Below are positions 1 to 64,000 of a stretch of DNA of 64,000 nucleotides, one piece after another; within the stretch, counting starts at the first letter, position 1, and each line of letters opens with the position of its first letter. The notes beneath the pieces were generated by a model. The model was not told the DNA's origin, ran no database searches, and was given only the letters and a program-made list of their open reading frames with translations. The stretch covers positions 25,048,001 to 25,112,000 of the forward strand of contig CM060733.1 in NCBI GenBank assembly GCA_030704615.1, in the 5' to 3' direction. Source of the stretch: Takakia lepidozioides (Eukaryota > Plantae > Bryophyta). Position numbers and translations under genes: made by a program.

Positions 1-779
1 TATGTTCATGCAATGCGACCCCTCCAAAAAAAAGTAAAGCCTCAGACCCCATCGACTATCCTTCAAGAACTTCTTCAATGTGTTAATGCTGCACATGCAG
101 GGCCAAAAAGTCTCCTTCAACTAAGTGAAAATTTCTGCGACAAATGTCTACAAAACCACAAGTCCCTTTAAAATTCACTCATCAGCTATGGATACTTTCA
201 ATCGCTCACATCTCAAGAACAGAATGATGTCGACCAGAGCCACCAAGGTTGGAAAGCCCCTCCACAGAGATGACAGCAAACATACTCTCTCGGCAGACAC
301 GGCTTGCGTTAAGTACCACAGCCAGCATATATGGTACTGATTATTCAGCCTGCCTTCTAGTTTCTTTGGCCACTTTTCTTTGATCAACAGCTAACAACAG
401 CTTGTTGTCTAGTAGCTTGGTTATGCGACCCAGGCCCAGGTTTTTAGGTAGCCTGGACCGATCTCTTTCTGTTCTTAGTTCTATGTTCATTGGTTGGTCC
501 GGCTTGTTGGGCCTGCCTTCTCTACTTTAGTTAGTAACTCCTGGAGCTTAGCTTCCTGATTTCCTTAGGGCTTCAGGTGCTAGTTCTTAGAACTAGGTGG
601 TTTAAGCTTGTCATTGGTGGCTGGTTAAGGTGTTACCATATCCCTCAAAGATGTAAGCCTTATGGCCCTCTGTTCTGGTTATTTTTTCGAGAACTCCTTT
701 ATTAATGTGAAGAATATATAGGCTTCCTCCCCTTTTTATTAAAAAAATAAAAAGAAACAATAACAAAAAGGCGTAGAGC

Positions 780-1075
780 CTAGTCAGTTGTTTTGGGGAC
801 AACTTAGGTTGCATGGCAAAATACTTCACCGTGACATTGTCCGTGAACACCTTCACCGGGTTTGAACCAACCTAGTGGCGCCAAAGCTCAAGGCAATGCA
901 CCACCGCAGGCTTCATTTCTTTCTCGTGTGTAGGCCACCGTCGCTCCACTTCATTCAGTTTCTTACTTTCATAAGCCACTGGACGTCCATCCTGCATTAG
1001 TACACCTCCAATCGCGAAGTCCGATGCATCCGTATGAATCTCAAATGGACGGTCGAACTTTGCATGGCGAGGACT
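780..1075 (-). mobile_element. Ty3/gypsy RNase H fragment (isolated relic)
   Basis: Minus-strand translation KFDRPFEIHTDASDFAIGGVLMQDGRPVAYESKKL...PTHEKEM...HCLELWRH*VGSNPVKVFTDN shows the TDAS / AYES / THEKE / TDN RNase H motifs with one in-frame stop. Confidence 0.9.
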
Positions 1076-1837
1076 GTGCGATTCTCTGTGTGATTCTCTT
1101 TTACTCCATCTAGTACATTAGGATTCGCAAGATTAAATCATAACTAGTATTAATTTCATCTCGTTTATCATGTCTAATGAGTCCCGTGTAGAATGTTCTC
1201 GAGGGATTTTCATTTTAGGAGTTCCCACATGCGATGATCATATGGGGGAATCGACTCAAAGAGTTGTTTACCAGTGATCATCAAGAGTACAGATTGTGTA
1301 AATTGTATGGTCGTTTTTAGATATCCAACGGGGTAGGTAATACGTCGTTATGGAGGTTTAAAGACTGTCATGAAGATCGGGTCTGACCAAACTCTCCCCA
1401 GAATTTGAAGTCTTATTAGTTCACAGAGCCGGGCATCATTTGCACGAAGCTCGGATTATGCACCTTGCATATGCAGACCGGTTGCGCCCAGTCTGCGAAT
1501 TCCATTGTCGGCCTTTGCAAGTGAGTTATCATGACAACTTAATTATAAAGAGTCACAGCGGTGGTAGTGCAACTCGACACTTCTGCAGCCGAACGAGAAC
1601 ACCCCGAAGTATTATATTAGAAACGCGTATCATTTGTTCAAACCCAAGCAACAGTTGATGAATTCCTGTACAGCTTTATTTACCGGAAACATGAGGTATT
1701 TGAACATAGGATTTAGAAAAACCCAAAACTACATCTTACGCCAAAATGACATACGTCAGTCTTCGATCGAACTCTCTACTACGGAACTTCTGTGCAGGAC
1801 TGCCTTATCATTGTGTGGCAAAACGCATCGGCAAAAC

Positions 1838-1952
1838 GATCAGAGTGATCAGACTGATCAGAGTGCCTGATCAGAGTGATCACTGTGCTTTAGAGGCAGA
1901 GTGATCACTCGATCAGAGTGATGAGGCTTTAGAGGCAGGCACTCTGATCACT
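1838..1952. repeat. Cluster of short TGATCA(GAG) repeats in the putative 3' UTR of the SMP-like gene
   Basis: GATCAGAGTGATCA-type units recur several times, and GCTTTAGAGGCAG occurs twice. Confidence 0.7.
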
Positions 1953-1978
1953 CGCTGGCAATTCTTCGACGCACTTGT

Positions 1979-2302
1979 CTACTTCTTTCCCCCGCCACCG
2001 CCCTTGCCGCCCGCTGTGCCTTTGGCGCCCTGGCCTCCGCTTGAAACCTTAGCAGCAGCCGACGGTGCCGTGCTCCCTTTCTGGCCTCCGCTGGAGGCAA
2101 TCTTAGCAGCACCCGACTGTGCCGTGCTCCCTTTCTGTCCAGTCCCAGTGGCATGGGCCTGAGATGCATTCCCGGCAGCGGCCGACTGTGCCCGGGATGC
2201 AAACGTCCCCTTTGCGACAATCCCATCGTGGCTACGGGCCTCCGCGGATTGAATTCTCGATGCCGCTTCCTGCGTCATTGGGGTGACCTTCCCTTGATCC
2301 AT
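1979..2302 (-). CDS. Small SMP/LEA-like hydrophilin (107 aa) with a Gly/Ser/Ala/Lys-rich repeat tail
   Basis: Intact ORF from ATG 2302, just after the splice acceptor ...ttcctgggcag at ~2312. Core motif MTQEAASRIQSAEARSHDGIVAKGTFASRAQSAAAGN, followed by GQKGSTAxSxAAKxxSGG repeats. Upstream GT donors at ~2453, ~2789 and ~3077 suggest 5' UTR introns. Confidence 0.8.
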   Translation of the reverse strand: MDQGKVTPMTQEAASRIQSAEARSHDGIVAKGTFASRAQSAAAGNASQAHATGTGQKGSTAQSGAAKIASSGGQKGSTAPSAAAKVSSGGQGAKGTAGGKGGGGGKK

Positions 2303-3367
2303 TGTTCCCACCTGCCCAGGAAATAAAAATTAGGTCTGCTTCTCAGTAGTGTTGAGAGCAGTACTATTGAGAGCACAAAAACCGGACTTCTGCATAAAGC
2401 TGGGGTGGCACCAGTACTGTTACGGTAGAACAGGATAAGTTGGCTCCTACTTACCACCTGAGCTAGGTAGTTTCAACTAAAATCTCCACAGACAGTTTTG
2501 TCCGTATTAACTGCAAGGATATGAAGGATCTATGGTGATCATCACAAACGCGAAGTTAGAGGATCCATGTCAAGATATCACTAACTGATGAACACTCGAT
2601 CAGCAATTCCAGTCTGGAGCTCGTCTTGACATATCAACAAAAATGAGTAATCCAATCGGCACCCGCTTTACTAGCTGGGGCTGGTGCGCGCTCTCGTTTC
2701 CTGAGGGCGCTGCAGCTGCTGAGATTCTGGCACCCACAACAGAAAACCTTGTTCCTGGAACTCCTGGACTCCCTCCACGCTTACCTCAAAAGCTGAAGGC
2801 CTGCGCGGTGCTCCGCCAGGCAATTCTAGAAGTTTATCTATCAGAGCCCGGGGCTGTGCAAGCGATAGGCCTTCTCCACGTTTGCTTGCTGAAATCTCTG
2901 TTCTTATATACTAGATAACAGTTGGGTTGTCTTCTCCTCGAGTTCATTTGGACTTCTCATATATCCACTGTGATGCCCGGTAAAATCGAGCTCCCTGGAT
3001 CAGATCCTTTGCAATCTTTGCATGTCTGCCACACTTCATCCTGTCAGCCAAGAAAGATTGCAACGTATAGGTACCTGAATCCAACAAGGATGAGGCAGGA
3101 GGATGAGGCGGCAGGTGAAGCTGCTTAGTGAGCAACTACGTCAGACCAAGGACTTGCAGATGTAAGTAGCAGGTTGCAACCCCGACTAAATGACAGTATG
3201 GCAAAGATTTGGATCTTATTGAATATTCTCTTGATTTTGGGGAAAAAAGAAAAACTTTGTACCGGACAAGGAGTGAGAAATGTGTCGGGGAGAAATAGTA
3301 TTTGTAAAAAGTAGTCAGTGGACAAGTAAAATGATCTCATCCAACTTGACCCAAAAGCCAGTAAAGT

Positions 3368-3712
3368 TGGCGCATGGGGTCCAGCCAGGTTCTTGTATTC
3401 AGCGCTGTGGATCTACCGACTGCGTAAGCAAGTGATGAGAGCTAAGAAATGGGTTGCAGGTTAGGGACAGCTCCACCCTACCGACACTTGGTTTCCGACA
3501 ACATCGCAGTTAGGTACCGTATGCCATAAAAGGAGAGTGACACGCCTGATTCACGCTGACACGACTGTGCCTACAAATCTTTACTGCGAAACGGATTGGT
3601 ACCCTCATGTCAGTGTGACAGAGGCTTTTTAGAATTTTGCGGGAAGTTGGTCACTGACTTTTGACAAGTCAATGATAGCCTTCTCACATGGCTCTCGAAA
3701 TATCTCCAATTC
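3368..3712 (-). repeat. Inverted copy of 11615-11970 (part of the duplicated chitinase locus)
   Basis: The reverse complement aligns by eye, e.g. ctaccgacacttggtttccga vs tcggaaaccaagtgtcggtag, and catgtcagtgtgacagaggctttt vs aaaagcctctgtcacactgacatg. Confidence 0.9.
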
Positions 3713-4584
3713 AGAGAGTATGTATTGTGGTTTCTATTAATTAATAGATTCATGTTTGCTTTTTTTTTTGGGGGCCCTGCCTCTGCAGAGCCCACCACTT
3801 AGTAGGTAGTAAGAGGGGGGGCCCTCCCTTATATACCATGGGAGGGCGGTGGGACCCTTCTAGAAGCCCGCCAGTGTTTATTTTTGAAGGACACCTTAGA
3901 CTTGCATTTGCAAGTTTCTTAAAAAAATTGCCCATCATGTTGAAGGGCTGTAATTTTGACACCCCTTCATATTTTTTGGCCGCCATTCGGCGAGCATGCA
4001 TGTAATATAAAAATAATTTTGTTGTACAAACACATGAAATGAAAGTCTTTTCACTTCCACGTATGATAAAATTATGAGAGGAATTCAATTTGAATCTATT
4101 TCCAATGGAAAAGCTCTATAGTTCTTCATGCCACTCCAAATCTCAAAAATGGCATTCCAATCCATGGCACCACTTCGAGCTTGAACCCTTCAATACTAAA
4201 CTTAGACTTTCATTTGCAAGTTTTTTTTTCTCTTAGCCCTTCATGATGAAAGATTCAGATTTTATCTGGCCTTTCTTTTTAAGGGCCCTGATTTTTTCAT
4301 ATGGAGCATTTTTGCAAGTTAAGGGGCGTTGCAGTCTTCAAAAATAAACAGTGAAGCCCGCCGACCATGGACCCTTCTAGAAGGTCCTGGACACATGTCA
4401 GCCCTACAAGACTCCCTATATAAATTTGGCCAATTTAATACATGTCGCGTTCCTTTCTTCTTTTTTTGGACCCCTTGATCTCATTCCTTAATACACGCGG
4501 CCTTACTACATAAGCCCCCCACTCTAATTCCTAGGCCATAGCAATTCCTGGACCACTCTAGAATGAACAAGGCCCGAATGAAAC

Positions 4585-4897
4585 TGCACCTCCTGCTTGG
4601 TTATATTGGTTTATTGGCCTACTACCTACTGGGAAATAAAGCTCGGCAGAGGATTGTTGGATGGGAACCCATACCCACGCCATCTTCACCAATCTGTATC
4701 AATGTACACAGGAAGGAGCTCGGAATGCCTCTTTCCTTCACAGAGCCAAGAAATGCAAAAAAAGACTCTGTACCAGTGGTACGCAGCGTTTTATATGTGG
4801 GTGGCAATGACGATGTGTTGAGACACTATGCACCGCCACAGCCACCCATCCACATACTGGAAAAGCTATATATTGCCCAGCAAAAATATTATTCTTC
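4585..4897 (-). repeat. Inverted copy of 11275-11578
   Basis: ORFs 4563..4958(+) and 11290..11586(-) give near-identical peptides (GNKARQRIVGWEPIPTPSSPICINVH...). Confidence 0.92.
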
Positions 4898-5062
4898 CTT
4901 TTTTTATCCGCATTCGTTACGAACGACACCAGAGCGAGGCCAGTCTGTGAGCACATGATCTACACGGCTGTGCAGAGTGCTTAAAAATGTCAGAGTAGAT
5001 GTGCAAAGGATTTAAGAATCCTATATGTACAGTAGATAAGATCATCTAGATTGATGAATCAA

Positions 5063-5130
5063 TCAACTGGTCAGGAAGGTGGCCGCCGATTGTTCCATGG
5101 AGAAACCGTTGGCCTTGGAGTTATCCGCTT
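5063..5130 (-). pseudogene. GH18 chitinase C-terminal tail (detached, inverted)
   Basis: Minus strand reads ADNSKANGFSMEQSAATFLTS*, the continuation of ...GIMIWE that ends at 5655 on the plus strand; matches 11197-11257. Confidence 0.85.
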
Positions 5131-5387
5131 GAGAGTGCAGTGGAGGAAAGGAAGCAGACAGCGGATTCAAGTGCAGACAGGAGACGGGAAGGAAGCAGAG
5201 CGTAAGGGAGAGCGGTGGAAGCTTAAGGGTCAGGCGTTTCAGGTCAGCAACAGGGGCACCGAAATGGCTCACGCATCTAGCAGGTAATGTTTTCGTTTAC
5301 GCATGTGGTTTGATGTCATTCTCTCTTGCTCGCTTGTCATTCTCTCATTCTCTCTTTGTTCTGTTTGTTGATTTGCTTTTCTTTTTG

Positions 5388-5655
5388 TTTTGGTGCCACT
5401 TGCTCCATCTATGCTGACCTCTATCAGAACTTCGGATCGTCCATAGATTACGTCAATTACCAGTTCTACGCCGAGGATTTAACCACCCAGAGCGGTTACG
5501 TGACTAAATTCAACGATGTGGCAACGATTTTCGATGCGAGTAAGCTCATGGCCAGTGTGAACATCGAGGGGGGCAGTGGAAGTGGGTTGCAAGGCAATGA
5601 CTTCATCAGAGCGGTCCGACAGCTCACCACCTTGGCTGGCATTATGATCTGGGAA
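5388..5655 (+). pseudogene. GH18 class IIIb chitinase internal fragment
   Basis: FGATCSIYADLYQNFGSSIDYVNYQFYAEDLTTQSGYVTKFNDVA...LAGIMIWE; direct copy of 10946-11198. Confidence 0.88.
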
Positions 5656-5859
5656 CGAGGTGATCCTCAATGACAAATTGGGAGAGGACGATGTTGGAGT
5701 TCTTGTCACCAGAATACTTTCTGGAGGTTCTAAATCTTTGATGTCTCTTGTAAAATGGCCTTTAACAAAAACACGATTTTGGAAAGTGGGAAACTACTCT
5801 CAAATGATCTGGAGAATTTTGTTAGATCCTCTAACAGTATCTTGTACGAAGATCATGAG

Positions 5860-5990
5860 GCAGGTGTGTTTGCAATGCGTGTGCAAGCTTGGGAGCTCTG
5901 GAAAAGGGGAAAGAGGTCCATGGTGACATCATCAAAGCTGGATTTGTACCAGATGTCATTCTGAACACTGCCTTGGTGGACATGTTTCTA
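5860..5990 (+). pseudogene. PLS-class PPR fragment
   Basis: ACASLGALEKGKEVHGDIIKAGFVPDVILNTALVDM, a PLS-type motif like those in the gene at 35-37 kb; no surrounding ORF. Confidence 0.8.
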
Positions 5991-8384
5991 GTATCAGAAA
6001 TCTGCAGGGACCTAGGGATGCCTAAACAATATGCCAGACATGTTGTAGAAACTTCCTTTGTCCAATTACAGCTCTGGAGCAAGCCATAAGTTACCGCTGT
6101 AAGCACTGATTACTGCTGCTTTGAAGTACCTCAGCTGGATGAAACAATTCTCAATTGAGAGGGCAATTGCTATCTTGATGTCTTCATCTGTTGTAGCTAT
6201 GTCCATTCCTTCACTGAGACAGCCTTAGTTATCTGGGAATGTATCACTTTTTTTGTGTAAATGTGAAGTAGTTTACCCATATGAAGCTGTTGGAGATTGT
6301 GATGCTCCATGTTGAGACAATTGGAAGATTTTTTCCAAACTCAAAGCAAAAGCTTGAAAAGAAAGTCCCCCAGATGCAAGTGACATTAAATGCTATTGAC
6401 TGTGGATAGTCTTCATATTCTGAGGGGTCCCATGCAGCTGTTAGCCAACATTTGTCTGGGGCCTTCCAAAGAGGGCGGTAGCCCTGGTGGGGATGGGGCT
6501 CTCATTTATGTTGGCTTTGGCTGACGTTGTCTCTCTCTTCTAGAGAACTGTCTTGTAGCTCAAAAGTTGTCAAAGAGCTCCTGTGGGATCAGTGAGTGAA
6601 TGTTGTTGTTTCTGAGCAGGACTGCGGGGAGCATTGCATGGCCAGCTCCACTTTGTCAGGGCAAGAATTGCGAACTCTTTCTGATGTGAGGCAAGTGTTT
6701 CTATTTATACTAAAACTTATCATGCATTCTTCATACAGTTCTTTGCTCAACCTTTTATACTTTATTGGTAGAATGGATGTTGTTATGAATACTTACGATG
6801 CTCAATCCACACTCAGTTAGAGTGTACGAGATTTTTTTGATAAGATTACATTGTTACTCTGGAACTGATTGTTGAGGTGCCGGAGCTGTGCCCTGTGGGA
6901 TAACATGGGATAACATTCAAGATGTGAAACTGTAGGCAGGCTTAGTCTAATTTATACTTCTCGCTCTCTCTCTCAGCAGACTGCATAACAATAAAGAGAC
7001 TTGTCAAAGGTTGATGATGGAATGACCGGATGAGTTGCTCATTTGCTGTCAATAGTGGGGGATTGTTTTCACATGCGGCATTTGTGACCATCTCACTAGT
7101 TGAAATTCCTTTTCAGGCTGTCAGAATCTCCAAGGATTCACAAGAGTTTGGATTCTTGAAGCAAAGGTATTTCTTCAATTGTTTCATTTATGTTTCGTTG
7201 TCAGAGCTGCTGGGAACACCAGTCTCTCCCAACTGATTTACTCTGCCTCCTCATGGCAGGGGCCCTAGGTAATGCTACTTAGGTGCCGTCCAAGAATCAC
7301 TCATCGGACCATTTGTTAGTGTAAGCAACTTGTTCTGGCCTGAGCTTATGCTATCTTCTGTCTAAACAATCAGGAAATGTGGTCATGGTCAGTGGGGCAT
7401 TTGTGTCAGTCACACCAGTCTAATATCGACCTTTATCCAGTTTACTGTGAGGAGATGTTTCTTGGTGCTGAAATTTGAGCACAACTTGGAAGTTAAAGTG
7501 AAAAGATGGTGATGTAAGCTGCTTGAATGCTAGAGGCTGGGCCACATAAGGAGCGACAGTACTGGATCATTACTGATGGGCTCGCATGTCAGCGACATTT
7601 TGCAGCTGGAGCAAGCCTGCAAACAGATCCTTTCCTTTGGGACTTCTTTTTCATGTGTTGTCTCAGTCAGCTCAGACAATCTGACAAGTAAGAAATGAGA
7701 GAAATGGCATTCTGTATGTTGGTTGCAGGCTGATATTTTGTTCGGAAGCATCATCATCTTAGATGAATGAATGTTACTTATGCTATTTCCAAAGACTCTG
7801 CTGTGTCTGGGTGTTTGCATGGGCTACGGTTTTGGGGAATCTTATTGAACTTAATAAGCTTGAAGAGGAGCGAGATGTTTTCGAGCAGTTGTTCCTTATT
7901 GAGCAGCTTAAGCTCCGGGATGTTGAGGAGGTATTTCTTTTACTGTACACTCAGCACCTGGATTTGGAAGGGACACTCTTGATTTCTGTCTCCCTTCTGT
8001 CTGTCTCTTGCTCTTGCATGTTTTGCAAGGCATATGACTGTTTGAAGTATGACTACAAGGAGTACTGCCAATGTGACAACATAAAAGTATCCAGAAACAG
8101 GTAAGAGAGATGAGGAGAAGCTGTGGAATGAATATTTTTCTTACCCAGTCAATGGTGGGACAATCGAGGCAAGAAGGTGAATGTCTGTCTGATTATAGAG
8201 AGTAGCAGATGCAATTGAGCATAGGAACTAGTGTGATAAGTTGAGTTGGGTGTTTCCTAGAACAAATCTAGGTTGTCATCGTCAGCTGCTAGCAGCAAGG
8301 CAAGGATGTATGCATGATTTGTGCATAGGCATGGATAGCTGAAGGAGCAGGGATAGAGTGTGGGCCCAGATTCATCCAAGAGGG

Positions 8385-8560
8385 CCAGAAAGAGGTCCAT
8401 GGTGACATCGTCAAAGCTGGAATTGTACCGGATGTCATTCTGAACACTGTCCTGGTGGACATGTATGCCACATTAAGGATGCGAAGGGAGTTTTCAACAC
8501 CATGGCTGAACGAGATGTGGTGTCGTGGAATGCGATGCTTGCAGGGTATGCACAACAGGC
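8385..8560 (+). pseudogene. PLS-class PPR fragment
   Basis: KEVHGDIVKAGIVPDVILNTVLVDMYA, then a frameshifted KDAKGVFNTMAERDVVSWNAMLAGYAQ. Confidence 0.8.
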
Positions 8561-8992
8561 CGGACGTGAATCCTACTGATTTGTTGTTGTGCTGGAACAG
8601 TAGCAAACGTAGAAAGACATACGCATTTTACATCTGTTGCTATCTTCAATGCATATGTAGTGTCCTTTGCACTTTATCATACTATTGTTTGAGGAGCAGA
8701 TTTTGGGACTCCAGTGTTATATTGTAAATTTGATTGGTAGCAGTTTAAGAGAAGCTCTTACATCTACTGTTGTCTTTAAGTGCCTATGTTTTGTCCTTTG
8801 CACTTGCTGACTTTGTTCTTTCCTGTGAATAAAGCATTCATTTGCAGAGTCATTTTTTGTCTCTTTGTTCTTCCCTTTGTTCTTCTCTTTGTTTAGTATT
8901 GAATAATACTAACCCTAATCTCTACTAACCCTAATGAGATAAGCATAGTCGCTACTCTGACTGTCCAATACATTTAAAAGTTCAAAACAACA

Positions 8993-9210
8993 CCTCATAT
9001 GACACCACGTGTCCATTTATCAGCATGTCATAGTCAGGATCATGACTGCAAGACCTCCTCAATACATGCCACGTGTCCACATATCAGGATGTTTGTAGTC
9101 ATGACAATTACTGTAAGATCTCTCATTATATGCCACATGTCCAGATATTAGCATGGTTGTAGTCAGGATGATGCCTGCAGATCCTCCTCATGGATATGCC
9201 ACATGGCAGT
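8993..9210. repeat. Diverged ~64-bp tandem repeat (~3.3 copies) carrying G-box/ABRE-like cores
   Basis: CCACGTGTCC at 9005 and 9069, CCACATGTCC at 9133, CCACATGGC at 9198; each full unit also contains TAGTCA(G/T)GA. Confidence 0.8.
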
Positions 9211-10315
9211 TTCGGGAGACGCCATATGGCGCACAACCACAAAACCTCCTGGACTTATAAAAAAAAGACGTGTACAGTTTGCAGCAGCACACTAAGTCAT
9301 ATATGGTAGAAGTACATATGACTGTCACATGACAATGAGATGTATTGAGATGTATCACTTGGTTCATCTGACTGTAGTCATCCATGACCGACCATACTAT
9401 ACTCATTGTATTCACTTGGTTTGCACGACTTAAAGTCATTGCCGTCATATGTACCGTTTATGACTACGGTATAGTCATATATATAGTCATACCGCGATCT
9501 GTTGTAGTGTTGATTACTTTCAGGCCCTGGTATTTAAAAGTTAGGATGCTAAGAACCTCCAATTTGGAAAGAAGGCTGGCGCTACTTACGACTGGGATAC
9601 TCCGGGCTACTGTCTGTGTGTGTACATTATGTGAATACAGCTTGGTGAATGTAGACGTCGCTGATGTGGGTACAGGTTCCATCCTTTCCTCTACCGAGCT
9701 TTACAGAATTAGAGCTGGAGAAATTTCTTTAGTTGAAAGTTAAATGAAGCTATGCCATTTTCTGGCGTTTGAAGTAGAGGTCGTCATTGGTCGCATGTGG
9801 TGGACCATGTTCCTGCAACGTACCCGTTCTTCCAAACTCCAGTCAATATGTAGATGGTGGCAGGACGCGTTGCTGAGGTCGACAATATGTAAGGAGTTGG
9901 GTGATGATGGTGTACGACACATTTAAAGCTAGACTATAAGGTAGTGGTGAGATTCACTACATACGTAGTTGATAGACAGCAAAAGCCTTCATTTTTTCTT
10001 CTTCATGAAAGTAGAAACTTGGATGCCCAATTTGGCTGACATAGAACTGCGACCTTTCAGACATAGCCCTAGTCGTCTGAGTCTCCTGATTGTTGCTATT
10101 TAAAGTCTATGAATCCTCAAGCAATCCAGTCCTGGCTTTGTGGTTCATAGCTTCATCGTAAGTCAAGCTGGAGTTTCCGGCGCTTCAACTCTCGAGAATA
10201 ATAACTTCATCGTAACTAGTATTCTCCTTTACATGCGTTATAAGTGGTTGATAATACTTCTGTTCTCTCCAAATTTGCAGCATCTCCCTAGTCGTAACTT
10301 AACTCTTCGGAAATC

Positions 10316-11267
10316 ATGGCACTCTCTAATAGCCAAACTCTGCGCAACAGCTTGGTTCTATTCATTGCGATGCAGGTCATGGTCGCCAACATTCTCGCGG
10401 CATGACCTTTTGGTGGAACATCGGTGACGCTTCGACATGGCCAGGCTCTGTTGTAGCACGGCAAGATCTTGACCGACTACATCAGAGAATCAGGGGGCAG
10501 CATACAATTCACAGACGTCCCTCTATCAGTTGGTGTGCCATACATCTTCCCGCTCTCGTTCGCCATCGATGCGGACGCGGCAGGAAACGTTGCAAACGGT
10601 ATTTTCTGCCTACTGGAGCTCTGGCCTCAGTCCTCAGTCTGCCCAAAGCTTTGTACAAGCGAATTCCAACGTTCGTCTTGCGGTCAGCCTTGGGGGGCTA
10701 CCCAGTATGTGAGTGCCACCAATCCTAGTCGCAGCGTCGACTGGTACGATCCTTCCAGCACCGATACCTGGAACGCCAACGTCGTCTCCTCTGATTCCAG
10801 CCTTGTGTCACAGTACTCTCTCACCGGGATCAACATCGACTACAAGACCTTCCCTCGAGGCAGCACTACGTTCACCACTTGCATAGGCGGGTTGATCTCG
10901 CAGCTCAAAAGTGCAGGCACCATTTTCAGTGGCGTCCATCACACCTTTTGGTGCCACTCGCTCCATCTACGCTGACCTCTATCAGAACTTCGGATCGTCC
11001 ATAGATTACGTCAATTACCAATTCTACGACAGAGCGATTACGTGACTAAATTCAACAACGTGGCAACGACTTTCGACGCGAGTAAGCGCATGGCCAGTGT
11101 GAACGTTGAGGGGGGCAGTGGAAGTGGGTTGCAAGGCAATGACTTCATCGGAGCGGTCTGGGCAGCTCACCACTTTGGCCGGCATTATGATCTGGGAAGC
11201 CGATAACTCCAAGGCCAGCGGTTTCTCCGTAGGACAATCGGCGGCCACCTTCCTGACATGGGAATAA
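10316..11267 (+). pseudogene. Secreted GH18 class IIIb chitinase (fern PrChi-A / narbonin-like) pseudogene
   Basis: Signal peptide MALSNSQTLRNSLVLFIAMQVMVANILAA, then LTDYI...IQFTDVP...LSFAID...VSLGG...LTGINIDYKTF...CIGGLISQLK...IDYVNYQFY...GIMIWEADNS. It has two early stops, several frameshifts and a degenerate DxxDxDxE catalytic motif. Confidence 0.92.
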
Positions 11268-12804
11268 ATGAGGAATAATAATATTTCTGCTAGGCAATAT
11301 ATAGCTTTTCCAGTATGTGGATGGGTGGCTTTGGCGGTGCAGAGTGTCTCAACACATCGTCATTGCCACCCACATACAAAACGTTGTGTACCACTGGTAC
11401 AGAGTTTTTTTTATTTCTTGGCTCTGTGAAGGAAAGAGGCACTCCGAGCTCCTTCATGTGCACATTGATACAAATTGGTGAAGATGGCGTGGGTATGGGT
11501 TCCCATCCAACAATCCTCTGCCGAGCTTTATTTCCCAATAGTAGGCCAATATACCAATATACCCAAGCAGGTGGAGACGTGTACAACCTGTCCGAATAGA
11601 GAGGAGGGAGATTTACTTGGAGATATGTCGAGAGCCGTTTGACAAGGCTATCAATGATCTGTCAAAAGTCAGTTGACTGATCAACTTCAACTTGACCGCA
11701 AAATTCTGAAAAGCCTCTGTCACACTGACATGAGTGTACCAATCCGTGTCGCAGTCGAGATTTGTAGGCACGGTCGTGTCAGCGTGAATCGTGTATCACT
11801 CTACTTTGATGGCCTACATACTTACATGCGATGCTATCGGAAACCAAGTGTCGGTAGGGTAGAGTTGTCTCTTACCTGCAGCCCATTTCTTACTAGCTCT
11901 CATCACTTGCTTTACGCAGTCGGTAGATCCACAACTGAATACCAGAGCCTGGCTGGACCCATGCGCCACCTTTTAACACAATTTTAAGTAAATATGGACT
12001 AAAGTTTGGTCCAGAAATAAGGAGAAATATCTGAATATGTATTTTTAAATCATTTAAATGGATCATTTTAAATATAAATATAAATATATAAATAATTATT
12101 TGTCTATTGATATATAATATGAGCAATAAAGAAACATTATGTATAAACTTCAGGAGAAAAAGCAGTTTCTATTTGGCTCATAAAGCAAGTTCCATTGTTC
12201 ACTCGACGTTTAGTAAGAGTTGAATGAGATATCAACAGTCAGTAGCTCACACAAGGTAGTGATCAATGGTGAGTGAGGCTTACTGTGCTTTACAACATGC
12301 ATATACACTATTGTATGAACATGAAGTTGTTGAAACCAGTGAACTATATTTCCCTTCCAACAGTTGCCCATGTTCAGTGGTTCAATTGAACATCATGATA
12401 ACTTAAGTACATGTGCCTTTCGAGTCTCCACATGGGAAAGCTACTGGACGCTTGAGAGATCCGTGCAACTACCCTTATTTCTGCCCTGTCTAAACCGGTT
12501 CGAATCTTGTAGCCAAGTTTTATTTTGCTACTTCAAAAATATCTATGTCCTTGAGAAGTTCCACTGCCCATCTTCATGCTTACTCATACATGTATGGAAA
12601 TACATGAGAAATGTATGGTTATGCATGTTCTCGGATAATAACCTCCAAAGATCCAAAGATTTTGTGATTTTCTACTTCAAAAAAATTCCAAGTCCACGTG
12701 AAAATAGTGTCTCTATTCTTGGATGCCCATCTTCATAAATAGTCATACATGAAAACTGTATAGTCATCCATGAAAATACATGATCTGTCCTCATGCACAA
12801 GTCT

Positions 12805-13202
12805 TGAATGATATACTTATGTATGACAAGGCGTCATGCTTCAAATCATGTATTTCCATGCAGTATTGATACTTTATCTCTATACATAAAACTCGTGAGG
12901 TCTCGGGTTCAGATTACAATGAATGAGATGGTGAGTTTGAATCTTCATATCTATATTAATATCATTCTTTTTATTTTCTTATTTGAACCGTCATACATGA
13001 GACATGAGTTATATCTATTAGCATAGTCGTACAAACATGATGTCATGTCTCATTCATGCACATTTCCTGAATGGCATATGTATGAAAACGCATCAAACCT
13101 ATCATGTATTTTCATGCAATATTAATACTTTATTTCTATGCATAAAATTTCATGAGGTCATGGGTTCCAATTACAATGAATGAGACGACGAGTATGAATC
13201 TT
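12805..13202. repeat. Diverged ~140-bp direct repeat (12805-12945 and 13067-13202)
   Basis: Shared blocks atcatgtattt(c/t)catgca, atactttat(c/t)tctat(a/g)cataaaa and attacaatgaatgaga. Confidence 0.75.
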
Positions 13203-13909
13203 TAATGTCCCTACTGATATTATTCTGCCTCTCATTTTACAATAATTGGGAAGATGTGGTGCACGCGTGACGCCCCCGCGCACGGACGTCCGGCTCCCCC
13301 CACCGGGACCCCCCCCCCCCCCGCCCGCCGCTGCGCGCGGTCGCCCAGCTGCTACCGCGGCAGCCCCACCCGCGCTCCGTCGCGCCGCCAGTCCGCTGCC
13401 CGTGAGTCCAGTTTCCCTCAGTCCGCCAAACCGCTAGTCTGCCGGCCAGTCCACTGTGCACGCCAGTCCGCTGTGCCAGTCCCCGCAAGTCCACCCAACA
13501 GTCCGCTGTGCCCGTCTGTTGCCCCCTCAGTTTGCCAGTCTGCCATTCCGCCATTCCGCGCCGGTCGAAGGATCTGGATCGTCCATTCTGAGAAACCCAT
13601 CCGCGCCATCCATGCCAATCCGCTGTGCCAGTCCCGACTAGTCAACCAACAGTCTGCCCACCAGTCCGCCGCCCATGAATCCGCTTTCCTCCAGTCCACT
13701 GATGATACCGCATCTGGACCGTCCATTCGTAAATGCCATCTGAGCCCTCCATTTTTAGGGCATGAATTCAAACCTTATCCCTGCCGCTTGCCACTTGCCA
13801 GCAGTCGCGAACGTGCGCACTGATGCTCTTGCACGTTGTCCATCGTGTCCAGTGTACTGCGGCGCGTTTCTTGCAGGTTCTGAAGCATGTCCTCTGTATT
13901 GTGCATGGC

Positions 13910-14900
13910 ATGGACGTGGAAGCAGAAGGCGATGATATACTAAAAACGGGAAGCTGGATTATACGGCCTCTTCGACAAAGTTTGCAAACACCAAAACCAC
14001 GACCCTTCAACACGAAGGACCTCCATTGGAAGAGAGACACGCAATATGGTTATATGAATGCACGACAGAATGTTCAGAAGGCCTACATACCGTGTGATAG
14101 AGTTGATGACTTTCTTCTTGGAGAGGAGAGTTTGGTGGACTATCCCACTCAGTTTGGGGTGAATGTCCATACAAAAGTGCAACCCGACATGCTAAAAGAG
14201 CCGAGAGCCATCAATTTTCTGAACAGTATCATGTGTGCATCATCCTCATCGTCTTTTTGTAGTCTGATTGCATGTCTGTTGCCATTTTTCGTACCCACGT
14301 ACTGTGATTTCATGCTTCTAGAAGTCGATGGATATCAATTGTGATTTTTATGTGGACCAGGTTTCAATGCTGCTACGATCCAGATGACAAGTGCACCAAC
14401 AATGCGATAGTGGAGGATCGCAAACTGAAACGTAGAGGACCTCTTGTGGGTGCTGGAACATCTCACCCTTATAACGGCCCAAAGAGAAAGAAGTCGGATT
14501 ATGAAGAGTCTTACAAGCGTGGTTGCCAATGTTGTTTTAAGGTCCAGCAATGCTATCTCGCCCCCGACATTTGTGTACTCATGTACTACAACAATATGGA
14601 GCATACAGAGGCGAAAGGGAACGCCTGTCATGGGAAGTCCGCTGAGTTCAAAAACACTCGCCACGCCTATGCACCACACATTAGCGAGGAATTGAAAGCA
14701 TGGGTCATGGAGTGTCTGTTCCGAGGCTTGTCAGTCGCCCAAATCATGATGGAACATAAAGAGCACGTCATGAACAACACTGGGTTGGGGGATGCATGGA
14801 CACGGGACGATTTTTTGTTGGAGCAGGATGTGTGCAACCTGGCCGAGAAACAGGCGTGGCAAACGTTCAAAAAACATGCCAACGATGCGGAGAGTGTCCA
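13910..14900 (+). mobile_element. MULE-like / SWIM-family transposase, 5' exons (13910-14232, 14361-~14900), truncated by the gypsy element
   Basis: IPCDRVDDFLLGE, QCCYDPDD, KRGCQCCFKV, HTEAKGNACHG, APHISEELK and TRDDFLL resemble the plant MULE-derived SWIM zinc-finger family. A GT-AG intron separates the exons, and a GC-rich AGTCCGC-laden leader lies at 13270-13700. Confidence 0.75.
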
Positions 14901-17900
14901 AGAACTTTGCTGACAGCCTAAACCTGGCTCAAGAAGATGTGCAGCCTTCCCACATTCTGCTACCTAATGGCGGTGTGGAGGTTACGCATAGACATCTGTT
15001 AGACGTGCCAATGATCCTGCAAGGTGTACACACAACAACAGATTTTGAGGTTTGGGATGGAGCTCGCTACGACTGCATCCTCGGTATGCAGTGGCTAGAT
15101 CCAGTGGATGCAGTGGTGGCCTGCAAGCTCGGAACGGTCAGTGGGACTTTGCCAACTGGAGTGACATTTGATCTTAAAGGTACCAGGGCCCTTCCTAATG
15201 TCCCAGTCTTGTCGGCCTTGCAGATAAAGAGGTACATTCGTAAAGGGGACGCGCAGCTTTTTGCTGTTAGCGTGCATGAACTATCAGGAATAGAGTGTGT
15301 GAAAAATTCACATCCTAGACTTGATGTACTGTTGCATGAATATGTTGATGTGTTTCCTGATGAACTTCCTGGAATGCCCCCTGAGCGAGAGGTTGATCAT
15401 GCTATTGAACTAATGACAGATGATGTACCGGTTGCAAAGGCGCCATACATACATTCAATCGCAGAGAATGAAGAATTAGAAAGACAATTGAATGATTTGC
15501 TTGAGAAAGGGTACATTCGCCCAAGTAAATCACCCTGGGGTGCTCCAGTGATGTTCAAGAAAAAGAAAGATGGGAGTCTGAGGTTGTGTATTGATTATAG
15601 GTGGTTGAACAAGTTCACCATCAAGAATAAGTTTCCTCTACCTCGTGTAGACGATTTGTTTGACCATCTGTATGGGAGTCAAGTTTTTTCAAAGCTTGAT
15701 CTCCGATCTGGATATCACCAGATACAAATCAAGGATTTTGACATACTGAAGACCAGATTTTGATCCCGCTATGGTCGTTACGAATTCTTGGTGATGCCGT
15801 TTGGGCTCACAAATGCTCCAGCAACATTCACGCATCTAATGAATTCCCTGTTTCAAAAGTATTTAGGAAAGATGGTCTTGGTCTACATGGATGACATACT
15901 GATATACTCGAAGACCGAAGAAGAGCACGAACTGCATTTACGTGTGGTCTTAGATATACTAAGAGAGAACCATCTGTTTGCTAAGAGAAGCAAGTGTGAG
16001 TTCTTTGTGGACCACATGGATTACTTGGGATTTTGCATCTCTAAAGATGGAATCTCGATTGATCCCAAGAAAGTCCAGACAGTGGCTGAGTGGCCTAAGC
16101 CAAGTGATAAGACAGAGGTCATGAGCTTTATTGGATTTGCCAGCTTCCTGCGGAAGTTTGTCAAGTCTTTTTCACAGATTGCAGCTCCGTTGACTGACTT
16201 ACTTAAGGATTCAAGTCCTGTAAGTTTGAGAGATGTCTGGACAGGAGAATGTGATAACAATTTCGAAAAATTGAAATTTGCTTTGACGCACGCTCCTGTA
16301 CTGAAATTGCTTGATCCTACCAGGGGAGCAATTGTACTTTGTACTGATGCAAGAGATCTTGCTATTGAGGCTGTGTTGATGCAAGATGGGCATGTAATTG
16401 CATATGAATCTCGAAAGATCAGTCCAGCAGAGAAGAATTACCCGACTCATGAGAAGGAACTGTTGGCAATAGTTCATGCCTTCAAGATATGGAGGCATTA
16501 TCTGCTTCCAGTTGATTTTGTAATAGAGACCGACCATCAGAGTTTGAAGTACTTGACCACGCAGCCTCATTTGAGCCAGAGACAGATTCGGTGGTCAGAA
16601 TTGCTTCAACAGTTTCATTATGACCTGAAGTATGTCAAGGGAAGAGAGAATGTGATTGCGGATGCACTTTCTAGGAGACCATTACAAGCTAAAATTGTCT
16701 CGTGCATCAGTAGCACTATATTCCAGGACATTAAAGGTCGGTATGAAATTGATGGATTCTTTAAAGAACCATTTAAGAGTTTGTCTTGTGACCAGAGGAC
16801 TTCCGTTGAGAAGGAGAAATATCGGCCGTACCTCTTAAGAGATGAAATGTTATTCTATAATGGTCGGCTGTGTGTTCCCATGATCCCGGACCTGATTGTG
16901 GATCATTCATGACAGTCACAATATTCCAATCTCAGGACACCCGGGCTTTCAGAGGACCTACTGGTCAATACGGAAGCATTATTTCTGGCCGGGCATGAAA
17001 AGAGAAATCAAAGAATATGTACAGAAATGTTTCCCTTGTCAGGTGTTGAAGTTAGAGAGAGTCAGACCTCCTGGATTACTACAACCATTATCTGTTCCTG
17101 GATCGAATTGGGAATCCATTAGCATGGATTTCATTGTGGCATTACCCAGGACCAGAAATGGCCATGACAGTATCATGGTGGTTGTAGATAGGCTATCTAA
17201 GATAGCCCATTTGATACCTACAAGGATGAGTGCTACAACATCGGATGTTGCATCCCTGTATATGAAAAGAGATATTCAGGATTCATGGTCTGCCTCGTGA
17301 GATTATTTGTGACAGGGATTCAAAGTTTACAAGTCAATTTTGGATTGACTTGTTCAAGAAATTGGGAACCAAGGTGAGGCTAAGTACAGCCTTTCACCCA
17401 GAAACAGATGCTCAGACAGAAAGAACCAACTGTACAATTGAGGATATGTTGAGAATGTAGGTTGGTGAGAGACAATCCTCTTGGGAACAGTTTCTATACT
17501 TAGTGGAATTTGCCTATAACAAGCATTTCCACAGTGCCATTGGCATGAGTCCATTCGAAGCTTTATATGGACGAGATTGCTTAGCTCCTGCTTCGCTCAT
17601 TGCACCACCATCAAATGTGCATAGTGTGAATGACAGAATCAGAGAGATCCACTCTGTCCTAGATCTGGTGAAGCGTAGTATGCAGGCTGCACAAGAACGG
17701 GCCAAGTTCTTTGCTGACAAACACATGACTTTTCGTGAATTTGCTGTTAATGATATGGTGTTCTTAAAGGTTACACCTAAGAAAAGCAATCTAACGCTTG
17801 TCAAGTGTTACAAGCTATCACCAAGGTTTTGTGGCCCATTCAAGGTTCTAAAACGTCATGGCACAGTGGCCTATGAGTTAGATCTGCCTCCAACATGGAA

Positions 17901-18172
17901 GATTCATAAAACTTTCGCCTTCTCCGGAAATATATGTCGGACCCATCGCACATCTTGTCGATGTTGCCTCAAGCTATGAATGATGGTCAGCTGATGGCTG
18001 AACCCGAAAAGATTCTAGAAACGCGAGTGAAGCACCTGCGCAACTGTTCTTGGAAAGAACATTTAATTAAGTGGTTGCATTACCCAGAGACAGAAGCTAC
18101 TTGGGAAAAAGAGAATGAACTAACATTGAATTACCCCTCATTTTCTGTCATTGAGGACAATGACCTGCCTTT
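14901..18172 (+). mobile_element. 5'-truncated chromovirus-type Ty3/gypsy pol (partial protease, RT, RNase H, integrase, chromodomain), pseudogenised
   Basis: DCILG; [32 protein letters not shown]; TDARD...AYES...THEKE...TDH; H-x6-HPG...CFPC; SMDFI...VVDRLSK; RFCGPF; EPEKIL...HLIKW..YPETEATWE. There is a stop at 15761 and several frameshifts; no gag or 5' LTR. Confidence 0.96.
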
Positions 18173-19420
18173 GGGAGGGGGAGCTTGTTAGGTGCCTATG
18201 GAGCCCGGATTAGAACAACGGACCAGCCCATCAGGGAAGAACGTAACCGCTGAACCTTCGGGGCTGATCTTTATGGACACCTGCAGGTGAAAAGAACTGG
18301 ACAAGCTAGTGGTTTCAAGAATCTAGGGATTCGTGAAGAAGACGAGGCGGTGCAGGACAAGAGTAGGAATGGTTGTAGCGCGGGCTGATGGAGCAGGCCT
18401 GAAACGAGGAGAAGGACAGATGATTGAAGAGAGGGTCTGAGATCTGAAAAGGATGTGTGATTGTGCATAGAAGAGATGAGAATATAGCATGGTGTGGCGG
18501 TTGGGTGGACCGGAGGAGTAATCCGGTACTGTGCTGTGAGGAATAGATATATAAGGTAGAGAGCTGTAGGGTTGCTTGCTGGCTGAAATCAGAAGTAATA
18601 CCTTCTCTACCTAGAGTGTACATGCTGTGAATAGAGTTCTAGTCATGTTTATACTAAGCTTGAACTGACTGGAATCCCTGTGGACAACTCCTTCATTTGA
18701 GCTTTTGGAATGAGATCAACTGTATGTGGCTTCAAGGTATGGAAATTGAGAATTGGTTGGGCAGAACGGGTGTTTTTGGTTGAAATAAAAATAAGAGTAT
18801 TGGTAGTAAGTTTGCTGCGGGTCTCCTAAGGGCAAGTCCGCTGGCAGGCCAGTCCGCCGGAGAGAAATGTTCGCAAGTAGTCCGCTGCAAGACTCACGTG
18901 TGCCAGTCTGTTGCGACCTCAGTCTGGTCCAGCAAGTCCGTTGGCAGGCGAGTCCGCCGGAGGGGACTATTCGCAAGCAGTCCGCTACAAGACTCACGTG
19001 CGCCAGTCTGTTGCGACCTCAGTCTGGTCTAGCAAGTCTGCTGGCAGGCGAGTCCGCCGGAGGGGACTGCTCGCAAGCAGTCCGCTGCAAGACTCACGTG
19101 CGCTAGTCTGCTGCGACCTCAGTCTGGTCCAGCAAGTCCGCTAGAGGGGACTGTTCGGAAGTCTGCTGGCAACCTAGTCCGCTCGGGATGCCCTCTGGCC
19201 AAGTCTGTGTAAGACTCACTTACGTAAGTCCGCTGCGAGGTCAGCGTGGTCAGGTCTGCTGGCGGTGTCGCGAGGGCAACACTCATGGTAGGTCAGAGTG
19301 GGCGAGTCTGCTGCCTGAATCCGTTGGGCAAGTCCACTGGAGCAGACGGGCAGACTAGTCCACCAGAGAGTCTACTGGGTTAGTGCCCACATCCACCGGC
19401 GAAGTCCTCTTTGAAGTCTC
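18173..19420 (+). mobile_element. Polypurine tract (18173-18183) and probable 3' LTR starting TGTTAG at 18186; right end uncertain
   Basis: GGGAGGGGGAG sits 2 nt before TG; TATA-like ATATATAAG at ~18547; no partner LTR in the window. Confidence 0.65.
18832..19142. repeat. 100-bp tandem repeat x3 in the LTR region
   Basis: GCAAGTC(C/T)G recurs at exactly 18832, 18932, 19032 and 19132; units are near-identical. Confidence 0.95.
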
Positions 19421-19446
19421 TCATGTGGGCATGTGTACTTTGCAGG

Positions 19447-19807
19447 GTTGTTTTCCGAGGAGTGCTCATTTTTCCTGTGCCTTTGGCATGTCCGGCAGGG
19501 TTGGGTGAAACAATCATGCGCGAAAACCAAAGATCCTATCACTGCCGCAAACTTGCTGAAAGATATGGGAGACCTCATGTACTGTAGAGGTGGACCAAAC
19601 AATCCCAAAGAAGGTTTTGCGTGGGTAGCAACAACGCTCCAACGCATGAGAAAGAAATATCCGAATGGGCATGAATTTTTGGACTACATCGATAAGGAAT
19701 GGCGTCCTAAAATAGCAATGTGGTGTACAACAGCTCGCCATGTTCTGCATGCCAGTCAAGACACAAACGCTAGCATTGAGGCATACCATGGAAACTTGAA
19801 GTTATAA
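19447..19807 (+). mobile_element. MULE-like / SWIM-family transposase, downstream exon
   Basis: Follows a tttgcag acceptor: FLCLWHVRQGW (CxxH motif), FLDYIDKEW, DTNASIEAYHGNLK (catalytic-E TN..E..H motif). Confidence 0.8.
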
Positions 19808-19812
19808 GCGGT

Positions 19813-20510
19813 TTGATGGAGGATGAAAATAAAAAGTATGAGGCAACAACCCTTCATTTAGCTATCATGAACAATCGTTACGAGTGTGTTAAGCTCCTTT
19901 GGGACGCATACTGGAAAAGTCCGGACCAGTCGAGGACACCTGAGCCAATCGATGCGAACAAGTGTATGACACGTTTGATGAAACTACTGCTGGAGGTATG
20001 TGTTATCATACTTGTAGGTGCGATTGATTAAAAATACTAGTCCTACTTTGGATTCAATGAATTTCTTTTCATAAGTGCAGTTGGGCTTAGCATTTGTTTT
20101 GTATTCTATGTGTGCTTTGGTGGACAAAGTGCCAAAGCGCTGGATCTTTTCACACAATTATGGTGAAAGTCTTCATAGTTTGTAATAGTTTGTCATTTTA
20201 TCTTGCCGTGGCATGTATCATGTTGATTGTGATTCCCTCACTTCCTCTCAAGCATGAGTCCTTGCTGGATGGATTGCATGGGACGGAAAAGACTGTTATT
20301 GCAGCAGTATGTGCACTTTTAATTTCCATGGTGTGTCTTCTCGTAGCTTTTGCCGCAGCCAGCATTGCTGTGCTGCCGGGGACATGGAATCATCGAGCTT
20401 TAACATTCAGCACGCTCATGATTGGAGGATTGGTGTGTCTTGCGGTTGTGATCAAATTCACCCGCCGATTAATCACCCTGGTCAACGGATATAAATATTT
20501 TGGCAGGTAA
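19813..20510 (+). pseudogene. Ankyrin-repeat / PGG-domain transmembrane protein fragment
   Basis: TTLHLAIMNNRYECVKLL (ankyrin), then hydrophobic helices VKVFIVCNSLSFYLAVA...LLISMVCLLVAFAAAS typical of PGG domains. The two pieces are not in one open frame. Confidence 0.7.
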
Positions 20511-21503
20511 GAAAGACAGAGAGTTGAACAAGCCTATCCTACCGTATTGTTGCTTCAAGTGTCCAGATGAGTCTGGGCTGTGATGCAGTAAGCAATATAT
20601 TGAATTTAACTGTTGGACAGCATTTATCTCTGCGGAGATCTAGATTACGAGCGATTCAATCTAAACTCGATGAAGTGCATGCCATCTTTTAACGAAACTT
20701 TTGTCTCAATATTGTTCCATTATCACTTTTTCATTTTATCTAAGCGTTTCACATACGTATTAGGAATAATTGAAACATCACTAAAAAACTCAATTGATTT
20801 CTATCAACTAACATTCCTCGCATATAACATCTCTTCTGGTAACTATGATCACGACACCCAGGGATCTTCAGTACTGCTACGGACGAGGGTCCTCGAACGT
20901 CTGCTTTTCGATTTCTAGCATAGATTCTGACCGCGTTCAGAATTCAGAGCCTGTCGCGATGTTGAATATGCCTGCCGAACTACCGCATGCTGGTTCCATG
21001 CTTCCACATTTTCCAGCCAGTCAATTCTTTTCCAAGCAGGCCTACTCTTTCCGCAACAGGTACTGGTACTGCTCATGATTCTAGTTTGGCACCCTGAGAA
21101 GGGCTCAACTACTGCGCGACCACCAGTTACTGATCTGCCCGAGCACAGCCTTATAACTTTCTAACCCACTGGTTACCTCTCCTTCGAAAATTTGAGACCA
21201 CTCCAATGCCATGGAGTCTAACGAATTAACAGCGTCCAGGTTGACCCGAGTGTACACAACGACACTTCCAAGTAATTACTCACAGCACCACCCTCACTAC
21301 CTTACACTCGCAAATAAGATAGGCAGCAAGCATACTTGATGGGCCTTCCCTCTTTTATGTGCTGCTTGCAACGCTCCCTTGTGCCTTTCTTGTCAACTAA
21401 TCCCAGTTCCTTCTACACTGTTTTGATCCACTTCCAACACATGAGAATGTTTGCAGGATATTTTTGGCACTAAGCTTAATGTGATAAGGTCTCAGCTTTC
21501 CTC

Positions 21504-21527
21504 CTCTCTCTCTCTCTCTCTCTCTCT
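21504..21527. repeat. (CT)n microsatellite
   Basis: Direct reading; similar tracts at ~29928-29968 and ~31676-31700. Confidence 0.9.
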
Positions 21528-21688
21528 GCCACTTGTCAAGTGGCTTGGACCAAAGAGACGCTATAAATTAGGCTTGGCCACTGTATATCACTAGGATTTA
21601 ATTAGCTCTCAAGTTAAAGCGGCCCTGAGTGTTGTTAGTAGGTAACATGATTTTATAACTAAACTTAAAACTGATATCTTAATCATCA

Positions 21689-21920
21689 GTCGGTTGCTCA
21701 GTTGGATAGAGCACAGAGTGCCATCCAGGTGATGCTGGGCTCAAATCCTGCGACCTTCTTGGGTGTGGTATAATATTCTCCCCTTTCCCTTGGATGGTGT
21801 CCCTTGAGCCTTGTGCTTGTTGGCGCTTCATGGCGAGGTAGGTTATTTTCTCCTCTAACCATAAGAGGCCTGATTTGTGACCGGGTATTTCCCTATTATG
21901 GGAAAAAAAAAGGAAAAAAA
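21689..21920 (+). mobile_element. tRNA-derived SINE
   Basis: A-box-like TGCTCAGTTGG (21695) and B-box-like GGCTCAAATCC (~21737) at tRNA spacing, a ~150-bp unrelated body and an A-rich tail at 21903-21920; no clear TSD. Confidence 0.6.
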
Positions 21921-23379
21921 GTTAAAGGCAACAAACATTTCATAAGGTATGTCAAGTTAAAGTTGAGACTTAAACTGTACTTTACTTTAACTCTACCCTA
22001 ATGCGAAGAGGCCACAAGCATGAATCCACGGCATTGTGGCGTGGTTAGTGATTAGGGCAGGGCTTAGTGGACATGTCGTAAGTTGCTGAAAGAAAGCAGG
22101 TGAGCCAGCAGAGCTTGGTGTGATGGAATGTGGAGCGCTAATTAAGGGCTCTACCTCTCTGCCTCTTCTCTCTCTCACTCGCTTTTTGATTGTAATTCAT
22201 GTATTGGCGCTGTTGTAGGGAAGAACAAGCTTGCGATTACCCGCTTTCCAAATGTCTTAGGGTGATTTTGCATTGCGATTGGTTCTTTATGGTTCTTTTT
22301 GGTGGTTCAACATGCATTTTGTGCCACCTACAGAGATCAGACTCGCCATTCACAACGTTTTACAAGATGTAATTGGTGGAATTTATTAGCTCACCTTGAA
22401 TGGAAATTCCCAGGCTGGGTGTTACTGACGTTGCATATAATTTTCTTGTCGGTGTACAGGACAACGCGGTTTTGACGACTGGAATTGGAGTGCTTATGAA
22501 AAATTTGGAGAGGAAGGGTGGGGATTATGTGCCACCAGTAATAAGCGTTAAATCGGACTTCTCGAGATTATAGAAGGGTGGGGATTTTCTTAACCTTCTA
22601 TTCCTGATTGCTTCTCCTTAAAATGTCCATGAAGTCAGTTGAAGTTTTCTGGAATTCAATATTAATTAGGCTTTTTGGATTGTCCATGAAGCGTTTCTGG
22701 AAGGTTTGTAGCGCCCCCATATCGAATCAGCTCTTTGTGCCCTCAAAACTAGGCGCCGGTTGCGTTTGGTTTATTCAGTATGAAATGGTCTCTCTCTCTC
22801 TCTCTTGCTCTGTCCTTACTTGTTGTACACAGCTGCAAATATTACCTTCTTGACCAGATTGCACAAGATGATGATTGTTGTGAGATTTGCCTGGTCACTT
22901 AGCACTTCGCTTTTTATGCCATGAGTGAAGATTCGTTTCTTAGTCATCTAGGTTTCTTTGATTGCTCTTCACCTCCGGGACCCCCATCAGTAGAGCAGCT
23001 GCTTAACAAAGCAAGAGGATGTATACAGGATGGGGCTGTTGTCTTTCTAGTGAATGATGCCGGAGTTTTAAGTGTGAGGGAGGACACAAGCCTCTAGGTC
23101 CGGATAATGTGGTCCTTCCTGTGTTACATCTGTCACGTTGATTTGGTCTGAGTCCTCAAAGAAAATAGGTCAGGCCATATTCTATTATGCACAAGGGGTT
23201 CTCTACCCCAGATTTGCTTTTGAAATTTTCTCTAAGATCTGCAGGTTAAACAGAAAATTATTCGCACCGATGATGTGGAAACTTTTGCTTTTGTTGGGAA
23301 GAGAGCCAGCTTGTGCACAGTGGCTCTAGCTGCTAGTCTTTCGTCTAATGCCTTTGGTGCTCACATGTGGTTGAAATAG

Positions 23380-23715
23380 GACATTGGCCCTGATAAATTC
23401 TGGGAATGCAACAAGTGGCCAGACCCAGAGGCATGTATGTTGTCTGCCAGCAGGGACCCGGTGCTTAACCTACTTATAAAGAGAGGATCCTTCACATCCA
23501 GCCACATAGACGCCCGGGGTATGGTCAGATTAATGTCAGCCATTGTACAAGTGCTAGAGATGGTGGCAATTGTTGATTTCCTACTGTGTGACTGGTTAAT
23601 TTAGCGCTATCTTAGCAGTGCTGGAATAGAATTATATTTTCTAGCTGCAGGATGTGTACACTAGCCTGCATATGACTTAACCAGATTGCCATTGCTATGC
23701 ACGTATACCTCACGC
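23380..23715 (+). pseudogene. Possible JmjC/cupin dioxygenase relic
   Basis: One frame with two stops: ...KRGSFTSSHIDARGMVRLM...LSSAGIELYFLAAGCVH*PAYDLT, resembling the HxD...H facial-triad motifs. Confidence 0.3.
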
Positions 23716-24696
23716 CCACTGTTGGAGCTGATGAAGGTGGCGGGTAGTGGTGGCAGCTTGTCGCTGTGAGACCCATGTTGCGCTGGTTTAGGTTTAACTT
23801 GGGTTGGTGCAACATCTGTTTGGGTTACCTTTCTACTGTCTGTAGGGAGTTGTTACTATGTACTTATATAGATGATGGCCTGGCCTATCTAGCCAGTCAG
23901 CAAGTAATGGCAGGTTGAATGATATGAGCTAAACACGACAGTTTTCTCATGAACAACAGCATTTATAATTTGGGATCTTTTTGGCAAATGGAATTACTGT
24001 TCATGTTGGAGTATAATAAATTTAAAAACAATGTGAAGCATGCTGATGTTCATGTTCGGTTTGTCAATGTGTGCAGGTTCTTATATGCTCTCAGTTCAGA
24101 GATCTCAGTTTTGAATTTTCAATTCTCAGATCCAGTTCTCAGTTTTCAGCTTTCGGCTTCTACTTGGTCCTTGTAAGCTACAGTCTCAGAGTGTCATTAA
24201 GAGAGATTATTGAGTCACTTATAAAGTGCTTGCAATCCATTTTCCCACTTTTCCCAAAGTGGCTTCTGGTAGTGGTTATTGACAGCTCTTGCGCTCACCC
24301 ACGCACACTCTGACAGACGAGTGGCTACAATATTTAGAAGAAACCAGGAACAGAAAGTTCTTGTTGCATTCTTTCAATATCCCTAAACAGGCTACCCCTT
24401 TCTCATCTTTTTGACCCATGCAGTCCAAATTCATCTCATCGCAGACAAGGCCCCCTTAATCTGCATTAACTAACTATATATACATGAATTGGTTGATGGT
24501 TCTCTTAAAACAGTATCAGTGGCTTCCAGGTGTATGTCAAACTATGATAAAAGTGGGATATGTATTACTATCGCCAGAATTAGAATTAGACAAGAGTGAC
24601 CACTTGCAGGACCAGCATGCACCACATGCAACTTGTTCTTTCTTCTTCTCTTCCGTGCCCAATGTTGCCTGCAAGGTGGTTTGCTAGTTACTAGGA

Positions 24697-27600
24697 ATGG
24701 CAAGCACTTCAACCGGCATGCGAAAGGCGCTTGGTGTAATCAAGGACTCCACCACGGTTGGACTAGCCAACCTCAACAGTGAATATAAGGTACATGCTGA
24801 GTTGTCAGAGTGTAGGTCCACAGAGTGTACCCCTCGTCCAAGCCTTTGGAATCGTGACATGCTCCTAGTACTACGTGAAATTCCTGTCTCTTGCTTTCCT
24901 CAGGATCTTCTTTAAAGGTGCCTTGTTTGAGGCACATGGGAAAATTTCGGGTCACTATGTCAACCTAGGGGAATATTGGAAGCAGGCATTTGGATTGTTC
25001 CTTGGTAGCACAGCTTTCATTGCTTAGAAAACTAAGGCACTCTGGCCGGTACGGCATGATATAGTGCCCTGTTGATCTAGAAAAGGTAAAGCTATGTTCA
25101 TGAGGCTGCTGGTAAAGTCAAGGGTAAGGTCTAAGATTTCTGTTCTAATTGAAGAATTCTGTTACCTCAACAGTTGCTAGCTGATCATACAAGCTTTACA
25201 GGTTGCAAACTAATGCCTATGAGCAGGGCAACCAGGAAAGTGCAGTGCTAGTGATCATATTTTGCAGTCACTCATCTGGTCAACACTAGGGCACAGCTTT
25301 GATTACTTAGCAGCATCAATAAGGCACTCTGCCCACTTGCCACAATCCGATGATGATGCGGCAAGGTCTCTCATGTATATTGGTTTAGAAGAGGTCAATC
25401 TGTTGGCACAGTCTATGGTAGAAAACGTCTCAGATCTCTATTCTATGAATGCTATCAATTAATGATCACAAAGCTGATCATTCAAACTCTGAGGTCTACC
25501 TGTATATTGCAGCACTAGTGATTCAATCTTGCAGAGTATCTGTTCCGAAATAGGACAGCTATATACTTTGCGGTTTAAAATGAGTTATTGACTTGGGAGA
25601 TCTTGACAGGACCTTGACATTGCAGTGGTGAAAGCTACAAACCATGTGGAATGCCCTCCAAAGGAGAAGCATGTGCGAAGTAAGTTGTAGCTCCCATCTG
25701 GGTTTGTGAATGGTCATCAGTTTATCCCTTTCTCCAGCTGGAGTAGTCAGAAATTTCTAACTTTATCGCTTGTGGTGACTTGTGCATGGGTATTTAAGGT
25801 TGGGTGATGGGTGTGACAGCTATCTTTTCAGCTACATCAGCATCAAGGCCACGTGCGGATGTCACATATTGCGTACATGCACTCGCTAGGAGGATTGCAA
25901 AGACCCATAATTGGACGGTAAGCACCAGGAACCTGTTGTACATGTGGGTGTAGCTTCTGGTTTCTGTTCCATACTTTGCTAAGTATGTGTATTGCTCTGA
26001 GTAAGGGGGGGAATAAGTAGAGTCTGGGGTATTTGAAATCCTGTGTTCTGTATGTACCAGGTTGCATTAAAGTCAATGGTGGTAATACATCGCATACTAA
26101 GAGAAGGAGATCCCACATTCCGAGACGAGCTCCTCAATTTTGCACGCAACAGGGGCCACATCCTTAATCTTTCGAACTTCAAAGATGACTCAAGTCCAAG
26201 TGGTAAACACTCTGGAGATTTCTTGGTGCTTATCTGTACACCAAATGGTTTAGTTTTATTGGAGACTTGCCTTTTGACCATGTATCTGAAACCTGGCCAA
26301 ACTTTTCTGATCTCCTAAATGAGGCTACTTCTTACAAATCTGCAATGATATACTTCCTAGTGGAGAAGTTCTCTCTGAGCGATTCTAGCTAGTAGCCGAT
26401 CACATGGCTCTGTCGCATAACTTCCTTGGGATCTATTGTCTATCCAAAGGTGGGGCTTTGCTGTGTATGTGGGGGTCCTTGTGTAGTGAAGGATTGAAGG
26501 CACCAGGGATCTTGCTGACACCAATGCAGAGAAACATGGTTTAGTTTGACCAAATGGAAAGTTGACCACTGTGGCCTGTGTTCCAGGGTCTAGTCTCATG
26601 CAAAGGGGTATGTGGTATTTTGGCTGCATGTAGCCTGGGATTACTCTGCGTGGGTGCGGACGTATGCACTGTTTTTGGAAGAGAGGCTGGAATGCTTTCA
26701 GGTGTTGAAGTATGATGTTGAGTCAGAGCGTACAACGGTGAGGCTATTATGTTTATCAGGAACAGATAATCCAACCTCTTAAAAGTCGTGAACTGTTTCA
26801 GATACCCAAAGCCTAGATTGCAGGAAGCTCTTGACAGAAGTGTATTTGTTCAGGTGCTAAAGTCTTGTTGAGGAGCTCAAGTGTTCCCAAAGCATGCAAC
26901 CAGCTATACGCCCATTGACTTGAGAGGGTAGTAGCTATGGCTGGCAGGGGCATAGTAGGATGAGGGAGCTGGACACACTGGAGTTGTTGGAGCATATGCC
27001 TGCCTTGCAACAACTCTTACACCGTCTCATGAGCTGCCAGGTAAACTGCCATCAACCTCATTTTAGCACTTTGGAAAGAGTTGGTATTTTGTGTGTTGCA
27101 CAGGGAAATTGCAATCGTGTAGTGTATATTGATGTTGTGGGAAATCCGGACAATTCTGTGTAGCTAGACTGTTAAGCTTGGTAGGGATCTTGTAGAGATA
27201 AAGGCTGGATGAGAGTATATTCCTGTCCTGCCTGGTCAAAGGAAGAGTTGACCAACTTGTCACAAGTGTGAGCATATAAGTCAAGTGCGTGACCGACGTT
27301 GTCTTTAAACTGCAGCCTGAAGGAGCATCTAAGAGCAATTATGTCATTCAGGCTGCGTTGGGTTTGGTAAGTATGTTCTGCTGAGAACTCTTTGCAGAGA
27401 ATCTTTGCCCTGCATACCTTAGTGTATGCATTATAATAAGTTGTGTCATGCTGTTTTTCAGCCTCTCTTTGTCAACTGCAGAACCTTCTGAAGTTTCTTT
27501 CATGCTTGTGGTTGAAACCAAGACATTTTATCTACAGGTGTTAAAGGAGAGCTTCAAGCTGTATCGGGCAATCAATGATGGCATCATCAACTTGGTGGAC

Positions 27601-30600
27601 AAGGTGGGAATGGTATTAGGCAAAGATTTTTTTTTTGGTTCAAACTTTGCTTCTTTCATGGAGCAGAAGGTAGCCTATCATCGTCTGTGTCGGACAGGAC
27701 TTCCTTGCGCAACTACTAAATTGATGGGGTCATGCATGCAGTTTTTTGAAATGCATCGACATGATGCGATAAAGGCACTGGATATTTACAGGCGAGCTGG
27801 GCAACAGGTACTAGTTATGCCATACTAGCAAGAATCATGTTAAATCTTGCATCATATCCATTTTGTTTTTGGCGGTGTACAAGCACTTGCCTGCTACTTC
27901 TTCTGGGGGCTGGGGACAAATCAATCACCAGCCTACAAGTAGTTCTTCCAGAAGTCATTTGGTGAGCGATTACAGATGCAACGACATTAGCCATATTAAG
28001 AAATGACCTGTTTGCAAAGACCTTCAAAGGAATGTATTTCAGCATTTCCCATGGGAAGTAGCTAGCAAGCTGTGGCTTCTGTTTGTTTTGGGATAATTTT
28101 GGAATTGGTGCAACTTGGCAATAACTCCAACTACAAAGTCCACATTTGCTCATGCACAGTCGTAGAACAGAACAGCAGCTTTGTATTCTGGTGGGTTGTC
28201 TGTACGGAAAAGTTTCCTTGTGAAACATTTTTGTTGTAATGGCAGGCTGAAAGACTGTCAGAGTTTTATGAGATGTGCAAGGGGCTAGACCTTGCCCGCA
28301 ACTTCCAGTTTCCTGCTCTGGAGCAGGTCTGTAGCGAATGCTGCTTTTGACAGAAGTTAGTAGGCTGCCTGGGCAGAAACATAGGAACAAGCATAAGGCT
28401 TCCTGCAGTGGCATCTCAAAAACCTGCAGGGATGTGTGAAGGTACATGATGTCAGAGTATTCACTGGCTGGGTTTGCAGGAAAGGGCATGATGGTTTTGA
28501 ATGTGTAGTGTCAACCAGTGATTACCTATGCAGGGCACTTACAAAGTGTCTTGTTCTTCCGTTGTCTTTCCTGGAAAATGCAGCCCCCTCAGTCGTTCCT
28601 CTCTACCATGGAAGAGTATGTGAGAGAAGCTCCTCGTTTGACACCAGTATTCAAGGAAATCGGGGTAAGAGATCTAGCAGCAATATCAGAACACCCAAAA
28701 TTTTCATGAAAGTTGGTGATTGGGATCAAAAGTACAGATTGGGAATGTCTTACATTTGTTATGATAGTTCCAGCATAAGTTGATCCGGTTGGAAATTTTG
28801 AATGATAACCTGGCGCAGTATGAGTACGAGGATCAGGGCCCACTTCGGATCCGATCAGGGACTTCACCAGATTACAGGGAGGCAGCTGAGTATCAGGATG
28901 CATCAGCCCGTGCAGAGCCTCTGCCTAAAGAGGTTTTCCTCTCAACTGCAGCATATGGAGCCGGTGACCTTTTGGTGGGTGCTCTGTAGCCAAATTAGCA
29001 CACCTAGCTGCTTTAAGTGGGGCTGGGGCTTCAGGACATAAGATGCTCATTTCCCGCTTCCTCTACTGACTGGTTAGATTTTATCATGGTAAGTGAGGAC
29101 CAGTCTTTTTTGGCATTGAATATCCCTCAGAGCATGGCCTTGTAGTTTGTGACGACTGAAGGTCCAATCAAAAGGAACATTGCTCTGAGAAGTCGTCACT
29201 AGTAGTGTGGAGCTACGCGTAACCCTAGCCTGTATGTAATGAGTGAGACAACCAACATTTAGCCCGGTGGTAAGGGCATATGCAACCTCAAAAGTGGTTG
29301 TGGGTTCAAACAACAGGTTGGATGTCATAAGGTGTCCACCTTCCCACCTGAGGGCAGTAGCCCTTCGGGGTCAACTGACACCATAAGTTACATTTGCTTT
29401 GGCAACCCGTTCACAGTGGTTTTTGTAACGAGTAATGACTCTGGGTAGTCTCCGGTTGTTGCTTTCACAAAACTACTACGATCTTTCTTGTGAGGGTTTC
29501 AGGGCATGGATGACGTTATACCAGATGCTTCAGCATTGGAGGAAAGCAATGCCTTGGCTCTGGCTATTGTTCCCCAGAGTGAGCTTGCCTAACTTCCTTA
29601 CAGAGGCTTGGCTGCTTCCTGAGTTTGTCTTGTAGTTAGGTGACAAAAAGTAATACAGTATCTGGCATCAAGGATAGGTTTGACCATGAGTTGGAGGACT
29701 TTTCTTGCTGCAAGCATTGGGCTGTCTGTAGCAGCTATGTTTGTTCAGTGGAGGCCACAGGATAACAATCTTTTGAACAGGCACTTCCAGCACAAGTGGA
29801 ACAGGATTGGCGTATGATCCAAATGGTGGCATGAATCTATCAGCTGGGGTTACTGGTTGGGAGCTTGCTTTGGTCACAAATCCCAGTAGTGATGGGGGTG
29901 CTGCCAACAACAGCAAATTGGTAAAGCTCTCTCCCTCTCCCTCTCCCTCTCTCTCTCTATCTCTCTCTGTGGGCGGGAAGCCTACCTTGAACAAAAAACA
30001 GATGCAGAGAGGAGAAGGAGATTGTAATTGCTCAGTGTGCGGGCAGCCTGAAGACAGTATCCATTTTCTGATGCATTGTCCAGGATATTCTGACCAGAGA
30101 GTGACTTTCTTCAAGAACATCAAGAACATTGTCCCTGCACCTCTGTTCACCAACTTTGAACATCTTGAGGCTGAGGCTAAACCCATGGCCGTGTTGGGGT
30201 CTAATTGCTGGGCAGATGACACATCAAGTTGATGCTTCTGTGAAGGGCTTTCTAGAGGATATCTGGACTAATTGTCTATATTAGTTCAGATAGCCTACCT
30301 TTGACCAAATTGTCTATACCAAGGTAAGCCCCAATACCGGAGTGAGCCCCTCACAACAGTAAGGTCTGTTCCCTTTAGTTCCGCCCAAACTGGGCGTGGG
30401 CGTGGGGTCTATGGTGCTACAGTACAACATTCCATTTGATGAGCTGAAAAGCAAAATTGATTCCTATGATACTAATGACACCTCTCAGTGTAGCTTCTTA
30501 CTGGTGATAGTAAAACAATCAATCATAATTCTTCCTATTGGCAACCAAACCCTCCCTTACTCTGACTGAAGCAAGGCATTTCCACTCAGACAACCCAGCA

Positions 30601-32342
30601 ACCATAGAAGTCGCTACTGAACCCTTAGTATTCCCTTACAGCGTGTACTTGCTGACCATTTTTCGGCCTGTACAAAGCTGTAAGGCTAACCAGCACTTTT
30701 TATCATTACCACCCTGGTGGTTCAAGTTGATGTCACAGTACAACTTGTCCCAGTAATGTCCCATTTTTTTCTGAGCTTTTACTAGCTGATTTACATCTTT
30801 TCGCAGCTGGTAATATGTAGACCACAGCTCCCTGTCATCTTTGATATTACAGCAGTCCCACCTTTGGATCTGAAACTTGATCTCATTGGTCCACCAATTT
30901 ACTGCTCTTCTGTATACACTCAGTTTCCTTCCAATGATCTTTTCAGCCACAGAAGTGATGGAACTCTCCCAAGAGTCCACCGCTCTTTCAACATCACTTG
31001 CATATTGTTTCTCATCTAGGTTGCTTTTGAATTCTCCTAGACTTTCTGGATTAATGTGTCAGCTTCTTTGAGTGCAGGCTTTGATCGCCTTGTGTAAACT
31101 TTGAGGATTGGCATGCCATTAAGCATGCCACATGCTTCATTCACAGCTTGATCAGTCACTGCACGCAAAGGCAGGTCTGACTGACATGGTCTTCTTGCAC
31201 AGACCTTTGGGGCGTGGCTTACCTCTAGGTTGACCATATCCCTAGTAGTCCATTCTGGGTCAACCTCATGCAGTTTAAAATCCCCATCCTTGACTATCTT
31301 ACCTGAGCCCCTCATTGAATCACCAATGTCTAAGATATCTCTCCAACCAGTCAAGGGTCGAACTTCTCTGAGTCTAGTTTGCTTAGGACTCTACCTGTCA
31401 ATGTTGAGAGGCATGGACTGATGTACTCATGCCGTTCCTGCAAACGTTGGCTTGTCATAGCCTTATGGCCATTGACCCTGCAGGAACTAAACCTCCCGAA
31501 GCCATTTGTGGGATTGGCACCCACGAGGGTTTAGCTTATCCCCGCAACTCAGCTGCAGATACATAAACTTGTTTTCCCGAAAGTGCCATTAAGGTGCTCA
31601 CAGAGGACTTGTCTGCACGCAGACCCAACAGCTTGGTTGCAGAATTATTGAGTTTGGTTTTATAGCCCTGTACATTCTCTCTCTCTCTCTCTCTCTCTCT
31701 TTCCATGATGGGCACATGCCTTTCAATGTCTGCATGTTAATAAGAAGAGGATCTTTTCTGGGGATACTAACATCCAGGAAGGATGATGAGGTGTGGAAGA
31801 ATGTATGGCGATGTTCCATATGTTCAGATTATATGTAAATCTCCAGATGTGCTGTATGATGGACTTAATCGTAGGTTTTGTGCATGCAGGCAGGTGGACT
31901 TGATAAGCTTACACTGGACAGCTTGTATGAAGATGCCTTGCACAGGCGCGGGCCCTATGGGACAGCTCCAAACAGCTACAACCCTGGCACTGTGGGGGCC
32001 AACCCTTTTGAAACTGGTCCGGGGATGTCATCTAATCAACAGATGGATCCATTCATGGCCTCAGGCCAATTTGCACCCCCACCCAACGTGCAGATGGCTG
32101 CTATGCAGCAACAGCAAGCCATGCTGATGCTGCAGCAGCAGCAGCAGATAATGGGCGTGCACCCTGCTGGAACTAATCCTTTTGGCAATCCATATGCAGC
32201 AGCTCCCAACCCACAATACCCTTATCTGACTGCTCCACAGCAGGTGGCTCCTGTGATGCATCCTCTCCCAAGCCAGTTGACTTTGCCACTTCCTCCTGGT
32301 CAATATCAACACAATCCGTTTGGTAATCCCGGGTTGCTTTGA
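24697..32342 (+). CDS. ANTH-domain clathrin assembly protein (AP180/PICALM family), 15 coding exons, 589 aa
   Basis: Exons 24697-24789, 25610-25679, 25820-25917, 26061-26202, 26634-26737, 26948-27040, 27316-27366, 27538-27603, 27742-27807, 28246-28326, 28584-28664, 28819-28974, 29503-29578, 29781-29920, 31890-32342 are all GT-AG and join in frame. Motifs [57 protein letters not shown] and NPF repeats. Confidence 0.96.
29970..30430 (+). mobile_element. LINE 3' end (ORF2 C-terminal CCHC knuckle plus 3' UTR) in ANTH intron 14
   Basis: [24 protein letters not shown]; the 3' UTR (gagcccctcac...cccaaactgggcgtgg...ggtctatgg) is shared with 60938-61051. Confidence 0.8.
30560..31100 (-). mobile_element. 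LINE ORF2 linker fragment (between endonuclease and RT)
   Basis: [16 protein letters not shown]...VNWWTNEIK...[17 protein letters not shown] pattern. Confidence 0.6.
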
Positions 32343-33024
32343 TGTATCATCTGTGCAATGCACCATAAATCTCTTGGAACCATCCACTGGGGTCCACCTG
32401 TGTCTTGCTGCACTGGAGAGAACTAGACATGTCTTTACTTGTGCAGTGTTGAAATTGCCACATGTTTGTACTAGCTTGAGCCCATTCTGTAATTAATAGC
32501 AATCATGTGGCAACCCCACGATGGTTAAATGAAGGGTTTTCGGGGCAACATGAGTATCGGAGGCGCTATCCAGTTGGGTTCCTGGCTCTTGATATACCCA
32601 CAAGAGTTGTAATCGAATGCAGGGTTTCAACATTGGCATTGTGAGGCCAAGCAGATAATGCTTGCTATATCCAGTCTGGTTTAGTTTAGTCTAGACAATG
32701 GACTGCTCTTGGTCGAAGTTGCCAGTGGCTTCTGAGTTCTTCTGCAACTGGTTGTCTCTGGCAGCTTTCCAATGTGCCAGATGATTGCCTTCACACTATT
32801 TTTCCCAGTAATCACATGATTGTAAATAAGCTCGCACCTTCCGAAGATAAATTAGCTTGATTGTGCGGAAATGGTTATCCCTGTCCAACATTGTTGCACA
32901 TCTGCTTGTCTTCTTCCTTAGGAGCACAGACTGCTTGTCTGATCTCTTGACAGAGGCATATTAAGTAATGAACTCACTTTTTCAGCAGCAAGCGTCTAGC
33001 AGCAACCACACCCACTCAAGAACA

Positions 33025-33710
33025 GAAATGAAATGAAATGGTACTTTACAATGTCCGCGGAAAGCTCATAGAGCTTATGGGACAAAATGGAAGAAAACAT
33101 GAGAGGAACAAATCCAGAAACCACAATTAATGTTCCAGCGATTGTCTAAGGGTGAAGGCCTCGTGCAGGTAGGCTGCCAAGCATTTTTGATCCTCATAGT
33201 GAAAGACATCAGTGAGAGTTTGGGTTCCACTGAATAAACAGTGGAATCTCCCACGGATCTCGTAGTACAGAGGGCAGTAGAAGAGGGCAGTAGAAGAAGA
33301 AGTGTTCTTCAGTTTCAATTCCTTGCTGCGCCCTATGCAAGCTGGACATAGGTTGCAGGTTTTCCCATCAACCAGTCTCTATCCGTAGGTTGTGGGAACC
33401 CACCCTGAACCGCCCCAATGCCCTCAGGAGGGAAGGAGATAAGGATGCTGAAAGGTAATTTGGTCTCAAGATTCTATCATCGCGGAGCACCAAGAATGTC
33501 TCTCGATAGAAGTGGAGCTTTGTCGTGAGATTGGGTAGCTTCCAAGTTCTCTTGACATGTAATTCCATAATCTCTCTCCTAATGAGTCTGTTGCGGTCAT
33601 GTCTGGATGTGATGTCCACCTCATCTCGATTCAGTGGTAATAGGAAAGCAGTAGAAAGTCCGTTACGTTGAAATAAACAGAGAAAGGGATTCAGCAAAGC
33701 TTCTAGGAGC
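33025..33710 (-). mobile_element. 5'-truncated LINE (ORF2 C-terminus, microsatellite tail)
   Basis: ALGRFRVGSHNLRIETG and FYCPLYYEIRGRFHCLF; the tail reads (CATTT)n on the minus strand at 33025-33040. Confidence 0.85.
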
Positions 33711-34945
33711 CATGTTGTGCAATACTTACCTTCTCAACCTCCCCCCTCTTACCAAAATGGCTATGGTAGCAGGCTGGGATACAAACAAGCTCAAACGCTC
33801 CAAGAAATGTCATTGCATTGCCGAAGCCAAGAGGCAAAAGAATGGTTCAGTGCGGGATGGAGTGTTCCAAGTTGATAATCGTCTTCCATATCTTCTGGGT
33901 CAAGCAGATTGATGTTTGCTTTTGTGCTTGTAGCCTGATCTGTTCGAGCTGTTGTGAACTGTCTGTCTATTGCTCGGGCAAAGGAAAGGTCTAACGTCCA
34001 GCGATTTACAGAGCAGGGTGATGGTTTTCTAAAAGACAACACTTAAACAGAAGCACTGGAACTTGAAGACGGAAGGATGCACAGGCGGCCCTATCATTGG
34101 GAGCAGGTAGATTGTTCGTTGGTGAAAGCGGGGCTGGCTGCCAGACGCAAGGTCGAGCATGATCTGATGGTGGGTGACAGTCAGACTACGATTCGGATTC
34201 AGGTGTGAACAGTGGAGATCCGTTGAAGTTTCTACTCGAGCCCAGATTCTGGCGGGATGGAAGATTATGGCCGAAGCTAAGAGGGCGGTCAAAGAGGGGC
34301 TATGGAGGAACGAGATTATGACCAACAATCAGCCTGGCTTGAATGGGGGCCTTGTCGTCCATCGCCAGCTCCTTCAGCAACATTTGAAATCCCTGGTCTG
34401 CGTTTTAGATTCTCGTGTGAATGAGGCAGTGAAAGAGGCGAGAGGAAGATGGGGAAAGAATGCGTAAAGCTACAGTAGTACTCGCTACAGAGACGGTGCC
34501 GAACGGGAGCTGGAAAGATCGTATGTGCTGCCTCTTAGTTGCACACTGGCTGAGTAATGACCATTAAACGGCTCCGGCAGGAGTTGTTCTCAGATTCTGC
34601 ACAGTGGTGGGGCAATAGGTTTGTGAAGGTGAGGCTCTCGCTCTGACAGCTTTTGATTAAAGATGGTATAGTCGCGATGTGTGAACTGAATTGCAACCTC
34701 GTTTTCTTTCTTTTTACGGCGAGATTGACCTGGTTGTGTCCTGTAATTGGAAAGATTATTTTGAGAGCTGTGAGGGTTCTTGAGGGTTGAGCATTGTTGG
34801 ATTCTTTTGGGGCTTTGGTCTACAACTAGCTCAAGGTAGTTGGTTTGCCTGACATTATGGCTGCTCACTTGCACAATGGCGGTTGTCACAGAAGAATCCA
34901 ACATACTGAGATTCCAAGTTTGAGTGTTTGAAGGAGGTCATATGG

Positions 34946-37505
34946 ATGGAGAGCGGCCCAAATCCTCATTGGTGGATATCAGCGCTAACCAGTGTGACAC
35001 AACCTGGACCACAATCTGGTGACGAGTATATGTTCACTATGCATCATGGACCTCCTGAAGAACTACACAACAGGTATTAGTTTGTGGATGATGACTTCAA
35101 CCTTGCATCTTCAGTTGCATTATATAGCAGTGGTGTTCTAACCCTGTCAAAATTCTGAAAAACCTGTTCTCATTAGGACATGTTTCTTTGAAGTATCTGT
35201 AAGCCATGACAAATTTTGAATCAGTTCAAAATTTGTAACTAGGGGTTTTGAGTCGTGCAGGTCAGCAGGGTTGCATCAGGGGCAATTGTTTTATGGACAT
35301 CCAACTGGCAGCCCCAGTAGGACCTTTACAATCACCACCAGTGTTAAAGTAGGACCAAGTGAGGGACTTCACAAGGTTACAACTGGGGATGGTGGGGATG
35401 TGATCACACTGTGTGAGAAGGGAAGACTGAAAGAGGCACTGCACATCTTGGATGAACAACGTGTTCAGGCAGACTCCAATATTTATGTCTGTCTCTTGCA
35501 GGGGTGCATCAGCATGAGAGCCCTGGCAGAAGGAAAGCAGGTGCATGCCTACATTATCCGAAGTCAATTGAAGCCAAGCATAATTGTATTCAACACTCTT
35601 GTCGACATGTATTGGAAATGTGGGAGTATAAGGGATGCGTGTCAAGTGTTCGACAAAATGGCCGAAAGAAATGTGTTCTCATGGAATGTAATGATTGCAG
35701 GTCATGTGAAGTATGGGCAAGCCAAGGAGGCTTTTAAAATATATGAGCAAATGCGACGAGAAGGGGTGACGCCCAACCGGATCACTTTCATTTGCATTCT
35801 GAAAGCTTGTGCCAGCCTGAGAGCCCTGGAAAAGGGAAAGGAGGTCCATGCTAGCATCATAAAATCTGGAATCCCATCACAAGTTAATTTGGAGAATACC
35901 CTTGTTGACATGTATGCCAAATGCGGGAGTGTAATAGATGCATGTGAAGTGTTCAACAGAATGACCAAAAGAGATGTTGTCTCATGGAATGTAATGATTG
36001 CAGGACATGTTCAGCATGGCCTTGGTGAAGAGGCTCTCAAAAACTATGAGAAAATGCAACAGGAGGGGGTGATGCCTGACATGGTCACATTTATTTGTAT
36101 TCTCAATGCAAGTGCCATCCTTGGAGCCCTGGAAAAGGGCAAGCAAGTCCACGCTGATATCATTAAAGCTGGAATTGTGTCAAATATTATTTTGGAGACA
36201 ACCCTGGTTGATATGTATGCCAAATGCGGGAGCGTAAAGGATGCACGTCAAGTGTTTAACAAAATGAGTAAACGAGACGTGATTTCATGGAATGCGATGA
36301 TCACAGGATATTCTCAGCATGGACATGGTGAAGAGGCTCTCAAACTTTTCGAGCAAATGAAGCAGGCAGGGTTGAAGCCCAACAGCATCACGTTCATTTG
36401 TGTCCTCAATGCATGTGCCAGCCTAGGAGCCTTGGAGAAGGGCAAGGGGGTCCATGTTGACATCATCAAGACTGGAATTGCTTCAGATACTATTTTAGAG
36501 ACATCTCTTGTTGACATGTATGGCAAGTGTGGGAGTATAAAGGATGCGCGTCAAATATTTGACCAAATGTTTAAGCGAAATGTAGTCTCCTGGACTGCAA
36601 TGATGGCAGGATATGCTCGGCATGGGTGTGGTAGGGAGGCACTCCAACTATTCGAACAAATGCAAAAGGAAGGTTTTAAGCCTGACAGGGTAACCTTCAT
36701 TTCAGTTATCTCGGCATGCAGCCATGTGGGTCTAGTGGATGAAGGCCTTCGCCACTTCCATTCCATAAGTCAAGATCATGGCCTGGTGCCTACACTAGAG
36801 CATTTTGGCTGCCTAGTGAACCTACTTGGCCGTGCAGGGCGATTGGATGATGCAGAGGATCTCATCAATAAAATGCCATTCAAACCAGATGCTTCGGTCT
36901 GGGGATCTTTGCTTGGTGCCTGCCGAATTCACGGCGATGTAAACATAGCAGAACGTGCCGCAAAATCCATCGTCAAGAGGGATCCTCAGCATGCTGCTGC
37001 CTATGTGCTGCTATCGAACATCTATGCTGCAGCTGGCAGGTGGGATGATAAAGCAAAGGTGAGAAAAATGATGGAGGATAGAGGTGTCAGAAAGGAGCCA
37101 GGACGCAGCTGCATTGAGGTCAACAACCGAGTGCATGCATTTGTCGTTGACGACAAAATACACCCTCAAATTGGGGATATCCATGCTGAGCTACAGAGGT
37201 TGTCTGTTCGGATGAAGGAGGCTGGATATGTGGCTGACACTCGCTTTGTGTTGCATGATGTGGAGGAGGATCAAAAGGAAATTTCTCTGGGCCACCACAG
37301 TGAGAAGCTGGCCATTGCTTTTGGGCTCATCAGCACACCCCCTGGAATGCCTGTTCGGATAGTCAAGAACCTTCGGGTCTGTGGTGACTGCCACACTGCC
37401 ACCAAGTTCATCTCAAATATTGCTGGGCGAGCTGTTGTTTTACGGGATGCACACCGCTTTCATCACTTTACAGATGGGATCTGTTCCTGTGGGGATTTTT
37501 GGTGA
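34946..37505 (+). CDS. PLS-class PPR protein with E and DYW deaminase domains (organellar C-to-U RNA editing factor)
   Basis: 744-codon ORF 35271-37505 with PLS triplets, E domains, PG box PGRSCIEV, HSEKLA, CGDCH and terminal DFW. A probable first exon 34946-35073 splices in frame to 35261; the start is less certain than the body. Confidence 0.96.
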
Positions 37506-38140
37506 AACAAGCAACGTGCATTGTGGAATTGTCCCACTTACATACATGAAGGCAGGCAGTTGAGAATTTTGTCTATCCGAACTCCTGCCACTAAATGCTA
37601 CAGTCAGTTACTCCCTTATGGGCTATTGAACAGCAGCAGTAAACTCAGTCCTCAAAGATTGCTAGGACAACCATGGGTGGAAGTTCTGTAGTAGTTGCTG
37701 AAAGGTTGCACCCAGGGAGGGAACCATGATTGATGTGCGTTCTCAACCAGTTAGGGTGGGTTGTTGGATTGCAACATACTCATTGCAAGCATGCAACCTT
37801 GCTTAGTGGGGTTTACTAACTGCTGAGGGGGTTTGTGTTCAAGTACATATATTTCAATCCAAGCCCAGCATCATACGGCAACCACAAGGTTCATCTTTCA
37901 TGGCTCCCCTCAACTCCTAATGGTGACCTCTCCCATCTACAGGCTTCAGATTCCATCCTGTCAAAAACAGTAGGCTCGCTGCTACCGAGGAGGTTCACAT
38001 CATTACAACTAATGTCTTCCTTCAGGAGCAACAAACAATGCAGTTGCAGATTTACTACGATGTTTTTTCTGGCCTTCCAGAACCCCACCCCCACCCCCCC
38101 CCATTTACAAGGAACTATCAGCATATAATATCTAGACAAA

Positions 38141-39764
38141 CCTTAATGCTAAAAGTAGCTTGGACCTCAAAGTTAGTTATAGGTAGTTTTGACTAGGCAC
38201 TACCTTAATGCTACAACTAGCTTGGATCTTAACCCCTAAACTATGCCCACAACTGCCTTAATGCTACAAAATAGTTTTGGATCTTAACCCCTAAACTATG
38301 ACTACAACTACCTTAATGCTACAAGTAGCTTGGATCTTAACCCCTAAAGGATGCACACAACTGCCTTAATGAAGTTAGCTTGGATCTTAATCCCTAAATG
38401 ACGACTACAACTACCTTAATGCTACAAGTAGCTTGGATCTTAACCCCTAAACGAGGATCACAACTACCTTAATGCTGCAAGTAGCTTGGACCTTAACCCC
38501 TAACGATGATCACAACTGCCTTAATGCTAAGTAGCTTGGATCTTAACCTTTAAACGATGATCACAACTACCTTAATGCTACAATAGCTTGGATCTTAACC
38601 CCTAAATGATGACTACAACTACCTTAATGCTACAAAAAGCTTGGATCTTAACCCCCTAAACGATGACTACAACTACCTTAATGCTATAAGTAGCTTGGAT
38701 CTTAACCCCTAAACCATGACTCCAACTACCTTAATGCTACAAATAGCTTGGATCTTAACCCTAAGTGACGACTACAACTACCTTAATGCTACAAATAGCT
38801 TGGATCTAAACCCCCTAAACGATGACTACATTAACTACCTTGATGCTACAAATAGCTTGGATCTTTAACCCCTAAATGACGACCGTAACTACCTTAATGC
38901 TACAAATAGCTTGGATCTTAACCCCCTAAACGATGACTACATTTACTACCTTGATGCTACAAATAGCTTGGATCTTAACCCCTAAATGACGACTGCAACT
39001 ACCTTAATGCTACAAAAAGCTTGGATCTTAACCCCCTAAATGATGACTACAACTACCTTAATGCTATAAGTAGCTTGGATCTTAACCCCTAAACGATGAC
39101 TCCAACTACCTTAATGCTACAAATAGCTTGGATCTTAACCCTAAGTGACGACTACAACTACCTTAATGCTACAAATAGCTTGGATCTTAACCCCCCTAAA
39201 CGATGACTACATTAACTACCTTGATGCTACAAATAGCTTGGATCTTTAACCCCTAAATGACGACTGCAACTACCTTAATGCTACAAATAGCTTGGATCTT
39301 AACCCCCTAAACGATGACTACATTTACTACCTTGATGCTACAAATAGCTTGGATCTTAACCCCTAAATGACGACTACAACTACCTTAATGCTACAAAAAG
39401 CTTGGATCTTAACCCCCTAAACGATGACTACAAATACCTTAATGCTATAAGTAGCTTGGATCTTAACCCCAAACGATGACTACAACTACCTTAATGCTAC
39501 AAATAGCTTGGATCTTAACCCTAAGTGACGACTACAACTACCTTAATGCTACAAGTAGCTTGGATCTCAACCCCCTAAACGATGACTACATTAACTACCT
39601 TGATGCTACAAATAGCTTGGATCTTAACCCCTAAATGACGACTACAACTACCTTAAATGCTACAAGTAGCTTGGATCTTAACCCCTAAACGATGATCACA
39701 ACTGCCTTAATGCTACAAATAGCTTGGATCTTAACCCCTTAATGACGACTACAACTACCTTAAT
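38141..39764. repeat. ~53-bp tandem satellite, ~30 copies, with a 7-mer (~380 bp) higher-order repeat
   Basis: Consensus ACTACCTTAATGCTACAA(A/G)TAGCTTGGATCTTAACCCCTAAA(C/T)GA(T/C)GACTACA; the variant CTAAGTGACG recurs at 38761, 39141 and 39521. Confidence 0.97.
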
Positions 39765-40067
39765 TCTAGCCCGCCAAAAAAAATGCCACTAGAACTCGTC
39801 GTGCCAAGTTTTTCGGAGTTGCCCCGGACTGCCTGATTCTTGATCTTCTTTGAACTGCAGGAGGGGTTTCACATGCCTATCGCAGTTGCAGATTATGAGT
39901 ACATCGCATGAGCTCTCACAGATGGTGGGACAACCGCAATCACAAAGTGTGGTTTTTCTTAATGTACGATGTGAAGAAGTTTGTCCATCCTGCAAATGTG
40001 GGCTCTTAGTACCATGATTTGGTATTCTTCCTTATGTTTACAAGGTTCTGGGGCGACTACAGCTTGG

Positions 40068-40386
40068 TGTCAAGTTATTTCACCACTAGTGTGAAACTAG
40101 CTAGAAAATAGCTAGTTTTTACATATTGACATTTGGGATGGGCCCAAGTGTCAATCCAGGGATCAAGGCAGATTTAGGCCCTGGAGTGGTTATCTTCACG
40201 GCAAGCGCGGGAGGCTCATCTTTCTCGAGTTGAGCCTCACCGCGCCTACCTATGGCGCCGTAATGTGGATCCCCATGGCGTGGGGTGCACTGGCTTGACT
40301 TGTTATTTGAGTGATGAGGTTATTTATGCATGAGTTATGCTTCACCTTTGTGAGCTCGCATGAGCTTGTGCTTGTATTCTTCTTCT
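40068..40386 (+). repeat. Terminal repeat A, copy 1 (direct repeat of 50890-51234)
   Basis: Near-identical ~320 bp from tgtcaagttatttcaccactagtgtgaaactagctag to gcatgagcttgtgcttgtattctt. Confidence 0.95.
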
Positions 40387-41799
40387 TTATCACTCGAGAA
40401 AGATGAGCTCGTATCTGTGAGTGTCAGATATACGAGTTAGTTTGTAGCACTTGTGGTTTTGCTTGAGAATGAGAGAAACCAGGTTGTTATGCAAGGAGCA
40501 CCATGGAGCTCTTGGTTGTTAGAAGTAGAGGCGATGTGGGTTACGAGGTGGTAGACCTTGGCATTCGATCTTCAGCTTCAGAGATGCAAAACACCATGCT
40601 GAGGTAATTCCAGAGACCTTGATGTTTCAAATTGTGTACATGCATGACGCAAGCACGATTGGGAAGAGGACCAGTCAAAAGCAGATTATAGGGCTTGGTG
40701 GCAAAGCTGAGAACTGGACTTGGGAATGCGAGCTTTCATTGTGTGAAGGATTGCAAGAACAAGCGAAAGGGCTGATTTGGCTTGGGGCAAATCAGTGCAC
40801 TGTGTGGAGTATGTTGAGATTGGGTTCAATCTCGAGTTCAGCATTGAGAGGGCTCTTGTCATGGCAAGAGCAGGGTTGGAACAGGAGCTAAGAGTGGCAA
40901 CAAGGCCATGGATGTGCACCTAGGGTTTCAGAGCTGGGAAGAAGAGCTCTGCACCACAAGAGAGTGTTTGTGGCCGGCGAAATGTAAGCTTAGGGTTCAG
41001 GAGCTTGGCAAGGGCTGTGGAGTGCTTAGTCTTGTCTTAGAGAGCATAAAGGAGTAAGGAGCCAAGATAGGGGGCTGATACCTCTTGTGTGAAGAGGTTG
41101 CATGTGTGGAGCATGTATCAGCTCATTGAAGCTTCCATCTTCAAGCTTGGAGGGCAAGCAAGAAAGGAAGGAAGGGGCTGGTTCCCGTAGGGCATGTCTG
41201 GAGCATGCTTCCCCCCCGGAAGCGGTGTATTTTCAGGTTGGTGGGGGCAAGAAAGAAAGCAAAGGGGCTGATTCTCTGGTGGTGAGAGTGGGGCATGTGT
41301 GGAGCATGCCTTCAGTCCATGGGCTTTTGTTTTCAAGCTTAAAGAACTAGAAGAGAAGGTAAGGGGATGATTGATCTTATGTGATAGTCCGACACTTGTA
41401 GAGCGTGTTCTGAGTTGGGGTTTCAACCTCAAGCCTAGATAGAGCATGCTCTTGAAGTGGCAGGTGTGTAGGGCTGGGAATTAGGCTCTAAGATAGATGC
41501 TGGCCAAGGGAACGCTTGAATGAGTGCTCACAAGGGCTGGAAACCAGCAAGGCTTGGTTGTTTGCCATTGCAGTTTAGTGGCGTGTTTGGGTGAGTCTAA
41601 GTGAGAAAGAAGGCTTGGTTTGGGGCAACCATCTTCCTCATGGCTTAGGGGCTACTATTGGTGGTGTGTTGGGAGCCGAAAGAGCAGAATACCTTGCTGA
41701 TTCTTCACAGCCGCCATAGCTCGGTGCAAAGAAGCCTAGAGTCCAAGAGACACAAAACCCTAGTTGGGCGTGGCTAAAACCTTGGGAGAAATGGTAACG

Positions 41800-42600
41800 T
41801 CATGAGTGGGCCTGTGGGGCTGTGACGGGCTTGTGAGGGGATGGTGATAGGCTGTGGCCTTTGGGGCTGGACCCTGTGACCTTGTAGGGCTGCGACAGGC
41901 TGTGCCTATGGGCCTTGGGGTTTGTGATTGGATTGGACAGGCTTGTGTGACAGACCTGTTGGCGAGCTGTGGGTGTGTTGGCTGATGGGCTGTGAGGGCT
42001 GTGTGGGGGCTGTTTTTGTTTGTTGTACAGGCTAGGGTGTGCACAGTGGCCTGTGGGGATGTGAGGGCTTTGAAGGCTCCTGCCCCTGTTGCCTGTGGGG
42101 CGTGACGGGATATAAGGGGCTGTGACAGGCTAGTGTGTGTGGTGATCGGGCTGGGGATGGGCATTGTGGCGGGCTGGACAGGCGGTGTGCCCGTGTGTGC
42201 AGGTGTGGGGGGCTATGGAGGGGCTATGAGGGGCCGAGACAAGATTTTTGTTTTTTTTTTTTTTTTTTTTTTTTTTTGTTTTTTGTGTTGGCGGGCTGTG
42301 ACTGCTGTGACTGGGCCGTGGGCTGTGCGGGCTATGAGGGATGTGACCCTGTGACTTTGTAGGGCTGTGACAGGCTGTGCCGTGCCTTTGGGGTTGTGAT
42401 GGCTTGTGTGACAGGCTGCGGAATGTGGGGCTGTGCTGACCCGTGACAGTGTAGGGCTTGTTTGGGTTGACAGGCTGGTGGCCTGTGTGGGGCTGGGTGA
42501 CGGTGCGGTGTGACCAGTGAACATGTGGGCTTGTGATGGTTGTGGTGGCCCGTTGACCTGTGGACGGCTGTGTTGACTCGGGAGGCACCGGTGGACTGCC
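41800..42600 (+). repeat. G/T-rich low-complexity array of GGGCTGTG(AC)-like motifs with a poly-T tract, in the element's leader
   Basis: Many GGCTGTG/GGCTTGTG motifs; internal duplication 41870-41955 vs 42345-42415; poly-T at 42245-42285. Confidence 0.8.
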
Positions 42601-43440
42601 TAAGATGGACATGTGGTATTGAAGGCCGGAATTTTGAAGCTCGTGGAGGGCGGCTGGTTTGCGAGTATCTTCATGATATTCCCATGGTCTATGCAAGTGA
42701 GGGAGAGAGGAGAGGAAAGAAAAGTTTGGGATGAGGCATGCTGGGTTAGGCATTGCTTTAGCTTCTCTTTCTCGTAGTTTCCACCTCTCATTAGCCCAAG
42801 ACCTTTCCGTAGGTAGAGGAAAGAGTCAGTCCGGGTTGGGCTGGGGGTGTCCATGCAGGAGCAACACGTGGAGTGTGTTTGGGTGGGGGAGTTGTCGTTT
42901 GATTTCTTGTGTTGGACATCCATACCTGCATGCTTGACTGTGCGCCATGCTAGTTTTGTGTGGGCGCTTTGTTTTTGTATAGGTGATTGGCCCGGGATTT
43001 GATCACCGGCCAGTCCTAGAGCATGCTGTCGTGGTGAGGCTGGGGGGGTGATAACCAGCCAGACCATCATTGTTCTCATGTGGTGAGGTGGAGGTGGGAT
43101 GACAGCCAACCATAGGAGTGCTTGCGGTGGCTGGATGCATGGTACAGGGTGCTATGTTCCAAACCATAAGCCGCAACAGGTTCCTACCCGGTTTACCTTG
43201 TGGAGAGGGGGTTAGGGACATGTTCATGACCGGTTGAGTGTCAAACACGGAGGTGCCACTAGTTGCTGGGGACAGTGCCGATTCGAGCACTAGCGATACT
43301 AGTGGGTACACGAGACGAGGTGTGCGGTTTAGGCCACCTTCACAACCTGGTGTCTCAACGGAAGGTTCTGATTCGGATGTGAATCAGAGGACTCATACCG
43401 GCGGTTGCAAGTTGTTTCCTTGCCATTGTTGTGGGACACA

Positions 43441-44640
43441 ATGGAGGAGATGTATGGAGCTATCAAGGGGCCACGAAGGTACTCTGGGGTGGTGGGCACC
43501 ATCGAGTTGGATGATTTTATCCAAGAGTTTGATAGTTGGTTGGATTTGCAGCAAATGCGCAATCCACAACTATTTACGCCTTTCATGGCATGGAAGGGGT
43601 TGTTTCAGCACCTTGAGGGCCGCCTTTGGATGATACCAGAATTAAGGCGGGGGGCATGAGGTTGAGATCGAGGAGTGGAGGATGTACTGGTCACCCGACT
43701 ATGTCTCCATCACTAGGCGCTAGAGCCACGAGGGCAGTGGGCTACACCTGCCGCTGCCACCAGCAGCTTCAACAAGTAGCAGTGGGACTAGTGGGACTCT
43801 GGTACAGTAGCTACGACGTCCACCCAAGCCACTACCGCACCAGCACTAGTACACGTGCCTGCCTTCAACCCTGTTGTGGAGTTCTCGAAGAGTTGAGAGG
43901 GAACTACAAGGGGTGATGACAGAGAAGTTGCGGAGCTTGCAGAGTTTCCAACGGAAGCCGACCGATGAGAGCTTGAGGGAGGTTTTCACTCGCATGAGGC
44001 GCTTGATTAAATGTAACCCAAGGGTTACGGAAGCTCAGGCAGTCCAAATTCTGGTATGGGATATTGGACAAGGAGCTGAGGAGAAGGGTGCGGGGGATTG
44101 CAAATCTCCTACAAGCGACCCAACCCACCTTAGCAAATGTGTTTGTTTTTGCTAGTGGTGCTCCTAGCCAAACCACTACCTCAAGTGGTGCTCCTAGCCA
44201 ACCACTAAAAGTGCTCAAGGGGGGCGGGGCTCAGGTGAAGCTCAGGGAAGGGCAGAGAGGACCCTCAGATGCCGGTCTCTCCCTTCATTTGCTGGCCAAC
44301 AAAGGGCGGATGTGGTGTGCTGGACATGTGGAGGACCCCATGTCAAGAGGATTGCCCAGAGGGAGGCAAAGGGCCTGCACAGTTGCAGTGTGGGCATTGT
44401 GGCAAGCACGGGCATGGAGAGGCCCAGTGTTATGGTTTGCATCCTGAGTTGCGCCCAGGCCAGTTCCAAGGGAACAATGGTGGCGGGGCGAGGTGGAGCA
44501 GCCAGAGAGGACGAGGTGGTCGGCCACGAGGTGCAGGCCAAGGGCAAGCTCAACATGGCCAAGGACGCGGAGGTCAGGTGTTGACCAAGGCATGGCCAAC
44601 CGGCTTCAGCAGCTAGAGCAGAGGCTCGCTGCCATGGCTA
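43441..44640 (+). pseudogene. gag: gag with two zinc knuckles
   Basis: MEEMYGAIKGPRRYSG...LDDFIQEFDSW; EKLRSLQSFQRKPT.ESLRE; CWTCGG.H....C at ~44318; CGHCGKHGHGEAQC at ~44389. Confidence 0.85.
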
Positions 44641-45364
44641 CAGCTCAGGTGGTACCGGCTCTAAGGCCGGATGGTCCACCTCCTGTTCCTGAGGGAGGAG
44701 GATATGGGAGGCATGGGATTCATGTGTGGAGCAGCACTACCATAGTGCAGGTGGAGTCTGCTGCAGCCGTGACTCGAGAGCAGCACGAGTTCCTGAGCCA
44801 CGAGGTGTAGAGGTGGAGTTGGATTCACAGCGTGGGGAGGCAAGCCGTCAAGCTAGGCTTCCTCAGTCATTCACATTGGTGGAGACAGTGTCGACGCCAT
44901 CCATGGCACCTAGTTCTCGCCGACTGTTACCGAGGCGGAGGTTACTATGCCATTGGGGAGAGCTACACGGGTAGCACCACTACCTAGTGTTGCCAAGGCT
45001 ACGGCAGCTAGTGTGCTGCTAGGAGCGGCCACATCTGTGTGCCAGGCTCCATTGTTCTCGGCTACCATGATTGCGACGCCGGGGGTAAGACCAGCTGAGG
45101 TGTTCAGGCTGGCAGCTACACTCTGTGAGAGTGGGGAGGTTACTTCATCTTCTGCGGAGATAGTGGGAGGTGTAGTGCCGGAGGGATCCTCGGATTTGAG
45201 GGTCAAGACTGCCACGGCGGCGCCATGGCAAGCTGCAGCTGTCAGGTTGATGAGCTGCCAGCTAGGCCAGCCATTGAGCGCGCCATGGTGACACCTGGAG
45301 TTGTCATGTTAGACAACCAGGATGGCATTTTCTGTTTGAGTGGACCGGCAGGCAAGAGGTACCG

Positions 45365-45700
45365 GCCACTGCGGGTCTGTTGGACTCGGGAGCTCAGCCA
45401 TTGATGCTAGGCAGAGCTGCTATTGCAGGCTTGGGCCTCACGGAGGGGATATGGAGCCTTGTCCTTTCCAGATACAGACGTCTCTGGGAGGATCGGAGCA
45501 GGCTCGGGGCATGACACGGCGTGAGTTGGCTATCAGACTACGGCCGGATCACCCTACAGATGGCTCAGTGATGCGAGCCAAGGCCATTGTGACAGACGCG
45601 GTCTCATACGATGTCCTGGTTGGTGGGGCAGTGTTGTACCCCATGGGCTTCACCCTGGATTTTTGGGAGGAGTCAGCTTCCTATAGGCCTGCATGGCAGT
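45365..45700 (+). pseudogene. Retropepsin aspartic protease
   Basis: LDSGAQ active-site motif (GAC at 45383) and downstream SYDVLVG. Confidence 0.85.
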
Positions 45701-46091
45701 CAGGGGAGGGCCGGCGTGTGCAGCTCCCTGTGACGTTCATAGGAGGAGTTGCGGTTGCCCAGCGAGGCAAGATGCCGACACTAGCAGCATTCCAGTGGCA
45801 GTGAGTTGGCCTAGAGAGTTGCTTGAGGGCAACGCTCATTCAGAGGATGTGCCACCTCCGGGAGAGCAGGATGACATATGGTATGGCGGAGTTGCCTACC
45901 ATGGTTGCTCAGACTCCATTGTGGGGCACGAGCAAGGATTTGCAGCGGGATGCTGATCGACGGGTGCAACAAGCCTGGGTGGAGGCTTTTGTACCGTCAG
46001 GAGAGGAGGAGAGTGTGGGATTGCACCAGGACCACCTCAGTTGTCTCCATTGGACACCACACCTATTGTGTGGCAGTATCCGGATGAAGGC

Positions 46092-47030
46092 ATTTGTCTT
46101 CTGGACTTGTTTGGCGGGATCAGCACCGGATTGGCTGCTGTGTTACAGGCAGGTGTACGAGTTCGGCGTTACCTGTATGTGGAGAGGGATGAGACTGCAC
46201 GACGCGTTTCACTTCGCCATGTTGCTCAGTTGGTGCAGCGGTACCCTGAGTTGTTGTCGGTGTCTGCAATTCGTGGATATCAGCAGGCCTTGCCAGCAGA
46301 CATTTCGTTGCTGGGGGCGCAGGATTTGGAGCGGGTTGGCTCCATTGATCTGGTAGTGGCAGGTTGGCCCTGCCAAGGGCATTCATCAGCCGGGCATGGC
46401 AATGGATTGCGAGACTCGAGGTCGGGTCTGTTTTGGGAGATGGTGCGGGTTTTGCGCCACTTGCAGCTTCATCAAGCTGTATCTCCAGCATACATCTTGG
46501 AGAATGTGCCACTGATGGGCGATTCTCGGGCCAGGGTGATGGCCAGTGTGCATCAAGTCCGGTCGTGGCTTGGGTCAGCAGTGTTGCTAGATGCAGCTAC
46601 AGTGGGGTCACGGGCTCATCGTCCACGGCTATGGTGGACTAACTTGATGCCACCCGCACTGCTCAAGCGTGCATTTGATGGGGTGCAGCGGCCAGCACAT
46701 CTCACAGTGGATAGCATTCTGGACACAGGGAGGCAGTCTCAGCGTGTGAGACACGATGACCGTTTGCCTTTGGCAGTGGTCAACAAGGTGGGTCAACCAC
46801 GAGCAGCATTACCTACACTGCTCAGCTTCCCAGGATCGCATGCTTTCCGGGATAGTGGACCTGGCCTCCTGTGGGATGCTCAGTTGCAGCAGTTAGTGGA
46901 GCCTAATGCTGACGAGCGTGAGCGGGCAATGGGTTTACCACTGGTACCACGGCGGTGTCGTCTCTTTCTGAGGCATCACGTCGTCAAGTGTTGGGGCAAG
47001 CAATGGATCTCAATTGCTTGACCTGGATTA
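46092..47030 (+). pseudogene. C5 cytosine DNA methyltransferase catalytic domain, DNMT3-like, inside pol
   Basis: Motif I LLDLFGGISTG, II YVERD, IV DLVVAGWPCQ (Cys 46371), VI ILENV (46500), VIII AHRPRLWWTN, IX ERERAMG.P, X RRQVLGQAMD. One frameshift near 46940. Confidence 0.93.
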
Positions 47031-47479
47031 TCAGCTTGGCTATGGCTGAGCAACGCAGAGTGCGGAGTACACTTCCCTCGATGGTCTCTCTGCCTACCGA
47101 GACGGTACAGGCAGTGAGTGGGGGCGAGCATGTGAGGACCATGGGGTGCATGCATCCATGGCACACGTGGGAGGTGCTCGAGGTTCAGAGGGAGTTGGCA
47201 GCCAAGGTGGCGATGATGGATGAGGTTGGGGATTTTTCTCGGGTTGAGGAAGTCCTGAGGATGAGATGATGGGGCAGGATGAGGCCTTGTCATTGACTGA
47301 GCAGGTAGGGAGTACTGCTCAAGAGGTTGCAACATAGCAACCACTGGACGCGTCCTCTACCTCTAAGCCCACTGGACTTAAGGTTGCAGTTACGGAGGAC
47401 AATTGGGAGCCTGACATTGGACCCATTGTCACCGGAGGAGAGAGACGAGACGTATACGGCGGTTCCTGAGGGCTTACAT

Positions 47480-48825
47480 GAATTGCTTTGCCTTCAGTTT
47501 GAAGGACTTGGGAGCACTGAAGGGTCAAGAGATCCGTATTGAGTTGGCCACTGACACGCCAATCTTTCGGAGACCCTATAGATACAGTGACATGGAGAGG
47601 TCTTTGATTCAGATGAGGACTCAAGATCTCTGGGAGGCAGGTTTGGTGGAGCTCTCTGGTGGAGAGTATGCTTCAGCCACAGTGATGCCAGCCAAGAAGG
47701 ATGTCTATGGCAATTGGACGGAGAGACGTATGTGCGGTGATTACCGGCCTGTAAATCGTCAGACCAAGTCCGATAAGTATGCCATGCCAACACCAGAGGA
47801 GATCTTTGATGCCATCGGGCATGCTAAGGTCTTTAGCACTTTGGATTTACGATATATCACCAGTTGCCAATCAAGGAGGCGGACAAGCAGAAGACGACAT
47901 TCTGGGGGATCAATGAGCACGGCAAGGATTGCCTATATCAGTGGCGGTTCTTACCATTTGGGCTTAAGAATGCTCCTGCAGAGTTTCAGAGAGTCATGGA
48001 TAGGATTCTAGCAGGGGTGGACTTTGCTCGTGCTACATAGATGACATCATCATCTTTAGTGTTACGATGGAGGAGCATGAGAGACACCTTCAGGTGGTAT
48101 TGGAGCGCTTGAGAGCGCACGGATTGAAGTTGCATCCGGGGAAGTGCAAGTTTTTCCACAACCAGATTGAGTATCTGGGTCATATGATATATCCTGGAGG
48201 ATTGGGGGTACAGCAGACTAAGGTAGAGGCCATTGCACAAATTCCACGCCCCACGGATGTGAGCCGAGTTCGAGCTTTCATGGGGTTGGCAAACTATTAT
48301 AGACGGTTTGTCAAGGGATTTAGTACCATTGCAAAGGCTCTAACCAAGCTGACCAAGGTGGACCAGAAGTGGCAGTGGGAAGATGAGCAGGAACGAGCTT
48401 TTCAAGAGCTCAAGGCGAGGTTGACCTCGGCGCCTATCCTAAGACGACCTATCAGGGGCGTCCTTTCAGCTGCATACGGATTGGAGCATGCTGGGGCTTG
48501 GAGCGGTGCTCACACAGGTGGATGATGAGGGAAGAGAGTTCGTAGTGGCTTATGCTAGCCGCTTAAACAACGCTGCAGAGGCTAAGTATAGCTCATATGA
48601 GGGAGAGTGCTTAGCTGCAGTGTGGGCCGTGGCACACTTCAGGTGCTATCTATACGGCAATCTTTTCACCCTTGTCACGGATCACCAGCACTCAAGGTTG
48701 ATGGAGTCAGACAAGCTTACGGGGAAGCTTGCACGGTGGGCACTCATACTCCAGGAGTATGACTTTCAGGTGTGCATCGACCGGGTTTGGTCAATCGGGA
48801 TGTGGATGGATTGAGTCGCAATCCA
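47480..48825 (+). pseudogene. pol: Reverse transcriptase and RNase H
   Basis: RRMCGDYR, FSTLDLR, LPFGLKNAPAEFQ, YIDD (~48035), IEYLGH; FQLHTDWS..GLGAVL, VAYASR, SSYEGECLA, VTDHQ, DVDGLSR. Confidence 0.95.
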
Positions 48826-49209
48826 TGCATGAGCCAGCAGGATGACACTGGAGCTCGGTGGCATGGTGAGACGGACGAGGAATGGTGCCGGGATGGCACG
48901 CATCTGCATTTTTGTGTATCTTGGCATCGGGAGGTCAGGTTGGACCTACAACAGGGATGACTGTAGACGGAGTGTCTGAGGACCCTGAGGCTAGTGATGA
49001 GCCAGGTGGTGCCAGAGATATACATGAGGATTCGGCTGTGTTGGACTACCTCCGCACGGGAGACACGACAGCCACTGTGACTGCCCAGGGAGAGGGATCG
49101 GATCCTGCAACGAGCCAAGAGGTTCAAGTGGGAGGGGATATACCTACTTTGAGTGTGGGAGGATGGTCGGGTGAGGATTGTGCCTCACCCCACAGCGTGC
49201 ACGGTTAGT

Positions 49210-50240
49210 GCGACATGCCCATGAGGAGTTGGGCATTTTGGAGTGCGACGCACTCACAGTTTACTGCAAGGGCAGTATTGGTGGTGTGGTATGCATACAG
49301 AGGGCAACAGTTCGTGGCTAGGTGCATGGGTGTGACAGGGTGCGTGCTTCATTCAACACCCCTACACCACAGTTGCTCCTTTACCAATCATGGGATTGGG
49401 CTACAGGTGGAGTCTTGACTTCGCAGGACCGTTGCCACTGACTATGCGCCACCACAGATATGGTTGGTGATGGTGGAGCAATTCTCCGAGTGGATTGAGT
49501 TGGTTCCATTGCCTGACAAGGCTAGTGAGGGGGCTGCGTATGCATTCTTGGATCGTGTACTTAGCCGATTTGGTGCTCCAGCTGAGGTACTCACGGACCA
49601 GGGAGAGAGTTCTGGGGGAGTTTCAGGCTTTGTGTGATAAAGCCTTGATAGACCACCGCACCACTTCTCGGGATTATCCTGAGGCCGATGACTTAGCAGA
49701 GAGAGTTGTTCAGACGGTGAAGAGGGGTTTGCGCAAGTATGGCTTGCAGAAGGGATACCTAGGAGATTGGGATCTTCGGGTTCCTTGGTTAGCCATGGGC
49801 TACAGGTTCAGCAAACAAGCATCACTTGCCTCCTCTCACCATATTTCCTTCTCTTTGGCCGAGAGTTGGATTTGCCTGCAGCCATTCGTAGGGACACTGC
49901 TCAAGTCCTCAACCTTGATGATCCGGACGTGTGGGTACGTGCATGTGATCAGCGTGCAGAGTTGTTCAAGAAAGTCATGCCCATGGCTTTTGAGAACCTT
50001 GCCATTGCACAACACCGTGATACGTTGAGGTATGCCACTATACGTGGTGGAGGATATCGTCCTGGGGTTCGGAGGTTTAGCCTGGTGACTATGTTTATTT
50101 GCAGCAGACTGCTCCTACGACTCTAGATGTTACTGCAGGGCGTGTTATTCTGAGGGTTCAAGAGGTGTTGCCCTCAGGGGTCCTGATCTTGAGGGTCGGG
50201 ATGGCATGACTTGGAACCATGTGCGTAATTGTGCGCCATG
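49210..50240 (+). pseudogene. DDE integrase
   Basis: HEELGHFG...YWW...C..C zinc finger; WSLDFAGP; RFGAPAEVLTDQG; DDLAERVVQTVKRGL. Confidence 0.92.
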
Positions 50241-50302
50241 TCACCTTCCCAATGTCGATGGCGGAGTTGACCCAAACTTGGCAGTGGTGTACCTGTTTGA
50301 GG

Positions 50303-50436
50303 TGCATGCTCTGTGGGTCTGCCAAAGGGGCACCACCATGTTGGTGTGTGATCGATGCTCAAGGGGTTGGCATATGGGATGCTTGACACCACCTCTTGAG
50401 AAGGTTCCTGACGGAGATTGGTTGTGTCCACACTGC
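50303..50436 (+). pseudogene. PHD finger (C4HC3) at the integrase C-terminus
   Basis: CMLC...(frameshift)...MLVCDRCSRGWHMGCLTPPLEKVPDGDWLCPHC. Confidence 0.92.
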
Positions 50437-50700
50437 TGGATAGTGGCAGTGGACATGACTGGAGGCAGCTAACAAGACATGGAGGCCAAGCTCATAGGAG
50501 TCAATACATGAGATCCCAAGCTCAAGTTCACAAGTGCAAGACGGCGACTAACGATGGGGCAACTCTTGCACCCGGCCTCTTGATCTATCGAGTTTGAGTG
50601 TAGTAGGGATAGTGGTGGAGGACTTAGTGAGGCTATGGTCACTATCACATCTTGTGGCTATCTGGACTTAGAGGGACCTAAGCACCAGCTAGGGGGCGAT

Positions 50701-50887
50701 TGTGTGGACTAGTGACTGCCATAGTGGGCAGCATAGTGGCAGCCTAGTGACTGACTAGTTGTAGCCTAGTGGTTGGACTAGTGCTGGACTAGTGGTGGAC
50801 TAGTGGTATACTAGTGTGTGGTGTGCACATGTGTTGTGTGGTTTTGGACAGCGATGTAGTTGTGTAGCAATATGTATGCGCACGACA
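50701..50887 (+). repeat. Terminal repeat B, copy 1 (TG...CA, 187 bp), preceded by a PPT-like AGGGGGCGA (50691-50699)
   Basis: Direct repeat of 52971-53151; rich in (A)CTAGTG motifs. Confidence 0.92.
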
Positions 50888-50889
50888 GC

Positions 50890-51234
50890 TGTCAAGTTAT
50901 TTCACCACTAGTGTGAAACTAGCTAGGAAATAGCTAGTTTTTACATATTGACATTTGGGATTGGCCCAAGTGTCAATCCAGGGGTCAAGGCAGATTTAGA
51001 GCCTGGAGTGGTTATCTTCACGACAAGCGCGGGAGGCTCATCTTTCTCGAGTTGAGCCTCACCGCGCCTAGCTATGGCGCCGTAGTGTGGATTCCCCATG
51101 GCATGGGGTGCACTTGGCTTGACTTGTATTTGAGTGATGAGGTTATATATGCATGAGTTTATGCTTCACCTTTGTGAGCTCGCATGAGCTTGTGCTTGTA
51201 TTCTTCTTATTCTTATTCTTATTCTTATTCTTCT
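50890..51234 (+). repeat. Terminal repeat A, copy 2, ending in a (TTATTC)n expansion
   Basis: Matches 40068-40386; joined to B1 through the palindrome GACAGCTGTC. Confidence 0.95.
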
Positions 51235-52970
51235 TCTAACATGACAACTCCAGGTGTCACCATGGCGCGCTCAATGGCTGGCCTAGCTGGCAGCTCTATC
51301 AACCTGGCAGCTACAGCTTGCCATGGCGCAGTCGTGGCAGTCTTGACCCTCAAATCCGAGGATCCCTCCGGCACTACACCTCCCACTATCTCCGCAGAAG
51401 ATGAAGTAACCTCCCCACTCTCACAGAGTGTAGCTGCCAGCCTGAACACCTCAGCTGGTCTTACCCCCGACGTCGCAATCATGGTAGCCGAGAACAATGG
51501 AGCCTGACACACAGATGTGGCCGCTCCTAGTAGCACACTAGCTGCCGTAGCCTTGGCAACACTAGGTAGTGGTGCTACCCGTGTAGCTCTCCCCAATGGC
51601 ATAGTAACCTCCGCCTCGGTAACAGTCGGGCGAGAACTAGGTGCCATGGATGGCATCGACACTGTCTCCGCCAATGTGAATGACTGAGGAAGCCTAGCTT
51701 GACGGCTTGCCTTCCCACGCTGTGGATCCAACTCCACCTCTACACCTCATGGCTCAAGAACTCGTGCTGCTCCTCGAGTCACGGCTGTAGCAGACTCCAC
51801 CTGCACTAGTGGTAGTGCTGCTCCACACATGAATCCATGCCTCCCATATCTCCTCCCTCAGGAGCAGGAGGTGGACCATCCGGCCTTAGAGCCGGTACCA
51901 CCTGAGCTGTAGCCATGGCAGCGAGCCTCTGCTCTAGCTGCTGAAGCCGGTTGGCCATGCTTTGGTCAACACCCTGACCTCCGCGTCCTTGGCCATGTTG
52001 AGCTGCCCTTGGCCTGCACCTCGTGGCTGGCCACCTCGTCCTCTCTGGGCTGCTCCACCTCGCCCCCGGCCACCATTGTTCCCTGGGAACTGGCCTGGGC
52101 GCAACTCAGGATGCAAACCATAACACTGGGCCTCTCCATGCCCGTGCCTGCCACAATGCCCACACTACAACTGTGCAGGCTGTGCATGTGCCGACCCTTT
52201 GCTTCCCTCTGGGCAATCCTTCTTGACATGGTGTCCTCCACATGTCCAGCACACCACATCCGTCCGTTGTTGGCCAGCAAATGAAGGGAGAGACCCCTGC
52301 ATCCGAGGTCCTCTCTGCCCTTTCCTGAGCTTCACCTGAGCCCCCTTGTTGCCTTGAGCACGTTGAGGTAGTGGTTGGCTAGGAGCACCACTACCCTGTG
52401 GTGTCTCCTTAGCAAATCCCACCATGATCACTCGTTCCTCCACCATGTTGAGCTCTATCCGCTCTGCCAGCAAAAACACATTTGCTAAGGTGGGTTGGGC
52501 AGCTTGTAGGAGAGTTGCATCCCGCACCCTTTTCCTCAGCTCCTTGTCCAATATCCCATACCAGAATTGGACTGCCTGAGCTTCCGTAACCTCTTGGGTT
52601 ACATTTATCAAGCGCCTCATGTGAGTGAAAGCCTCCCTCAAGCTCTCGGTCGGCTTCCGTTGGAACTCTTGCAAGCTCCGCAACTTCTCTGTCCTCACCC
52701 CTTGGTAGTTCCCTCTCAACTCTTCGAAGAACTCCACAACAGGGTTGAAGGCAGGCACGGGTACTAGTGCTGGTGCGGTAGTGGCTTGGGTGGATGTCGT
52801 AGCTACTGTACCACTAGTCCCACTAGTCCCACTGCTACTTGCTGAAGCTGCCGGTGCAGCGGCAGGTGTAGCCACTGCCCTCGTGGCTCTAGTGCCCCTA
52901 GTGATGGAGACATAGTCGGGTGACCAGTATATCCTCCACTCCTCGATCTCAACCTCATGCCCCCGCCTGA
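51235..52970 (-). mobile_element. Inverted copy of the gag / gag-protease linker (corresponds to 43643-45313)
   Basis: ORFs 52165..52875(-) and 51225..51737(-) reproduce peptides of 43.7-45.3 kb(+), e.g. MPLGRATRVAPLPSVAKATAASVLLG. Confidence 0.96.
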
Positions 52971-53151
52971 ACTAGTGACTGCCATAGTGGGTAGCATAGT
53001 GGCAGCCTAGTGACTGACTGGTTGTAGCCTAGTGGTTGGACTAGTGGCTGGACTAGTGGTGGACTAGTGGTATACTAGTGTGCGGTGTGCACATGTGTTG
53101 TGTGGTTTTGGACAACGATGTAGTTGTGTAGCGATATGTATGCGCACGACA
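52971..53151 (+). repeat. Terminal repeat B, copy 2 (lacks the first 7 nt of B1)
   Basis: actagtgactgccatagtggg...tatgtatgcgcacgaca matches 50708-50887. Confidence 0.95.
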
Positions 53152-53542
53152 TTGGTCTTAGCAGGCCATGTTTCAATCTATGCCCGCTTTGCTGCACCGT
53201 GGTGGTTCTCAGAGCCGCAATCCGACATTACCTAACTACAAACACAAGTAGCACACACAACCGAGAAACCAAGTGAAAGAGAGAGAGAAACTTGCACTTT
53301 TTATTAAAGAAAAACTAGGGTAGCCTGTGCCGTGGGCCCAAGTGTCCAATGTCATCTATGTCCAAATGCAATCCCCTATGTATCTAGAGACCCCACAGTT
53401 TGGGAGATCTAGGTAGCTTGCAGGACCATTGGCCCCCATTGGCCCATGTGTGCAGAATTGAAATCTAAGCCCAAGTGCAATCTCCTATGTATCCATGTGC
53501 GTCTCCCATGTAGAGGCCCAAGTGCGACCTCTAGTGTCCAAT

Positions 53543-53912
53543 GTCATCTAAGTCCAAGTGCATCAATATATGAAGCAAGCCATATCTAATCATTTTTTTT
53601 TTTTCACAAAGCCTACGAACAGATTTGAACCGGAGACCTTCCCTTGATATCTCTCATGTCTAGGCTCCAACCATTGTCCCAAGAATGCCCACTTTGCTAT
53701 TTTTGGGGAATTTCCAGCGACCTAAAGTACTTGAAATTCCATATCTCCCACACCGTAGGTCCAAAAATCATGAGACCAAGCACGTGCACCCCCTCCTCCT
53801 CATCATCTAAGTCCAAGTGCATCAATATATGAAGCAAGCCATATCTAATCATTTTTTTTCCACAGAACCTACGACCAGATTTGAACCGGAGACCTTTTCC
53901 TTTGATATCTCT
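53543..53912. repeat. ~112-bp direct repeat (53543-53655 and 53801-53912)
   Basis: tcatctaagtccaagtgcatcaatatatgaagcaagccatatctaatcattttt...agatttgaaccggagacctt occurs twice. Confidence 0.9.
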
Positions 53913-54233
53913 CCCCTCGAGGTTCCCATCATTGTGCCAAGTAAGCCTGTGATGCATGATTCCAGCGCAGCAAGCGTGGGAGATGGTGGGGCCCGCTGGC
54001 CTGAGCTCAGGGAGGCTCGGGAAGACTACTTGTCAAATGTCTTCCCCATTGTGAAGGTGGGGAGCGCTCCACACCTCCTGCTCCCTCCTCACACTCCCCA
54101 CCTTTAGGACCATGTTCCCCAACATTCTCCAATTTTGTTCCCCTATTCCCGGTCCAAGATCCTTGCTCCCCATACTATAACAGGGGAGTGGGGACCGCGA
54201 ATAGGGGAGCGAGCCACATTCCACAGGGCAAGT

Positions 54234-54400
54234 AGGGGAGCGGGGTCGGAACCGGGAGCGAGGAGGGGAGCGAGGTCAGGAAACCAGGGGCGAGGAGGGG
54301 AGCGAGGTCAGGAAACCGGGGGCGAGGAGGGGAGCGAGGTCGGGAACCGGGGGCGAGGAGGGGAGCGAGGACCGGGAACAGGGGAGTGAGCCGTGTTCCA
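54234..54400. repeat. Purine-rich ~31-bp minisatellite
   Basis: GGGGCGAGGAGGGGAGCGAGGTC(A/G)GGAAACC-like unit, ~4-5 copies. Confidence 0.85.
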
Positions 54401-56946
54401 TGGGGAGCGGGGACCAAGAACAGGGGAGCGAGGACAAGGGACAGGGATAGGGGAGCGGAATTGGGAACAAGGAGGGGACAGAGGGAACAAGGGAGCGTAG
54501 CGACGATCTTGGACTTAGGATTATTTTGGAGATGAAAAAATATATCAGTCCCATGTGCTACCTACCTATCAGCTGACATGACTATTCTGCCAAGATTGAA
54601 GCTCAAACCTCATCTTAGCAAGACACATCACCTAGCCACCGCACTACCATCTATGTCTAGCATTACACTCAATTTCCTAATGCTTTAATCTACAAATACG
54701 GGCTCGCAGGTGAGAGGGGAGCAAGGAGTGGGGATTTGACAGTGCGCCCTGCCGGAACGTTGCCGGTATGGCCATCCCCGGCGACCTTACTGGCAAGGCT
54801 CCCGCGGTTGCATTCAACTCGTCGGGTAAGCGTAGTCTTAGGTTCAAAGTTCAAAGCTCACCGAAATTCCATTTCCCGACAAAGATAACTTGGTTAAAAA
54901 AGAAAAAGAAAAAACTTGGTTTTTTAAATCCCCTAAGACACACTCACGGCGAGTGTGCCTTGGTTATTACGACATAAGGCACACTCACCGTGATCAGTTA
55001 TTGAACGAGCCATACTTCCATAAAGGAGATGTCGAAGAACTAAGTGTCACCACTCAGTTCTCTAAAACCAAGGACCAATATAATAAAAAATAAATAAAAT
55101 AAAACTACCATTTAGAGATCCAAGAAACTTAAGAACCAACAGCGCTTAAGACACAAACTTATGATGCTACAAAGAGAAGGGACCTTGCTAAAAGGCCTGC
55201 AGAGTCCAAGAAGTCCAAGTCCAAGAAGTCTATCTACGCGATGCAACCAAGGAAGGCCTTAGATGTGTCCAGTTAACGTCCCTGTCGAATTAGGGGGGAC
55301 ATTCTGGAGGGGGGTGCGGAGATCTCTCTATGATCCTCATTTACCTTTAAAAAAAATGACCTCGGTCCTCCGTCCTTTCTCTTTATTTATTTTATTTTAT
55401 TTTTCAGAACAGGGGACAAGCCTGGCCCTGAGGAATTTTATTAATAAAAAAAGGGCTCTTAATAAAGTTTCGAGGGCTACTTCCCTGTGATGATGAGATT
55501 CCCCCTTCACTTGTTTTTTCGCCTTAGATGAATGAAAGAGGGATATCAAAGGGATGGACGGAGTTAGGATGTAATTTGGATGAATTTTTACCTAATGCAT
55601 GAGGTTGAGCTGGGAGCAGCTTACGGCTTTTATTATATGCTGTCTTATTTTAACAGCTAGTTTAGGATTAGATTAGGATGGAATTGGATGATGTGGCTTC
55701 TTTCTATGGTCAGGCTGGAATGACATCTGGCTGACCTATGTGGAAGTGCCACATGGCATAGGGATTGGATTATGACCTAATGCTATTTAAACTACATTGC
55801 CGTGGCAGCAAGGGTGGTTTTTGCTCTCATCTTTGTACAACTGCTGAGTGACGGCGTGCTCAAGTGCTTGCATGAAAGTTGTGCGGATGTTTTAGTCTTG
55901 TTGCGTAAGATTCCGTCTTCTCCGCTTGGCTTGTCTACCGACTACATTCCCATGGTAAAGTTGAGCCCGGTAGAGGGGGAGGAACAAACCCATAGCGCCG
56001 GAATCATGCATCACATCCCCTTGTTCTATTTTTATAAAATGTTTTGAAAAGAAAGTTCAGAAAAACAAAATCAAAATCAACAATTGCAAATGAAGCAGCA
56101 CTGGAGGCTTAGGAAGCGTTGGAGAAAATGGGGAGTTGGTTGGTTGTTTCTTTCAGCACAAGGATGGTGCAGAGGGACAATTGTTGCAGCAGCTGCAGAT
56201 GTGAAGTTGTATTGAGAAGATGACGAAACAGTGACAATTTTGGAATTTGGGAGGATCATGTTTGCTTGTCAGGCATTTTTGGTTGATTGAGCAGCAGGGC
56301 AACAGCCCGCATTGATTTGTCAGTTGTTCAGTTGCTGTTCGGTTTTACACTACTGTAGTGTAGTGTAGAGATCGCATCAGAATTTGACAGAATGGGTCAA
56401 GGGGAGCATTCAGACTTTGACTGAAAGGGTCAAGGGGATGTGCTCCCCTGACATGGGTGGGCACTAGGGGAGGCAGAAGAGAGATTGGTTGGTGGGCCCA
56501 GACCCGCCAGTGTTTTGGAGTGGCAGCGAGCTAGCGAGGATGCGCGATGGCGTGTGGAATGCAGTTGAGCAGCTTGCGGAAGGAGGGTAGTCAGGGCAGC
56601 ACCAGCCATGGCTCATGGCCTGGGCAGATTTGTGACAGATTTAGAGCACTCGTGGCCGGGGGCCAGCTGACCAGCAGGCCCCGAGAAATGGGGGTGGCAT
56701 CAGCTGTTGCGGGACCCAGTACGCTACTCATGGAAGCATGTCCATGCTGGAGGCACACACTGTCAGCTCCTTGTCTATCTCGAGACACTGTGGATGTTGT
56801 GTAGCGTGTCTCTCTCTTTTGCTGGGGCCCAGGTTGTTTCTGTCTCACATGGGCCCTCTGTGGTCGTTATAAGTCTTTTTCTCTACTTCTTTCTCTGGGT
56901 AGTTGAAATTCTTGCCAATAGCGCGGTGTAAGTAGCGAGTTTAGAA

Positions 56947-59900
56947 ATGAAAATGGCGTACTCACGATCCTGTTGGTCCTCAATTGGTTTGGAATTATAT
57001 AACACAGCTTGCATGCACGCTATGCTTTTCCTTTTTATTTTGGTGGCTTGCTTTTCCTGTGATAATTTTGTACACGCACTATCACTGACGTCTCCAGGTA
57101 TACAGGGGGCATCTGAACGCGGAGTCCGAAGGGGCGTGGAAGGACTGCAGGCATCAGGGAATTTCACGTATGATATCAAGTTCTACACACAGACGCTCGA
57201 CCATTTTAGCTTCAGAAACGAGATCACATTCCAGCAGCGCTACCTCATCAACTTAGAGCACTGGGGGGGTGCGGAAAAGAAGTCTCCCATCTTCTTATAC
57301 TGTGGGAATGAGGGCGATATTGAATGGTTTGCGGTTAACACTGGTTTTATGTGGGACATTGCTCCACAATTTGGTGCGCTCCTCCTTTTTCCCGAGGTAA
57401 TTAGTCAATGTCAGCTTCTGAGGACTGCAGTTCTCATGATTTCACTGCTCATCACAATCCATAAAGGGAGATTTTGTTTTCTCGCTGCATGTTGAAGTTT
57501 CTACTAAGAATGGACCTTGCTTCTCTACGCAAATTTTACGGAGCTTAGGATACAGCGGTCATGGGGCCCCTACGCAAAGCCGTCTTGCAATGTGAGCGCC
57601 TAACATGGGATAAGAGTTAATTATTCGCCAATGAAACCAGGCTTAGTACAAACAGTGAAATGATGAATTTTTCTGGTATTTCTGTACACAAAGGTCGTGT
57701 TGTTGCAGTGCTCCCAGAGTTTCAATGAGACTTTGCAATTCGCTTAGAAACTCTTCGGACCCATTAAGGAAATACTACGTCCTTTGGCAGCACAGTGCCG
57801 ATTCATACTGTGCTATATTCTATATTCTCACGACATGGTGAGAATATAGACGATTAGCACTGACCAGCACGATCAGGGCACTAATTCTCCGAGGAGAGCA
57901 GAGGGCCAGCACTGATCAAGTTAGTTGGTGTTTGATATGTCATGAAAGCATCGGTATTATGGAGAGTCCCTGCCTTACGGTACCCGACAAGCGGCTTACA
58001 ATGGTAGCGAATCCTTGGCCTTCCTCACAGCAGAGCAGGCAATTGCTGATTATGTTACGCTAGTCACTGATCTCAAGAAGAACTTGTCGGCGGAAGCTTG
58101 TCCAGTTGTTTTATTTGGTGGTTCCTATGGTGGAAGTAAGTTTTTCAGGGTGAACTCAATTTCGCCCCCACATTAGCTCTGATGAGTATTAATTTTCTTA
58201 TTCTCAAGCCTTGTGCATGCAAGTGGGAAAATTGTGGCCACTAGAATATTATCACTGCTTAGAGTACTGTGTTTTCCCCAGTCATATGGAGGCATTACCA
58301 CTTCATTATCAGAGGAACAGAGGAAAGCCAGTACCTCCTTTCAACTTTAATCTTAGCTTTTGAAAATAGATTTGTGCATATCATGCTGTGTTGAAGCATT
58401 TCAGAAGTAACATCAAAATGTTCCTGCATTTTACTCTAGAGCATTTGCCACAGTTTTAATCTGGAGTGCCAATTGGATGGTTTTGCTTTAAGCCCCTGAG
58501 GATTGTTTGTGATTTGCCCGGGAAATGCAGTGCTAGCAGCGTGGTTTCGGTTGAAGTATCCACATATTGCAATTGGTGCCTTGGCATCTTCGGCTCCCAT
58601 CTTACAGTTTGAAGACCTTTCCCAGACTGACGCATTCTACAGGATTGTGTCTGAAGACTTTAAGGTTTGTACAGCTGGCATGCACATGATTTCATTGGCA
58701 CTGGCCTACCTTATTTCGCACAGGTCACATTGCTCAGGCATAGCTTCTGTTAGCAAGGCCCAATAATTCCTAACTTCTGGATAGTCCAGTGGAGACAGCC
58801 TGAAATATCATGGAACCAGTTTCAGGCTCCTCGGTAGACCACCTCCAATAATGATTGCATGTGGTGAAGGAAATCAAATCAAAAAGCCTTCCATGGGCCT
58901 ACGGTCACCTATACCTTTCAGCAATCTGGTGTTGGACCGAAGGATGGCAACAATTCAAGGACCGTGCCTCTATACCAGGTTGGGCGGTTTTGGAGGGAAA
59001 CACTTCATCAGTTGCCTGCACTTCATTTTTGGTGCCAAGATCAACAGCATTCCAGTTAAAAGATGTTGTGGTCCGAGCTGTCAATTTTGGGCACAAAGCA
59101 ATCTTTTCGTTGGTTTTGGCCTTATCTGGTTCACCAGCCAAATCTATGCCTGGAAAATCCGCCATTCAGGATTTGCCTCTTTGTTTTAGTAGGTCCAAAG
59201 TACTACTACGAATTCTACGGTTTGGACTGCTGGAGGCTAAGAGGATACATTCTAATTGGATGCAGCGTGAGAGCATCAGCTGTTTCAAGGTGATCCAGGA
59301 ATCCTGGGCTGTCATAGCTGCAATCAACACCAAAGAAGGACTCCACAATCTTAGCACAAAGTTCCATATGTGCAGGTAGAGCTTCACTACCATAATCTGC
59401 TCATATCCTGCAATGAAGTCCTCCCTTTGCTGTGCTATTCAGGTGTCCTAGTGCTGGATGCTAATTATCTGTTTCTGCTGTGCCAGAGATCTTCAAGCAG
59501 CAGGGTACCTAAGGAATTGGTTGGAGGAAGCCTATCTTGAACTGGGAGAAGTAAATTATCCAACTCCTTCAGATTTTCTGGCACCTTTACCTGCATTTCC
59601 TATCCGAGAGGTATCTTCATCCTATTAGCTGCAAAATTGGGTGCTGGTGACTGTGAGCATCTTTTGTTGGATTTTCCATTGTATTTTTTTTCAGGACTCT
59701 CTGCATTTTTTGAGCACTGATAATGGAGGCAACTTCTTTGCCAGAAAATTAACATGTCACAGTGAGTTCCTTGCATGGTCAGATAAACCAAACACGTCCC
59801 ATAACTTTTGTACAGTACACCCTTCACTTCCTAAGTTTAAATTGTTTCCTCTCTCCTCTCTCTTCTCAAAATAGAATGCTGAATGTTGTGCCCTCATTCA

Positions 59901-61283
59901 TCTTTGTTGCAGGTGTGCAAGGCCATTGATAGTCTACCACAAGGTTCAGACATTTTGTCTCGATTGTATGCAGGTGCCAACATCTACTACAATTACAGTG
60001 GCAATGTGGATTGCTTTGATACAGCTCATTCCAACCCCTACTTAGGATATGATGGGTGGTCTTGGCAGGTCTGCGTCTCTCCAAACTCTCCATCCCATGA
60101 GGTGTAACAATGATATTCCACAGACAGAGAGCTATTTGAACTTTATAATGCTATTTGGTGTTTTTCAGTGGACCTTGTGAAGTTCACTAATTTTCTTGAA
60201 GTTTGATCTATTGGCATTGACAGGCATGCACTGAGATGGTGTTTCCAGCGAGCAGCAATGCAAACAATAGCATGTTCCCATCCTTTCCTTGGGATTATGC
60301 ATCCTATGAACAAAGCTGTTTCCAGTTCTATGGCGTGAAGCCAAGACCAAACTGGGTGGTATCAGAGTTTGGCGGACGGGTCAGTGGTTTCTCTTCACCC
60401 TTTTTTTGTCCACACTTCATCTTCTGTGCTTCTGTATGATATCCTCGACCCACAACACCTGCAGCAAACATCTAAATCTGTCAGCCAATGAAGCTTTTCT
60501 TGTCTGGCAATTGCCAATGATGCAAGCCATTCTAATGAACAGAGAATTTTCACATTGTATGCAGGATATAAAGGCAGTGTTGAAGCACTTTGGAAGCAAC
60601 ATCATCTTCTACAATGGGTTGTTGGATCCTTGGAGTGGTGGAGGGTAAATCTGTTCTTACCACCCTTTCCTATCTGAGACTTTATGGCTTGGAGGCATGA
60701 TATGATTTCTAATTCATAGAATCTTGATTATTAACAGGTATTTTCAAAATAGCAAAGACAAGATTAGAGAATTGAGAAATGCTGGGTGGAAGTGGAGATC
60801 TAATGGGTACATGGCATTGTATGTGTGCAGTGTTCTGCAGAACATTTCCAGCAGCATTGTGGCACTTGTTGCTCCTGAAGGTAGGCAAAGTGTTATTGTG
60901 TGTGGAATCCTTGTTTGTGTACTCTAATAGTTCATGTCTATCAAGGTGAGTCACACTGCCGGAGTTGAGCCCCTCACGAAAGTACTATACCCAAACTGGG
61001 CGTGGGGTCTATGGCCACAAGGCTACGGCAAACAACGTCTTATGAGTACATTCTAATAGTTCATGTTGACACGCTCAGTGCTAAAGTGGCATGAGCTTTC
61101 TGGTAGCAGCAAGCATGATGTTTTCGACAGTATTAAATCTGGAGCCTCTTGATGGCAGGAGCTCACCACTTGGATTTGAGGGGAGCCACAAGATATGACC
61201 CCGAGTGGTTGGTCAATCTGCGTGAATCAGAGCAGGCACTCATTCGGCAGTGGCTTAATGAGTATTACCAAGACAGACTCTGA
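56947..61283 (+). CDS. Serine peptidase family S28 (lysosomal Pro-X carboxypeptidase-like), 10 exons, ~523 aa
   Basis: Exons 56947-57396, 57949-58135, 58531-58664, 59266-59375, 59487-59610, 59913-60068, 60224-60379, 60565-60644, 60831-60880, 61159-61283 are GT-AG and in frame. Motifs QTLDHF, GNEG, EHRYYGES, GGSYGG (Ser), NGLLDPW (Asp), GAHHLDL (His). The start ATG could be a slightly later one. Confidence 0.95.
60938..61051 (+). mobile_element. 114-bp LINE/SINE 3' tail insertion with a 15-bp TSD
   Basis: TCTAATAGTTCATGT at 60923-60937 and 61052-61066; the insert resembles the LINE 3' UTR at 30313-30430. Confidence 0.85.
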
Positions 61284-61529
61284 AAGTTGTAGCCTTTGAT
61301 ACTGGGCTTGCACTGAAATTTTTCCAGTTGATAACAAAGGCTGGCTCCCTAAACTAGGATATTACAGCTCAGTGCAAAACCCCCCCTCGCATGGTCACAT
61401 GCTTGCAAAGAGTGAATGCAATCCATAACCAGCTCATCTGGTTGAAAAATACCTCATTTTGGCATTCAAAACCCTGGATTAGCAGATGCACATCATACCA
61501 CAGGGAGGAGTCTTAAGGATCTTATTCAG

Positions 61530-63230
61530 TGTCGAATGGAGTGAATCAGTGTTGTTGATTCATAGGCTGACGTGAGACTTTTAGGATTGGAATGTGTTAA
61601 AGAAGGATTAGTTAATCCATGTAGGTTAGTAAGTCTAATGTAGATAATTAGTGAGGTGTGAGTACTCCACCTGGAACACAATGTAACGCGTTGAGCTCGG
61701 GGGTGAAGCACAGAGATTACTGTGCCTTCTATGGCTGTGCCTTCTATGGCTGGGAGGAGAGTTCAACGTAATATATTTCTAGTATTTTATTCTCTGTCTC
61801 TTTCACTTTATGGGTTGTCTTGATATTTCTATCATGGTATCAGAGCGTAGGGTATCGAAATAGACACAAGTTGTCAAGATTTCAATAGAATGGATCTCTG
61901 TTATAGAGACCATAGAAACTCAAGGAAATATAAAATGAACAAGGCAGATTTCAGGAAGTCCAAGATTATCCTCGATTAGTTCTTACGTCATTTTTGTTGC
62001 AATGGCAACAGATTTAACAAAAACTATAGAGAAGTTAGAGGGTCCCAATTTTTCCACATGGAAAATACGGATGTTGTATCTTCTCAAGAGAAATAACTTA
62101 TGGGATTTAGTTATTGGTACTGAAGTTAAACCAGCTAGTAGGACATCCCCCGGAGGAACAGTAACAAATCCACCAACAACAGGCTAGGTTCAATTGCTAA
62201 TTGGGAGGATAAGGATAGAACTGCCCAGATGCTTATAGTGGACAATGTTATAAATTCCTGTCTAGGTCATGCTACATCTGGTCTAACTGCGACAAAAAAT
62301 TGGTCGGAATTACAACGAATGTATCAGAATAAGGACACGATGAATAAGATATATTTAAGAAAGAAATATGTTAATTTTCTCATGCAAGAAGATGATGATT
62401 TGACAAAACATCTTCATGAGTTTAAAATGCTTTTAGAACAATTGTCATGAGTTGGGGTAAGTTATACTGATGAAGATAAAGTTGAAACTCTTCTTGGAAG
62501 TCTCCTGATTCATATGATCCAGTAGTAATGACACTTGAGAACCAGTGATTTTTTTCTTGAATTTGAAAAATAGCACGAATGGCTATTAAATTTTACAAGA
62601 AATAGCTATATATTTTGTTCATCCATTGAAATTTGGATAGAATCATCCTCCTATGTACTTCATCCATTTATATCATCCATATTTGGTGAATTCATCCATT
62701 ATTATTTTATCTTTGTAGTAGTTTGGCGATTTCATCCATGAAAAAATTGGGAATTTACAACAGAATATTCCTCTTTTTTTTTTTGAGGTCGCCATTTGGC
62801 GATTTTTCGCCAAGAAAAAAAACACTGTTGAGAACACTAGAGATCTAACCTTTCAGGATGTATTATCAAAATTAATGCAAGAGCATATTCGACGAAACAA
62901 ACATAGAAATTCTACACATACAAGGGATCCACAGCTTTGTGGGTTGGCAGAAAAACCTCACAAAGTGGGCAGTCCACTAACCCTCGTGGTGCCGAGAATA
63001 GCACATCTAGTGAGAGTTCTATGTCCCGCCCCAACACTGGATCTAGTTTTAATAATAAAAACAACAATCAGAATAAGAAAAAGGGAGTATATAATTATTG
63101 CAAGAAACCAGGACTCACACTATAAGAAGGAGTCAGTCGGAAGTATTTAGCGGATGTTAAAGCAGGAAAGAGTCAAAGTTGGTCCCAACCAACAGGGAGA
63201 ACCGGCAGCAGTTACATGCTAGCCGACTGA
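61530..63230 (+). mobile_element. Ty1/copia 5' half: LTR (start uncertain, ends CA at 61834), PBS, decayed gag
   Basis: PBS TGGTATCAGAGC at 61835-61846 (tRNA-iMet). gag from ATG 62002: IEKLEGPNFSTWKIRM..LL....LWDLV, then a UBN2-like segment and a degenerate zinc knuckle YCKKPG. No pol follows. Confidence 0.9.
62543..62827. mobile_element. hAT-type MITE (285 bp) inside the copia gag
   Basis: TIRs CAGTGATTTTTTTCTTG / CAAGAAAAAAAACACTG; 8-bp TSD TTGAGAAC at 62535-62542 and 62828-62835. Confidence 0.92.
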
Positions 63231-64000
63231 TTTCCAGAATTTCCGAATGAATATGAAACCTCACGAAATGGATCCGAGGGAAAAAATGGCCGAAGCGGAA
63301 ATCAACCGGGTGCCCTACTTTTAGGAAGGATATTTGCCTTTCCATTTCATTACAGATAGGAAATCTGCCTTAGTTGGCAAGGCCTGGACGGATTCCGGCC
63401 CTTCTTATATTACAAAAAACGGAAATGGCCGTTGAAGTCTGCCACATGGCAGAAATCCAACGTGCCAGTCCGGGGTACATCCAAGGAAGGGCGTTTAGTT
63501 GAAAAAATATTGAACTCAAGAGGGCGGGGGCGGGCAAACCCTACTAAGTCTGGACGCTGCTCTCGCAGCCCCACGCCTGCTTGCACTCCCTACCTGCTAT
63601 CACAGCTCACCTGTCCACGCGGGTTCAATTCTTGGCCTCCATGTGGTTTGAGGGCATTGACAGGTCCAACTTCTATAAGGATACAATGTTCTTCACTTGT
63701 TTGAATTGCTTAAAACTGGTTGTGATTATTTTTTATTTATTTATTTTACTTATTGTTGTGCATTTGACACTTGTGTTGTCAACCGGTTGATATTTCTAAG
63801 GGCCGGATTTATAGCTGAACACAAAATAAATCATTAGGAAAAAAAATGTCTAGCTCCTACATTATATAAGTTCTCTGTAGCAGCTGAAACTGCAGCCACC
63901 GATTGAGGCACAATATGTTTTCATTACATCTGTAGGTCCCATGTCTCGGAGATGCTATATGAGAAATCGTTGCCGCCAGTGTGTATAATGTATAATCCAT

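Follow-up and report, generated by a model that had tools for sequence, protein, structure and literature searches.

Split direct repeats, in which two different repeats stand in the order A1...B1-A2-B2, have been described for PAT, TOC1 and Ngaro, elements that carry a tyrosine recombinase (PMC4157794). The repeats of a gypsy element, KnitGypsy-Dnmt3 of Klebsormidium nitens, have been described as arranged like those of DIRS elements (legend of Fig. 4c in de Mendoza et al. 2018, PMC5890265), an arrangement that this paper spells as A-coding-B-A-B. DIRS-like repeats on a gypsy element are thus already known from that legend; the palindrome and the mechanism discussed below we did not find in print in the portions of the literature available to us.

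The integrase of retroviruses and LTR elements is generally accepted to act on the ends of linear DNA, and two-LTR circles are for the most part regarded as dead ends. The foamy virus integrase reportedly cleaves the junction of the two-LTR circle. Tf1 is self-priming, with the 5' end of its RNA pairing with a site after the LTR and being cut to give the primer. Tf1/Sushi and plant Tcn1 elements share the order reverse transcriptase (RT), RNase H and integrase, a primer site complementary to their own LTR and not to a tRNA, and a full LTR at each integrated end (PMC6317226). HIV-1 integrase, a DDE enzyme, cuts the palindromic CA-n-TG site of the two-LTR junction, inside continuous DNA, in vitro (PMC1905944).

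We analysed a stretch of 64,000 nucleotides of Takakia lepidozioides (contig CM060733.1, positions 25,048,001 to 25,112,000; hereafter the window), which holds an element with the following features, numbered within the window.

40064..40067, + strand: left target-site duplication TTGG
40068..40392, + strand: A1, the right-hand portion of the conventional LTR (B-gc-A); begins with the right palindrome half TGTC and ends CA (40391-40392)
40214..40229, + strand: predicted self-primer (RNA 5' end), complementary to the primer binding site; fold z -7.7
40393..40408, + strand: primer binding site of self-priming type, directly after A1; 16-nt perfect reverse complement of 40214-40229
40409..43430, + strand: leader, 3 kb, G/T-rich
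43431..45340, + strand: gag, frameshifted; 43642-45313 is the source of the inverted copy
45341..45740, + strand: aspartic protease region, broken (tblastn with L023 ORF1 residues 713-833; Pfam PF13650 on L023)
46062..47056, + strand: C5 cytosine DNA methyltransferase domain (PF00145, E 3.6e-13)
47463..48772, + strand: reverse transcriptase and RNase H, frameshifted (PF00078, PF17917)
49193..50436, + strand: DDE integrase (zinc finger, core) and C-terminal PHD finger, frameshifted (tblastn with L023 pol; PF00628 on the window)
50690..50700, + strand: purine tract followed by AT, immediately ahead of B1
50701..50887, + strand: B1, left part of the conventional LTR, TG...GACA
50884..50893, unstranded: palindrome GACA-GC-TGTC, putative integrase attachment site
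50890..51234, + strand: A2, in which a TTATTC slippage tract (about 51205-51234) stands in place of the 3' end; the last bases of A are lost
51235..52973, - strand: insert x, an inverted copy of the gag region (source 43642-45313), in the A2-B2 joint
52971..53151, + strand: B2, without the first 7 nt of B1; ends with the left palindrome half GACA
53152..53155, + strand: right target-site duplication TTGG

The order A1...B1-gc-A2-x-B2 inside one target-site duplication, reported in a preliminary description of this DNA, was confirmed. That A and B are separate repeats and that B is missing near the 5' end both held, as BLAST of 39001-54500 against the whole window returned two B sites only (B1 and B2). 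A1 (40068-40387) and A2 (50890-51211) differ by 11 substitutions in 317 aligned letters, and B1 (50701-50887) and B2 (52971-53151) by 5 in 180. The edges of the repeats given in that description need adjusting: A ends at the CA of 40391-40392, what was taken as the tail of A2 is the slippage tract, and B2 is shortened. B1 does join A2 through a perfect palindrome, GACAGCTGTC at 50884-50893; the pattern GACAnnTGTC occurs at three places in the window and, within the element, only there. The unit begins TGTC (40068), ends GACA (53151) and lies between two copies of TTGG. A 5-bp alternative (TTGGT) had been considered, but of the duplication lengths 2-6 only 4 matches, and relatives also show 4 bp. 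The locus thus has the TG...CA termini and short target duplication (within 4-6 bp) of an LTR element, but its ends are A and B in place of two full LTRs around an internal region. In the host flanks, the insertion point is not spanned by any long reading frame.

The unit at 40068-53151 is a broken and decayed Ty3/gypsy-type retrotransposon belonging to a large family. Gag, protease, RT, RNase H and integrase occur in that succession, accompanied by a C5 DNA methyltransferase, overlooked in the preliminary description, and a PHD finger. Gag resembles, by inspection, the Marchantia proteins P0003 and P0004. The relative L023 has two long open frames; its pol, for which Ty3 Gag-Pol is the top solved relative (E 4e-98), carries PF17921, PF00665 and PF00628, with a DDE integrase that includes a zinc finger and an intact triad, D692-D752-E787, and the integrase pieces of the window match it by tblastn. 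The resemblance to PAT, TOC1 and Ngaro noted previously is right as to repeat order. In place of the tyrosine recombinase of those elements (PMC4157794), the window family has a DDE integrase, and it also shows a primer site, a purine tract and target duplications of 4 bp. No Pfam match to such a recombinase was found in the element frames scanned or in both long ORFs of L023, nor did the 14 leader frames tested match any Pfam family. A decayed recombinase could conceivably lie in the 3-kb leader of the window copy, but the leader of the L024 family measures only about 1.1 kb.

KnitGypsy-Dnmt3 shares with the window element gypsy domains and a cytosine methyltransferase in the polyprotein (assigned in the window at the C5 level, PF00145), and, as far as a figure legend allows comparison, the DIRS-like repeat arrangement found in the window and its relatives (PMC5890265). 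The K. nitens protein P0168 has the same order, with the methyltransferase ahead of RT. The window element differs in residing in a land plant and in its inverted gag insert, and neither a palindrome nor a target duplication, a primer site or a mechanism is described in the parts of PMC5890265 consulted. For the RT piece, the nearest named proteins are from liverworts (69-77% identity, against 32-50% for K. nitens), and among the four top matches to the methyltransferase domain (72-76%) three are named liverwort proteins. An RT tree (140 columns, 31 rows, omitting L003 and L064, which had short or no matches) contained no supported set that included the window, and its single outgroup was misplaced. 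No relative turned up in scans of viral contigs, whether the methyltransferase or the integrase served as query. Gypsy-7a_cRei combines LTR subparts with a PHD finger; it is drawn with two LTRs in the part of PMC9940879 consulted and was unmatched to the window family.

We examined 63 relative loci to learn where copies begin and end. There are 12 distinct left ends (14 rows with two duplicate pairs). Every one opens at a TGTC belonging to A, the flanks are unrelated, and none has B upstream; among them L029 reads TGAC, and L010 begins at a TGTCA 11 nt before the A end. On the right, 10 of 10 distinct ends coincide with the B end. Five relatives have both ends, and the 4-bp target duplication is exact in four (L010, L024, L025 and L041) and has one mismatch in the fifth. 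The order A...B-A-B with 4-bp duplications recurs at independent loci. Most of these relatives belong to one family from related metagenomes and so cannot count as separate samples of evolution. The palindrome GACA-GC-TGTC is conserved in five families (that of the window, L003/L024, L021, L023/L064/L065 and L040), including L040, whose RT identity is 37% and whose LTR otherwise shares nothing by BLAST. In L023, L040 and L065 palindrome, A and leader are contiguous, perhaps through collapse of the assembly (the ends of L065 overlap by 127 nt); we took only motifs from these three and left them out of the end counts. One-mismatch palindrome matches at L070 and L071 in G001 were dropped, there being no pol match nearby.

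The element carries candidate priming sites for reverse transcription, at positions that point to an ordinary product. The preliminary description correctly reported no tRNA-type primer site after A, but missed the self-priming type of site directly after A1 (40393-40408). This site begins at +1 past the A end and spans 16 nt in the window, L017 and L024, 15 in L023 and 12 in L065, with the primer 160-174 nt upstream. Under an exact-match threshold, 8 of the 10 L024-family relatives examined had no match to the primer or one of 9 nt, which tells against the proposal made below. Inside A, TATA-like boxes occur some 26-28 nt upstream of the primer in L017, L023 and the A2 of L024, and a G-run ahead of B is also seen in L021, L023, L024 and L064. 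A primer binding site after the 5' repeat and a purine tract before the 3' repeat, as expected of Ty3/gypsy elements, are thus both present, and the pairing geometry suggests Tf1-like self-priming. With these two sites, reverse transcription should make ordinary B-A...B-A DNA.

The chromosome junctions of integrated copies differ from the ends of that predicted linear DNA. We propose, with a probability of roughly 0.6, that integrase cuts the internal palindrome and that the two reverse-transcribed ends are probably joined to each other. In this scheme the true LTR is B-gc-A. The RNA would start inside A1 and fold back onto the site just past A1 to self-prime the minus strand, as in Tf1, while the purine tract would prime the plus strand, giving linear DNA of the form nn-B-gc-A-internal-B-gc-A. 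Integrase would then cut GACA-GC-TGTC of the left LTR after each CA and join the halves to the target with a 4-bp stagger, which would likely explain why copies start and stop at the internal palindrome; the HIV-1 activity described above is a precedent. The outer ends, A-CA and nn-TG-B, would be fused, most likely by host end joining, either beforehand (as a two-LTR circle) or after insertion. A clean fusion would leave A...B-A-B, loss of one LTR copy A...B, and a faulty fusion a scar such as the inverted gag copy.

The A2-B2 joint is where such a fusion should be visible. It reads CA-[G/A]T-TG in L016, L024, L041 and L048, its middle two bases being those found after the purine tract; as read from these copies, the joint is the two reverse-transcription ends fused (CA-GT-TG). 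It had been pointed out that a CA-nn-TG sequence resembles a circle junction, and the B-A palindrome does matter; overlooked was this second such joint, between A and B, the one that matches the reverse-transcription ends. Faulty joints also fall at the A end or the B start: in L028/L034 pol is broken off and joined to T-TG-B, in L014 the A end plus 10 nt (9 of them matching the primer site) is followed by GT-B, in L002 the exact A end is joined to a pol fragment, and the window has its own faulty joint. We saw five B-A-B ends and no clean A-B-A...B, with L002 alone a possible faulty A-B-A...B; L064 shows B-A-B at its right end, where the A end is not definable. These counts also weigh against our reading: with its two palindromes, a plain two-LTR circle would be expected to yield A-B-A...B as well, so an additional rule favouring the left palindrome must be assumed, and all steps of the mechanism are read from integrated copies.

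In the window, the A2-B2 joint contains insert x (about 1.7 kb), whose nature had escaped the preliminary description: it is an inverted copy of the element's own gag, a copy-specific scar caught at this joint. Its borders carry 3-nt microhomologies, TCT (51235-51237) and ACT (52971-52973). Autointegration was considered as its source and rejected, because the expected outcome is inversion of that region, not duplication. In contigs from two short-read runs of the host (X1 and X6), ordinary gag runs on past 52973 in 24 X1 contigs. In 19 X1 contigs coverage starts at 40068, and the sequence upstream of that point is mixed (agreement 0.56); in X6 one contig stops at 40392 and another begins at 50699, and depth is about 75 beside the repeats, 142 on B and 150 on A. 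These break points suggest a clean A2-B2 joint in the host's own family, although that joint did not appear among the 17 of 103 loose ends listed, and the A2 end, as a repeat, fell outside the contig comparison.

The inverted copy raises the question of assembly, a fold-back or chimeric read being conceivable behind both it and the split layout. The copy is rich in 1-bp indels (29 gap events between the two gag parts compared), and none of the short-read contigs listed bridges the window's exact arrangement and private joints. A fold-back, however, would be identical save for read errors, whereas comparison of the two gag copies over 1539 letters gave 42 substitutions, of which 32 are transitions. 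Of 26 listed sites (from 40 of 243 rows) at which the inverted copy deviates from the family majority, 20 show the majority letter in the forward copy, 3 show the shared change and 3 fall in gaps. A single 4-bp duplication also encloses the whole unit, and we consider an artefact very improbable. We find it scarcely credible that a one-off accident befell an ordinary LTR family here, a cryptic TGTC having served as the cut site in a tandem dimer or a pair of nested copies, even though the window copy has a private rearrangement and the two bases ahead of the left duplication resemble the B-A junction. Relatives use the same two points at every distinct left and right end, and the host contigs begin at 40068. 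The earlier variant in which B is the LTR of such a dimer is likewise unsupported, with B upstream of no left end and no B...B element among the 63 loci, while its alternative, native split repeats with unusual replication or priming, is supported by the recurrent A...B-A-B copies and by KnitGypsy-Dnmt3 (PMC5890265, legend).

Two further routes would retain native split repeats. RNA reaching the B2 end could be templated as in DIRS and PAT, with B1-A2 splinting a circle, the A2-B2 joint inherited and a DDE integrase inserting at the palindrome. The repeat order is that of PAT and Ngaro (PMC4157794), the four A2-B2 joints are uniform, and the occurrence of A...B-A-B alone follows without extra rules. 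Such a route needs no primer site or purine tract, yet several families have both, placed exactly at the end of A and the start of B. Moreover, the predicted plus-strand start is where B2 begins, it is there (L014, L028/L034 and the window) and at the A end (L002) that the faulty joints are concentrated, and TATA-like boxes inside A (L017, L023 and L024 A2) mean that RNA would not start at the A start; we judge this route unlikely. Microhomology and filler at joints are properties of polymerase-theta-type joining. They bear on the other route, in which RT switches from the right end of a molecule to its left end and recopies B, and integrase uses the outermost palindromes of linear DNA, with no host end joining. 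That would yield the identical clean CA-GT-TG joint and a natural bias towards A...B-A-B, and template switches could also produce the patchwork of L014 and L002, but the window joint, with microhomologies on both sides, small deletions and slippage filler, fits break repair better, and we find this route doubtful. It has in common with the preferred reading the main claim that the internal palindrome is the attachment site.

Under the preferred reading, cutting at the palindrome followed by joining of the element's own two ends, the family departs from textbook retrovirus-like elements. In HIV-1 and foamy virus the palindrome is the LTR-LTR joint and its cutting a side route, whereas here it is a fixed site inside the LTR, at the ends of every copy examined. 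Compared with Tf1/Sushi and Tcn1 elements (PMC6317226), the LTR is cut in two at the palindrome, and a PHD finger and methyltransferase are present where those elements have a chromodomain. We think it slightly better than an even bet that a green-lineage gypsy clade, from chlorophyte-like hosts to liverwort and moss, moved its attachment site to a conserved LTR palindrome, making the cutting of continuous DNA and the joining of RT-made ends an obligate insertion route and arriving at a DIRS layout without a recombinase. If so, this would be a natural system in which the internal-palindrome route is the rule, and a path from LTRs to split direct repeats; it could be tested with relatives in Marchantia polymorpha, which we found, and with the open frames of L023. 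Surveys that require two flanking LTRs, as that of PMC6317226 does, would overlook this abundant family, to which more than 32,000 short contigs of one host run attest by lying on 3.3 kb of element and flank.

A PPR gene neighbours the element, with two matches at E 1e-100 (65% and 52%).

The repeats, palindrome and flanks of the element at 40064..53155 lie where the preliminary description had placed them, and its statement that no B occurs near the 5' end was borne out by BLAST of the element against the window. The last four features below had been overlooked.

40068 and 50890: repeat A (A1 and A2)
50701 and 52971: repeat B (B1 and B2)
50884: palindrome GACAGCTGTC
both flanks: TTGG, around a unit with TGTC at its start and GACA at its end
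40391-40392: CA to which A1 extends
directly after A1: 16 bases, the reverse complement of 40214-40229 within A
51235-52973: gag region 43642-45313 of the same element, inverted, between A2 and B2
coding part of the element: C5 DNA methyltransferase

Divergence is 3.5% between A1 and A2, 2.8% between B1 and B2 and 2.6-3.0% between the two gag copies, which places the three pairs in one age class. Because differences between the gag copies are rich in transitions (32 of 42), and because the base most common in the family is present in the forward but not in the inverted copy at 20 of 26 listed sites, the inverted copy has aged independently; it also keeps ~85 bases near 44130-44240 that are missing from the forward copy. 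The left flank just before TTGG (40053-40063) resembles the B end plus GC, a pattern absent by eye from the flanks of 12 relatives and probably due to chance. A tandem array of ~53-bp units (38125-39770) lies immediately left of the element.

We collected 63 metagenome loci through a methyltransferase alignment and two more through the pol of L023, an open-frame relative. A and B of the relative L024 were searched against the 63 loci, and a set of 19 loci was mapped onto L024. The 14 left-end rows represent 12 distinct sites. Each of the 12 begins at a TGTC of A with an unrelated flank, and none has B upstream, in a set of relatives that, other than L064, form one family from related samples and are thus of limited independence. 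Ten of the 12 continue into the primer site and then the leader. The inner part of A is missing in L010, and in L002 the exact A end joins a pol fragment directly. All 10 distinct right ends (11 rows) terminate at the B end, with purine tract-B-A-B at five (L016, L024, L041, L048, L064), purine tract-B at three (L009, L010, L025) and B attached to a broken interior at two (L014, L028/L034). An exact 4-bp target duplication flanks four of the five two-ended relatives (chance expectation ~1 in 256 per exact match), with a mismatch in the fifth. We conclude with high confidence that the split layout is genuine and that it is native to the family. L064 and L065 are two contigs of the cyanobacterial genome bin G001 in which this eukaryotic retrotransposon occurs, probably through contamination. 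In L064, B1 is 100% identical to B2, indicating that its family is young.

How such a layout could arise is suggested by its joints. The chromosomal ends are the two halves of the palindrome without its central two bases, not reverse-transcribed ends, and the palindrome is very probably what gets inserted. With priming at the A end and a purine tract where B starts, reverse transcription by the usual LTR scheme would yield linear DNA running from two bases plus B to A. Integrase would then cleave the left LTR at its palindrome and insert both halves into the chromosome, and the reverse-transcribed ends would be fused before or after insertion. The A2|B2 joint reads CA-[G/A]T-TG in L016, L024, L041 and L048, which is exactly the predicted linear ends (A end; two bases plus B) put together. 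Faulty copies also point to free ends at these positions: in L028/L034 and L014 the sequence before B is broken, yet the start of B is preserved to within 1-2 bases, the L014 joint retains 10 bases of primer site, and L002 retains the exact A end at its joint. We regard the whole route, in which the attachment site is a palindrome inside the LTR and the ends are fused, as a well-supported inference, at a probability of roughly 0.6.

The window's own joint contains the inverted gag copy, together with the microhomologies TCT and ACT and a filler of TTATTC; a few bases have been lost on either side. A random later insertion into the 11-kb element would seldom land at this single joint. As far as seen the inverted copy is private to this locus; another inverted gag piece lies near the 3' end of L014 (4923-5819), where A, gag and leader fragments form a patchwork joined to B. 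A reverse transcriptase jump, in place of joining by the host, could possibly make the A|B joint, and a DIRS-like templated circle is a possible alternative route. Split direct repeats are described for recombinase elements (PMC4157794). In the frames of the window element and L023 that were scanned with Pfam, no tyrosine recombinase was found. The weak point of the palindrome route is the mirror form A-B-A...B, with no clean case among the relatives against five B-A-B right ends; earlier completion of the left LTR during reverse transcription could, at a guess, account for this. In L002 (1676-2354) a complete A with terminal CA is followed by a 330-bp pol fragment and then pol, and this may be a faulty mirror form using the right palindrome.

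In contigs from the host's own runs, cover begins at 40068, and the sequence upstream is mixed and ends in the B end. One contig of run X6 ends at 40392 and another begins at 50699; these break points are consistent with an A|B joint that would be common in the host's family. Contig depth in X6, which is not copy number, is ~75 next to the repeats, compared with 142 over B and 150 over A.

The palindrome is GACA-GC-TGTC in the window, the L003/L024 family, L021, L064/L065 and L040, and GACA-GT-TGTC in L023. L040 groups with chlorophyte proteins and shares 37% identity with the window over the RT piece; apart from the palindrome, BLAST found nothing in common in its LTR region. The B start had no comparable conservation across the families compared. 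In the window, L017, L024, L023 and L065, a fold-back site of 12-16 nt begins at the first base past the A end, with its partner 160-174 nt upstream; in eight other L024-family copies, when an exact match was required, the site was 9 nt long or absent. In L017, L023 and A2 of L024, a TATA-like box is located ~26-28 nt upstream of the partner. This is the self-priming geometry of Tf1. Self-priming is also described for the plant elements Tcn1 and TAR (accessible text of PMC6317226).

The window element is ordered gag, protease, methyltransferase, RT, RNase H, integrase and PHD finger, with frameshifts breaking all coding domains. In L023 the D-D-E triad is intact and the domains PF00078, PF17917, PF17921, PF00665 and PF00628 are present; the best solved relative of L023 pol is Ty3 Gag-Pol. 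In the integrase core (L023 residues 752-787) the second D and the E are separated by 34 intervening residues in 124 of 130 pattern-matching stored proteins, one below the usual 35. A single in-frame stop codon (L023:5083-5086) separates two long frames, gag-protease-methyltransferase and RT-RNase H-integrase-PHD, a sequence arrangement that hints at read-through. Named relatives occur in Marchantia, Calypogeia, Riccia, Sphagnum, Closterium, Klebsormidium and chlorophytes. The closest named proteins point to a land-plant host, likely a bryophyte.

A split layout of this kind is already reported: a legend in de Mendoza et al. 2018 (PMC5890265) gives the repeats of KnitGypsy-Dnmt3 as arranged like those of DIRS elements, a likeness shared with the window element. 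The group name Gypsy-DNMT3 appears once in the accessible text of a 2026 preprint (10.64898/2026.05.21.726589), and junction cleavage by HIV-1 integrase is described in that of PMC1905944. Among the matches listed by full-text searches, with subscription journals and Repbase reports outside their range, no publication on this family's palindrome, 4-bp duplication, self-priming or insertion route was seen.

Elsewhere in the window, a different, second gypsy element with protease, RT, RNase H and a Tf2-type SH3 lies at 13200-18000, and an open PPR protein frame of 761 codons with E and DYW domains at 35220-37505. Inverted and direct repeat pieces at 3443-5616 and 10946-11892, 5.5-8 kb apart and 86-96% alike, are perhaps another rearranged element or a duplicated gene.

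Follow-up and report, generated by a model that had tools for sequence, protein, structure and literature searches.

A split-repeat Ty3/gypsy retrotransposon of Takakia lepidozioides with a DNMT3-like methyltransferase in its Gag-protease reading frame

Why a transposon should retain a silencing enzyme is a question that has gone unanswered since 2018, and the algae in which it arose are difficult to manipulate. The same question is raised by a locus of the land plant Takakia lepidozioides (contig CM060733.1, positions 25,048,001 to 25,112,000; this stretch of 64,000 nucleotides is the window, and features of the element lie on its forward strand unless stated otherwise), in which an earlier note had recognised a retrotransposon encoding a cytosine methyltransferase. 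Does the enzyme belong to the element, and what may it do there? The reading somewhat favoured by the sequence is that the Gag-protease reading frame ends in a conserved methyltransferase which likely methylates the element's own cDNA in the particle, and that split repeats likely let the integrase cut its ends from circularised cDNA.

The element and its methyltransferase

The limits of 43441 to 50472 given earlier proved too narrow. The repeats, the target site duplication and the contig joints place the element at 40068 to 53151, with TG...CA ends and a duplication of 4 bp (TTGG at 40064 to 40067 and again at 53152 to 53155; there is no 5- or 6-base match), and host contigs without the element join 40053 to 53152. 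The assignment to Ty3/gypsy and the land-plant setting were both borne out, the former by profile matches to RVT_1, RT_RNaseH, rve and PHD, the latter by a PPR-E-DYW gene at 35220 to 37502 and an ANTH gene. A PPR search and a DYW tree likewise point to a land plant, placed weakly beside sequences of liverworts, mosses and lycophytes (support 0.79). The domain order Gag-PR-RT-RH-IN is that of Ty3/gypsy, as are the DDE integrase, the TG...CA ends and the short duplication; the canonical pair of full direct terminal LTRs is absent, with a repeat A on the left and B-GC-A-B on the right. No tyrosine recombinase was matched in the 30 ORFs of the element that were scanned.

Repeat A1 (40068 to 40392, 96% identical to A2) begins with TG, forms the left integration end and likely holds the promoter; its right boundary was set by a contig joint from 40391 to 50699. 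The long leader that follows (40409 to 43440) holds no recognised protein: 10 ORFs from 41093 to 43630 gave zero Pfam matches, and the leader matched none of 80 related loci. Gag (43441 to 45300), with a Cys/His knuckle-like region and a linker, is 82% identical over residues 1-60 to Marchantia P0124, and its Retrotrans_gag match (E 0.0075) was found on an inverted duplicate of the gag region. The aspartic protease (45301 to 45730; LLDSG, D at 45383) is accompanied by Asp_protease_2 matches in homologues. Downstream lie the reverse transcriptase and RNase H (47454 to 48772; YIDD at 48034; RVT_1 E 9e-16, RT_RNaseH E 1e-32), the DDE integrase with a zinc-finger region (49193 to 49874; D 49417, D 49596, E 49699; rve E 1e-6) and, at the end of pol, a PHD finger (50297 to 50436; PF00628 E 4e-10). 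All of these except the PHD finger are frameshifted, with at least 7 frame changes in ORF1 and at least 8 in ORF2. The copy in the window is thus a frameshifted member of a repeated Ty3/gypsy family, and host contigs in the tens of thousands cover methyltransferase and reverse transcriptase alike.

The methyltransferase occupies 46086 to 47030, with one frame change near 46932. PF00145 matches it (E 3.6e-13) in the stop-to-stop frame 45957 to 47021, whose 354 codons make it the longest of the 97 ORFs listed for 41000 to 53000; the frame shifts at about 46931 to 46934, and RRQVLG continues in the next one. The motifs stand in linear order, namely LFGGISTG at 46107, GWPCQ at 46362 (catalytic C at 46371), ENV at 46500 and HRPRLWWTN at 46617, and the catalytic motifs are retained in the window and in homologues. 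Because the domain is collinear with intact homologues, it is without an intron. DNMT3A was the top sequence match and is collinear with it, whereas DRM2 aligned only via its C-terminal part (residues 225-346 against the first half of the query). Likewise, a structure model of the intact homologue P0001 (pLDDT 86.9) had DNMT3A/B as its top Foldseek matches (E 1.5e-19); an ESM Atlas look-up gave generic PF00145 clusters only. By motif order and alignment, the domain is DNMT3-like and not circularly permuted as DRM is. The earlier descriptions of an intronless, unpermuted, catalytically equipped domain within the longest ORF, broken by one frameshift, therefore hold. Plant host DNMT3 (PpDNMT3a/b) and DRM share the DNMT3-type fold and motifs, but host DNMT3, a multi-exon gene, has a C-terminal DUF3444 (PMC6453930), which was found neither in the window nor in 29 homologues, DRM is permuted, and neither is fused to Gag-protease. 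The placement between protease and reverse transcriptase stands as to order (LLDSG upstream, YIDD downstream); as to affiliation it needs correcting, since the domain forms the last part of the Gag-protease ORF (stop at 47335) and does not belong to the ORF for reverse transcriptase.

Split repeats, priming and integration

The repeat layout A-body-B-GC-A-B, which the earlier note had not recognised, is of the split-repeat type known from DIRS-like elements. B1 (50699 to 50887, 96% identical to B2) ends in CA, and its last 40 bases are 80-87% like the B ends of related loci. The internal junction GACA-GC-TGTC (50883 to 50892), where the end of B, two bases and the start of A meet, is palindromic and resembles a circle junction; the two-base spacer is present in all 8 related loci with A after B, in just four of them as GC. 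A2 (50890 to 51224) has lost its last few bases and has an expanded microsatellite, while B2 (52967 to 53151) has lost its first few bases and ends in CA as the right integration end. A1 and A2 as ordinary LTRs were ruled out, as the target site duplication flanks B2.

Between A2 and B2 lies the inverted gag duplicate (51225 to 52966, reverse strand, from 43645 to 45320), which is peculiar to the window copy. A family-wide self-silencing hairpin was ruled out, because A adjoins B directly in host contigs and in 7/7 related loci holding both. The duplicate differs from the main copy by 3.3% substitutions, which matches A1/A2 (3.4%) and B1/B2 (3.3%) and makes it as old as the insertion. It sits exactly at the A/B joint, where each flanking repeat has lost a few bases, and this position and age are as expected of capture during end joining.

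Two putative priming signals bound the repeats. A stretch in A (40214 to 40229), likely the RNA 5' end and self-primer, is complementary to the bases directly after A1 (40393 to 40408), a likely self-priming primer-binding site without the TGG start of tRNA sites. The pairing comprises 16 Watson-Crick pairs, and none of 1449 control 30-mers reaches 11. The paired stretch begins 31 nt past a TATA box in 7/7 related loci having both marks, and in the related family other letters form the same pairing; among decayed related loci at least 9 Watson-Crick bases are found in only 9/21. The second signal is a conserved block closing in a G tract just before B1 (50669 to 50698), likely the plus-strand primer, with near-identical letters ahead of the first B in 25 of the 27 B copies of related loci that do not follow A. 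Quite probably, the RNA 5' end would prime the minus strand after A1 and the G tract would prime the plus strand before B1. Self-priming in place of a tRNA primer is shared with Tf1/Sushi and the plant Tcn1 chromoviruses, for which it is predicted in mosses and club-mosses (PMC6317226), but these have ordinary LTRs, a chromodomain and no methyltransferase where the window element has split repeats, a PHD finger and DNMT.

With the primer site after the first A and the purine tract before the first B, the cDNA repeats would enclose the integration ends, and the DDE integrase would excise these, likely from circular DNA. The linear cDNA would have B-GC-A at both ends, with CA/TG inside the repeats, and end joining would create the A/B joint; a staggered cut at one CA-GC-TG junction would then give the full form, and cutting of both junctions, or later B1-B2 recombination, the short A-body-B form. 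We give this scheme an even chance. The cleavage of palindromic LTR-LTR junctions by foamy virus integrase is a reported precedent (PMC1180852). The target site duplication is exact at 5/8 distinct sites and has one mismatch at 2, and one of nine end pairs (L066) is without it; 8/22 right ends are in the full form. A symmetric circle predicts a mirror form in which B precedes the left A, but none of the 16 distinct left ends shows it. This gap is accounted for if the repeats are instead regenerated by DIRS/PAT-style template switches on the internal B-GC-A, so that the linear cDNA would carry ordinary TG...CA ends, cutting of a circle would not take place, and the short form would come only from genomic B1-B2 recombination; PAT, Ngaro and VIPER have the same layout (PMC6681497). 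Such switching is rather unlikely: the unit delimited by the primer site and the purine tract is B-GC-A and not A-B, the two-base spacer and palindrome suit a staggered integrase cut, and the insertion-dated foreign DNA at the A/B joint suits end joining. SymbioDIRS-Dnmt3 of Symbiodinium and PAT/Ngaro/VIPER, which share the A1...B1-A2-B2 split repeats, integrate via a tyrosine recombinase, in contrast to the DDE integrase, TG...CA ends and 4-bp duplication here. If the circle route is true, the element would show in nature a DDE integrase that depends on the circle junction, a route familiar mostly as a side path of retroviruses. Standard LTR annotation would likely overlook the family or set its bounds wrongly, since terminal repeats are lacking in the short form and a target site duplication flanks no matching LTR pair in the full form.

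Expression of pol and the role of the methyltransferase

The ORF1 stop has a readthrough-type context (TAG CAA CCA, 47335 to 47343). A stop is present there in 54/55 related loci, CAA follows in 55/55, and ORF1 and pol share one frame in 36 of 48. In the window the stop is followed by an exact CARYYA motif (as in PMC4132726) and no AUG. Standing before an in-frame UAG-CAA-CCN stop, the methyltransferase is likely made at the Gag level and Pol by readthrough. The related loci have an AUG 6 nt past the stop in 51/55 cases, the context CAACCC rather than CARYYA, and UAA in 18/54 stops, so re-initiation is possible; single-ORF versions with the same domain order also exist (e.g., P0375). It is probable that ribosomes make Gag-PR-DNMT and that low-rate UAG readthrough adds RT-RH-IN-PHD, with the methyltransferase packed at the Gag level and the RNA running from inside A1 to inside A2.

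Being fused to Gag, the protein would be expected in the particle, the site of cDNA formation. The enzyme may, on even odds, mark the new DNA ahead of its insertion and so damp or disguise the copy. The earlier note had proposed that the protease could free the enzyme to act on new cDNA or the insertion site; CpG composition lends self-methylation no support. The DNMT3 domain of SymbioDIRS-Dnmt3 methylates CG in yeast, and that of Klebsormidium gave no methylation there, a result its authors called inconclusive (PMC5890265). With the same anatomy, the enzyme, guided by the integrase PHD finger, could act later than integration or in trans, with the target site, competing elements or the chromatin of the host as its substrate, or it could serve as a DNA-binding or packaging module that needs no catalysis; for these readings together we see about one chance in four. 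Three features of the element suit a later or trans role: no CpG or CHG depletion was seen (CpG observed/expected 0.52 in the ORFs, against 0.50 in a neighbouring Ty3 element and 0.42-0.62 in the flanks), placement in ORF1 yields far more enzyme than one cDNA requires, and pol carries the PHD finger. Against them stand the expected position in the particle and, for a non-catalytic module, the retained catalytic motifs. Methylation of the element's own cDNA remains our preferred reading. More speculatively, and with the odds somewhat against it, the element may represent a Ty3 lineage that spans the green plants, abounds in land plants without seeds and escapes LTR finders; such a lineage would combine self-primed reverse transcription, a circle opened by DDE integrase at an internal palindromic junction and a Gag-level de novo methyltransferase methylating each copy before insertion.

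Family breadth and origin

The methyltransferase is a family trait, as had been proposed, since it holds the same position across dozens of loci and in several named genomes. Homologues 68-77% identical occur at that position in Marchantia, Calypogeia and peat-moss elements, and the placement recurs in Marchantia Mp8g17980 and Mp4g09160 and in Calypogeia, Sphagnum and Closterium proteins. The open Gag-PR-DNMT frames of Mp4g09160 and Mp8g17980 bring the question into Marchantia polymorpha, a model plant with methylation mutants, and hidden de novo methyltransferases also matter for methylome studies in bryophytes and for counts of DNMT genes. Retroelement domains stand beside the DNMT in 175 of 334 homologous proteins (159 have DNMT alone); cluster look-ups for 20 proteins named Scenedesmus and Closterium alone, and a second domain order was found in chlorophytes. 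The 80 related loci look like one host group and so represent one family, not many lineages. DNMT and reverse transcriptase trees, built without Klebsormidium or host DNMT3 sequences, agree on a land-plant clade (support 1.0 in each) and on a split between the two domain orders; a wide distance separates the window reverse transcriptase from the outgroup, a neighbouring Ty3 element.

Between the window and 75 loci, pS is 0.74 (near saturation) and dN is 0.23 for DNMT, 0.17 for reverse transcriptase, 0.25 for integrase and 0.27 for Gag. Among close copies dN/dS is 0.54 for DNMT, above reverse transcriptase (0.32) and level with protease (0.53), under a codon filter that favours conserved stretches. 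The DNMT is under purifying selection between families, which is weaker among close, decayed copies.

The nearest known system is KnitGypsy-Dnmt3 of Klebsormidium nitens (de Mendoza et al., 2018; PMC5890265), which shares the Gypsy domains, an intronless unpermuted DNMT3-like domain, purifying selection and DIRS-like repeats (Fig. 4c legend), and which is described only in K. nitens. Its DNMT lies in the same ORF as reverse transcriptase and RNase H (text and reviewer reply), whereas that of the window ends Gag-protease before an in-frame stop, a difference that marks a variant and not a plain member; readthrough, self-priming, a 4-bp duplication, an internal junction and a short form do not appear in the passages of the paper that were compared. 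Given its breadth across liverworts, peat moss and Closterium, with the chlorophyte order, the family extends KnitGypsy-Dnmt3, and by its domains the window element is a land-plant branch of the Gypsy-Dnmt3 kind known from Klebsormidium. Sequence searches returned no named K. nitens homologue. In line with the earlier note, no description of such elements in land plants was found in the open literature searched (including liverwort, Sphagnum, hornwort, centromere-atlas and REXdb papers, and excluding subscription papers, Repbase, figures and preprint supplements).

The 68-77% protein identity between distant hosts could suggest that recent horizontal transfer, and not inheritance from a streptophyte ancestor, distributed the copies among land plants. 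This is improbable, as synonymous sites are near saturation, the repeats of the window and related loci align only at their ends, and Closterium has the same domain order; an ancient transfer may have occurred. It is very improbable that one copy alone picked up part of a host DNMT3 or DRM gene, or that the assembly is chimeric here: the window copy is indel-rich (its duplicated gag piece has 45 gaps and 54 substitutions, sequencing error possibly among them), but the shared order across loci and genomes, the host contigs lying over both domains alike, the lack of an intron and of a DUF3444 match, and retroelement domains as nearest relatives in the tree all oppose it.

Other elements resemble this one in part. 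EpiLTRs and DAM-LTRs (bioRxiv 10.64898/2026.05.21.726589) are likewise LTR elements with DNA methyltransferases and a chromatin reader, but carry an adenine methyltransferase, a DNMT4-sister domain and a chromodomain, and were set apart by their authors from streptophyte Gypsy-DNMT3. PHD-bearing Gypsy elements of Chlamydomonas, such as Gypsy-7a_cRei (bioRxiv 10.1101/2022.06.16.496473), share a PHD finger in the polyprotein and an LTR with subparts; no methyltransferase is mentioned for them, and the likeness is one of description, without a reverse transcriptase comparison.

Domain identity and family range

The Ty3/gypsy element occupies 40068-53151, a wider span than the 43441-50472 given in the earlier note, and it encodes the C5-methyltransferase that had been claimed (PF00145, E 3.6e-13 in a Pfam scan). 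The motifs of this domain follow one another linearly, at 46107, 46362, 46500 and 46617, and the frame changes once, near 46932. The domain comes after the protease and before the RT, RNase H, DDE integrase and a PHD finger. The proposed DNMT3-like style and non-DRM order are also borne out. For example, the intact homologue P0002 has DNMT3A as the best of its 52 matches among PDB sequences, collinear with it, whereas DRM2 aligns by its C-terminal part only. Likewise, the structure model (pLDDT 86.9) of P0001, a homologue with 74% identity to the window, is closest to DNMT3A/B (E 1.5e-19, TM 0.80 by target). A domain search of the window and 29 homologues found no DUF3444, a hallmark of plant host DNMT3 (PMC6453930).

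The methyltransferase is a family trait and not a one-off capture, on which homologue searches, trees and contigs agree. The homologue searches returned 164 and 75 homologues, with Marchantia, Calypogeia, Riccia, Sphagnum, Closterium and Chromochloris as the named hosts, and 560 cluster representatives came out of a profile search with E 1e-30 or better. The DNMT follows the protease or precedes the RT in 56 of the 334 proteins examined, lies between RNase H and integrase in 119 (Scenedesmus included) and stands alone in 159. The two domain orders part in both the tree of DNMTs (112 of 169 domains, FastTree, midpoint root) and that of RTs (48 of 82 sequences), and in each the window joins elements of liverworts and peat mosses with support 1.0. 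Host DNMT3 and K. nitens sequences are in neither tree. The proteins P0361 (Scenedesmus) and P0170 (Chromochloris) and the 119 with the RNase H-DNMT-integrase order make up a large sister group, apparently of chlorophyte algae, of which no published description was met in literature searches aimed elsewhere. In two samples containing the window's DNA, 1,943 to 103,581 contigs fall on the element, over DNMT and RT alike; these totals are no copy number. Both samples were picked out by means of the window sequence, and one is possibly its source. The contigs show many diverged copies. The related loci compared here are the best 80 of 211; they have a linker in common with a named Sphagnum protein and are treated as one family.

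The dN/dS check proposed in the earlier note is positive between families, where the DNMT has a dN of 0.23 against 75 related loci, similar to integrase (0.25) and Gag (0.27), at a near-saturated pS of 0.74 (saturated in 33). It is weaker among close copies, with dN/dS of 0.54-0.72 for DNMT, 0.32-0.58 for RT and 0.53-0.82 for protease, values inflated by post-insertion decay and taken from non-independent pairs. The element, its range and its conserved enzyme are described here with high confidence.

Literature searches, with word searches in PMC9985172, PMC9946827, PMC12885004, PMC10952607, PMC6317226, PMC5009743 and preprints among them, found no land-plant description of Gypsy-DNMT3, in line with the earlier note, which knew of no characterisation of such a family. 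The species table of PMC5890265 has no Marchantia row. Streptophyte Gypsy-DNMT3 is cited as previously reported in PMC12344493 and bioRxiv 10.64898/2026.05.21.726589, whose trees may include bryophyte copies. The claimed likeness to Klebsormidium elements holds for the Gypsy-DNMT3 kind, which was already known, but not for the ORF arrangement: the authors of the K. nitens element place its DNMT in the RT ORF (text and reviewer file of PMC5890265), whereas that of the window ends the Gag-protease ORF.

Proposed translation beyond the DNMT stop codon

Open proteins such as the Marchantia homologue Mp4g09160 have the order Gag-protease-DNMT, followed by a stop. The window reads TAG CAA CCA at 47335, an exact match to the CARYYA readthrough context known in plant viruses (PMC4132726). 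Readthrough of this UAG would make a Pol extension of Gag-protease-DNMT, and the sequence context argues with moderate confidence for this route to pol. Translation of pol by re-initiation is a possible alternative, as related loci have CAA CCC after the stop and then AUG in 51 of 55; AUG is absent there in the window. Under readthrough or re-initiation, the methyltransferase would be made together with Gag and would exceed RT and integrase.

Split ends, proposed replication route and possible self-methylation

A1 (40068-40392) forms the left end repeat; after the body come B1 (50699-50887), GC, A2, an inverted gag piece and B2, the right end repeat, ending at 53151. TTGG flanks the element on both sides, and host contigs with the empty site were found. 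The element is nested in another repeat: its flanks (39500-40063 and 53152-54000) recur in the host, and contigs that lack the element join one flank to the other. Related loci share the A-body-B-GC-A-B layout, minus the inverted gag piece; their first B copy is followed by two bases and A in 8 of 22 and by flank in 14. With the window counted in, nine end pairs represent 8 distinct sites: the 4-bp duplication is exact at 5, has one mismatch at 2 and fails at 1. The short A-body-B form accounts for 3 of the 5 exact sites. The GACA-GC-TGTC junction is conserved across families with repeats that show no alignment elsewhere; among 8 decayed related loci, 4 have GC as the spacer. Split repeats are also described for tyrosine-recombinase elements (PMC6681497). 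Upstream of gag, the related loci L051 (6343-6457) and L065 (8602-8716) have a B repeat in reverse orientation, which probably belongs to a neighbouring copy placed head to head.

The 16 bases following A1 pair with 40214-40229 within A, and none of 1449 control 30-mers reaches 11 pairs. The related family keeps the self-pairing with different letters (at least 9 bases in 9 of 21 loci). In 7 of 19 related loci both the pairing and a TATA box could be located, and there the paired stretch begins 31 nt downstream of the box; no clear TATA box was seen at the corresponding place in the window. The pairing is similar to Tf1/Tcn1 self-priming (PMC6317226) and points, with moderate confidence, to self-priming of the minus strand. 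A conserved block with a terminal G tract stands just before B1 in both families.

In LTR elements, the purine tract and the primer site bound the cDNA repeat. In this element that repeat would be B-GC-A, so that the integration ends would lie inside it. If the linear cDNA ends are joined, an A|B joint would arise. Staggered cleavage of one junction, after CA in both strands, would give the full form, and cleavage of both junctions, or B1-B2 recombination, the short form. The inverted gag piece lies at the A|B joint, where a little sequence is lost on either side of it; its place and its divergence (3.3%, against 3.4% and 3.3% for the repeats) fit capture during end joining. For foamy virus integrase, cleavage of palindromic junctions of such a kind is described (PMC1180852). 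This circle-cutting route is given an even chance, and its weak point is asymmetry: none of 16 distinct left ends has the mirror form, with B before the left A.

Methylation of the element's own DNA by its enzyme is a proposal whose prospects are evenly balanced, based on its position, conserved catalysis and analogy with Symbiodinium, in which DIRS DNMT3 domains show CG activity in yeast (PMC5890265). CpG content (0.52 for the element vs 0.50 for the neighbouring Ty3 element) lends self-methylation no support. Within 40068-53151, sites with A/T in the window and G/C in host contigs outnumber the reverse about 2:1 (149 to 71 in X1), a bias that the decay of methylated cytosines would produce.

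State of the copy and its neighbours

The window copy has at least 15 frame changes, and no in-frame stops were seen in its correctly aligned segments. In the duplicated gag piece, 45 gaps accompany about 54 substitutions; the repeats in related loci show 0-3 gaps for 22-32 substitutions. Given this gap excess and the lack of stops, part of the frame breaks may be assembly errors.

The flanking PPR-E-DYW and ANTH genes are confirmed. The PPR gene (35220-37502, + strand) is PLS-type, intact and intronless with E and DYW domains, and the named matches among the 120 listed are all from land plants. A tandem array of about 53-bp units (38125-39768, at least 26 copies) lies directly left of the element. 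Host gene pieces at 1982-2329, 5314-5670, 10457-10972, 20091-20507, 27385-32339 and 56932-60645 represent a seed maturation protein, two chitinase-like fragments without Pfam match, a PGG domain, the ANTH gene and an S28 peptidase. A second, unrelated Ty3/gypsy element (14774-17976, + strand), which served as outgroup, has protease, RT, RNase H, an integrase zinc finger and a Tf2-like SH3 in long open frames; no methyltransferase was seen in it. Two pieces on the + strand (14308-14910 and 19415-19804), with a weak DUF5575_C match only, possibly belong to a single transposase-like gene that this second element interrupts.
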